Notes: generated by a model not told the origin, from the sequence alone. A stretch of DNA of 64,000 nucleotides from Macrostomum lignano (GCA_002269645.1 NIVC01000126.1:930001-994000); one strand, 5' to 3'. Shown: positions 1-64,000, counted from the stretch's first letter. Made by a program: numbers and translations.

Positions 1-108
1 GGAGAGGAGAGAGATAAACATTGAACGGGCCGGATTGCTATTGTGAAGTCTCAAAGGACCCGAGGTCCGGATAGAGAGGCTTTGCGGGCCGCAGTTCGCC
101 GACCCCTG
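1..108. mobile_element. End of a hAT/Charlie-like non-autonomous element; related copy at 58471-58569
   Basis: Reverse complement begins CAGGGGTCGGCGAACTGCGGCCCGC, typical of hAT-type ends. It shares ggccggatt..caaaggacccgagg.ccgga.agagaggctt with 58471-58530. Confidence 0.5.
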
Positions 109-136
109 CCATAACCCATCTTCACCCGTTACTCAC

Positions 137-3100
137 CAGACAGTCGAATCTTTTGTCGGGTGCCTCCTCACCTATGCTTCTAACCACAATGAATATTCGA
201 ATGTCGTTCACCTTGAATTAAAAATTAAAACATGTGCGATAAATCTCGGTTAACAATATAATTCGACACAGATTATAAGGCATAAGACTTTAGTAAATTA
301 CCAATAGTCGACTAATCGCATTTGTTGCATCCAAATTGAAAATCGTCTTCTGGTAAGACGTCATGTTCTGGGCTAGGAAAGCAGCTTCTAGCTCCAGTGC
401 GATCTGAGGTGGTTTTGGAAAGCTTGTTAAGTCACTCTCCCTGGCCCTCTCCCTGCCCCTCTCCCTGCCCCTCTCCCTGCCCCTCTCCCTGCCCCTCTCC
501 CTGCCCCTCTCCCTGCCCCTCTCCCTGCCCCTCTCCCTGCCCCTCTCCCTGCCCCTCTCCCTGCCCCTCTCCCTGCCCCTCTCCCTGCCCCTCTCCCTGC
601 CCCTCTCCCTGCCCTCTCCCTGCCCCTCTCCGTGCCCCTCTCCTTGCCCCTCTCCCTGCCCTCTCCCTGGCCCTCTCCCTGGCCCTCTCTCTGCCCCTCT
701 CCCTGCCCATCTCCCTGCCCCTCTCCCTGGCCCTCTCCCTGGCCCTCTCTCTGCCCCTCTCCCTGCCCCTCTCCCTGCCCCTCTCCCGGGCCCTCTCCCT
801 GCCCCTCTCTCTCCCCGCCCTTCAACTCCCTCTCCCTCTTCTTTGTCACCAGTGTCCGTGAATTCAGAATCAATCTGTCCCTGCCCATCTTCCCTTTACC
901 GACTGCTGGATGGTAAAAGAGGTTACTGTCGATTAATTCGATTTTTCGTCATGCAACATTTTCTATTACTCAACGTTATCAGCCAGCTGCAATCAATTTC
1001 GCTGTTGCGATACGTCTATTCATTATTAAACTGATTAGATACATTCCAAATTCAAAATCTACGACAGATTACCTTTCCACGCCGGTGAAACGTGATCTCA
1101 TCACTTATTTACAGTCAAGAAAAGGAAAATGAGTTTTCACTTACAGGATAAAACGTTGGGGAATCAGTCGTAATTAATCCGATTTTTTTCCAATTAAATT
1201 TCTTCAACAACTGCATAACCGTAGGAATGAAGATGCTGTTTGTGATGGCCAAACGGATGAAGAATGGATAGGTGCTCTTGTCGCTCAGCACTGGGGACGT
1301 GTTAGAATAGCCAATCTGAAATTTTTGCAATTCACACATCCAGTTTGAGGCTCTTCTGTTAGTTCAACCAGTTTGAGGCTCCTGAGTTATCACACCCAGT
1401 TGGAGGCTCCTGAGTTATCACACAGAGTTGGAGGCTATTTTGTTAATTAACCCAGTTTGAGGCTCTTCTGTTATCACACAAGTTTGAGGCTTTTCTGTTA
1501 TCACATTTTTTTGATGCTCTTCTGTTATCATATCCAATTTAAGGCTCATAAGTTATCGCACCCAGTTTGAGGCTCTTCTGTTATCACACCCATTTGAGGC
1601 TCTTTTGTTATCATATCCAATTTAAGGCTCATAAGTTATCACACACAGTTTGAGGCTCTTCTGTTATCACACCCATTTGAGGCTCTTCTGTTATCATATC
1701 CAATTTAAGGCTCATAAGTTATCACACACAGTTTGAGGCTCCTCTGTTATCACACACAGTTTGAGGCTCCTCTGTTATCAAACCCAGTTTGAGGCTCTTC
1801 TGTTATCACACACAGTTTGAGGCTCCTCTGTTATCACACCCATTTTGAGGCTCCTCTGTTATCAAACCCAGTTTGAGGCTCTTCTGTTATCACACCCAGT
1901 TTGAGGCTCTTCTGTTATCATATCCAATTTAAGGCTCATAAGTTATCGCACCCAGTTTGAGGCTCTTCTGTTATCACACCCATTTGAGGCTCTTTTGTTA
2001 TCATATCCAATTTAAGGCTCATAAGTTATCACACACAGTTTGAGGCTCTTCTGTTATCACACCCATTTGAGGCTCTTCTGTTATCATATCCAATTTAAGG
2101 CTCATAAGTTATCACACACAGTTTGAGGCTCCTCTGTTATCACACACAGTTTGAGGCTCCTCTGTTATCAAACCCAGTTTGAGGCTCTTCTGTTATCACA
2201 CACAGTTTGAGGCTCCTCTGTTATCACACCCATTTTGAGGCTCCTCTGTTATCAAACCCAGTTTGAGGCTCTTCTGTTATCACACCCAGTTTGAGGCTCC
2301 TCTGTTATCACACCCAGTTTGAGCTCTTCTGTTATCACACCCAGTTTGAGGCTCTTCTGTTATCACACCCAGTTTGATGCTCTTCTGTTATCACACCCAG
2401 TTTGAGGCTCCTCTGTTATCACACCCAGTTTGATGCTCTTCTGTTATCACACCCAGTTTGAGGCTCTTCTGTTATCACACACAGTTTGATGCTCTTCTGT
2501 TATCACACCCAGTTTGAGGCTCTTCTGTTATCACACCCAGTTTGAGGCTCTTCTGTTATCACACCCAGTTTGATGTTCTTCTGTTATCACACCCAGTTTG
2601 AGGCTCCTCTGTTATCAAACCCAGTTTGATGCTCTTCTGTTATCACACCCAGTTTGAGGCTCTTCTGTTATCACACCCAGTTTGAGGCTCTTCTGTTATC
2701 ACACCCAGTTTGAGGCTCCTCTGTTATCACACCCAGTTTGAGGCTCTTCTGTTATCACACCCAGTTTGAGGCTCCTCTGTTATCACACCCAGTTTGAGGC
2801 TCCTCTGTTATCACACCCAGTTTGAGGCTCCTCTGTTATCACACCCATTTTGAGGCTCCTCTGTTATCAAACCCAGTTTGAGGCTCTTCTGTTATCACAC
2901 CCAGTTTGATGCTCTTCTGTTATCACACCCAGTTTGAGGCTCCTCTGTTATCAAACCCAGTTTGATGCTCTTCTGTTATCACACCCAGTTTGAGGCTCTT
3001 CTGTTATCACACCCAGTTTGAGGCTCTTCTGTTATCACACCCAGTTTGAGGCTCCTCTGTTATCACACCCAGTTTGAGGCTCTTCTGTTATCACACCCAG

Positions 3101-4775
3101 TTTGAGGCTCCTCTGTTATCACACCCAGTTTGAGGCTCCTCTGTTATCACACCCAGTTTGAGGCTCCTCTGTTATCACACCCATTTTGAGGCTCCTCTGT
3201 TATCAAACCCAGTTTGAGGCTCTTCTGTTATCACACCTAGTTTGATGCTCTTCTGTTATCACACCCAGTTTGATGTTCTTCTGTTATCACACCCAGTTTG
3301 AGGCTCCTCTGTTATCACACCCAGTTTGAGGCTCCTCTGTTATCACACCCATTTTGAGGCTCCTCTGTTATCACACCCATTTTGAGGCTCCTCTGTTATC
3401 ACACCCAGTTTGAGGCTCTTCTGTTATCACACCCAGTTTGATGCTCTTCTGTTATCACACCCAGTTTGAGGCTCCTCTGTTATCAAACCCAGTTTGATGC
3501 TCTTCTGTTATCACACCCAGTTTGAGGCTCTTCTGTTATCACACCCAGTTTGAGGCTCTTCTGTTATCACACCCAGTTTGAGGCTCCTCTGTTATCACAC
3601 CCAGTTTGAGGCTCTTCTGTTATCACACCCAGTTTGAGGCTCCTCTGTTATCACACCCAGTTTGAGGCTCCTCTGTTATCACACCCAGTTTGAGGCTCCT
3701 CTGTTATCACACCCATTTTGAGGCTCCTCTGTTATCAAACCCAGTTTGAGGCTCTTCTGTTATCACACCTAGTTTGATGCTCTTCTGTTATCACACCCAG
3801 TTTGAGGCTCCTCTGTTATCAAACCCAGTTTGAGGCTCTTCTGTTATCACACCCAGTTTGATGCTCTTCTGTTATCACACCCAGTTTGAGGCTCTTTCTT
3901 TATCATCTCAAACTGGATGTGATATCAAAAGAGCCTTGAACTGGATGAATTAACTGAGAACGCTAACAGAAAAGTCTCAAACTGGGTGTGCGAACAGTTG
4001 ACTGAGTCTCATAAATATGTTAATTAACGGAGGAGCCTCCAATCGATTGCGATAACGGTATAGAGACGCAAAAGATAGCTTTTTAGATAAGGACGGGTTA
4101 AGGTCTCAAATATCCACCTGAGGCAGGTAGTAGTATTGAGCCAGCTCAGCCACCACCTGGGACTGATGCGAATAGGTGGCGCCAATCAATAGCGGCTTGC
4201 CGCTGCCGAATAGGTAACCGTCGATGAACTCTTTGCTGGCGCTGCCACTCTTCTGCTGCAATGCGGAAGAGAAACCCGATTTGAGTTCTTGTTGAAAGGT
4301 AATACGAGCTCAGCAACTCAGCAGTAAATTGCAATGGCGACCCGACAAATATGACATTCCTTGCCTTCCTCGACTTCTAAGATGATCGACAGTAAAGGTC
4401 CCTCTACTACAGTTGTCCATGGCTCAGGGGTCAGCTTGCCTCAACTCTGGCTGCGATTCGAGTGTCCCCCCCCCTCCAGTCAAACTAGCTCCTATATTAA
4501 CAGAGATTGCTTATCTGGGATGAGACATGTGCAAGATTAGGACGCAATCTCACCCCATCGGCCAGTCGGAACTCCGCTCTCAGGCGCATCTCGGGGAACA
4601 GATCCACGCGTTCGTTCACATAGTTGACCGAGTAGTTAAGAAAGTAGATGTCGTTAACAAATGGATCAGACGTGGTGCCCAGTATTAACACGGGCACCTC
4701 CGGTCGATCGTCCTGCTGTTGGGCGCTTCTGTTTCCATAGAAACAGATTAGCAGAATCCATAGATACAGTCTCAT
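137..4775 (-). CDS. ANF-receptor (periplasmic-binding) domain protein, GABA-B/family C GPCR or receptor guanylyl cyclase-like; 5' part only. Exons 4554-4775, 4118-4252 (or 4255), 1145-1315, 302-403, 137-211; continues beyond the left edge
   Basis: Signal peptide [18 protein letters not shown] phase-0 exons join in frame to ...[25 protein letters not shown]|[48 protein letters not shown], matching the GABA-B Venus-flytrap pattern (SYGSSSPALSN..FPTFFRT). Confidence 0.8.
441..810. repeat. 12-bp minisatellite (CTCTCCCTGCCC)n in an intron
   Basis: Direct tandem repeat; explains ORFs 397-861, 427-888, 432-710 and 632-916. Confidence 0.95.
1340..3905. repeat. 28-bp minisatellite (CCAGTTTGAGGCTCTTCTGTTATCACAC)n filling an intron
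   Basis: Tandem copies with higher-order variant blocks. Confidence 0.97.
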
Positions 4776-5187
4776 AATTAATGCAGCTGTTCGATTCGAT
4801 CCTGTCAGACCGGTTCTTAATCCGCCGATGTAAAAATAAGCCGACAGTCGAACTGCGATACCCACTTATTGGATGGAATTTTCTGCAACCAATCCTCTTA
4901 AAATCCTTTGAAATATTCTATAATGTACTCCTCATCACTGCGTCATTTTCCTGATACCTGCTTTAAATCTCTATGTTCGATTTCTTTCTGGATATTTGTA
5001 TCAAATATCCGAGATAAAATGTTTCCTCCGGCTTACGGGTGCTGCTCAGATGCCAAGGGTCAATTGGGAGTTGCTGGTAGGCCAGTGCCAATTTTTTAAA
5101 ACCTCAGTTTTTCTTAAGTAACAAACAATAGTCAAAGTCTGCATGTTGTTACGAGCGTATTTGAAACATTTTAATTCCCCCACCACA

Positions 5188-5273
5188 GCTGACGACCTCG
5201 CCCGCCTGTCCTCGTCCGTTGAAGGCGCCCAGCGCCAGATCGACAGGCTGGTCAAGGTGGCATCCAGCGATTA
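5188..5273 (+). mobile_element. Short non-LTR (LINE) reverse transcriptase remnant
   Basis: Translates to ADDLARLSSSVEGAQRQIDRLVKVASS, resembling the (Y)ADD motif and downstream helix of LINE RTs, then a stop. Confidence 0.6.
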
Positions 5274-5786
5274 GAGTCAATAGAGGCTCAAAATCAAGTT
5301 TTCTGTCTTGGATAACGACTATAGACTCGCATATCTACGAACGTACATACGGAGTTACACCTTATTAAAAGAGTCCGTGCATTTTACAGAACTTTAATGG
5401 CTACAGAACGTTACATTTAGACGGACCCTCCTAAGAGGCTTTGTCATGATTTGGGCTTGTTTAGTTCTAATTATCCCTACTCCCAATCTTTGTTACCGAT
5501 CTTCGTTCTTTGACACATTCAAAATAGCAACACAGACTGGCCGATTGCTGCTTTCGTGCAGAAGAAGAAAGTTATTATATTTAATAGTGCAGCTACTTCA
5601 AATTTTATACAGAGAGGCCAACTGTTTTATATCTTATCTTGAAAAAAATCAACTCAAAAGCTCAAACTCAAATTTAGAACTTGGCTGCTTTAAAAAGTGG
5701 TTCGACTTGAGAGCGAGTTACGTTTTTCTAAAAAACTCTAAAGTAGAAATTAACATCGACTAATTAATCGTTAACTAGCAGGCAAG

Positions 5787-9306
<3,520 letters not shown>

Positions 9307-9489
9307 TTACAGAAAACTTACTCTGCTATTTGGGGTAAAGGCTCGACAAATAAAAAGTCATTAAAAGTTTTAATGCTTTGTTTGCTGCACCTACATGTAC
9401 GCTCGTATAATCAATTTCTTTCGTGCGAGAACATCCTACAGACAAAAATGAGTTGTCTTAGCTTCCTAGATGTCACTGTGGCTTCACTC

Positions 9490-10385
9490 TGTCATCTCTC
9501 ACTCACTGCCATCTCTCACTCTCTGTTATCTCTCACTGTCTGCCATTTCTCACTCTCTGCCATCTCTCACTGTCTGCCATCTCTCACTCTCTGCCATCTC
9601 TCACTGTCTGTCATCTCTCACTCTCTGTCATCTCTCACTGTCTGCCATCTCTCACTGTCTGTCATCTCTCACTCTCTGCCATCTCTCACTGTCTGTCATC
9701 TCTCACTGTCTGTCATCTCTCACTCACTGTCATCTCTCACTCTCTGTCATCTCTCACTCACTGTCATCTCTCACTCTCTACCATCTCTCACTGTCTGTCA
9801 TCTCTCACTCTCTGCCATCTCTCACTCTCTACCATCTCTCACTCACTGTCATCTCTCACTCACTGCCATCTCTCACTCTCTACCATCTCTCACTCACTGT
9901 CATCTCTCACTCACTGCCATCTCTCACTCTCTACCATCTCTCACTCACTGTCATCTCTCACTCACTGCCATCTCTCACTCTCTACCATCTCTCACTCACT
10001 GTCATCTCTCACTCTCTACCATCTCTCACTCACTGTCATCTCTCACTCTCTGTCATCTCTCACTCACTGTCATCTCTCACTCACTGTCATCTCTCACTCA
10101 CTGTCATCTCTCACTCTCTGTCATCTCTCACTCACTGTCATCTCTCACTCTCTACCATCTCTCACTGTCTGTCATCTCTCACTCTCTGTCATCTCTCACT
10201 CACTGCCATCTCTCACTCTCTACCATCTCTCACTGTCTGTCATCTCTCACTCTCTGTCATCTCTCACTGTCTACCATCTCTCACTGTCTGTCATCTCTCA
10301 CTCTCTGTCATCTCTCACTGTCTGCCATCTCTCACTGTCTGTCATCTCTCACTGTCTGCCATCTCTCACTGTCTGCCATCTCTCA
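9490..10385. repeat. 17-bp minisatellite (CATCTCTCACTGTCTGT)n
   Basis: Direct tandem repeat. Confidence 0.95.
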
Positions 10386-11133
10386 CTTGTCAATACACAA
10401 AGCGGGAGAAAAAGATTACTATTCAATTTCTTGCCATTTCGTGACAGCAATCTGCTGTTCTATTGAATTTTTATGCAAAAGGAAACCAGACAATTCAATG
10501 AAGCAGAACCTGGAACTAGAAATGAATGAATAATTGCAGATTGAATGGTGAGATTATTGTCTGAAAGATATCGTTAGGTTTCAAGGCATCTCAAAAAGGG
10601 CTCAAAGGGTCTGTACGCAGGCACAAGCTCACACAGGGTGAAGCATCAGCTCAGGATTTCTCATCCAGATTTTCACGACCAGCCCTAGAGCCAATTGTCG
10701 TGCACGAAACCTAAATTATAACGTGGCCGTCTGCTCTCTCCTGTCGTCGCCGCACTCAGAGAGAGAACGCAGATGAATCAAATTTAGCCAACAATAAAAG
10801 AGAGACACGAGGTGTGAGGCAGCCGAGAGAGACGCACTGCTGCAGTAGAGAGAGAGGGGGAACGGTGGATTTTGCCCTCTACTGTAAGCGCTGTGAATGC
10901 TGTGCAAGAGATTGCTAGATTGCACTGACGCCGAGCTCTCGCATATTTCTCCTGGGGACAGACAGGAGTGCAACAGCATGTTGCATCGAGAAGCAGAAGA
11001 GCATTGTCGAAGCGAGAGAAAAAACTAGAGAGATATGATAGCAGTGTCGCGCTTTAAATAGAGCTAGCTACGTCTTAGAAATACTAACGCTTGCAGACAT
11101 TCATACGAACTTAGCCCAGTGGAAAAGGCAGAA

Positions 11134-14100
11134 ATGGCGTCGGTAAGTTCAGCTCTAGTTGAACTGATTGTAATAGATCATTTTCTTGAGTTTGGAAAAG
11201 AGAGAAAAGGCCTTCTAAAGTCGTGCAAACACTTTCCGAATAATGCATGTAACAACGGAAACAAGCCTTCATTAAAATTCGAACGCTCTGGAAGCGCTGG
11301 AGTCCATAATACTAGGAGCATAATAATATCAATTGTAGTAGGGGTTTGGGAATCCTGGCGCAATTTCTTCGGCGACATCGCCCCTCCACCAGCGCTGTGG
11401 CAATTCGGGCCATTCCACTGACTCCTCAGCACAATCTGCTGTGGGTCAAGAGTATTCAGAATCACAAACTGCTGTGGGTCAAGTGTATTTAGAATCACAA
11501 ACTGCTGTGGGTCAAGAGTATTCAGAATCACAAACTGCTGTGGGTCAAGTGTATTCAGAATCACAAACTGCTGTGGGTCAAGTGTATTTAGAATCACAAA
11601 CTGCTGTGGGTCAAGAGTATTCAGAATCACAAACTGGTGTGGGTCAAGAGTATTCAGAATCACAAACTGGTGTGGGTCAAGAGTATTCAGAATCACAAAC
11701 TGGTGTGGGTCAAGTGTATTCAGAATCACAAACTGGTGTGGGTCAATTGTATTCAGAATCACAAACTGCTGTGGGTCAAGAGTATTCAGAATCACAAACT
11801 GCTGTGGGTCAAGTGTATTTAGAATCACAAACTGCTGTGGGTCAAGAGTATTCAGAATCACAAACTGGTGTGGGTCAAGTGTATTCAGAATCACAAACTG
11901 GTGTGGGTCAATTGTATTCAGAATCACAAACTGCTGTGGGTCAAGAGTATTCAGAATCACAAACTGGTGTGGGTCAAGAGTATTCAGAATCACAAACTGG
12001 TGTGGGTCAAGAGTATTCACAATCACAAACTGCTGTGGGTCAAGAGTATTCAGAATCACAAACTGCTGTGGGTCAAGAGTATTCAGAATCACAAACTGGT
12101 GTGGGTCAAGAGTATTCAGAATCACAAACTGCTGTGGGTCAAGTGTATTTAGAATCACAAACTGCTGTGGGTCAAGAGTATTCAGAATCACAAACTGGTG
12201 TGGGTCAAGTGTATTCAGAATCACAAACTGGTGTGGGTCAATTGTATTCAGAATCACAAACTGCTGTGGGTCAAGAGTATTCAGAATCACAAACTGGTGT
12301 GGGTCAAGAGTATTCAGAATCACAAACTGCTGTGGGTCAAGAGTATTCAGAATCACAAACTGCTGTGGGTCAAGAGTATTCAGAATCACAAACTGCTGTG
12401 GGTCAAGAGTATTCAGAATCACAAACTGGTGTGGGTCAAGTGTATTCAGAATCACAAACTGGTGTGGGTCAAGAGTATTCAGAATCACAAACTGGTGTGG
12501 GTCAAGAGTATTCAGAATCACAAACTGCTGTGGGTCAAGAGTATTCAGAATCACAAACTGGTGTGGGTCAAGAGTATTCAGAATCACAAACTGGTGTGGG
12601 TCAAGAGTATTCAGAATCACAAACTGGTGTGGGTCAAGAGTATTCAGAATCACAAACTGGTGTGGGTCAAGTGTATTCAGAATCACAAACTGGTGTGGGT
12701 CAAGTGTATTCAGAATCACAAACTGCTGTGGGTCAAGAGTATTCAGAATCACAAACTGCTGTGGGTCAAGTGTATTCAGAATCACAAACTGCTGTGGGTC
12801 AAGAGTATTCAGAATCACAAACTGCTGTGGGTCAAGAGTATTCACAATCCCAAACTGCTGTGGGTCAAGAGTATTCACAATCCCAAACTGCTGTGGGTCA
12901 AGAGTATTCATTCAGTGTAGGTCATTCAGAATTACAATTGATTTCTTGACCGTTGGAGTATTGATCTGAAAAATATGATGTATCCAACTGGAACTACAGA
13001 CAACTTGATAGATTCTTTCAGGGGCGTATGCTGGGGGGGATACGGGATATATCCCCCCCCCCATTTTTATGATTTATAGGAAACAAAAATGAGGTTTTTT
13101 GGAAAAAATGCAATATGCAGCAGCATAGACGTAGAAAAATTGCCAAAATCGGCCTATTTTACCAGTAGTTACTATTAAAATATTTTAAATGATTATCTCG
13201 CCGAATCTCTAGTTCCTAAAATGTTGTATTTAGTACATACCAGGTAAAGTCTGCAGGCTTTATTCTGATTTTAACAAAGTAAAGTTTTTTAAGCCCAATA
13301 AACGCAGTTTTAGTACTTTTTAAATGCATATTGTAAGCAAAAAATGCAAAAAAAACTTTTTTATTAGTCAAAAATTTTGTGCCCAAAAGTTATCCCCCCC
13401 ATTTCAATTTCAAAATCCTAGATACGCCACTGGATTCTTTGCTCTACTTCTTTCAGATTTCTGAAGAGCACCTACAGGAAGCAGCAGAAGTCGGATTGAC
13501 TCAACCGGAAGCAGAGCGTATGTGAAGCAAACAATTCAGTTCGATGCTTAACAGCATCGTGTTCATGCTGTTTACTTATCTGACTAAATATTTGACAAGC
13601 CTGCTTCGCTGAGACATTGCTCATTTTTTACCGTGAAACTAGACATTGTAGAAAAGTGCACGCTCTCTGCTACCTTGTTTGCTGTAGTCTTGAAAAGTAA
13701 TTGCTTGGTTGTGATTTGGTTTCCAGAGGCCTGGCGCTGCTTCACCTACATTGATGAGAACGGCAGCGGCACTATAGATGAGTCAGAGCTGCGCTACGCC
13801 ATGCAACTGCACGGCTGCGATGTGTCAGAGAGCTCCGCCAAGAAACTGCTCAGCGAGGCTGACTCTGGTGAGCTTCTGAGTCAAAAGATGGATTGAAATT
13901 CTTATTGAGAGACATTTCCTTTTAACGCCTATAAGGTTTCACGAATCCTTACATATAGAACTGATATGAACCATCCGAGATGTTTAGTTTTTTATGGAAC
14001 TTTATCATTGATTTTTTCATTTTGACGGTTACTTCAGTTCGGAAGACAAACACACGATATTTCAGACGGCAGCGGGACATTGAACTTCAAAGAGTACTGC

Positions 14101-15490
14101 AGCATGCTCAAGAAGAAAAGAAAGGACAAAGCTGATCGAATAGCAAAACTGCGCGGCGCTTTTGAGGTATAAAAACATCTAACAACTCACTCGAAGATTT
14201 TGTGCCCTTGAGCAACACACTTTGATTCTGCATTGCTTCAGTTCACCCAGCTGTAAAATGGGTGCCAGCATTAGCTGGGGTAATTGAGGCTGTGTGTGTG
14301 GCGACCCCCCCCCCCCAACCCCCCAGTCCTTGGACTGAAAAGCCGCGCGCAGCCTTCAGATGCGCCGCGCAATAGGGCAGGTGTAATAAATCCAATATAC
14401 TATTATTCCTATAATTATTGATACTGTTATCTATACTGTAGAAGTTCGATTCTGACGGTAGCGGCTACCTGGATCGCGGCGAGTTGAAAGACGCGCTAAC
14501 CAGCATGGGAATGGAGCCGCTGGAGGACGAGGAGATCGACGACATGTTCAGCATGGCCGACTCGGATGCTGACGGCAAACTGTCGATCGATGGTTAGTTG
14601 GGGACGGTATTTATTATTGCATCTGTTGGTCAATGCACCAACTACCTTAGGCTTAGGGTAGTAGGATGCTTAGAGTAGTTAACTTATGTAGAAGTTACGC
14701 TTGCATAAGGACGTATCACTCACGTTCTATGTATTATGTATTTGAAATTGTTTCAGTGAAATCAACCAGAACACGCAAAGCTAGTTTTGAACGAGAATTT
14801 ATTGTGACTTTGGTCGAGACCACAGATACTATTAGGTCTAGAAATAACTAGATAGACCACTCAGTCATATTATATACCTAGCAAAACAGCTTTCTACTTT
14901 CAGTTCAGTAGCAAAGAAGAGTACATAAGCAATTTTATTAAAAATTAGCAGCTGAAATGACTTTAAGGAGCTATTTATAAGCCAAGCTCAAGCGTATAGA
15001 CGGCTTGCTAATTGGTTCAGCCAATGTGTTGTACATTGGCCACTGAAATGGTGTACAAGGCAGATTTAGGCTGGAACAACCGAGGAAAGTAATAAAAATT
15101 GGGTGGCGGGGCCGGGGTAAGAGGTTCTGTGTGGAGTTTGAGGGTTTAAGCTAGGGGGGGGGGGGTAAAGAGCCAATTGGTGGGGCCTCCTTGTCTTTAA
15201 ATAATACATTAAAATACTTCAGTTTAACTTACTACTGAACAGAAAGTAGCTTGCACGCAAAACTAGTTATTCTAGTATCTGTGCTGGAGACAAAGAGTAA
15301 AGATCTTTGCAGAGCCAAGTCAATTTTACTACAGCTTCAAATAGCACTACTCAACCGAAAAGTATGTCCTAGAAATATCCAATCCAGAATTCCAGCTCAC
15401 CCTGTGTCCCCCCATCAAACACTTGCAGAGTTCGTTCGCGTTCTAACAATGGATCTGGAAGACATGATCGACCAGAGCACCGGCTACTGA
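11134..15490 (+). CDS. Calmodulin-like 4-EF-hand protein. Exons 11134-11142 (inferred), 13457-13517, 13727-13867, 14066-14166, 14442-14592, 15429-15490
   Basis: Canonical loops DENGSGTIDESE, DSDGSGTLNFKE, DSDGSGYLDRGE and DSDADGKLSIDE. All splice phases are compatible. The first exon ATGGCGTCG|gtaagt is less certain. Confidence 0.88.
11436..12910. repeat. 33-bp minisatellite (TCAGAATCACAAACTGCTGTGGGTCAAGAGTAT)n
   Basis: Tandem repeat; unit length divisible by 3 gives spurious 500-577 aa ORFs. Confidence 0.97.
13019..13432. mobile_element. hAT-type MITE (414 bp)
   Basis: Ends CAGGGGCGTA...TACGCCACTG, with a perfect 8-bp TSD GATTCTTT at 13011-13018 and 13433-13440. Confidence 0.9.
14200..14400 (+). 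mobile_element. CORE-like SINE fragment in an intron
   Basis: gtgcccttgagcaa..cact..cttcagttcacccagctgtaaaatggg resembles the CORE-SINE central domain; AT-rich tail. Confidence 0.5.
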
Positions 15491-15864
15491 CTTATGTAAA
15501 ACTCTCTACTAGCTACTGACATTGAAAAATTATAACAAAGATTTTATTTGTTGCTTTTTTATTACCTAAATTGTTCGTTTCACCTCAACTGGCACAAATA
15601 TACTACTTATAATAAAAAGTTGCGACTCGATTTTTGTTTTTTACATCTTTTTCAAGCTCACATTGATAGAATTAGCGTTCAAGCGCTAATGGGCAGAGAT
15701 CAAAATCTGATTGAATGTGCAATGAAGTTAAAAAATGAACAGTAGGTTTGCAACTTTTGGTGATATGAAATTTCAGCATTACAGAAGCACCCTGTTTGAA
15801 GTCACTTTTAAATTGACAGAAAGTCCCCTTCTGAAGGGTACTCTCACCCTCTGTGCTCTCTCAC

Positions 15865-18797
15865 CACGCCTATGCAGAAGCTGAAAAATGGGGAAAGAAA
15901 ATTCCCTAAGAAACTGATGCTTTTCCCAGCCCCAATGACCTATGCAGATTTTAAAAACAGTGTCAGACAAATCTAATCGCCTTGTCCAAAAATAATAGAA
16001 TGGAAAATTGAAATTATGTGTTCTCAGCTGCATGTTCAGTATTAGATTCGTCAGTTGCGCCATTGCAAGTAGTGAAAACAATTGCGTAACAAGAGCAGGC
16101 ATCACAATGCTGTACATTATTAGATAGAAATTTTGGCAGACAACTCAAATGTACATATTTATTGAGATCTATTGTGATTAAGGGATTGAGAAACAATGAA
16201 CAGACTATGTACATTCATAAAGTAGAACATGCCTCTTATCACAAGTTTGCTAACACGCAGACTTCCTTTGAAAATAAAGTTGCAGTCAATTGAAACAATT
16301 ACCCTCAGTACTCAAATCAGTTCTCTGGCCTCGCGATGCCAAACTTTCGACGCACACATGAAGAGAATCGTATCTGGTGCTGCATCCTCTGCTTCTGCAA
16401 AGCCGATCGCGTTATTTCAGCTGCTCAGGCAGAACTCATCGAGCAATTTATCCTGCCAGAATTCTGTCATGCCTACATCCGTAATACTCTGCCAGGAGGC
16501 ATGTGCAGCTGCTGCAGCAAGAAATTGCAGTCACAGACGTCACCTGTACCGCAAAAACTGCCTGCTCGACTGCCATACCTTCAAATTGTTGCAGATTTGG
16601 AGGTTTTGCCACAACTCACACGTGAGCATCCGCACTGCTCCTGCTGTATCTGCCAGGTAGTTTCCAGCCCATCAAACAAGCGGGTGGCGGTCTGGCACCC
16701 ATACATGTCTGACAGCAGCCGGGCCAACCATAAATTGCCCCAAGGACGACCTGCAGAAACAACTCGAAGCCAGGACAGAGACTCGGAGAAGCGCTGCACT
16801 AGGTGCCACTCACTTGTGGGCAAAGGCCTAAGGCACGAGTGCAGCGTCTCCAGCAAGTTGCAGTACCTGCGCACGCTCAGCCCTACATCAAAAGAGCACA
16901 TCGCTCATGACGTGATGCGTGAAAAGCTAAGAGCAGCAGCAGCATCAGGACATGGATCAACGGCTTCTATTTCCAGCGCCACCGGTGGCCCACCAATGCA
17001 GCTGAGGCATGCAAGTGATTCAAATGAGCAGAGAGCGCTGAGGACCGAGACACTAGTAACGTTAAAGACATCTCTCAATCTGAGTGACCGGCAGACAAAC
17101 ATGGCAGCCACAATTATCAGGCAGGCGGAGGGCAGTCGTAAGGCCGTGCAACCCGGACTGCGGGCAGCTCTGGCAGCCGCAGGCAGCATCGCGGAGAGTT
17201 TTTTTGAGATGCGGCAGCTCAAATTCACTCAAAAGTCCTCAGGTGGCAGCTTTACTGATACCACAAGATGTTCCGTCATATGCCCCGATCTGCAGGGCCT
17301 GCTGAGCTTCATTTGCTCAAAGCGAGGATTTAGTGAGTTCGATGTGAGATTGAAGCTGGGGATGGACGGAGGTGGTGGCTCGCTAAAAATCTGCCTTAGT
17401 GTCGCCCCAGTACTGCCTACCGAACCACAGGCAGAGTCCACACCTAAGAAGCTGAGCAGGGAGTCGCGAATAAGCAACTTTGGCGTAAAAAAACTGTTTA
17501 TCATCGCGATTGCTGAGGATGTCCAGGAGAACTATGCAAATGTGCGAGCACTTCTAGATGAGCTAGACTTGACATCGATTAAGTTCACAGTCGCTTGCGA
17601 CTTCAAGCTAGCCAACATCCTGTGTGGCCTTCAAAGTCATGCCGCAGCTCATCCTTGTCTCTACTGTGAGGGGCAGGCGCCGTGGCAAGTTGCCGGTTCC
17701 ATAAGAACCCTTGGATCCATTCGTCGGATGGCCACGGCATTCGAGGCTGCTGGTAGCTGCCAGCGACTGGCAAGAAACTACGCAAGCTGTGTCAGACAGC
17801 CTCTTCTCCCTGGGGCTGATTCTACGCCAATGCTGGACCTCGTGCCACCACCAGAGCTGCACATCATGCTTGGTGTGACCAACAAACTGCTCGATCAGCT
17901 GAACTCAGCTTGGGGCGACGACAAGGCATACAAGTGGGCGCATTCAGCTGGAATCTGTCGCGAGCAGTACCACGGCGGGTGTCTGGAAGGCCCTGCGTGT
18001 GTCAGATTGCTGCTTAAAGCTCAAGAGCTCAAGAGCAACCTGCCATCAAGGCTCCAGGGCTATGCGTCTGCTCTCATGGCATTCGATACTGTTCGCCAAG
18101 CATGCTTTGGGCAACAGCTGATGAGCGACTTTTGCCAGAAGATTGCCCAGCTGGAATCCTGCTGCGCTGAACTGAAGCTGGTGCCGACACCTAAGATGCA
18201 CGCCCTTTTCCACCATGTTCCGGAGTTCTGCGAGCGATTCAACTCAGGCCTTGGGACCTTCAGTGAGCAGGCAGTCGAGTCTGCACACAGCGACTTTCGT
18301 TCGACGTGGCAGCGGTTTCGCAGGCCTCTGGGGCATGTGCAGTATGCAGAATGCCTGCTGCGCGCAGTTGTTAGCTACAATTCCAGCCATATTTGATGTC
18401 AAGCATTTTCATGCCTGCAAAGATTTCTAGGATTTAGCTTGTGTACTTAATATCCATGCACACTTTATTCCATACGGACATTAGCAATAATAAGTGCATG
18501 GTTCTCATTTTATAATATTAATACTAATACAGTTGCACGTTCCTTTAATGATTAAAATTAATATTAAAACTACGAACTTATATTAACATTAATATTATCG
18601 ATGGGTTTCGCCTTAAATACCTATCATATTACATGTAATTTGCATATAATATAAAAAATTCATATTACCATTTTTGACAAGGCGATTAGATTTGTCTGAC
18701 ACTGTTTTTGAAATCTGCATAGGTCATTGGGGCTGGGAAAAGCATCAGTTTCTTTGGGAATTTTCTTTCCCCATTTTTCAGCTTCTGCATAGGCGTG
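15865..18797 (+). mobile_element. Chapaev-type (CMC) DNA transposon, apparently autonomous, 2933 bp
   Basis: 122-bp TIRs (15865-15986, 18676-18797) starting CACGCCTATGCAG with 2 mismatches. TSD TCAC (15861-15864, 18798-18801). One internal transposase ORF. Confidence 0.88.
16336..18396 (+). CDS. Chapaev/RAG1-core-like DDE transposase, 686 aa, intronless
   Basis: N-terminal Cys/His clusters (HEENRIWCCILC, MCSCC, CSCCIC, CTRC..H.C). Core motifs GMDGGG, ACDFKL..LCGLQS..HPCLYC, PPELHIMLG, KMHALFHH and FSEQAVESAH. Confidence 0.9.
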   Translation: MPNFRRTHEENRIWCCILCFCKADRVISAAQAELIEQFILPEFCHAYIRNTLPGGMCSCCSKKLQSQTSPVPQKLPARLPYLQIVADLEVLPQLTREHPHCSCCICQVVSSPSNKRVAVWHPYMSDSSRANHKLPQGRPAETTRSQDRDSEKRCTRCHSLVGKGLRHECSVSSKLQYLRTLSPTSKEHIAHDVMREKLRAAAASGHGSTASISSATGGPPMQLRHASDSNEQRALRTETLVTLKTSLNLSDRQTNMAATIIRQAEGSRKAVQPGLRAALAAAGSIAESFFEMRQLKFTQKSSGGSFTDTTRCSVICPDLQGLLSFICSKRGFSEFDVRLKLGMDGGGGSLKICLSVAPVLPTEPQAESTPKKLSRESRISNFGVKKLFIIAIAEDVQENYANVRALLDELDLTSIKFTVACDFKLANILCGLQSHAAAHPCLYCEGQAPWQVAGSIRTLGSIRRMATAFEAAGSCQRLARNYASCVRQPLLPGADSTPMLDLVPPPELHIMLGVTNKLLDQLNSAWGDDKAYKWAHSAGICREQYHGGCLEGPACVRLLLKAQELKSNLPSRLQGYASALMAFDTVRQACFGQQLMSDFCQKIAQLESCCAELKLVPTPKMHALFHHVPEFCERFNSGLGTFSEQAVESAHSDFRSTWQRFRRPLGHVQYAECLLRAVVSYNSSHI

Positions 18798-19033
18798 TCA
18801 CCCTCTGTGCTCTCTCACCCTCCGTGCTCTCTCACCCTCTGTGCTCTCTCACCCTCTGTGCTCTCTCACCCTCTGTGCTCTCTCACCCTCTGTGCTCTCT
18901 CACCCTCTGTGCTCTCTCACCCTCTGTGCTCTCTCACCCTGTGTGCTCTCTCACACTCTGTGCTCTCTCACCCTCTGTGCTCTCTCACCCTCTGTGCTCT
19001 CTCACCCTCTGTGCTCTCTCACCCTCTGTGCTC
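18798..19033. repeat. 17-bp minisatellite (CTCTGTGCTCTCTCACC)n split by the transposon (left part 15841-15864)
   Basis: Array phase is restored exactly when the element plus one TSD is removed. Confidence 0.92.
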
Positions 19034-19693
19034 AGCAGGAGTGCATTTCATAACTTTGCATAACACAACATATCGCCATTCTGCCAGGAAATCGATATAC
19101 TGTTTGCACCAAACCAACTGCACCTGTAATAAAGGGGCCCGGCAGGTCTTCGCATCCAGCTGCACAGGAAATAGAGCTTCCTGTTTACATTTAAGCCGTT
19201 GACGGAGTGAGGTGGAATAAAAAACAATGAACTAGAGATAATTAAATGAAGCTTCTCCTATGGGAAGGCGTTTAGACAGCTCCCCAAACAGCGTTGGCCC
19301 AACGCTAATGATATCCAGAAACGCGGAAGCAATGAATCGACTGCCAGCTAGTCCGCATGCATTATACAACCGCAAACTATTCCATTCCCATAACTTTTTG
19401 GCCAGAGGCCTTGCGCAGTAACTGCTAGAAAAAATGCTAATTAAAATTTGCGGATGACAGTAATAAATCCACCAAAATAAAAATGATGGGATAGAGCTAG
19501 AAAAATATCTTTGCTGAAAAACAATTATTGGCAAGTTTCCATGACGATTGGTCTCTATATTTTATAAACACTCTATTCAAACGGTCAGCGTTTTTGCTTT
19601 GCTTAGCCTATGTGCAATATCTGCAACAAAATACTTCTCAAAATGCCCAAAGTGCTAATATGGCTGCTGCTTACTTTTTATGGTAAGAGCTCT

Positions 19694-20670
19694 CTACCTA
19701 CCTACCTACCTACATACCTACCTACCTAACTACCTACCTACCTACTACCAACCTACCTACCCACCTACCTACCCACCTACCTACCTACCTATCTACCTAC
19801 CACAGTTTTAGGCTTAGATAATGGTAGGTTGTCACAGTTTTAGGCTAAGATAATGGTAGGTTGTCACACGGTTTTAGGCTTCGATAATGGTAGATTGTCA
19901 CAGTTTTAGGCTTAGATAATGGTAGGTTGTCACAGTTTTAGGCTTAGATAATGGTAGATTGTCACAGTTTTAGGCTTAGATAATGGTAGGTTGTCACAGT
20001 TTTAGGCTTAGATAATGGTAGATTGTCACAGTTTTAGGCTTAGATAATGGTAGGTTGTCACAGTTTTAGGCTTAGATAATGGTAGGTTGTCACAGTTTTA
20101 GGCTTAGATAATGGTAGGTTGTCACACGGTTTTAGGCTTCGATAATGGTAGATTGTCACAGTTTTAGGCTTAGATAATGGTAGGTTGTCACAGTTTTAGG
20201 CTTAGATAATGGTAGATTGTCACAGTTTTAGGCTTAGATAATGGTAGGTTGTCACAGTTTTAGGCTTAGATAATGGTAGGTTGTCACACGGTTTTAGGCT
20301 TGGATAATGGTAGGTTGTCACACGGTTTTAGGCTTAGATAATGGTAGGTTGTCACAGTTTTAGGCTTAGATAATGGTAGATTGTCACACGGTTTTAGGCT
20401 TCGATAATGGTAGATTGTCACAGTTTTAGGCTTAGATAATGGTAGATTGTCACAGTTTTAGGCTTAGATAATGGTAGGTTGTCACAGTTTTAGGCTTAGA
20501 TAATGGTAGGTTGTCACAGTTTTAGGCTTAGATAATGGTAGGTTGTCACAGTTTTAGGCTTAGATAATGGTAGGTTGTCACAGTTTTGGGCTTAGATAAT
20601 GGTAGGTTGTCACAGTTTTAGGCTTAGATAATGGTAGGTTGTCACAGTTTTAGGCTTAAATAATGGTAGT
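19694..20670. repeat. (CCTA)n followed by a 32-bp minisatellite (CACAGTTTTAGGCTTAGATAATGGTAGGTTGT)n
   Basis: Direct tandem repeats. Confidence 0.95.
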
Positions 20671-21087
20671 TTGTCCACCGTAGATTCCATTTGCTCGCTA
20701 GCAATGCTCATGATGTTGCAAATATTTCATCCTGCATCGCTGATATCAGATCCAATAGCATGATGAACCACGGGCACCCATTAAACGGCAACGCTCAAAA
20801 CTTCATTCGTTGCTGCAGGCAAACTAATGCATTTTTGTCAGCTCTAACAAGCGGTCAGTGGGTTAACGGAGGCGGAGGCCATGAGCTGCAATTATGAGAT
20901 TAAAAATGCTCATTAAAACTTGACCCCCGTCTGTCATAAGTCTCTCATTGAATGAACGATGGAACTAAATGAAATTATCGACTAAAGGGAATAAATAGAA
21001 ACGAAATTTGCATTAAGTTGGCAAATTTCTAGGCTTACTCTTAAAATTTGCATCGACTGCCCAGGCTCTCTTCAAACATTTTCTAAC

Positions 21088-23168
<2,081 letters not shown>

Positions 23169-23639
23169 CAGTCTGTGAAGTGAAACGAAGGCGCCGTTAG
23201 CAAGAGGATGGGAGAAATCAGCCGACACGCGCGTGATGCGTGAACAAGCATCCAGCCTTGGCAGCAACTCCCCAGATGCACAAGATCTGCATGCCTAAAA
23301 ATAGTCCTGATGATCGGCGAGCAAGAAGCCCAGCCATGCGACCCTCGCGTGATGCATGCACAACCTCTGACCGACACTGCCTATTGGGCCTCGAAATCCC
23401 ACTCTCTCTCCCTACTGCTCCTATTCCTCGTTGCTCGCGTACAGTGTGCTAGCTTATAAAATATACTGATTGAAGAGGAAAGATCCTCGCCTGAAGTTTG
23501 AGAATGTGACTCTAGAGATCACACAGAGAAAGTTACCATCAGGTCCATTGTTCGTTGTCTTCCTGAACTGTTGGCAGAAGGAAACGATAATATGGGAAAA
23601 ACCCATATAAATTTTTCGTTTCATCTGTGCTGTTCATCT

Positions 23640-23803
<164 letters not shown>

Positions 23804-24360
23804 CGCGACAGTTTTAATCTTTTTTCCTTTTGCTTTTTATGCTTATGCTTTTGCTTTTTAAAATCAGCCTATATTTCTGCTACTGACAAAACCAGCGTTA
23901 ACTAGACTAGATGTCGCAACAAAATCTCGGGATTGAGCGCCGCGAGAAGACGCTACATTTTTAGTTTTTGCGCATGAAAATCGCCTGATCGGTCTTTTGA
24001 TTCGATATGCAACTGATATCTACGCATTCCCCTGGGCGCATAGGGTGCAGACTGTGTCAAACTTCAACTCTTTTGATGTGACATCTGCTTACTTTTCTGT
24101 CTGTTTGTCTGCGTCACTTCTATCCGTCAAATTTTCATATTTATTTTTGTATGCAGTAACTGCTGTCAATCTAAAAAACTTCACACAGAGGATGCCAGCT
24201 TAAGTTTCGAAAGAGAGACTGAAGTGATATCTAGGAAAACTTTTTCCATCTGCTACTCTTGACCGTAAACTGTTTTTCGCTTGCCCAAATCTAAAATCGA
24301 TATAATGCTCTGAAATACAACGATGTTCTGTCGTTTAAATTATGAATCTTTTAATTAAAT

Positions 24361-27338
24361 TGTAAGAGCCGTTCCCCTGAATTACCGGCAGCAAGTGGAC
24401 AAGAAAATTAGCGAGATGCGGCGTCACGGGATTATCGAGCCGTCTTGCAGTCCATGGGCGAGTAATCTGCTTGTGGTGCGAAAGAAAAACAACGAGATTC
24501 GAATCTGCACCGACTGGAGAGCCCTCAACTCGTGCACCGTGAAGGACGCCTACCCGCTGCCTCCGCTGTCTGCTGCGCTGGACGCGCTCACTGGAAGCAG
24601 TTGGTTCAGCACTCTTGACCTCCGCCAAGGGTTCCTGCAGGTTGAGCTGCGAGAGCAAGACCGGGAGAAGACCGCTTTCTACACCACGCAGGGCCTGATG
24701 CAGTACAGGAAACTCGGGTTCGGCCTCTGCAACGCCCCGGCAACCTTTCAGCGCCTGATGGACCTAACGATGGCCGGCCTGAACTGGACAGAGGTGCTCA
24801 CGTACATGGACGATCTGATTCTGTTTAGTCAGACCTTCGAGAAGCATGCGGAAACACTGGAACAGGTCCTGGGAAGACTGCAGTCTGCTGGCCTCAAATT
24901 GAACAAACGCAAGAGCTACTTCTGCTTCCAGGAGGTTGAGTACCTAGGACACAAAATCTCGGCAGAAGGCATTCGACCAACTCAGGACAAGGTCAGCGCT
25001 ATCCAGTCCATCCCGATACCCGAATGCGCTGAGGATGTTCGCCGGCTTGTCGGCATGCTGGGCTTCTACCGGCGTTTCGTTCCGCACTTCGCCAGCATCG
25101 CTAATCCGCTTCATCAGGCGACTCAGAAGAGTCGACAGTTTCAATGGACAACTCAGTGCGATGACGCTCTGCGGAAGCTGAAGTCAGCTCTGTCGACACC
25201 ACCCGTACTGAAGCTGCCTGACTACTCCAAGGGATTCCGGTTGTGCTGTGACAGCAGCGGAGTGGCCATCGCCGGCGTCCTGAGCCAGCTCCACGAAGAT
25301 GCCGAGTGTCCGGTAGCCTACGCGTCGAGAGTCCTGAACAAAGCGGAGCGCAATTATTCGACTACCCACAGAGAGTTTCTTGCGGTGGTCTGGGCGATGA
25401 AGCATTTCCGGAACTACTTGGCGTTCGCTGGCGAAATTCTCGTCTTCACCGACCACAAGCCGTTGCAAGGACTGCTCAACACGAAGGAGCCAGAAGGCCG
25501 GCTAGCCAGATGGATTACGTTTCTGCAGGAGATCAACTTCAAGCTGCTCTTCAGACCTGGTCGCGAAAACGTGGTTGCGGACGCACTGAGCCGAGCAGCG
25601 GCGACCCGGCTGCACCCTGCCTGGTCGGACAACGACATCCGTGTAGCGCAGGCTGACGACCCAGTGCTAGCGGCGGCTCGACAAGTGCTCCTCGGACAAA
25701 GGCCAAGACGTGGCAAGGCTGCAGATGACGCAGAACACCTGGTGAGGACAGAGAAGCTGGACCTTGGTGAAGATGGCGTCCTCAAGAAGAGTGGCCAACC
25801 CGTCATCCCGCGGCAGCTTCGCCAGGACCTGCTGCAGCTGCTGCACGACGATCCTGTAAGCGGGCACCTCGGAACCGAAAGGACGCTGGCCAGAGTCGTC
25901 AGCAGAGCTTGGTGGCCCGGCCTAAAGGACGACGTCCAGCACTGGGTGAGCAGCTGCGAAGTGTGTCAGCGTCGCAAGGTACCGCATCAGCACCAGAGGG
26001 CACCGCTGCAGATCAACACCGTGCCATCAGCTCCTTGGGAGATGGTGCAGGTGGACATCAAAGGGCCCCTCCCAGAGACTGAAGCCGGCCTCAGGTACAT
26101 CATCTGCTTCACGGACGTGTTTTCCAAGTGGGTTGAGGCGACCGCGGTGTCCAACATTGAGGCCCGGACGGTTGCGGATGCGCTGCTAAGGAGTGTCGTT
26201 CTTCGCCACGGAGCGCCCGAAGTCATCCACTCCGATCAGGGTCGTCAGTTTGAAAGTGACATCTTCCAAGAGCTGTGCCGCCTGCTGGATATTCGCAAGA
26301 CAAGAACGACACCCTTCCATCCCAGCGGCAACCCTGCAGTCGAGCGGTTCAACCGAACATTAGGCGACATGCTGGCGGCGTACTGCATGGAACAGCAGAA
26401 CAAATGGGCGGACTTCCTGCCGTACGTCATCTGGGCGTACAACTCTTCAGCACACTGCACCACCAAGAGGTCGCCCTACGCAGTGCTTCACGGATGTGAC
26501 CCCAGGATCCCGGCAGAGCTCAGTTTACCTGCAGGCGGCGAAAGGAGGCTCGTCACGGACACGCTGGCAGACGCTCGCACCGGCTTGCAGCTCGTGCGGC
26601 AGCGCCTGCAGTCGACACAGCGGTCACGGAAGCAGCAGTACGACAAGTGCCAGCACTTCACGCCGATCCAAGTCGGGCAGCTGGTGATGCTCAGCAACCC
26701 GGCGGTGTTGAAGGGCCAGTCCAAGGCTCTCCGTCGGCGGTGGCTGGGACCGTACCGCGTGCTCGAGAGGCTGGGCCCCGTCACCTACCGGATCTCAAAA
26801 CCCGCCGGCCGGAGACGAAGCACGGTGGTGCATCACGACCGGCTCAAGCTGTTCGTGCGCAGGCGGCCGCAGCCCGCTTCCTGGCAGTCCGCCCCGACTC
26901 CGCCCGCTGCAGAGGCCGGCCGACCGCCCAGCCCGGCTGTCGATCCGCGGCTGACCTGGACGGACTTGCTGGATGAGCCGACCGCAGTCGGCCCTCGGCG
27001 TTCTGCAAGGACTCGAAGACCGCCTGATTTTTATGCTGCGCAAAACTAGTTTACTGGTTCATTTTTTTGCTATTCGTGCATTTTTAATTCTCATGGTTTT
27101 ACTGCCTCTTTTGTCTTTTCGCAGTTTTTTATTATCCTCAATTTAGGGAAGGAGTGATGTAAGAGGCGTGAATGTTTTCGCTGTTGTGTGGTTGTTATTG
27201 AGTCGGAGTTATTCATCTGCAAATAATCGCGATGTACATTGATTGATGTACATTGCAAATATATAAATCGTTGCGCGTGGCTTTAGCCACTTCGTGTGTT
27301 TTTGGTCTCGCTTAACTCTCGCCTTCTCTCAGTTTACA
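24361..27338 (+). mobile_element. Ty3/Gypsy LTR retrotransposon with a 5' internal deletion (no gag or protease; 5' LTR reduced to 8 bp)
   Basis: PPT-like AGGGAAGGAGTGA precedes a 3' LTR TGTAAGAG...TTACA (27158-27338). TGTAAGAG also occurs at 24361-24368. AAAT flanks both ends. Confidence 0.88.
24395..27049 (+). CDS. pol: Gypsy pol: RT, RNase H, H2C2 zinc finger, integrase core and GPY/F tail (884 aa, no stops)
   Basis: SPWASNLLVV, RICTDWRALN, LDLRQGF, FGLCNAPATFQ, YMDD, CDSSGVAI, TDHKPL, H..GH..C..C, VDIKGP, SDQGRQF, VERFNRTL, WLGPYRV; RT-RH-IN order. Confidence 0.97.
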   Translation: MDKKISEMRRHGIIEPSCSPWASNLLVVRKKNNEIRICTDWRALNSCTVKDAYPLPPLSAALDALTGSSWFSTLDLRQGFLQVELREQDREKTAFYTTQGLMQYRKLGFGLCNAPATFQRLMDLTMAGLNWTEVLTYMDDLILFSQTFEKHAETLEQVLGRLQSAGLKLNKRKSYFCFQEVEYLGHKISAEGIRPTQDKVSAIQSIPIPECAEDVRRLVGMLGFYRRFVPHFASIANPLHQATQKSRQFQWTTQCDDALRKLKSALSTPPVLKLPDYSKGFRLCCDSSGVAIAGVLSQLHEDAECPVAYASRVLNKAERNYSTTHREFLAVVWAMKHFRNYLAFAGEILVFTDHKPLQGLLNTKEPEGRLARWITFLQEINFKLLFRPGRENVVADALSRAAATRLHPAWSDNDIRVAQADDPVLAAARQVLLGQRPRRGKAADDAEHLVRTEKLDLGEDGVLKKSGQPVIPRQLRQDLLQLLHDDPVSGHLGTERTLARVVSRAWWPGLKDDVQHWVSSCEVCQRRKVPHQHQRAPLQINTVPSAPWEMVQVDIKGPLPETEAGLRYIICFTDVFSKWVEATAVSNIEARTVADALLRSVVLRHGAPEVIHSDQGRQFESDIFQELCRLLDIRKTRTTPFHPSGNPAVERFNRTLGDMLAAYCMEQQNKWADFLPYVIWAYNSSAHCTTKRSPYAVLHGCDPRIPAELSLPAGGERRLVTDTLADARTGLQLVRQRLQSTQRSRKQQYDKCQHFTPIQVGQLVMLSNPAVLKGQSKALRRRWLGPYRVLERLGPVTYRISKPAGRRRSTVVHHDRLKLFVRRRPQPASWQSAPTPPAAEAGRPPSPAVDPRLTWTDLLDEPTAVGPRRSARTRRPPDFYAAQN

Positions 27339-28192
27339 AAATAATAAACAACTTTCCTGTCCAGATAAAACGGAAACGAAACGTGTTATTTTATTAAACT
27401 GATTATTCGGATGATTTAGGTGAGCAGGGGTTGTAATGAATTTAGTAAAATCTATTTAGCTCGGCATATAGATGACAAAAAACTTTTGAAAAGCAAATGC
27501 AAGCTGGAACATTACAATAAGTCTCTTTATTGTGTTACCAACCCACAATAGCAAGTGAGCGCTATTAAGCCCTCATCGCACTCAACATCAACGCTATTAA
27601 GTGGAACGAAGTTTTATGACATAAATCTTTTGTTTGAATTGAAACAGAGCTCGCATCGCGAAGTTTTATTTTTTCAGTTTTATTGCGCTTTATAAGCATT
27701 TTTAAAGATTTTCAATCCATTCAAAGTCTTCATATGGTCACAGACCATAGTGTAGGAGGCAGCCATTTTAAAGCATATCGCCAACGCTGCATGCAGTGAG
27801 CAACTTCGTAGCGATTGTAAAATTATGGTCTGAAATATATGCAGATGCGAGCAACCATCGGTTATTGAAGTCTCTTCGACGCCACATGAAGCTTTTTGTC
27901 TGTCTGTTTAGCTTCATGTAGCTGTGGCTGCGTAGTCTTGTGTACAGTTGCTGTGTGCACCTCTGGCACAGGTAAACTCGCACAGGGGCAGAGATAAATA
28001 GGGGTTTAAGGTAAGAGTAGTGGGCAATGTAGCTCGTACAATGACCATCCAACGCTCTGTGATGATGGCTTTTTCTTTCTCCAGTTTTGCTAGCCTCGCT
28101 ACCCTATTTAAGACATTTCGAATGCGATGAAATTGTAAACGCAGCCGACTGTTTTAACCATTTTTACAAGCACAGAAATAAGCAACAATATT

Positions 28193-31100
28193 ATGCAAAC
28201 CATCGATTTTCACGTGCGTAGCGACGACCAGAGAAATCGTCGTCAAGTTGTTCAGGCGCGCCGTCAGGAGCAGTCGCAGCAGCTGTTTAGAAGTAGAGAA
28301 GTGGGCAGCCGGAATGACCAGGTGCTGGAGACAGCGATATCCAGTACCAGTTCGAAGAGTCGGCTCCGAGAGCTCACGACGTTGAGGGCGGAGCAACCTT
28401 TGGCACGAGAGTCTGCAGTGGCCGACGCTCCATCGTCGCCAACCTCACCGGCGTCGATGTCGCCTCAGGCTCGGCCAAGCATTGACAGTCAGCAGGGAAC
28501 TTCGCTGCCTGTGACTGATAGTTTGCTCAAGCGACTAATCGACGAGTCGAAGTTTGACCGGCTGATTGAGCACCTCAAGCTGCGCGGCACCTATTCCAGC
28601 ATAGTTGGAAACCGCACTGTTGGCGACTTGGCCGCCGAGAAAGGCAACTGTCTGTTGCTGGACAGGCTGCACGAGAGCTTGGCCTACGATTTTGATCGGA
28701 GGAACAAAGACGGCTTGGTGCCGTTCCACTACGCCGTTAAGAAGCGCCAGCTTGACGCGCTCACAAAGCTAATAGAACTGGGAGCCTCAGCGGATTTGCC
28801 ACTGCCGTCACTGTCCGGCAGAGGACAGTCGGACACTCCGCTGCACCAGGCCTGCTCAATCGCTGATACAAAACTGCTTAACACTCTGCTGGGTAAGTGT
28901 TGTTTAGTAATCTTTCAAGTTTCCGTTCCAGAAGCGACACTTACTTGAACTCTGATTTATTACGCTCATACTGTACCTACTGTACCGGTATATATGTTTA
29001 AAAGAACATAATATACTAGTATTTTGAATCAGTACTCTTACTCTGTACCTGTACAGTGGCTATTTCCCAGCATTATAATCGGAAATTTCTACAACTTCCC
29101 GCTTGTCCATTTCCCAGATCATTGCAGAGCCAGTCTAAACGTTGTTGACGCGCAGGGCAACTCGCCTCTGCACAGAGCGTGCCTTGAAGACTCGCTAGTT
29201 GTTGTGAAAATACTGATGCCGCACATCACGGAACCGGTGCTGAATATGCAAGGATTTGAAGGCAAAACCGCCCTGCACATTGCTGTGCTCAACCAGAACC
29301 GAGAGATTGTACGGCTGCTCCTCACCGCCAAGTGCACGGGTGCTTTGGTCGACATACCAGCTGACAATGGTAAGACGGTTATCGACATCATTCTGGAGCT
29401 CAACAACCACATGATGCTCAACGACTTCATTTACTACTATACTGTGATCAAAATGAAAGGCGTGAGAGCCCAGTGTTTTAAGGAGTTGTCGTTCAATCAG
29501 CAGTTTGGCCAGTATTTGGACTTTCTAGCAAACGTGGACAACGAGTTTCGAGCCTGCATCATCAACATGAAGGAGATTAGCGCGGACGAGAGGCAACTCC
29601 TGTGTGAAAAGTTGCGAGACGACGATCGGATTGACTTGATCGAGTTCACCGAGGTCATCCTGCAGCTGCTGCAGACTGAAGACATTCACGACATCATTCA
29701 CGAGGCTGATAACGATGATGTGCTCATTAAAATTGTTGAAAACATCGTGCACTACGTACTGTTCAGAGAGGATGCTATGCTCCTAGAACGGATCATGACG
29801 TGCGGGGTGCTCTGGTCTGAAGTTTCCGTATTGATAGAGAAAAACCTCGACTCGCTCTATCTGCAAGCCCCCGAGAGAGAGGTGAACGGTATTATTAAGC
29901 ATTTTCGGACGAACTTTGTTGAAAATGAGGCTGTTGATCATAAAAAATTGGCCGAATATTATGGCGACCTGTTGTCCTGCTACAGGCTGAAGGGAGACTG
30001 CGAAGAAACAAACCCGGACAGTCCGTACATGCGAAATCCTTTTCGAACTCTGCCCGTGTGGTCGATTCTGTCCGGCCGATTGTGCCTTACTGAACTGCTA
30101 TTGCAGCAGGAAAAATTCGATGTTGTACCGCTATCGCTGTTCTGCGCCGGCGTGCTGCGAACTTTCCCGGCTAACCAGGACATTGTGGTTGATGAGGAGG
30201 ACGTCGAAGACATGGCGCTGACCTGCGAAAGATTTGCTCGCAAAGTGGTAGAGAAGGCGTACACAATTGACACCTCCTACAACCGGACTGTCAGTCTGGA
30301 TTACTTACTGCGGCCGATGGAATCTTATGGCGGCGTCTCGTGCGTTCGGCTGGCGGCTTCCAACGGTTGCGCAGTGTTCCTACAGAGCGAGCTGTGCCAA
30401 CACGCTCTGGACAAGTTGTGGTTCGATTCCTTGCTCTACCTGAGTCCGGTCACTCGAGAAGTCGTGATCTGGATGGGCGCCATTCCGATGAACATCTTTG
30501 TGCCCATTCTGCTGTCCTACTTCGATAGCAAAGAGGTCGTAGCGAGACAGAAGCACGAAGAGCGGCCGTACATCAGCGACCGTCAGTCAGCTCAGAAGTC
30601 GGCCAAGTTCCACTTGCTGCCCTTAGAATCGGTCGAACCGGACAAAACTGCCGACAGCACCGACGGAGAGAATCTGATTAGGCCAAGCGTTGAGTTGAAG
30701 CAGTTTGGCAATTATTTACCGCACAGGAGGCGGTCGAGCCTGATGAGACCATCAGGTGCAGAAAATGACAACCAAGTTCCTCTTGTGGACTTTGGGCACG
30801 ATGAGCAAGACTGCCAGTCTCAGAGCACGCTAAACTATTCGGAATCAAACTATTTTTGCCACTTCAGCAAACTTTTAATCAATTTCTATCGTACGCCGGG
30901 TGTGAAGTTTCGGTACCACGTCGCTTCGCATATTGTACTGCTCGGACTGATGTCCTACTTCCTGCTCGTAGATTTCAAATATGAAATCTCTAACATTGAA
31001 ATTATTGTCTACCTAATTCTTGGCGGCTTGTTTCTGGAAGAGATGGGCGAAATGGTGCAGTACATCGTCCATAATGACATTCAAAGCTACTTCAATAGTA

Positions 31101-32798
31101 AGTGGAACGTGATTGATTTGTCAGCCCTGCTGTCAGGTGCGACGGGTTTTGTGATTCGCCTGGTAGAGATCAAGCACAACTCCGAGTGGTCCGACATGAT
31201 GCGAGACTTCGAGGACTCGGCTTGGTATTCAGCCAGAATTTTTCTTAGTAAGAAAATCAATCATTGTTTGACTCTTAACTATAGACACAATCTACCATTG
31301 TCTACCTCCAAAACTATAGACACAATCTACCATTGTCTACCTCCAAAACCATAGACACAATCTACCATTGTCTACCTCCAAAACTATAGACACAATCTAC
31401 CATTGTCTACCTCCAAAACTATAGACACAATCTACCATTGTCTACCTCCAAAATCATAGACACAATCTACCATTGTCTACCTCCAAAACTATAGACACAA
31501 TCTACCATTTTCTATATCCAAAAGCATAGACTTAATCTACCATTGTCTGACTACAGAACCATAGACACAATCTACCATTGTTAAACTCAAAAAACCATTA
31601 AACACAATCTACCAATGTCTACCTCCACAAAGATGAATTGATTTCACTACTGATAAAAAACGTTCTATTTATAAGTAGTATATAAAGGAAACTGCTAATT
31701 GTTTCTTGCAGGCATCTGCTGCACCCTCTACTGGATTCGGCTGCTGTACATTTCGAATGTGCTGGAGAATCTCGGGCCCAAGCTAAGAATGATCGCCCAG
31801 ATGATCACCAAGGATCTGCTGCCATTTCTATTGATTCTGTTCATCTTCATCCTGGGATTCGGGTGCTGATGCACAGCTTGCTGTACCCCAACGGGTACAA
31901 GGCCTGGAACTCGGCTCGTATCAGCAGTACTCACGTGCTGCTGGGCATGCTCAAGATCTGCTTCTACAGCATGGTTGGGGAGTACAGTCTGGATACCATT
32001 ATTGGGGACGATTCGTGCGAAAATGTGTACCAAAATTATACTCTAAATGAAGGCAACTGTCCGCACAAAATCGGACGGTGAGTTGGTGGCACTGGATATT
32101 TAGAATTTTCAGAGTTTAGTTTAAGGATTATTTACCCAATATTCTAAAATCCTGCTAACAGGTACCTGGTGCCCTACCTGATCCTGCCTCTCTACGTGAT
32201 CGTCACGGAGATCTTGCTGCTGAATCTCATCATCGCCATGTTCAGCAAGACAATCGAGACCATCGACTCGCGCAGCACCGATCTGTGGCAGTTCGAACGC
32301 CACGATCTCGTTATGGAGTTCCAGACTCGTTCGAGTCTTCCGCCGCCACTCAACGTGTTCGATCTATTCTACAAGCTGCTCAGGCTTCTCCGGAGACTGA
32401 CTCAGCATTCCAGATGCGTCCTCTGCAGCTGTGTCAACGAAGTCGAGACCGTTTTTAGCCGCCGCGTCGTGCTGCAGTTTCTGCTGTTCCAAGCGCTCAG
32501 CCTGCGCAATAACCGGCTGAGGCTGATGCAGCAGAGTCTGCCGAAACAGGAGACCGAAGCCGAGAAGATGCTGATGAAGATGAGAAAAATTGTCGAGTCC
32601 GAGTTGACAAAGCTGAAGCAGCAACCGGCGGGTAGCGACCGCGGCAGCGAAGGTGACAGCGACAGCGACAGCGACCCGCCGAGAGCCATCACAGCCAACA
32701 CTCTGTTAGGCAATTTGCCGAGGACAAGGCTGCCAAGGCCCAGTCTCGCCCAGACCAGATGGAGACAGGCTCTGCGACTGCAGACCATGTGGCGCTAG
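28193..32798 (+). CDS. Ankyrin-repeat TRPM-like cation channel, copy 1. Exons 28193-28892, 29118-31247, 31712-32077, 32162-32798; apparent 1-nt frameshift at ~31861
   Basis: About 6 ankyrin-like repeats (VPFHYAV, TPLHQAC, SPLHRAC, TALHIAV); MHR4-like YGGVSCVRLAA..LCQHALDKLWF; KFRYH, KWNVID, NLGPKL, NLIIAMFS; WQFERHDLVMEF..LPPP. Exon 3 is 366 nt versus 367 nt in copy 2. Confidence 0.85.
31279..31620. repeat. 35-bp minisatellite in intron 2 of TRP copy 1
   Basis: (CTATAGACACAATCTACCATTGTCTACCTCCAAAA)n. Confidence 0.92.
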
Positions 32799-32945
32799 CA
32801 ACCCTTCTTATTGTTGCTCTTCGAGTTTTTTTAGTGGCCAATTAATTTTTGTTTGCAAAAATGTCTGTATTTTTCTGCTGTGCCAATTCTCAAATTTTAA
32901 CACTTGGCAGCGTGATACTTCCTTAACCCATTTTTTAGCTGTTTC

Positions 32946-34362
32946 CATAGGCGTAGGAACGTTTCAAAAAGTGGGGGGGGCAGGTTCAGTGGCGGATTTG
33001 GGGGGTGCGCACAGGGCGCACGCCCCTGTCGAGTTAGATTTTTTATATATGGAAAATGCACATTATCATGTACCGATTATTTTCAGAATCCGTCTTGTCA
33101 GCACTCATTTTATAAAGCGCCGCAGGTGCTCATTTTAGCGCCACAGACACTCATTTTAGCGCCACAGACACTCATTTTAGCGCCACAGACACTCATTTTA
33201 GCGCCACAGACACTCATTTTAGCGCCACAGACACTCATTTTAGCGCCACAGACACTCATTTTAGCACCGCAGGCACTCATTTTAGCACCGCGGGCACTCA
33301 TTTTAGCGCCGCAGGTGCTCATTTTAGCGCCGCAGGCACTCATTTTAGCGCCGCAGGCACTCATTTTAGCGCCGCAGGCACTCATTTTAGCACCACAGGC
33401 ACTCATTTTAGCGCCGCAGGCACTCATTTTAGCGCCGCAGGCACTCATTTTAGCGCCACAGGCACTCATTTAAGCACCGCAGGCACTCATTTTAGCGCCG
33501 CAGGCACTCATTTTAGCGCCACAGACACTCATTTTAGCGCCACAGACACTCATTTTAGCACCACAGACACTCATTTTAGCGCCGCAGGCACTCATTTAAG
33601 CACCGCAGGCACTCATTTTAGCGCCGCAGGCACTCATTTTAGCGCCGCAGGCACTCATTTTAGCGCCACAGACACTCATATTAGCGCCACAGACACTCAT
33701 TTTAGCGCCGCAGGCACTCATTTTAGCACCACAGGCACTCATTTTAGCGCCGCAGGCACTCATTTTAGCGCCGCAGGCACTCATTTTAGCGCCACAGGCA
33801 CTCATTTAAGCACCGCAGGCACTCATTTTAGCGCCGCAGGCACTCATTTTAGCGCCACAGACACTCATTTTAGCGCCACAGACACTCATTTTAGCACCAC
33901 AGACACTCATTTTAGCGCCGCAGGCACTCATTTTAGCACCACAGGCACTCATTTTAGCGCCGCAGGCACTCATTTTAGCGCCGCAGGCACTCATTTTAGC
34001 GCCGCAGGCACTCATTTTAGCGTCACAGGCACTCATTTAAGCACCGCAGGCACTCATTTTAGCGCCACAGACACTCATTTTAGCACCGCAGGCACTCATT
34101 TTAGCGCCGCAGGCACTCATTTAAGCACCGCAGGCACTCATTTTAGCGCCGCAGGCACTCATTTTAGCGCCGCAGGCACTCATTTTAGCGCCGCAGGCAC
34201 TCATTTTAGCGCCGCAGGTGCTATGTTTTGTCGCCCTGCAGCAAAATGCATTCATGCAAAGCAGCAAAAAACAAAAATAAACAAAAAGTCTACATTTTAC
34301 GTTTAAACATTTTAAAAAGTGGGGGGCCATAGCCCCACTGTCCCCCCGTTCCTACGCTTGTA
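32946..34362. mobile_element. hAT-type non-autonomous element carrying an internal minisatellite
   Basis: Imperfect TIRs CATAGGCGTAGGAAC / GTTCCTACGCTTGTA; 8-bp TSD GCTGTTTC at 32938-32945 and 34363-34370. Confidence 0.8.
33115..34220. repeat. 21-bp minisatellite (GCACTCATTTTAGCGCCGCAG)n
   Basis: Tandem repeat; produces the spurious MSACGAK ORFs. Confidence 0.96.
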
Positions 34363-35539
34363 GCTGTTTCAGAAGTAATCCAGTTTGCCGTTTTACCTGC
34401 TCATTTTTTACTAGAAATTTTTGGCTACACAAATTACTTTTTACACTTTTTGCTTACTAAAAAAGCGGTTTTCTTTGTTAAATTGATCAATTTCTAATTT
34501 TGCCAAACTGAATGAATTAATTTTCCGACGCTATTTAATCGCGAACGCGTTTACTTTTAACCAATATTATTCAAGGTAAAAATTGTCCGACTCCTCTCGC
34601 TTGTTGAATTTAACTACTTGGCGATGCCTGCACACTGGGGTAGATTTGGCGTAATTTCTTTCCGGCAAAATGCAAACAATTTTAATCAGCATACTCAGAC
34701 TCTAGACTGTAGAGAAATACCTGAATTGAGTATATGTAAAGTTCTGAGGTTCGCCAACTGACCGGGTTCATCTTTGTATAGATAGCAGACTTAGACTTGG
34801 ACTAATTGATGCTTTTTTACCTGAAGTTGACTAAAGAAACCCCGCACGTGGCCCGGAAGATGAAAAGCTTCAGTCCAAAGCAACCTCTGCTGAATGCAAT
34901 CCCTTGATCATCCGACGGAACAGGTAAAACAATTGACAAAATCCCTAATGCAGTACATTCTGCTGCACAGCCTGTCACCCCAATGCCATAAAACCCTAGA
35001 CTGGCCTAGAGGCACCAATTAAATAGTCCCGTTTCTCGTCCCCTTGGCGTTTTTCTCTAGCCCTGTGCGGTAGGGAGCGGGGGATAGAGGCGGACAGAGG
35101 TGCATGGGAGTGTACGCGCTGGAGGCGGCGACTGACTCACTGGGTGTAAGCAGTAAAGACTGCCTTGCAGAGAGAGAGGGCAAGGCGGAGAGGTTGGGCT
35201 GCCCCGGCCACTCCTTCCTCTGCAGAAATACACGAAAAAGCCTTATTTAACGATCCAGCTGCTTTCTGTACGAAGCAAAGCCGTGTGAACTCTTGTGCGC
35301 AGCGCATGTAATTCTTTCTTATCGCGTCGCGAGCTGCGACCGACTCGTTCGTGTTAATGAACGTCTGCTGCATGCACTACTGACTCTGAGTGAGCCATAA
35401 AACAGTTCTTTATCAGCAGCTACTGTAGCACTGCATGGTCACTGGATCACTGGCAGTTAGCTACAACAAGTGTTTAAAAACAGTTAGTCAATATGCCAAC
35501 TAACACACAGTTGATTGTTTAATTTAACTGACATCCGGC

Positions 35540-38500
35540 ATGTCTGGGTTCAACATCAGCAGCGAGCAGCAACGGTTTCAGTACTCGCGCCAGGTGTCTC
35601 GAGAGCGCCACGATTTTGACCAACCGAGTCGACGAACTCAACTGAATGTCCTCCACGGAGGCCAAAATTTTTACCCGGTCGGTTCAGCGCCGTTGCAATG
35701 GCGAATCCGACGGTTTGAAAACTTTTCGACGGCTGGAGGTGGCGCCGGGGCGCCTTTGTCGTCGTCTAGGCCGACTTCTCGAGTCCCGGCAGCGCCTTTT
35801 CCGGCTGGTGCCGCGCCGTCATCCGCAGCGGTAGGAAGAAACTTTCCGAGTTTCCGGTCGAACCGATCGACCGCGGCAACAACCAGCGATTTTGATCCCA
35901 TCGTGTTGGACGCTTACAAGGCGAACCGACTGGAGCAGCTCAAGCGGCTTCTAACCATCAAAGGCGTGTATACGGAAGTCAACAGGTGCAAAACAGTAGC
36001 CGATCTAGCTGCGGAAGATGGCAAGTTCGAGGTGCTGGATCTGCTGAAGGAATTGTCGGTCGACTTCAACAGGCGAAACGCTGAAGGCATGGTGCCGCTG
36101 CACTACGCCTTGAAGAAGCGTCACTATCGAACTATTCGATACCTGCACAGTTTGGGTGCCAGTCCAGACATTCCTCTGCCGTCGTCCATAAGCGGACGGG
36201 GACTGTCCGACTATCCGCTGCACGTGGCCTGCGCTAGTGCGGACAAGAAAATGCTGGACACATTGCTTGGTATGTGCAGATTCGCAGCGCTCCTTTTGTG
36301 GGGGCAAAGCTTTCCCGCTTCCCCTTAGGGAGGCCATAAATTTCAAGGACTCCTAATGGCGATCGCCACTTCCAGTATATGTCTCGCAAGCTTGCATACA
36401 TATAAAAATATAAATTTTCAATCTTAAAATGACTTACTAAATGGTTTGTTTGAAACCGCAGACTACTGCGGCGCCGAGCTGCACGTGCTGGACGCTCAGG
36501 GCAACACGCCGCTGCACCGCGCCTGCCTCGAGGACTCGCTCGTTGCGGTAAAACGCCTGGCGCCGCATCTCAGCAGCGAGGTGCTCAACGTGCGCGGTCA
36601 CGAAGGCAAAACAGCGCTGCACATTGCTGTGCTGAATCAGAATCGACAGATAGTAGACTTGCTATTGAGCAAGGGAACGCTGGTTGACGTGCCAGCGGAC
36701 AGCGGCAAGACAGTCATTGACCTCATCCTGCAGCTCAACAATCCGATGCTGCTTAACGATTTCGCTCGATTCTACTCAATCCGCATGACCGAGGGCGTCA
36801 CGGCGAGAAACCTGATGGCACTGTCGCACGAGAAGCACTTCGAAAAGTACCTCGAATTTCTCTCTCACGTAGACAACGAATTCAACGAGTGCACAATGGA
36901 GATCAAGGACATCAGCGAGGTTGAAAAGGAAACTCTGTGCGCCAAACTGCAGCACGACGATCGAATCGACCTCATGGAGTTCAAGGAGGTCATCGTCCAG
37001 CTGTTGCAAACTGAGGATATTCATTACTTGATCATGGAGGATGATCGCGATGTGCTGGTCAAGATCGTAGAGAACATTGTGCACTACGTCCTGTTCAGAG
37101 AGGACGCTGTGATGCTCGAGCGAATTATGTACTGCGGAGTGCTCTGGTCGAAGGTGTCGCTATTGATCGAGGATCATCTCGACTCGCTGTACATCCAAGC
37201 TCCAGAGAGAGAAGTCAACGGTATCGTCATGCACTTCAAATCCCGATTCGTTGAGCAAAACAGAGTTCGGCACGACAAACTATCTAAGTACTACGGGAGC
37301 GAGCTGTCTTGCTACAACCTGCAGCCGTACTACCTGGGATTCAATCCCAACATTCAGTACATGCGTCACCCGATGACCACCCTGCCAGTCTGGTCAGTTC
37401 TGTCCGGCCGGCTGTCCCTCACCGAGCTGCTACTTCGCCAGGAGAAGTTCGACGTCGTTCCGCTGTCCCTGTTCTGCGCCGCCCTGCTGAGAACTTTCCC
37501 AATGAATCAGGAACTTGTCGTGGAAGAGGAAGAAATCGAGGCTTTAGCTCTGACCTGCGAGAAATTTGCTCGAAAAGTTGTCGAAAAGGTCAACTCAATC
37601 GATACTTCGTACAATCGCTCTGTCAGTGTCGACTACCTGCTGAGACCACTAGAGTCCTACGGCGGCGTCTCCTGCGTGAAGCTGGCCGCCTCCAACGAGT
37701 GCTCCAGGTTCCTGCAGAGCGAGCTGTGCCAGCGCGCCCTCGACAAGATGTGGTTCCGATCGCTGCTGCACATGAACCCCATCCTGCGCGAGATTATCAT
37801 TTGGATGGGCGCCATTCCGCTCAATTTCCTGGTGCCGCTGGTGCTGCTCTACTACGACGAGAAGGAGATGCGCACCAGGCGTCGCCACGAAGAGCGCAGC
37901 TTCGTCCAGGAGGATGAGACGACGCCGATTTACGAAAAATTCCATTTGCTGCCGAAACTGCCGCTGCCAGCGGACCAGTCCGCTGACAGTCTGGAAGACC
38001 AGATCACTCGGCGACGCGGCTCCAACGCTCATTCGCTGGGAACTCAAGCTGGGCAGAAGCTCGCCAAGGAGGCCAAGCAGCAAGCTCACTCGTCCTCCTC
38101 TCTGCACAAGGAGAATCAGCAGAAAAAGGAGGCGCCAATAGAGGAGATCGAGTTCCGACAGATGGCCCGTCCGAACTCGAAGGTGTCGGAGAAGTCGGAC
38201 GCCTCCTCGCTGCTGCACAAGGCTGACGAACAGGATGAGCACTCGATTTTGAGCTCGATCGGCACCCGAGCGCTCAGACGGTTCCGGCGATTCTTCCAGC
38301 TGATCTCGGAGTTTTACGATACCCCGGCCGTGAAGTTCCGCTACCACGTGGCTTCGCACGTGCTCCTGGTGGCTCTGCTGTCCTATCTGCTGCTGATGGA
38401 CTTCCAGTACGAGCTGAGCATCAAGGAGATCATTGTGTACGCCATTCTCTCCGGCATGCTGCTAGAAGAGGTTGGCGAGATAGCCCAATACACGGAGCAC

Positions 38501-41500
38501 GACGACATCAAGTCGTACTTCAGAAGCAAATGGAACATCATCGACATCACAGCTCTGACCTGTGGGGTGGTCGGCTTCTCGATTCGCATCAGCGAGATCA
38601 AATACTCGCAGGAGTGGAGCGACATGATGCGGGACTTTGAGGACAAGGCCTGGTACACAGCGAGGATCAGCCTGAGTGAGTTCTTCGGTACTGTTTTGAG
38701 AATGTCTCTATCCAATTTCTCTAGAGTGTCTCTTGAATCTTTATAATGTCTCTATAATGTCTCAATCTTGTATCTGTAGAATGCCTGTAGAATGTCTCTA
38801 GAATGTCTCTATCGTGCATCTGTAGAATGTCTTTATAATGTCTCTAGAATGTCTCTATCGTGCATCTGTAGAATGTCTTTATAATGTCTCTAGAATGTCT
38901 ATAGTATATCTGTGGAATGTCTTTATAATGTCTCTAGAATGTCTCTATAGTATATCTATAGAATGTCATTATAATGTCTGTAGAATGTCTCTATAGTATA
39001 TCTGTAGAATGTCTTTATAACGTCTCTAGAATGTCTCTATCGTGTATCTGTAGAATGTCTTTATAATGTCTCTAGAATGTCTCTATAGTATATCTGTAGA
39101 ATGTCTTTATAATGTCTGTAGAATGTCTCTATCGTATATCTGTGGAATGTCTTTATAATGTCTCTAGAATGTCTCTATAGTATATCTATAGAATGTCATT
39201 ATAATGTCTGTAGAATGTCTCTATAGTATATCTGTAGAATGTCTTTATAATGTCTCTAGAATGTCTCTATAGTATATCTGTGGAATGTCTTTATAATGTC
39301 TCTAGAATGTCTCTATAGTATATCTGTAGAATGTCATTATAATGTCTGTAGAATGTCTCTATCGTGTATCTGTGTAGAATGTCTCTAGAATGTTTAAAAT
39401 ATGTGTAGATTGTCTCTAAAGTGTCTGTAGAATGTTTGTAGAACGTCTGTAGAATGTCTACTAAAAGGCCAATAAAAAATCTTTCTATTCCGCGCAAGGA
39501 GTGTCGTCATTTAAGTTTTTGCTTATTTTTTTGTTGTTCAGCGACCAAAAAGTAGCAAAACTCTTTCTTCTCTTCAAGTGTGGCAGTGTTCTGTAGCAGT
39601 AAAAATGGTAGGAACCCACAGATAGATGATGTAGCAGGAGCTCTTGCAGTTAAGAACTGTTTCGTCTGTCTAACCCTAACTTGGAGTGGAAATGCAGTAC
39701 GCTATGCATTCCAATAGTTCTGGGCATTGGCAAATTTGCATAAATTGCACTAAAGAGCTACTGCATGTGTACTGGTTTCCGGCGGAAGGGTTGCTATGAA
39801 TATGCATATAGATTATAAGAAGCTGCTTCACTGAGAATGCGCAATTGTACATCACGGCTGAATTTGGCATAGCAATAAATTTCGCTGTTCAAATGCATGC
39901 GGAAATCAATCCAGCTATTTACCGCTTTCGTTTTTAAGTGAAAGCCTGTTTGCCGACTTCCCTCAAGAGATTAAAGGACATTTTGGTATTTGGTACTAGG
40001 ATCTTGCTTGGGACAGAGCTTGTATGCATGAGATTATTGGGATTTCAAGCTGTACAAGTGGCGCCAAAAAGTGTCTCAAATAGGTGCCTAAAAGTATCTC
40101 AAAGTGGCGCCTAAAAGTACCTCAAATTGGCGCCTAAAAGTATATCAAATAGGTGCCTAAAAGTATCTCAAATAGGTGCCTAAAAGTGTCTCAAATAGGT
40201 GCCTAAAAGTGTCTCAAATTGGCGCCTAAAAGTATCTCAAATTGGCGCCTAAAAGTATCTCAAATAGGTGGCTAAAAGTATCTCTATTTGGCGCCTAAAA
40301 GTTTCTCAACTTGGCGACTAAAAGTATCTCAAATACGAGCTCGTATATGCCTTAAAGTATCTCTAAAAGGTGCCTAAAAGTACCTCAAAAAGGTGCCTAA
40401 AAGTATCTTAAATAGGGGCGCCTACGAGACGTAAAAGTATCTCAAATAGATGTCTGAAAGTATCTCATATAGGCGCTAAAATCAGAAAATGTCTTCACAT
40501 AGCTACTCAAATTGGACTTCAATCAGTAGTATCTGGTGTAGCGCATTGCTATAATCTTTATTTAACAATAATTGCAGGCATCTGCTGCACCCTGTACTGG
40601 ATCCGGCTGCTGTACATTTCCACAGTGCTGGAGAATCTCGGGCCCAAACTGAAAATGATTGCAAAGATGATCACTAAGGATCTGCTGCCATTTCTATTGA
40701 TTCTGTTCATCTTCATCCTGGGATTCGGAGTGCTTATGCACAGCTTGCTCTATCCAAACGGATACAGGGCCTGGAATTATGGTCAATTGAACAAGGTTCA
40801 CGTGCTGCTGGGCATGCTCAAGATCTGCTTCTACAGCATGGTTGGGGAGTACAGTCTGGATACCATTATGGGCGACGATTCTTGCGAAATGATCTACGAA
40901 ACGCGGGAGAACAATACCAGCAGTTGTCCGCATCATTTTGGCCGGTGAGTGAGATTCCAGTCATTGTTGGTCCTGCGACTTCCAAAACCCTGGAGAGAGG
41001 AAGGGAATCCCCAGGGTTTTGCCATGGGTCTGAGGGGGAGAGAGAGGAAGGGAATCCCCAAGGTTTTGCCATGGGTCTGAGGGAGAGAGAGGAAGGGAAT
41101 CCCCCAAGGTTTAGCCAGGGGTCTGAGGGAGAGAGAGGAAGGGAATCCCCCAAGGTTTTGCCATGGGTCTGAGGGAGAGAGAGGAAGGGAATCCCCCGGG
41201 GTTTTGCCGTGGGTCTGAGGGGGAGAGAGGGGAAGGGAATCCCCCACGATTTAGCCATGGGTCTGAGGGAGAGAGAGAGGAAGGGAATCCCTCAATGTTT
41301 AGCCATGGGTCTGAGGGAGAGAGAGAGGAAGGGAATCCCCGGGGGTTTAGCCGTGGGTCTGAGGGGGAGGAAGAAAGGGAATCCGCCAGAGTTTAGCCAT
41401 GGGTCTGAGGGGGGAGAGAAGAAGGGAATCTCTAGGATTTAGCCATGGGTCTGAGGGAGAGAGGAAGGGAATCCGAATCCCCAAGCAAAGGTAAGCTCTC

Positions 41501-42351
41501 TGCAGCAAATGTTAATCCCCATTGGACATTAGTACTCTGATTAGACAGAGAGTAATCCTATGTACAAATCTCAACGGAACCACAGGTACCTGGTGCCCTA
41601 TCTGATCCTGCCTCTCTACGTGATCGTCACGGAGATCCTGCTGCTGAATCTCATCGTCGCCATGTTCAGCAAGACAATCGAGACCATCGACTCGCGCAGC
41701 AAAGGTCTCTGGCAGTTCGAACGCCACGATCTAATTGAAGAATTCGAAACTCGGTCCAGCCTGCCGCCGCCCCTGAACGTGTTCGATCTAGTTAGAAAAT
41801 TTTTTCTATTGCTCAAGAGCTACTGCCGCCGAGTGTGCCACAAGAACTGTCGGTGTCGCACCAGACACGCTGGTGGAGGCGGCGGCGGCGGCTCCTTCCG
41901 CCAGAAGCTGGTCACCCAGTTCCTGCTGTTCCAGGCGTTCGGCCTGCGCAAATGTCGCGAAGAGATGATGCGCCAGTGCCTGCCGAAGCAAGAGACCGAG
42001 ACCGACGCTATGCTGGACAAAGTGCGAGACATTGTCGAGGCCGAGGTCAACCGGTTGATCAGCGTCACGGGAATGTCGAGCGCTGAAGGCGATGGCAGCG
42101 AGGGTGCACAGAGCATCGCTGCGGACACTCTGCTGGAGGCCACGCCTCCGCCGCCTCCGCCGCAGAGTCAGTCGAGCAGCAGACCTCCGTTGTTCCCTAC
42201 TGGTACCAAATCGCTCGACTGTCTGGCAGACGATGGCGGCGTCGGTGGAGCTCCCGGCGGTGCCGGATCGGGCGTCGGTGGAGCTCCCGGCGGTGCCGGA
42301 TCGGGCGTCGGTGGCAGACCGAGGGTTCGACTGCGAGAGCTGATCAAGTAG
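35540..42351 (+). CDS. Ankyrin-repeat TRPM-like cation channel, copy 2 (intact). Exons 35540-36269, 36462-38675, 40578-40944, 41586-42351
   Basis: Same domains, intron positions and phases (1,1,2) as copy 1. The TRP domain LWQFERHDLIEEFETRSSLPPP closely resembles TRPM2 IWKFQRHDLIEEY. The frame is continuous. Confidence 0.9.
38700..39455. repeat. Composite AT-rich minisatellite (TAGAATGTCT core) in intron 2 of TRP copy 2
   Basis: Direct tandem repeat. Confidence 0.92.
40066..40480. repeat. 23-bp minisatellite (AAAGTATCTCAAATAGGTGCCTA)n
   Basis: Degenerate tandem repeat. Confidence 0.88.
40990..41480. repeat. ~41-bp minisatellite (GGGAATCCCC..GCCATGGGTCTGAGGGAGAGAGAGGAA)n in intron 3 of TRP copy 2
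   Basis: Direct tandem repeat. Confidence 0.92.
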
Positions 42352-43859
42352 CCTATCGCCATGTACACAGTTAGTTGGTTTCTGCATGCTAATTAGTGGA
42401 CGCTCTCAGTACCAAGTTGCTAACAAAGTTTCAACCTACATTTAGGTTAGAGTCGAGTTAAAGGATAGGCTCAATTTAGGGTTAGGTTCGGCACTTAATT
42501 GTCGTAGGCATCTTTTAAACTGTAGAGGAATTCAAACCCCCCTCTGTGGCTGGAAGTTTATTGCCCTAAATAACAAATATGCAAACAACTGCCCCTCATT
42601 CACTTAACCTCAAATTTTCTAATCTATCTCTTATCTTATCTCTCATTAGTAAATTCATAGTCTTCTAATTTCTGAACTGTTACTGCTATCTATTGAACCA
42701 CATGGCTTGACTCACTTTACTGAAAAGGCTTGGTATTTGGTGAAGTTTGACCACAGACTAAAACACTTCGATCATAGACCATGGCCATAGACAAGTCTTT
42801 ACTACTTAGTCTTGCAGTTAAGCTGAAAAAACCTGTAATGTACATTCGCAGTGGCGCTGGCTAGTGTACATTATGGCTGCATCAAAAGCAAGTTGTCTCT
42901 CTTCATAAAATATAGCTTACATATTCTTTCTCGCTACTGAACTGCAAGTAGAGAAACTGTCATACCAAGCCAATATGCGGAAATGGCCCAGACAACTTGG
43001 ATTATTTATGACATTTTCCAATCGCCAATATTGCCATACGTGTCCAAAGCTTGCCTGTGTGCCAATTCATAAAAATCATACTTTTCTCAAAAAATGAAAA
43101 TGCATCTTGGCGATTGACTGCAGCTTTAAAGTCTCCTACATGTACTTATGAATAACTAAGAATGTACGCGATAGCAGAGAAGTTTGCTGGAAAGTACATG
43201 GCGATCATTCTATTCTAAGTTATATTGGTGCCCATTCCCAATCTGGGTCATACTGCAGATGCCCTCTCTGGGTCATACCGGCGCCTCCTTAAGACCCATC
43301 AAGCTATAATTGCATTAGTAATTACACAATTCTGATTGCTCTATATTACCACCAGCAGTCTATAAGATATTAATATATCGCGCAAGATATGCAGCAATTT
43401 TTAACGTACACACAACTATGCATCTTTTGCATAGAAACTTTCTCAGTAAGCTGACATGTGACAAAGTATTTATGGCTTCAAAATAAATTAACCTCAATCT
43501 CTGCATCCGCAAACATTAAGAGATAGAAATCATTGAGAGAAACATTTCAACACCAGAATGTGGCTGGAATTTTCACTTAACTTTTGATGCTGCAGCCACT
43601 GCATGTGCATGGAACTGCAATAACCGCTTGTATTTGTTGTCCTCCTGTGCATTCTTGGCTGTCGACTGTTGCTTTACGTTACTAAAGTACACTTGACGTG
43701 CTTAAATACACTGTACATGTGTTAATAAAACGATTATTTTCTCGACTACTTTTGGTCATCATCGCTAATTATTACGCTTTTTAAAGGATGAATCGTTTGT
43801 CTTGCTGTGTGGGTATTTTTGTCCTGTCTGGGGGCACTGCCGGTCTTGCTAGGGTGAAA

Positions 43860-44640
43860 TTTCTAGTCGTATGGGGGAATTTCATTCTTGCAATGGGGGA
43901 ATCTCGGTCTTGGTTTGGGGAATTCGTCTTGCTGGGGGAATTTCAATCTGGTTGGGGGGAGTTTGTCTTGCTGGATGGGAGAATTCCAGTGTTGCTGGGG
44001 GAATCTGTCTTGCTGGATGGGGAATTCCAGTGTCGCTGGGGGAATTTAAATCTAGTTGGGGGGAATTTGCCTTGCTGGATGGGGGAATTCCAGTGTTGCT
44101 GGGGGAATCTGTCTTGCTGGATGGGAGAATTCCAGTCTTGCTGGGGGAATTTCAATCTTGCTGGGCTGGGGGAGGGAATTTCAATCTTTCTGGGGAAATT
44201 TCAGTCTTGCGGGGAGAATTTCAAAGGGGCCGGAGCCCAGCGGTCTAGCGCGGTACTCCGATGTGCCAGCGGCCCAGGCTCGATTCCAAGTGCAGTTACA
44301 TTAATTTGGGGCTGAATTCGAATCTCGGCTTGGCTCTGCTCGTGCAATTAACGGCCTTGAGAGCCAATCCCCCAAGGCGCAGTGAAGTGTACATGCCTAA
44401 CGATAATATAAAGTTAGGGCCGCTGTACACTCCTGTGCGAGTGTGTGCCTGCGTACGTATCCGCGCGCTTGTATGCCTGCTCAGGGGAGTCGGCGGAATG
44501 GGCAGTAATGCTTCTCGCCGGTTGTGTGCCAATGTCGCTTAAAGTGCGCCAGAGTGCACACAACCCCCCCTGCCTATAATAAAAATGGAGGGGGGGAAGT
44601 TCAGTCTTGCTGGAGGGAATTTCAGCCATTTTTGAAGAAA
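43860..44640. repeat. Degenerate G-rich repeat (GTCTTGCTGGGGGAATTTC-like) interrupted by a SINE
   Basis: The motif runs to 44225 and resumes at ~44590. Confidence 0.75.
44226..44585 (+). mobile_element. tRNA-derived SINE
   Basis: Head GGGGCCGGAGCCCAGCGGTCTAGCGC (A-box-like) and GGCTCGATTCC (B-box-like), a ~290-bp body and an ATAATAAAAA tail. Confidence 0.7.
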
Positions 44641-45274
44641 CTTCACCTCAGTCTTACTGCTGCATTTGATTAAAAATGGTGATTAGTTTTTGTCTGTCGC
44701 AAGCATTATCAACTGCCTAACTATGATATAAATAATGTATATTTAATATAAAACAATAACAAATACGAAAAAAATGGTGTACTAATTTCTTACTCAATGA
44801 AGACAGAGCAGAGGAGAGAGATTCTGTAACCTGATTGGTATATGCAGAGAATTATAAAATAAAAACTAAGCAGCTGAAATAGTAAGGATTGTCAATAATG
44901 CTATATAATGTAGAATACTATATAAGAATTAATATTGATATTCATGCTCTCCAGGCAGTTCAGTTCTGACAATGCAGTCTGCAGTGTGAAAGACTGTATA
45001 GATAAATTTATCTTTTACACACAGAACCATAAGCACCTTGTAGTTAACTTGCTTGAGTACAATAATCAGTTATTGCTATAAAATTATGATAATTATCAAT
45101 TCTTAACTTGCCTGATTAAAATTGCAGCGAACGAGAATAAGACAAAAAAATCAAGGCCTCTGTGATACAAATCTATTATACAGTAGTTGTGGGGAAGCAG
45201 TTATCTGTAATTTGGTCGTAATACTAATCGAGCAATCAGATAGTGGGCTGATGGCAGTGGCGCATACATACTAG

Positions 45275-45980
45275 TGGGCGAGTGTACATTGGGGTAAGGA
45301 GTTATTGGCAGCGAGTGTACATTGGGGTAAGGAGTTATTGGCAGCGAGTGCACATTGGGGTAAGGAGTTATCGGCAGCGAATGTACATTGGGGTAAGGAG
45401 TTATTGGCAGCGAGTGCACATTGGGGTAAGGAGTTATCGGCAGCGAATGTACATTGGGGTAAGGAGTTATTGGCAGCGAGTGTACATTGGGGTAAGGAGT
45501 TATTGGCAGCGAGTGTACATTGGGGTAAGGAGTTATCGGCAGCGAATGTACAGTGGGGTAAGTTGTCAAAAGAGTGTAGATTGGGGGGTAAGGAGTTATC
45601 GGCAGCGAATGTACATTGGGGTAAGGAGTTATTGGCAGCGAGTGTACATTGGGGTAAGGAGTTATTGGCAGCGAGTGTACATTGGGGTAAGGAGTTATCG
45701 GCAGCGAATGTACAGTGGGGTAAGTTGTCAAAAGAGTGTAGATTGGGGGGTAAGGAGTTATCGGCAGCGAGTGTACATTGGGGGTAAGGAATTATCAGCA
45801 GCGAGTGTACATTGGGGGTAAGGAATTATCGGCGGTGAAATGTACATTGCGGTAAGGAGTTATCAGTAGCGAGTAGCGAGTGTACATTGGAATAAGGGTT
45901 GTCGGGAGCGATCCTGTACATTGGAGGGATCGGGGGAGTGCACATTGGGGGAGAGAGATCGGGGGAGTGTACCTCAGAGG
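45275..45980. repeat. 33-bp minisatellite (GCGAGTGTACATTGGGGTAAGGAGTTATTGGCA)n; related degenerate array at 49880-50110
   Basis: Tandem repeat with a shared GAGTGTACATTGGGG core. Confidence 0.92.
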
Positions 45981-46091
45981 TAAAGGAGTGTGTACATTTG
46001 TGATATAAAAGTAGTGCAACATTAAACATTAAAATATAGCTAAAAATGAGCAATAGAATAAAAGTGCTACAAATAATAGTAAAGACAACAT

Positions 46092-48600
46092 TCACCTGGT
46101 GCCGGCAGTAAACAGAAACGACAGCGCCGACCCGGTGGAGGAGCCAACCACAGCGCACATGCTCATCACAGCGCCATGCGACTCGGCTAAGTGAGTTGGC
46201 GCCTGCTCCGAGGCGCGCATAAAACACAGAGTAAACAAATAACCGTTGCTAAGGCCGAACGCTGACACTAGCAACGGCGGCGTCCAGTCCCAAGCGAAAT
46301 AGACTGGCATTAATCTGCGCTGTTCCCCACCAAGCGAATAGTTGCACATCAGGAATAGCGGCACAAACAGTAGCCGCAGCAGAGCCAGCGTGATTAATGA
46401 GAAATTTGCGCGCCCACAGGCGCCCGGAGTTGGCGCCGCGGCGGTGAGGAACCGGCCAAACAGGTCGAAAGTGTTGTAAACTAGGAAGCAGCAAAGTGGC
46501 GAGTACAGCAGCCACGGTTCGGCCATGGGACTCAGCGAGCTGAGCAGGGCCGGGTAGAGGGTCAGAGTGATAGTCAGCACGGCGAAGGCGCCACCGCCAG
46601 GTCCGATCAGGTGGCGCCAGGCGGGCCGGTTGGACAGTCGGCGCCGATTGGGCGCCTCATGGAGCGTCGGCGACGGTGTCGGCGTCGGCGTTGGTATCGT
46701 CAAAGAATCAGTCAGGTCGGCGCCTGGTGATTGGAGAATTGAATTTTTAGCACAGGTATGATTCATGGTACAAAGATCACAGAGGATTTCGGATTTCTAA
46801 CTGGGTATTTGGGATTTTTAACTTGGGACTCTGGACTTCCAGCTAAGGATTTGGGATTTTTATCTGGGGATTTGGGATTTTAATTGGGGATTTGGGATTT
46901 TTGATTGGGGATTTGGGATTTTTAACTAGGGGATCTGGATTTTCAACTAGTGGATTTGGGATTTCTAACTGGGGATTTGGGATTTCTAACTGGTGATTTG
47001 GGATTTTTAACTGGGGATTTGGGATTTTTAACTGGGGATTTGGGATTTCTAACTGGTGATTTGGGATTTCAAACTGGGGATTTGGGATTTCTAACTGGAG
47101 GATTTGGGATTTTTAACTGGAGGATTTGGGATTTTTAACTGGAGGATTTGGGATTTTTAACTAGAAGATCTGGGATTTTTAACTGGGGATTTGGAATTTT
47201 CAACTAGAAGATTGACGCTAAAGAGATACTAGCTGACTTGAAACTCACCCCTGGCTCTGCACAGCCTATCCCGCACAAAAGACAGCCGCCGCAGCAGTAG
47301 ATAAGCTGCCAGACACATCAGCAACACGACAGTTGCCGATAGGAAGTAGAGAAAAGCGGCAGATCGAGGGTGGCTGCCAATCTCTAAGCTGATAATATAG
47401 GCCACAGCGGCTATCACCCCGCCGCTGGCTTGGCCCAGAGTCACCGCGTTGATGTAGCGCTTGGGGAACATGGCGGCTAAGCCGAATAAGGAGCCTTGCA
47501 TCACTGCACCGCTGCCGCTCATCAGAGCCACCGAGGCCAGGGTGGCCCAGAAAAACTCGGACTGGTCTGCGGGCAAGGAGGGTAAAGAGGGTGAGAAGAT
47601 AGGGTAAGGTGGATAAGAAAGTTAAGGGGGTAAGGGGTGGAGGAATGTAATGGAGGAAGCTAAGAAAAAGAGAATAGGGTAACTGCAAGAGAAGGGTAAT
47701 GGAGGGAGAGGAGGGTGAGAGAGGGTAAAGGGGTGAGAGAGGGTAAAGGGGTGAGAGAGGGTAAAGGGGTGAGAGAGGGTAAGTGGAGTGAGAAAGGGTA
47801 AGGAGGGTGAGAGAGGGTAAGGAGGGTAATTGAGAAAGAAGGGTAATGGAGGGAGAGGGTAAGGATCAGAGTGAGAGAGGGTAAGGAGGGTGAGAGAGGG
47901 TAAGGAGGGTGAGAGAGGGTAAGGAGGGTGAGAGAGGGTAAGGAGGGTGAGAGAGGGTAAGGAGGGTAAAGAGGGTAAGAGAGGGTAAGTCAGGGTGGAG
48001 AAGAGGCTCCACAGACTCGATAAAATGCATACAGTGTACATCTTATCAAGACTCAAGTGTCAGAGAGTTCACAAGTGTGCAGTGAGCAGCAGACAATCCC
48101 CTTCCCTGTCCCAGCAGCTCACGCCAGTCGGTATCCACCAGTACAAAGGCAGCAGAGCAGGCGAACATGGCGGACATGAGGCTCAGAGAGACAACCATCC
48201 GGCCAGCAATGGTGACCCGGCCAGCAGCTGCCGCATTGGCCAACACGCAGAGAACTCCTGGCAGATTGCTGAACACAGCCAAATAGCTTTCAAAAGTGTC
48301 CCGCATCCAGGGCTGATCCGGCCAGCCAGTGATATTGCTGACATTTCTCAGTTTATACTCGAAGTAACTTCTAGCCGTGGTGAAGAAATTCCAAGGCAAC
48401 AGGCTGCCAACGCCCAGCAGGGTGAACAACAGTAGCGAGATGTAGAATTTATCAGCTGGCAACAATTCTGCCGATGCCTGCTGCTGACTGGCTGCTGCTG
48501 GCGGTAGCAGAGGCTCCTGGTCGTTGCTTAATGCCGGATGATGCTCATTTGGCTGCTGTGACGGCTGCTCCTCTCCATGTATGGTGCGCAACGTGTGCAT
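46092..48600 (-). CDS. Equilibrative nucleoside transporter (ENT/SLC29). Exons 48123-48600, 47249-47566, 46092-46723
   Basis: LLGVGSLLPWNFF, QGSLFGLAAMFP..Y..A...GQA..G, YNTFDLFGR, RLLFVPLFLMCN and FGLSNGYL are ENT signatures; joins are in frame. Confidence 0.93.
46785..47210. repeat. 21-bp minisatellite (GGGATTTTTAACTGGGGATTT)n in ENT intron 2
   Basis: Direct tandem repeat. Confidence 0.93.
47580..47995. repeat. ~19-bp purine-rich minisatellite (GAGAGAGGGTAAGGAGGGT)n in ENT intron 1
   Basis: Direct tandem repeat. Confidence 0.9.
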
Positions 48601-50182
48601 AGCTTTGTGTATGTGTGGTTACAGCTCTCTCCCTATCTGATAGAGCTTATAAAATGTGCAGGTGTATATACAGATATACACACCTGAAACCGGACACAAG
48701 CAGTTCTTGTATGCGTAGAGACAAAATTAGCAACAGTCGGTTGCTAAAACTAGATACTTTTTACTAAAAATAACTAAATAAAAAAACTGAAGACAATTCT
48801 GTTTTTGTAAGTTAGCTTTTTATTAAATAAAAGCCGGAAAAAGTCACACAATAAGCATGCATTCGCGTTAGTATTAAGTAGTATATATAGTTGTTGTTTA
48901 ATCAAAACTTGATTTAATTATTATTAGTTCACGTCAAACAGCAATGCATGCCAGAGAACAAACGAAGGATTTGGGTAACAAATAAAAACCGGAAGCTTTT
49001 TTCAAAGCTTCGTTGTAAAAAAGGTATATATTTCGAGCTACTATACTAAAAGTAGGCAATCGCAGCAAATTAGAAGTAAAATTTGATATGAATCGAAAAA
49101 ATCAAAATCTGTTTTTAAAAAACACAATTAGAACAATTTTTATAAAACAGTAAAAAAAGCAAATTTAATTAAGCGATCAAGGGAAGATTTCGTCGAACTG
49201 TAGCAGTGATTGAGGCTGATAAAAACTGTGTAAAAAGGTGTAGTAGGTAAAAAATTGTAACTTTGTAAGAAACGGAGTCGAGACAGAAACTGTCAAACGA
49301 ACAAGTCAGAACTAATGTACATCCGATATACTTGAAGTTGAATGTACATTAAATGTACGTTAGAATTGGATGTACATCTAATATACTGCAGGATGGCTGT
49401 TTATATGTACACTAAAGATATATTAGTGTAGATGTGCATTAGTTCAGCAAGATCTTTGACAAGACAATCAACCTGTTCGTGCGCAAAACTCCGAATAACT
49501 CGGTATTTAAATTGATAAAAAACGCTTTTCAACTACTATGAGAAGACGCACAAAGCAAAAGTGGGTTTTTTGATAAAAAAGTCGAACGGTGCTGCGATAA
49601 ATAAAGGCAGGCCTTTTGACTAGCATTGTAAAATGAAAAAACCAGACATACTACTAGTAGCAATTAGGCCAAATTGATAAAAATTCGATCTACGGGTTAA
49701 AAAAATGCCATGCAAATATAGGTCGGGTTGATCTATTAAACTACTGCAATAAATATAAGGCATGCATTCTAGACAATTGTGGTCAATGTGCTGTCTATAC
49801 TACTTAGCTACTTATGAGAATGAGTAGCAAGTAAAGAAATTAGCCAAGTAAAGAAATTAGCAAGTTTTTGTGCTAGAAAAGAGGGAAAGAGGGATCGGGG
49901 GAGTGTACATTAAGGGTGAGGGATTGGGGAGTGTACATTGGGGGAGAGGGATAGAGGGAGTGTACATTGGGGGAAGGAATAGAGGGAGTGTACATTGAGA
50001 GAAAGGGGTCAGGGGTGTACATTGGGGGAGAGGAATCGGGGTTGTACATTAAGGGTGAGGGATCGGGGTGTACATTAAGGGTAAGGGATAGGGGGAGTGT
50101 ACACTTGAAAGAGAGAGATTAGAAGAGCAAGTTAATTTTGACCAAATTATCTAGCTGACAAAAACAGCAAAAACCAGTCTCA

Positions 50183-53100
50183 TCACGGATTAACAAAGGT
50201 GACAAAGATGTAACGAACACCTTTAGTGACTTCCAGGCCCTCGTGCAGGTGAGTGATCCTACCGGGATGGACAAACGCCCAGCCTAGTCGCGGAGCGATC
50301 ACGGAGCAGTTGTAGCGAGTAAATCTGCAGCCTCCGCCTTCGAAGTCCACGCCAACCTGATTGAGAGCCAGATTGACAGTGTAGTCTGAGGCGTCATGAT
50401 GCGGCCGGAGCTCCTTCTGCTCCTCGGGGTGATAGCGAACAACGAAGTTCATTCGAGCCCAAGGCTTGTCGCTGTAGCCTTGGAATAGTTTTAGCTGGAT
50501 TGGGTGCATGTACTTTACTAGAAAGTGCAGCCAGTGCGCCTCCCAGCCAACTTGGCGCATGTGAATGTCGCGAGTTGGCACATTCTCGTAGCCGCCTTCT
50601 AGCCGGGGATCCGTGTTTGTGCCGTCTGACCATCTGCAAATTGCACTACTGCTGTTAGTAGAAATATAAGCAGAATAACAGTTGCTTTCCCAGAATTTAA
50701 AATCCTTAAATACTAGCAGCTCTTATCCCCAAATTTACAAGTCCTCAGTTCCTATTCTCAATCATAAAAATCCCCAATTCTCCCAGTTCCTATCCTTAAT
50801 CATAAAAATCCCCAATTCTCCCAGTTCCTATCCTCAATCATAAAAATCCCCAATTCTCCCAGTTCCTATCCTCAATCATAAAAATCCCCAATTCTCCCAG
50901 CTCCTATCCTTAATCATCAAAATCCCTAATTATCCCAATTCCTATCCCCAATCATAAAAACCCCAATTCTCCTAGTTCCTATCCCCAATCATCAAAATCC
51001 CTAATTATCCCAATTCCTATCACCAATAATGAATTCCCCAATTTTCCCAGCTCCTATCCCCAATCATAAAAATCCCCAATTATCCCAATTTCTATCCCCG
51101 GTCGTAAAAATCCAATACTCACCTTCCGAACGACTCCATAACGGCAACCAGATCGTGGCAAAACGAAGGCGTAACCAATGGCAACCAAAACACATCCGGG
51201 CAGGGCTGCTCAAAATCCCCCAGCTGAGCATCGTCGGAGGCGAATCGCCAATAATCCGGATGCATGTACTTGTGCTCCCAATCCACCGGATTAGCCCAAA
51301 TCTCCCACAGATCATTGCTAGCGTGCAACCTAGTGGTATTGGAGTTGTCAGTCAGGTGACCGAATGGCAGTGTGTTTAGCACGTGCATAAACACATTTTT
51401 CGATCTAGCAATTGAAGCGAAATCTATGTCGTAGTCGATTCCACTAGCGGCTAATCGTTTGGGATCGAATGCGCCAGCTTTGAGTAGGATTTGAGCAGCT
51501 CGCCTATTGATTAGGTAGGCCGCCGATACGTAAGGCACGTTCCACAGGCCGCGGCGCGCATCGCTGACAATGTCTAAGTAGTCGTCTGATCTGTAAGGGT
51601 GCGGCACTTGCTTAACTTGAGTTGCCGCTATCTGCCCCAATCCTACAAAGACTACAGCCGCTATCTGCCCCAATCCTCCAAAGGCTACAGCCACTATCTG
51701 CCCCAATTCTCCAAGGCTACAGCCGCTACCTGCCCTCTCACCTGGCATAATATCCGTCGGCATTCAGAGCGCCCCAGAAGTTGGACCACAATTTACCGGG
51801 CAGCACTAGCAGTGGCGCAACAATAGACCGATTGACGGCCACCAGCTGAGTCAGAGCATCTCGTCCAGTTAGCTGAGCAATCGGCTCAACAAAGAAGATA
51901 AAATCTGAATCGTACTCATTAACTAACAGCATCTGTCTGGCGGAGACCGGCGAGAAAGCTAAATTATCCGAAGCATTATTCAGCACAATACTGGCATACT
52001 CGTGCACAGGATTGTCAATGAAATCTCTAACGGCTAAATGAACATTTCTAGCCGAGGCCCCCGGTCCCAGATCGATACGAAGATGAATTCGCTGCTTTGG
52101 ATAAGTCTGCTCGGCTAATCTAGCCAATAGCAGGTTGGGAAACGGCGCCGGATCGGTTAGCAACACGCCGACAGTCAGGTAGGGCAGTTCTGATTGGCGC
52201 TGCAACAGTTGAGCCACAGTTGGCGGCGGCATTGGCGGGCAGTGCTGACAGCCCAGACTGTCTGACCAGCCTCTGCCCAGATAGTTTGTTAATCGCCAAA
52301 ATTCTGCTTTAATTGGTCCATTGCCGTGCAGTAGGGCGGGAGAACTACCCGTGACAGTGTTGCGCAGATAGCCTAAGCCGCTGTCGTCCCAGCGTAGCGA
52401 CACCTCGGACAGGGCTCCGTTGAGCGTCTGGAATACTGAGCAGTCGTAGTCTAAGGCCATGCGATGCCGCTGACGCAAGTCCGGGTTGAGGAAGGCACGA
52501 GTCAGGAACAGCTGGTCATCGTCTGAGTCGGTGATTGGGGCATAGTTGAGCAGGCGCCTGCATTGGAACAGGTGGATGAGTGCATAGTGTGCAGGCCTTG
52601 ACGCACTTTACGAGCCCTTGACCATAAACCATGACACTCGCACAATAATATATGCATGACCTTGCAAACACCGACTAACCCTAGACCTACTCACAACCCT
52701 AGACCTACTCACAACCCTAGACCTACTCACAACCCTAGACCTACTCTACTCACAACCCTAGACCTACTCACAACCCTGGACCTACTCACAACCCTAGACC
52801 TACTCACAACCCTAGATCTACTCACAACCCTAGACCTACTCACAACCCTAGACCTACTCACAACCCTAGACCTACTCTACTCACAACCCTAGACCTACTC
52901 ACAACCCTGGACCTACTCACAACCCTAGACCTACTCACAACCCTAGACCTACTCACAACCCTAGACCTACTCACAACCCTAGATCTACTCACAACCCTAG
53001 ACCTACTCACAGTCACAACCCTAGACCTAATAAACCAAAACACCAGACCTAATAAACCAAAACACCAGACCTAATAAACCACAACCTTAGACCTAATAAA

Positions 53101-53965
53101 CCACAACACCAGACCTAATAAACCAAAAAACTAGACCTAATAAACCACAACACCAGACCTAATAACCCACAACCTTAGACCTAATAAACCACAATCTTAG
53201 ACCAAATAATCCACAACCCTATAGACCTAATAAGCCACAACCTTATAGACCCTAATAACTCACAACCCTATAGACCTAATAACCCACAACCATATAGACC
53301 TAATAATCCACAACCCTATAGACCTAATAACCCACAACCCTAGACTCAAAGAGCCACATTATGTGTCTTTAAAAGTAAGAATCTCAGTGCCATTTGACAT
53401 CTTGTGTCGAAGTTTAGACCCACACATCCTTCAAGACTCAAATCAAGTCTCACCTGAGCTCCCCAGCCTTGCCCATATACCCGCCAGAATTTAAATAGGC
53501 TGTCTTCCGGCCAGCGGGAGGTTTGGGATACTTGTCGGCCAGGCTCTGGTCGGGCCAGCAGAACCGTTCGGCAGAGATTAGTACTCCGGCTCCGCTAGCC
53601 TCGAATGCACTTCGAATAGCCGCCTGGCCAGCTAGAAACACAGCGTCGTAGGCGTCGCTAAACAGCACCAGTTGATCGTCTGGCACGTCAGCCAGCGCCC
53701 GGCGCATTAGCAGAATCTTCTGACCGCCGCCGGCGCCGCGAGACACGTCGCCGCCGAGCCAATCGGAGCCGAGACCCAACGGCTCCGGAGTTGGCAAGCC
53801 GCGCAGCTTAGCCGAGGCCAGAAACGCGGCCAGAGCGTCATTGGTCTCCGTGGCAACCGTTAGAATACGGAGTTGAGAATTGGCTCCAGATACTTTCTCG
53901 TAGTAAACGGAGCTGATGCAAGCAATCAATAATAGTGACAGTGTGAGATGCATAGCAACTGGCAT
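50183..53965 (-). CDS. PLOD: Procollagen lysyl hydroxylase/glycosyltransferase. Exons 53454-53965, 51742-52557, 51123-51590, 50183-50633 (748 aa)
   Basis: Signal peptide; [88 protein letters not shown]; total length 2247 nt in frame. Confidence 0.97.
50745..51100. repeat. ~39-bp minisatellite in PLOD intron 3
   Basis: (AATCATAAAAATCCCCAATTCTCCCAGTTCCTATCCTC)-like tandem repeat. Confidence 0.88.
52673..53345. repeat. 18-bp minisatellite (ACAACCCTAGACCTACTC)n and derived variants in PLOD intron 1
   Basis: Direct tandem repeat. Confidence 0.92.
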
Positions 53966-54134
53966 GCATGATTGACAGGTAAATCAGGATATAATAAGGT
54001 CAAGTAGCTAACTCGGCGCACAGATACCATAATAACAAAATATATGTATAAGTAGAGCGTATATTCTGTTTTAAGTAGTTAATCTGCACAGTATCACTAA
54101 AATTTAATGTGGCAGCTAAAGTTTTAATTTCTTT

Positions 54135-54639
54135 TTTTGTGGCCTTGAAGCATCTGGGTTTAAGAATGAACAACAAGAATTTAATTCGATGTACACAAGT
54201 GAACGCAAGACAGAGGAAACACAGTCTAGGGGACAGGCCCAATTTAGCTCAGCCAATGAGAGAGCGGTAAGGAGAGAGGTCGAAGTCAGACACAACACAA
54301 GCGGGAGAGAGGAAGTCTAACTCTTTATCGGCCTAGCTGGGGGGCAGGGGGCTGGGGCGCCACACTTTTCTCTCTTGACCTCTCTCCTTACTGCTGTCTC
54401 ATTGGCTGAGCTGAATTGGGCCTGCCCCTCTAGGCTGTGTTTCCTCTGTCTTGCGTTCATGCCTCCTAGACTGAGTTTCATCACCAGTCTAACTTGAACT
54501 CTCTCCTTACTGCCCTCTCATTGGTTGAGCTAGATTGGGCCTGCTCCGTTAGACGGAGTTCGTCCGTCTTGCGTTCACTCGTGTACATAAAGTTAAATGC
54601 TTGTCGTTTATTCGTTGTGGCCTGTGGGAGGCCACAAAA
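54135..54639. mobile_element. Foldback/MITE-like element with long imperfect inverted arms
   Basis: gtgaacgcaagac..aggcccaatttagctcagccaatgagag..gtaaggagagagg (54199-54280) is inverted at 54378-54448 and again at 54498-54580; ends TTTGTGGCCT...AGGCCACAAAA. Confidence 0.65.
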
Positions 54640-55319
54640 TCCCCAGGAAGGAATAGAAATTTAAGCTGCCAAATATAATTAAATTTAAGTGATACTGCGC
54701 AGAAAATACTACTATAAACAGAGTAGATAATCTACTTTTGCACAGCTTATAGTTATTCTAGTATCACTGGTCATAGAACAGTACACAAAAGTCAAAACTC
54801 GGATGGCCCATGCGAATTTAAACTAGTTATTAGTGGGAATTCATCTTTAGTCTTTATTCACCTAGTTTAAATACTTATGTAAAAATCAGAAAAGCAAAAC
54901 CTTTCCTACAAAATCAAAGACAGCAAACCAAATAGAAATGACTGCTCAGCGGATTTGTATTAATAATATATTCCTTAATGCGTAACGAAAATCAAGTATA
55001 AACTCAACAAAATAGAAACTTATTGCAGCGTAACTGAAAGCGCTTATTAGGCAGCAGACAAAAAGCAACTAGCCAACAATGTGCTCCATAAAAATGTACT
55101 AATCGCTTCTTTTGTCCAGCTAGATAAATAATAAGCATGCTAAGTAAAATATTAAACAGTAAAATAACAATAAATGGCATGCTTTATCATAAACAATTTG
55201 AGCAATAAATGCTGGACAAAAGAGTATTATTGAAGATTTTATACCAAACCGAAAGAAGTTAAATATATGACTAAACTCATGATTTTAGTGCCTAAAGGGA
55301 ATTCATATCAATGTCTAAA

Positions 55320-55960
55320 AGGGATTTTAGTCATGGTGTCTGAAGGTGTCTGAAAGAGATTTCAGTCATGGTGTCTGAAGGTGTCTGAAGGGGATTTTAG
55401 TCATGGTGTCTGAAAGAGATTTCAGTCATGGTGTCTGAAGGGGATTTCAGTCATGGTGTCTGAAGGTGTCTGAAAGAGATTTCAGTCATGGTGTCTGAAG
55501 GGGATTTCAGTCATGGTGTCTGAAGGTGTCTGAAAGAGATTTCAGTCATGGTGTCTGAAGGTGTCTCAAAGAGATTTCAGTCATTGTGTCTGAAGGGGAT
55601 TTCAGTCATGGTGTCTGAAGGTGTCTCAAAGAGATTTCAGTCATTGTGTCTGAAGGGGATTTCAGTCATGGTGTCTGAAGGTGTCTCAAAGAGATTTCAG
55701 TCATTGTTTCTGAAGGGGATTTCAGTCATGGTGTCTGAAGGTGTCTCAAAGAGATTTCAGTCATTGTGTCTGAAGGGGATTTCAGTCATGGTGTCTGAAG
55801 GTGTCTCAAAGAGATTTCAGTCATTGTGTCTGAAGGGGATTTCAGTCATGGTGTCTGAAGGTGTCTCAAAGAGATTTCAGTCGTGGTGTCTGAAGGGGAT
55901 TTCAGTCATGGTGTCTGAAGGTGTCTCAAGGGGACTCCAGTCAGTGTCTGAAGGTGATTT
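55320..55960. repeat. Minisatellite with a 60-bp higher-order unit (TCAGTCATGGTGTCTGAAGG core)
   Basis: Direct tandem repeat. Confidence 0.93.
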
Positions 55961-56599
55961 CAGTTGGTGTCCCGAAAGCGCAGACTACCTATCCAATATA
56001 ACATTGATAAAATGGCACAGGCATTTTTGTGCATCAACAAGACACCAGGTCAAATATTAGGCGCGTATAATATTAAAGTGCAACAAATAAAATGCATTCA
56101 AATTGGCGCCAATACTAGGCAGAAATAGTAAAACAAACTCAACGGCTTTAAAGTGGCGGCGGTAAATCAGACAATAAAATGTCATATTGAAAAATAATGA
56201 GAAAATCTGTATATATAGAAACTTTAAGACTTAAAGGCATGCAGAAAATGGCAAAAGTGCCCAAAAACAGTGATGAAAAAATGTTATGTTTAACTAAATT
56301 TTGTAACAAAACTTTTTAAATACCAACGTTAAAACTGTAGTGTAAAGCTATCTAGCGCCAGTAAACTAAAATTTTCATTAAATAAGAAGACCAGTGTCAT
56401 GAAGGATTAGTGGTTTAAACACAAATAAACATTAAACAATGAGAATCGCGCTTGCTTGAGAAGAAATCAAATAAACGGGAAACAAGAAGCTTGTAAAAAT
56501 ATAAATAAAAGCCTACTCAAGAGGCGGATTTAGCTATGGTCCCGATTGCTTGGCATTGTAATAAAGAGAAAACGGGAGCAGATAAAGGCTGTAAAACAG

Positions 56600-57530
56600 C
56601 GGATAAAGGAGCGGAATTGGGGGCGGATAAAGGAGCGGAATTGGGGGCGGATAAAGGAGCGGAATTGGGGGCGGATAAAGGAGCAAAATTGGGGACGGAT
56701 AAAGGAGCAAAATTGGGGACGGATAAAGGAGCGGAATTGGGGGCGGATAAAGGAGCAAAATTGGGGGCGGATAAAGGAGCGGAATTGGGGGCGGATAAAG
56801 GAGCGGAATTGGGGGCGGATAAAGGAGCATAATTGGGGGCGGATAAAGGAGCGGAATTGGGGGCGGATAAAGGAGCGGAATTGGGGGCGGATAAAGGAGC
56901 GGAATTGGGGGCGGATAAAGGAGCAAAATTGGGGACGGATAAAGGAGCGGAATTGGGGGCGGATAAAGGAGCGGAATTGGGGGCGGATAAAGGAGCGGAA
57001 TTGGGGGCGGATAAAGGAGCGGAATTGGGGGCGGATAAAGGAGCAAAATTGGGGACGGATAAAGGAGCGGAATTGGGGGCGGATAAAGGAGCGGAATTGG
57101 GGCGGATAAAGGAGCGGAATTGGGGGCGGATAAAGGAGCAAAATTGGGGACGGATAAAGGAGCGGAATTGGGGGCGGATAAAGGAGCGGAATTGGGGGCG
57201 GATAAAGGAGCGGAATTGGGGGCGGATAAAGGAGCGGAATTGGGGGCGGATAAAGGAGCGGAATTGGGGCGGATAAAGGAGCGGAATTGGGGGCGGATAA
57301 AGGAGCGGAATTGGGGGCGGATAAAGGAGCAAAATTGGGGACGGATAAAGGAGCGGAATTCGGGGCGGATAAAGGAGCGGAATTGGGGGCGGATAAAGGA
57401 GCGGAATTGGGGGCGGATAAAGGAGCAAAATTGGGGACGGATAAAGGAGCGGAATTGGGGGCGGATAAAGGAGCGGAATTGGGGGCGGACAAGGAGCGGA
57501 ATTTGGGGGCGGAAAAAGGGTGGATAAGAG
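56600..57530. repeat. 24-bp minisatellite (GCGGATAAAGGAGCGGAATTGGGG)n
   Basis: Tandem repeat; source of many overlapping artefact ORFs. Confidence 0.96.
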
Positions 57531-57648
57531 ATCGGAATTCGGAACAGATAAAATAGCAAAATTAACTGCAGGTTGAGGGCGGAAAAGAGCTGAAAAATTA
57601 GCGAAACGCATTGCTGGAGTTGTTTTGCACTTGCTTTTAAGGCCGCAT

Positions 57649-59308
57649 TCAAACCCGGCCAGTGTTTCCACCGGCATTGGAGCCGCCACCTGCCCCAGCC
57701 TCAATAGCGGCATCAATCACGCTAATTAATCGGTCCAGCTGGCCAATCCGGTTGAGATGGCTGTGCAGCTCGGAGCGACGCATCAGCTGCAGTCGGCGCC
57801 GGGCTTCGCCTAAAGGATCGGCGCAGTCGCTGCTGGCAACAACCAGATCGCCGAACAGCTGGCCGCTGCTAGCATCGTTACTATCGGACGACGATGCCAA
57901 TAAAGAAGTTAAGAAATCCAATGAATTATTAGCTTGAGTAGGTTGGCTTGGCTGCGACGAACCAGCCGCCTCAGTCAGCGTTGGCACAGACCGGTGACGA
58001 CGAACTGCGAAAGAACTGCTAGACGATGAAATCGATCCGCTCCTCTCGTGCAGAACCTGTTATAAAATAAAACAATTTTCAGTAATTTTTTGCCAAAAGG
58101 GTGATTAAATGTTTTGCTTGCCTACTGTTAGTAAAAAAAATACACCAAAAATAAAAATACAGTAACAAAATAGCAATCCTTACAAGCTACAGTTTTACTT
58201 GTACTTGTTACTTTACTTATTTTTTATAAAATTATCGCAAGCATTGCAAACTGGTTCCTGATATTAGGGGTCGGAGAAAGGTCCAGATAGGGAACCTGGC
58301 GCATGACTGCGGGACAGAGGAGGGGGAAGAGAAAGGGGAATAGAGACAAGAGAAGAGGAGAAGAGAGGAGGAAGGAGAGAGGAGAGAAGAGAGAGGAGAG
58401 AAGAGAGAGGAGAAGAGAAATAAGAGATTAGGGAGAAAGAGAGCTGAGAAGAGACACAAACCGTGAGCAGGCCGGATTTCTATGGTGGAATTCCAAAGGA
58501 CCCGAGGGCCGGAGAGAGAGGCTTCTCAGGTCGCATGTTGGCCAGCGGATCGGAGTTAACCGACCACAGGTCCCGATTAATCAAATAAAATCTCGAACCT
58601 TAAAAAACACTGACAATGCTACTAGTAGTACATGTACTTGATTTTTACCTGTCGCGGCAGCATGGGCACAGGCCGCACAGGCACTGGCACTACTGGCGGA
58701 GTCTGCGGTCGTTTAGCCATAGACAAATCGTATGGGCCTTCGTCATAATCTTCATCCTCATCACCCTCATCCTCATCATCTTGCTGCCTCTGTTGCTGCC
58801 CAAAGCTGTGAAAATCGGCCATGGAGTGTCTTCTATTATTAGTATCCGATTGACTGCTATTCGACAAAACTGAGTCCAGCTTAGCAACCGCCGACATCAA
58901 CTCGGGATTCCGGCAGCCGAAACGGCCATCAACAATGCAACCAGTTTCAATTGCCAATCGAAGGTCGCGTTTCAAATTGCGCCACTTTGTACTGCAGTTC
59001 GGCCCGGTAAACTGGCAAACGTAGCTGCTGCCACTAGAAGCAGCAAAGTTTAACTGACTATTCAATCGTTGAGCAATTTCCGACCACACCTGTTTCTGAA
59101 CTCGACTATTGCGCAACGGTTCGCGATATTCTTCAATCAGCTTTAGCAGTGCGTCGGTCTGCTGGGGTGCCCAGTACTTCTTGCTGGCCCGCTGTTGCTG
59201 TTGTACTGTGAATTCCTCTGTGCAATTGGATGAAGAAGCCGAATCTGTGTTAGAATTACCGTGGCCGGATGCTGATGGACAGCTATTAAACGGATACTGA
59301 TATGCCAT
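57649..59308 (-). CDS. Myb/SANT-like (trihelix/MSANTD-type) DNA-binding protein. Exons 58649-59308, 57649-58056
   Basis: KYWAPQQTDALLKLIEEY..KQVWSEIAQRL..FTGPNCSTKWRNLKRD; acidic tract; PYDLS; in-frame phase-0 join CAG|gtaaaa..taacag|GTT. Confidence 0.85.
58320..58455. repeat. AG-rich low-complexity tract in the Myb gene intron
   Basis: Direct observation. Confidence 0.85.
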
Positions 59309-59394
59309 GCTTCCGGTGCTGTGACTTTCGGTTGATATAAACAAATGCCTTTTTGTGCTTTTTATTGGGCCGTGGCAGAAATTAAATTGAGATT

Positions 59395-62200
59395 AGATCT
59401 AGCTAGCTTAGATGTAGGGACTGGGATCATTGGGATCTAGCTAGCTTAGATGTGGGGACTGGGATCTAGCTAGCTTAGATGTGGGGATTGGGATCTAGCT
59501 AGCTTAGATGTAGGGACTGGGATCATTGGGATCTAGCTAGCTTAGATGTGGGGACTGGGATCTAGCTAGCTTAGATGTAGGGACTGGGATCATTGGGATC
59601 TAGCTAGCTTAGATGTGGGGATTGGGATCTAGCTAGCTTAGATGTAGGGACTGGGATCATTGGGATCTAGCTAGCTTAGATGTGGGGACTGGGATCTAGC
59701 TAGCTTAGATGTGGGGACTGGGATCTAGCTAGCTTAGATGTGGGGACTGGGATCTAGCTAGCTTAGATGTGGGGACTGGGATCTAGCTAGCTTAGATGTG
59801 GGGACTGGGATCTAGCTAGCTTAGATGTGGGGACTGGGATCTAGCTAGCTTAGATGTAGGGACTGGGATCATTGGGATCTAGCTAGCTTAGATGTGGGGA
59901 TTGGGATCTAGCTAGCTTAGATGTGGGGACTGGGATCTAGCTAGATTAGATGTGGGGATTGGGGTCTAGCTAGCTTAGATGTGGGGATTGGGGTCTAGCT
60001 AGATTAGATGTGGGGACTGGGATCTAGTTAACTTATATGTGGGGATTGGGGTCTAGCTAGATTAGATGTGGGGATTGGGGTCTTACTACATGTAGATTAG
60101 ATGTGGGGATTGGGGTCTAGCTAGATTAGATGTGGGATTGGGGTCTAGCTAGATTAGATGTGGCGATTGGGATCTAGTTAACTTAGATGTGGGGATTGGG
60201 GTCTAGCTAGACTAGATGTGGCGATTGGGATCTGGTTAACTTAGATGTGGGGATTTGGGTCTAGCTAGATTAGATGTGGCGATTGGGATCTGGTTAACTT
60301 AGATGTGGGGATTTGGGTCTAGCTAGACTAGATGTGGCGATTGGGATCTGGTTAACTTAGATGTGGGGATTTGGGTCTAGCTAGATTAGATGTGGCGATT
60401 GGGATCTGGTTAACTTAGATGTGGGGATTTGGGTCTAGCTAGACTAGATGTGGCGATTGGGATCTGGTTAACTTAGATGTGGGGATTTGGGTCTAGCTAG
60501 ATGAGATGTGGCGATTGGGATCTGGTTAACTTAGATGTGGGGATTTGGGTCTAGCTAGACTAGATGCGGCGATTGGGATCTGGTTAACTTAGATGTGGGG
60601 ATTGGAGTCTAGCTACATGTAGATTAGATGTGGGGATTGGGGTCTAGCTACATGTAGATTAGATGTGGGGATTGGGGTCTAGCTACATGTAGATTAGATG
60701 TGGGGATTGGGGTCTAGCTACATGTAGATTAGATGTGGGGATTGGGGTCTAGCTACATGTAGATTAGATGTGGGGATTGGGGTCTAGCTACATGTAGATT
60801 AGATGTGGGGATTGGGGTCTAGCTAGATTAGATGTGGGATTGGGTTCTAGCTAGATTAGATGTGGCGATTGGGATCTAGTTAACTTAGATGTGGGGATTG
60901 GGGTCTAGCTAGACTAGATGTGGCGATTGGGATCTGGTTAACTTAGATGTGGGGATTTGGGTCTAGCTAGACTAGATGCGGCGATTGGGATCTGGTTAAC
61001 TTAGATGTGGGGATTGGAGTCTAGCTACATGTAGATTAGATGTGGGGATTGGGGTCTAGCTACATGTAGATTAGATGTGGGGATTGGGGTCTAGCTACAT
61101 GTAGATTAGATGTGGGGATTGGGGTCTAGCTACATGTAGATTAGATGTGGGGATTGGGGTCTAGCTACATGTAGATTAGATGTGGGGATTGGGGTCTAGC
61201 TACATGTAGATTAGATGTGGGGATTGGGGTCTAGCTAGATTAGATGTGGGGATTGGGGTCTTACTACATGTAGATTAGATGTGGGGATTTGGGTCTAGCT
61301 AGATTAGATGTGGGATTGGGTTCTAGCTAGATTAGATGTGGGGATTGGGGCCTAGTTAACTTAGATGTGGGGATTGGGGTCTAGCTAGACTAGATGTGGC
61401 GATTGGGATCTGGTTAACTTAGATGTGGGGATTTGGGTCTAGCTAGATTAGATGTGGCGATTGGGATCTGGTTAACTTAGATGTGGGGATTTGGGTCTAG
61501 CTAGACTAGATGTGGCGATTGGGATCTGGTTAACTTAGATGTGGGGATTTGGGTCTAGCTAGATTAGATGTGGCGATTGGGATCTGGTTAACTTAGATGT
61601 GGGGATTTGGGTCTAGCTAGATGAGATGTGGCGATTGGGATCTGGTTAACTTAGATGTGGGGATTTGGGTCTAGCTAGACTAGATGCGGCGATTGGGATC
61701 TGGTTAACTTAGATGTGGGGATTGGAGTCTAGCTACATGTAGATTAGATGTGGGGATTGGGTCTAGCTACATGTAGATTAGATGTGGGGATTGGGGTCTA
61801 GCTACATGTAGATTAGATGTGGGGATTGGGGTCTAGCTACATGTAGATTAGATGTGGGGATTGGGGTCTAGCTACATGTAGATTAGATGTGGGGATTGGG
61901 GTCTAGCTACATGTAGATTAGATGTGGGGATTGGGGTCTAGCTACATGTAGATTAGATGTGGGGATTGGGGTCTAGCTACATGTAGATTAGATGTGGGGA
62001 TTGGGGTCTAGCTACATGTAGATTAGATGTGGGGATTGGGGTCTAGCTACATGTAGATTAGATGTGGGGATTGGGGTCTAGCTAGATTAGATGTGGGGAT
62101 TGGGATCTAGTTAACTTAGATGTGGAGATGGGATCTAGTAAGAGCAGATCAGATGTGGGGATTGGGATCATATAGGGATCAAAATTAGATCAGATGTGGG
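59395..62200. repeat. ~29-bp minisatellite (GGGATCTAGCTAGCTTAGATGTGGGGACT)n with progressive variants, 2.8 kb
   Basis: Tandem repeat with higher-order blocks. Confidence 0.97.
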
Positions 62201-62504
62201 GATTGGGATTTTTGTAGCTTTAGTTAATTTGGGAAGAAAATGGTGACTGTTTACTTAGCTTTATGCTACCAAACAAAAAAAGCTTTAAAAATGCAAATTG
62301 TTGGAAACGTACACTCACAAATAGTTGTTTTAACAAATTCCAAATTTATTGATAAAATACGCATAGATTAGATATGAAAATGCGAATAATTACCGAATAC
62401 GTAACTGCACTACCCAACAATGGGAAATTTTTCCTTTCATAAATATACTTTCGATACATATCGGGCAACGGCCAACATAGTACATAAAAAGTCCAACTAT
62501 AGAC

Positions 62505-63477
62505 TTAATAATCTTGGCTTCGCTCTTCGCCATCAGTCTTATCGCCATCAGGATCGTCGTCTTTATCGTCCAGGTCATCAGTAGACACGCCGGCAGTCGC
62601 GGCCATCTTGGCCTTGTGAATTCGTCGAGCCCACAGTCGATGCTCCGGCAGGTCAGTGCTGGCGCGAAACTCTTTTGTGTACGGCAGCCGGTGGCCGCGC
62701 AAACGGACAGCCAGCGACTGTAGCGACGGTTTTCGACAGCTCAGCTCGTCACTGTTCTCACCGTCGGCACCATCAACGCCGACAAGTGCGGCGGCAATAT
62801 CGACGCGTTTTGGCGAACAAATCGACACCCAGGCTAGGGCGGAGAAGACCACATCGGCGCTGGACGATTCCGGCGCACCAGCCGGACAGTCAAATCGGCG
62901 CAACCGGTCGGACAGGCTGGCCGGCTGGGGAATCGGCTGGGGCCGTTGCGGGTGGTCGGGCGAGTAGAGCAGGTGACCGCAGGTAGATAAGTAGTCCTCC
63001 AGCTTGTCGGTGTCAACAAGGTGGATATTGGACAGGAAGCTGTGGCAGGTCACGTAGATAGCGCAGGGTGCCTGTATTGCATTGATATTGAAAATATTAA
63101 TCTGCCGATATGTATCGAAAAAAACTTTGCAGATATAATAATAAAAGAAATTAAAAAATACGAATAGACGAGACTTCTAATAAAAAGGACTTCCTGCACT
63201 TCAATACGCAAATTATTTTTATTAAAGATCGTTACATTGGCAATTTGTTTGTATTCAAAGTTTCGTCTTCAATTTTAATAGACACCGATATGTATCGAAA
63301 AGAAACTTTCCCAATAGTACTCAACGTAGTACTTACATCAACGTTAACAATATCCAGCCGTGCCAATCCGCCAATCATTAGGCTAAGTCCGGGCTTCATA
63401 ATAAATGTGCGCGGCTTCGGCATACGCGGCCAGCGGAATATCGAATCCCATTCGGACGGCGTGAGGAAGGGCTCCAC
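62505..63477 (-). CDS. NOA1: NOA1/YqeH-family GTPase, last two exons (63337-63477, 62505-63071); 5' part lies beyond the right edge
   Basis: PKPRTFIMKPGLSLMIGGLARLDIV|..IHLVDTDKLEDY..GHLLYSP..ADVVFSALAWVSI parallels the NOA1 C-terminus (PRTFVLKPG..IGRIDF..ADIKFSSAGWVSV). Confidence 0.8.
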
Positions 63478-63689
63478 CTGGCGATAGATAATAATAATTA
63501 TTATTAAACAGAAGTGTTATTAATTATACGGTGGATTTTTAAACGGCGAATTAAGGACCAATCACTGGCACTTGTTTGCCTTTTTTTCGAATAACAAAGC
63601 TTCTCCCCAAGGTTTTCTGTTTTAAAGCTCTGGACTTTCGGTCAGAAAGTAGTGGCATTGAATTTCGAATTAATTAAAGATAATTCTTG

Positions 63690-64000
63690 GGTTCGGGCTT
63701 AGGTTAGGGCTTTGGTTAGAGCTTTAGTTAGGGTTAAGGTTAACGGTTAGATTTAGGGTTTAGGTTCGTTTTAGGTTTTAGGTTGGGGGTTAGATTTAGG
63801 GTTTGGGTTAGGGTTGAGATTTAGAGTTTATGTTACGGTTTAGGTTCGTTTTAGGTTTTAGGTTGGGGGTTAGATTTGAGTTTAGTTTAGGGGTTATATT
63901 TGGGTTTAGGTTAGGGGTTATATTTGGGTTTAGGTTAGGGGTTATATTTGGGTTTAGGTTAGGGGTTATATTTGGGTTTAGGTTAGGGGTTGTATTTGGG
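63690..64000 (+). repeat. Degenerate TTAGGG-like G-rich repeat
   Basis: TTAGGG, TTAGG and TTTGGG variants; 24-bp unit TTAGGTTAGGGGTTATATTTGGGT at the edge. Confidence 0.8.

Follow-up and report, generated by a model that had tools for sequence, protein, structure and literature searches.

Do two neighbouring genes of Macrostomum lignano, in which ankyrin repeats precede a TRPM-like channel, represent a new kind of TRP channel or belong to a family that is already described? The window, i.e. the whole stretch of 64,000 nucleotides that was analysed (GCA_002269645.1, NIVC01000126.1:930001-994000), contains at positions 28193-42351 (+) a tandem pair of genes, A (28193-32798, +) and B (35540-42351, +), with four exons each. 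Gene models were obtained by paralogue comparison and canonical GT-AG sites, and comprise the following features.

Gene A, exon 1: 28193-28892 (+), disordered N-terminus and ankyrin repeats 1-3; donor GTAAGT, phase 1.
Gene A, exon 2: 29118-31247 (+), ankyrin repeats 4-6, MHR3/4-like helical domain, disordered linker, and S1 to the first half of S4.
Gene A, PF25508 match inside exon 2: about 29879-30370 (+).
Gene A, exon 3: 31712-32077 (+), remainder of S4, followed by S5, the pore helix, the filter and the two-Cys loop; the frame is broken within it.
Gene A, deletion site compared with gene B: 31855-31871 (+), GGATTCGG-GTGCTGATG, frameshift in S5.
Gene A, exon 4: 32162-32798 (+), S6, TRP helix (WQFERHDLVMEF...LPPP), C-terminal helices, stop.
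Gene B, exon 1: 35540-36269 (+), disordered N-terminus (aa 1-116) and ankyrin repeats 1-3.
Gene B, ankyrin-repeat domain: 35888-36751 (+), aa 117-340; spans intron 1 (36270-36461).
Gene B, exon 2: 36462-38675 (+), ankyrin repeats 4-6, helical domain, linker, and S1 to the first half of S4.
Gene B, MHR3/4-like all-helical linker domain: 36752-37831 (+), aa 341-700.
Gene B, PF25508 match: 37208-37714 (+), aa 493-661.
Gene B, low-complexity disordered linker: 37832-38266 (+), aa 701-845; pLDDT below 50.
Gene B, S1-S3 of the voltage-sensor-like domain: 38324-38599 (+), S1 H-x3-H (YHVASH), S2 EE..E, S3 WNIID.
Gene B, exon 3: 40578-40944 (+), S4 (WIRLLY), S5, pore helix, filter MVGEY, two-Cys loop.
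Gene B, exon 4: 41586-42351 (+), S6, TRP helix, C-terminal helices, low-complexity tail, stop.
Gene B, TRP helix: 41674-41751 (+), WQFERHDLIEEF...LPPP.

The gene B product is a clean ORF of 1358 aa, 100% identical to NCBI 'hypothetical protein BOX15_Mlig019746g1'; its splice sites are canonical and its translation is the same in both assemblies (one mismatch in the 4077 nt of CDS). The introns are surrounded and invaded by numerous minisatellites and a Ty3/gypsy pol ORF.

An earlier note on this DNA had listed about six ankyrin-like repeats in both genes, an MHR3/4-like helical region, the motifs LFCA..LL, ESYGGVSCV and W.FERHDL.EEF..R..LPPP, and two cysteines after the filter, every one of which is present at its place. 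With respect to the N-terminus, Pfam matches ankyrin families in both genes (E 1e-16 to 1e-24), and the AlphaFold2 (AF2) model of gene B residues 117-337 (pLDDT 80-94) contains seven helix pairs and resembles gankyrin and the Bcl-3 ankyrin domain (TM 0.7, rmsd 2.6-4.5 Å), which gives a predicted repeat number of 6-7. In gene B this fold sits at the position of MHR1/2-SLOG in canonical TRPMs. Neither SLOG (PF18139, LSDAT_euk) nor NUDIX had any Pfam match in the proteins of both genes, even at E ≤ 1, there is no NUDT9H tail, as the note had stated, and a local SLOG HMM matched 72 canonical TRPMs and no member of the ankyrin clade. The ankyrin-MHR chimera is no splicing artefact, since one uninterrupted exon-2 ORF encodes the MHR-like region together with ankyrin repeats 4-6 (29024-31354 in gene A, 36446-38746 in gene B).

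The remainder of the proteins resembles TRPM channels. The PF25508 'TRPM2-like domain' is matched in both genes over the gathering score (E 3e-8 to 1e-11) and is accompanied by an Ion_trans domain; hhalign gives confident blocks against canonical TRPM MHR3/4, and the AF2 model of gene B aa 336-730 (pLDDT 79-96) aligns with TRPM chains. The best 60 phmmer matches in the PDB are TRPMs without exception (E 2e-37 to 4e-21), as are the top 50 Foldseek matches of the aa 336-1240 model (pLDDT 79, pTM 0.77; TMq 0.45-0.57 over 830-990 columns). A TRP helix with TRP box 1 and the proline-rich box 2 is present in gene B, where WQFERHDLIEEFETRSSLPPPLN aligns to the nvTRPM2 TRP-helix stretch with a variant of TRP box 1 (WKFQR; K to Q, Q to E), and further helices are predicted downstream of it. 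Among the voltage-sensor-like domain residues E893, Q896, N918 and D921 of nvTRPM2, only Q896 differs in S2-S3 of gene B, being conservatively replaced by E. Taken together, sequence and predicted structure indicate that the channel half and the helical domain are of TRPM type and not of TRPA, TRPC, TRPN or TRPV type, as the earlier note had assigned them.

The window genes share with canonical TRPMs (Nematostella TRPM2-like 6co7, TRPM8, TRPM4, TRPM5) the PF25508 helical domain, the S1-S6 fold, a GE-type filter, the two-Cys pore loop, a TRP helix with an LPPP box and C-terminal helices. However, they have no SLOG/MHR1/2, NUDT9H or kinase tail and carry instead a genuine N-terminal domain of 6-7 ankyrin repeats, and gene B shows a disordered insert of 145 residues ahead of S1. 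N-terminal ankyrins followed by a six-helix channel and a TRP helix are also found in TRPN/NOMPC, TRPA, TRPC and TRPV, but the window genes have the TRPM-specific MHR3/4 between their ankyrins and S1, non-TRPM chains are missing from both the best 60 sequence matches and the top 50 fold matches, and the profile of the clade scores 129-254 bits with SLOG-bearing TRPMs and 60-84 bits with TRPN. By these comparisons and the tree described below, the channel domain is not closest to TRPN, TRPA, TRPC or TRPV. TRPM and TRPS had been regarded as ankyrin-free, in agreement with Himmel et al. 2020 (PMC7306681), who sampled no flatworms and described TRPS (soromelastatin) as containing SLOG and Nudix domains and no ankyrins; the window genes differ from TRPS on all these points.

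The same design is known from schistosomes. TRPM_MCLZ, the Schistosoma mansoni Smp_333650 product, is a cation channel activated by meclonazepam and a schistosome drug target; it lacks MHR1/2-SLOG and carries N-terminal ankyrin-like repeats (Park et al. 2024, PMC10788528; Sprague et al. 2024, PMC11731825; Rohr et al. 2026, PMC12861061). Its orthologues occur in trematodes, cestodes and monogeneans, and the group has been named 'TRPM-like' owing to its N-terminal ankyrins (Rohr et al. 2026, PMC12861061). The ankyrin-TRPM architecture is therefore already published, the window genes are additional members of a described family, and the suggestion of a possibly undescribed subfamily has to be abandoned. 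The specific placement of genes A and B as tandem M. lignano paralogues within the flatworm 'TRPM-like' family of TRPM_MCLZ is given a probability of about 0.8.

Different lines of evidence bear on this placement. Relatives that bear ankyrins and lack SLOG were retrieved by an exhaustive HMMER search, and all the named ones are from flatworms (Macrostomum, with many loci, Opisthorchis, Dicrocoelium, Fasciolopsis and Schistocephalus). A neighbour-joining (NJ) tree of the S1-TRP region (a distance method; 200 bootstraps, 104 sampled SLOG-type TRPMs, TRPN as root, no named TRPS) recovered a Macrostomum clade in 200/200 and a parasite clade in 177/200 replicates, and joined both in 120/200 (60%, moderate support); no member of the joint clade has SLOG. 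Between the two clades, the N-terminal cytosolic region is collinear, ankyrin on ankyrin and helical domain on helical domain, with an hhalign probability of 100% and E 4.7e-45 over 648 columns (395 with confidence of at least 5), against E 5e-17 for canonical TRPM N-termini. The parasite matches were compared with TRPM_MCLZ solely through published residue numbers and gene features. The parasite sequence P0135 agrees residue for residue with H827, H831, Y864, E868, R943, H946, Y1117, R1120 and T1121, its spacing being as published from S1 to S4 and the TRP residues lying four residues nearer. The S4 pocket site is Y in Plagiorchiid sequences and F in the cestode one, as published; the Opisthorchis sequence shows the published duplication of channel exon 3a/3b, and the old name of the parasite matches, 'TRPM7', also fits. 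These matches are thus probably TRPM_MCLZ orthologues.

Gene B and TRPM_MCLZ have in common the ankyrins in place of MHR1/2-SLOG, the absence of NUDT9H, the grouping of their channel domains and, among the nine residues of the meclonazepam pocket listed above, the five identical ones in S1 (H827, H831), S2 (E868), S4 (R943) and the TRP helix (R1120). Gene B reads H, H, M, E, R, Y, F, R, S at the nine positions, i.e. Y864 is replaced by M, H946 by Y, Y1117 by F and T1121 by S, and for this reason sensitivity of gene B to meclonazepam would not be expected. Its pocket pattern, S1 H-x3-H, S2 E and S4 R-x2-Y, is that of parasite orthologues, and the Y in S4 is the residue found in those of low meclonazepam sensitivity. 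Macrostomum members differ in other respects: the filter is the TRPM-canonical MVGEY and not IFEVS, the TRP box reads WQFER and not WLAERY, and S1-TRP identity is only 28-32%. Because pocket and filter differ, pharmacology and permeation may differ from those of TRPM_MCLZ. The parasite genes consist of three exons, the third of which encodes the channel domain in full; those of Macrostomum are divided into four coding exons, one intron interrupting S4 and another lying between pore loop and S6. Genes A and B are part of an expansion specific to Macrostomum that numbers at least 10 diverged loci, whereas parasitic flatworms have one gene.

From TRPM structural knowledge, the nvTRPM2 alignment and the published function of TRPM_MCLZ, a working model can be proposed. 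The chain runs from about 115 disordered residues through the 6-7 ankyrin repeats, placed where canonical TRPMs have the SLOG (MHR1/2) nucleotide-binding domain, to the MHR3/4-type helical domain, disordered linker, channel, TRP helix and C-terminal helices, and would assemble as a tetrameric non-selective cation channel, probably permeable to Ca2+. Gating would proceed via the S1-S4/TRP-helix pocket, the site of meclonazepam in TRPM_MCLZ and of menthol in TRPM8. Cytosolic Ca2+ is a probable co-factor, given that gene B keeps E893, N918 and D921 of nvTRPM2 unchanged and replaces Q896 conservatively; gating by ADP-ribose would not be expected, since SLOG and NUDT9H are both absent. The ankyrin domain is more likely to be a protein-interaction or coupling module.

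The origin of the architecture can be read in several ways. The earlier note held that ankyrins had replaced MHR1/2: SLOG is absent and the ankyrins stand at its position, and replacement itself is plausible, with ancestral retention as the alternative. The flatworm clade (the Macrostomum expansion plus TRPM_MCLZ) might be a distinct TRP subfamily derived from an ankyrin-for-SLOG swap in the flatworm stem, with ANK-SLOG TRPMs as surviving intermediate and Macrostomum members in the ancestral state, a proposal that we consider tentative and rather doubtful. Such ANK-SLOG TRPMs do exist in flatworms (Macrostomum Mlig003066, P0141; Clonorchis 'TRPM2', P0153): they are TRPM-type channels with Pfam-significant ankyrins at the extreme N-terminus, but they retain SLOG and the full PF25508 and are placed among SLOG-TRPMs in the NJ tree, and their ankyrins are no nearer to those of gene B than generic ankyrins are. 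If the proposal were true, they would be a leftover of the domain swap, and the canonical pore and TRP box of Macrostomum would be the state from which the parasite drug-target channel diverged. In a stronger variant, the clade may be older than the acquisition of SLOG and form a further animal TRP family.

An old separate lineage, sister to TRPM (and TRPS), that kept ancestral ankyrins and never gained SLOG is unlikely. In the TRPN-rooted tree, the 104 SLOG-type TRPMs of the sample together form the sister group of the ankyrin clade, but monophyly of the SLOG group reaches only 37/200, and the outgroup has likely caused long-branch attraction. Degenerate ankyrin repeats are reported in TRPM MHR3/4 (Burroughs 2015, cited in PMC13143021), and ankyrin matches fall in MHR3 of two canonical TRPMs (P0168, P0201); against this, the named members are flatworms only, and SLOG is present in choanoflagellate, cnidarian and other animal TRPMs, so that an ancient origin needs many losses.

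That an ankyrin gene was joined to a TRPM channel in Macrostomum alone, independently of known families, to give an undescribed chimera, is very improbable. The genes are annotated as hypothetical proteins only, the literature searched contained no report of TRPM_MCLZ-like genes in free-living flatworms, and BLAST puts the ankyrins of parasite orthologues no nearer to gene B than generic ankyrins. However, such a chimera is largely refuted by the published architecture, by the collinearity of the whole N-terminal region with the parasite proteins, and by the grouping of the channel domains, which share the S1 H-x3-H, a signature that none of the canonical TRPMs shown in the alignment has.

That the locus is in decay, both copies being non-functional remnants with merely historical conserved features, is hardly credible: the gene A frameshift in two assemblies and the mobile-element and minisatellite sequences around and inside the introns would fit it, but the intact gene B, a dN/dS far below 1 across all folded domains and the otherwise well-kept gene A argue against it.

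As assembled, gene A shows a 1-bp deletion at 31862/31863 (GGATTCGG-GTG versus GGATTCGGAGTG in gene B) by which the frame is lost in S5, in GCA_002269645.1 as well as in a second assembly. Past the lost base there are no stops over 275 codons, and every splice site is intact. The dN/dS between genes A and B is 0.08-0.34 in the folded domains, which indicates purifying selection between them. The deletion is either a very recent inactivation or a homopolymer sequencing error, and gene A may be a pseudogene. This frameshift had gone unnoticed in the earlier note.

Gene A and gene B, two channel genes in tandem on the forward strand (28193-42351), were modelled by comparing the two halves with tblastx and then placing canonical GT-AG sites.

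Exons of the two gene models
28193-28892, 29118-31247, 31712-32077, 32162-32798, + strand: gene A
35540-36269, 36462-38675, 40578-40944, 41586-42351, + strand: gene B

Gene B is an uninterrupted ORF of 1358 codons. Along its whole length, its protein shows 100% identity to an NCBI entry for Macrostomum lignano, "hypothetical protein BOX15_Mlig019746g1", so the same exon structure had been arrived at by an independent annotation. The proteins of genes A and B share 57% identity overall and 59-79% in the folded domains. The DNA coding for S5-pore-S6-TRP (31712-32380 in gene A, 40578-41804 in gene B) is 83-86% identical with a dS of 0.46, and the remaining coding DNA is 67-69% identical with a dS of 1.2-3. 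This high identity and low dS suggest gene conversion between the tandem copies.

In both genes, ankyrin families and PF25508 (TRPM2-like domain, MHR3/4) exceed the Pfam gathering scores, and Ion_trans is also present. Neither SLOG (MHR1/2, PF18139) nor NUDIX has a Pfam match in either gene, even at E≤1, in agreement with the earlier note, which had recorded the lack of a NUDT9H tail. In both genes, one exon-2 ORF holds PF25508 together with the final three ankyrin repeats and, therefore, the ankyrin-melastatin junction does not depend on splicing. An artefact in which ankyrin exons from another gene were added to the model is ruled out, since repeats 4-6 and PF25508 are in one ORF and the NCBI model is identical.

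For gene B residues 117-724, AlphaFold2 with a 4-sequence alignment gave a model with a confidently predicted ankyrin solenoid of seven helix pairs at 117-337 (pLDDT 80-94), which matches gankyrin and the ankyrin domain of Bcl-3; the helical part of this model has a pLDDT of 30-70 and its fold search gave ankyrin proteins only. The helical part was resolved in a second model (residues 336-1240, 40-sequence alignment including TRPMs, mean pLDDT 79, pTM 0.77), which comprises an all-helical domain, 110 disordered residues, six TM helices and a pore helix, the TRP helix, and more C-terminal helices. The top 50 Foldseek matches of this model in the PDB are all TRPM (50/50), aligned over 830-990 columns: nvTRPM2, TRPM4, the choanoflagellate TRPM2 chanzyme, TRPM3, TRPM5, TRPM8, and TRPM7. 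Since TRPMs were in the alignment from which the model was predicted, these matches corroborate the assignment rather than prove it independently. A sequence-only search of the PDB, independent of the model, returned TRPMs as the best 60 matches of gene B (E 2e-37 to 4e-21), with a second aligned block located in MHR4. Pfam, the exon-2 ORF, the models and the PDB matches thus bear out the combination of ankyrin-like repeats, MHR3/4-like region and TRPM-type six-TM channel proposed in the earlier note, and the grouping with TRPC, TRPA or TRPN that it had regarded as contrary to its reading did not appear in those 60 matches. Membership of TRPN, TRPA, TRPC or TRPV is ruled out by the PDB sequence, profile-score and fold matches.

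Word-indexed homologue searches, using the ankyrin-free query or an S1-TRP profile of the clade, gave almost no useful matches. The family was revealed by an exhaustive representative search with HMMER, in which the ankyrin-free part of gene B retrieved 1728 relatives. The best 150 were classified by Pfam, a consensus-ankyrin query and an SLOG HMM, and named via clusters. Among these 150, the closest relatives all carry ankyrins and all lack SLOG, the canonical SLOG-bearing TRPMs coming further out. At least ten M. lignano loci were found (Mlig030565, 023207, 012389, 033956/026745, 022043/007691, 004154, 011337, 000356, and others). Parasite relatives with ankyrins and without SLOG are present in Opisthorchis, Dicrocoelium, Fasciolopsis, and Schistocephalus, the proteins of the last two being automatically named "TRPM7". 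A few further sequences also belong to this closest set. An ankyrin-TRPM-like relative, P0129, has Y/Y instead of the S1 histidines and is encoded by one intron-free 3.2-kb ORF (positions 1298-4516 of the retrieved stretch L002) in a transcript-like Logan contig from run DRR639838.

An architecture of this kind has been described in the Schistosoma mansoni channel TRPM_MCLZ (Smp_333650), which is activated by the anthelmintic meclonazepam, carries multiple ankyrin-like repeats at its N-terminus, and was formerly classed as "TRPM7-like" (PMC10788528). It is devoid of MHR1/2-SLOG (PMC11731825), and the name "TRPM-like" has been proposed for its group, notably for the N-terminal ankyrin repeat domains (PMC12861061). 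Orthology of the parasite proteins was judged via the published residue numbering of Smp_333650. The published H827, H831, Y864, E868, R943, H946, Y1117, R1120, and T1121 correspond to Dicrocoelium H845, H849, Y882, E886, R961, Y964, Y1131, R1134, and T1135, with identical S1-S4 spacing and the TRP residues 4 closer. In agreement with the published pattern, the S4 position is occupied by Y in plagiorchiids and by F in the cestode. The predicted Opisthorchis viverrini protein (P0126/P0275) has two complete tandem channel domains; they correspond to exons 3a/3b, published as alternatives in trematode TRPM_MCLZ, and the gene model has fused both. The residue match, the S4 Y/F pattern, the exon 3a/3b duplication, and the old "TRPM7" name identify the parasite matches as TRPM_MCLZ orthologues.

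A neighbour-joining (NJ) tree, calculated from 128 sequences and 295 columns of the S1-TRP region with Kimura distances, 200 bootstraps and TRPN as the outgroup, was used to relate the window genes to this parasite clade. In it, the ankyrin clade of M. lignano was recovered in 200/200 replicates, the parasite clade in 177/200, and their union, none of whose members carries SLOG, in 120/200; genes A and B are mutually closest (200/200). An hhalign profile-profile comparison of the whole N-terminal cytosolic regions of the two clades gave a probability of 100% and an E of 4.7e-45 over 648 collinear columns, with confident blocks in the ankyrin and helical parts alike, whereas against canonical TRPM N-termini the E was 5e-17 and the confident blocks were nearly all in the MHR3/4-like helical region. 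Both clades share H-x3-H in S1, where the displayed canonical TRPMs have N/T/S first and, in all but one, Y second, as well as E868 in S2, R943 in S4, and R1120 in TRP. Macrostomum ankyrin domains are 32-60% identical among themselves (96-249 bits, versus ≤78 bits for generic ankyrins); because of this specific relatedness, the ankyrin-channel fusion must be older than the Macrostomum expansion. On these sequence comparisons, we consider the window genes to be probably Macrostomum co-orthologues or paralogues of TRPM_MCLZ (probability about 0.8). The possibly undescribed TRP subfamily suggested in the earlier note is thus not upheld, since its ankyrin-bearing, SLOG-less architecture was already published for TRPM_MCLZ, with whose orthologues these genes group.

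There are also differences from the parasite channel. The pore filter is MVGEY, as in canonical TRPMs, in the Macrostomum genes, including those of the window, and IFEVS in parasite TRPM_MCLZ; TRP box 1 is WQFER in the former and WLAERY in the latter. The window genes are split into four coding exons, one intron interrupting S4 and another preceding S6, while parasite TRPM_MCLZ has three, the channel being in one. Macrostomum has many copies and the parasites one. In sequence, the Macrostomum proteins are intermediate, with canonical TRPMs on one side and the drug target of the parasites on the other.

By homology, the gene products would be tetrameric cation channels. Gene B has E, E, N, and D at the positions of nvTRPM2 E893, Q896, N918, and D921, the residues that coordinate Ca2+ in TRPM structures; Ca2+ dependence is for this reason likely. 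The GE filter of gene B resembles those of divalent-permeable TRPMs. Gating by ADP-ribose would be unlikely in both channels, because SLOG and NUDT9H are absent. The meclonazepam-binding S1-S4/TRP pocket of TRPM_MCLZ appears mostly kept in gene B, five of the nine published residues being identical and four different from the parasite channel; the S4 position is the Y variant linked to low drug sensitivity.

All named members of the ankyrin clade are flatworm proteins, and the presence of SLOG has been reported for TRPMs of choanoflagellates and other animals, so a secondary change of SLOG for ankyrins in the flatworm stem is the simpler reading. Ancestral retention of the ankyrin head is the less likely alternative; the rooted NJ tree puts the clade beyond every SLOG-TRPM sampled, but with negligible support and in a sample where no TRPS could be recognised. 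In flatworms, M. lignano Mlig003066 (P0141) and the Clonorchis sinensis "TRPM2" (P0153) have an ANK-SLOG-MHR3/4-channel architecture with Pfam-significant ankyrins, which general TRPM surveys do not mention. They are suggestive of an intermediate toward the SLOG-less clade, but neither this nor a close sister relationship is supported by ankyrin similarity or by the NJ tree.

The statement of the earlier note that canonical TRPM and TRPS carry no ankyrins agrees with Himmel et al. 2020 and fails for the flatworm TRPM-like lineage; flatworms were sampled neither in that work nor in a survey of how TRPMs evolved (MBE, 2026). The TRPM_MCLZ papers deal with parasitic species only, and in the literature searched no report of such genes from free-living flatworms was found; M. 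lignano TRPM_PZQ has already been studied. The window pair is, therefore, no new kind of channel, its architecture being already known, and the novelty is modest: the expansion in Macrostomum and the TRPM-like pore of its members. The general view of an ankyrin-free TRPM lineage is nevertheless corrected. To our knowledge, only two TRP drug targets have been validated in schistosomes, TRPM_MCLZ being one of them. M. lignano is a free-living, transgenic-ready flatworm, and its relatives of this channel offer a tractable system for the role of the ankyrin head, gating in vivo, and loss of the SLOG head.

Although its listed features stand, the account of gene A in the earlier note overlooked a 1-bp deletion in S5 (31862/31863) that breaks the frame of the gene as assembled (GGATTCGG-GTG versus GGATTCGGAGTG in gene B). 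The deletion falls in a G-run of exon 3 and is also present in contig NIVC01001714.1 of the older assembly GCA_002269645.1; the end of that contig has two extra G-run indels in this exon.

G-run indel sites in gene A exon 3
31855-31871 of the window (1-bp deletion); about 647, 734 and 889 of the retrieved stretch L001

Over 4077 nt, the gene B exons of the two assemblies show a single difference and no indels. Gene A is otherwise intact: its splice sites are canonical, restoring the frame gives 275 downstream codons free of stops, and dN/dS downstream of the deletion is 0.34. The lesion is either a very recent inactivation or a homopolymer miscall, two readings that the older assembly does not separate.

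The window DNA is eukaryotic, rich in minisatellites, and contains a Ty3/gypsy pol ORF.

Other features of the window
24395-27049, + strand: 884-aa Ty3/gypsy-type pol ORF with RT, RNase H, integrase (zinc-binding and core) and Tf2-type SH3 domains, ~1.1 kb before the start of gene A
33116-34218, 31277-31627, 38738-39393, 40060-40416, 40993-41474, and many more: dense minisatellites
~50700-54000, - strand (ORFs 51738-52478 and 53450-53965): part of a gene for a procollagen-lysine hydroxylase/glycosyltransferase of PLOD type, seen as exons (PF25342 GT_PLOD)
16336-18396, + strand: 686-aa ORF with no Pfam match
58622-59344, - strand: 240-aa ORF with a Myb/SANT-like DNA-binding domain

A simple repeat search for LTRs flanking the pol ORF returned only a minisatellite. 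A 21-bp minisatellite (x52) separates genes A and B, and arrays of 35 and 46 bp are within introns of both; copy numbers disagree between the two assemblies, and the minisatellites give rise to numerous spurious long ORFs. The older contig annotation has the same PLOD neighbour, with a 585-aa product containing GT_PLOD and 2OG-FeII_Oxy. The Myb/SANT-like ORF possibly derives from a transposon.
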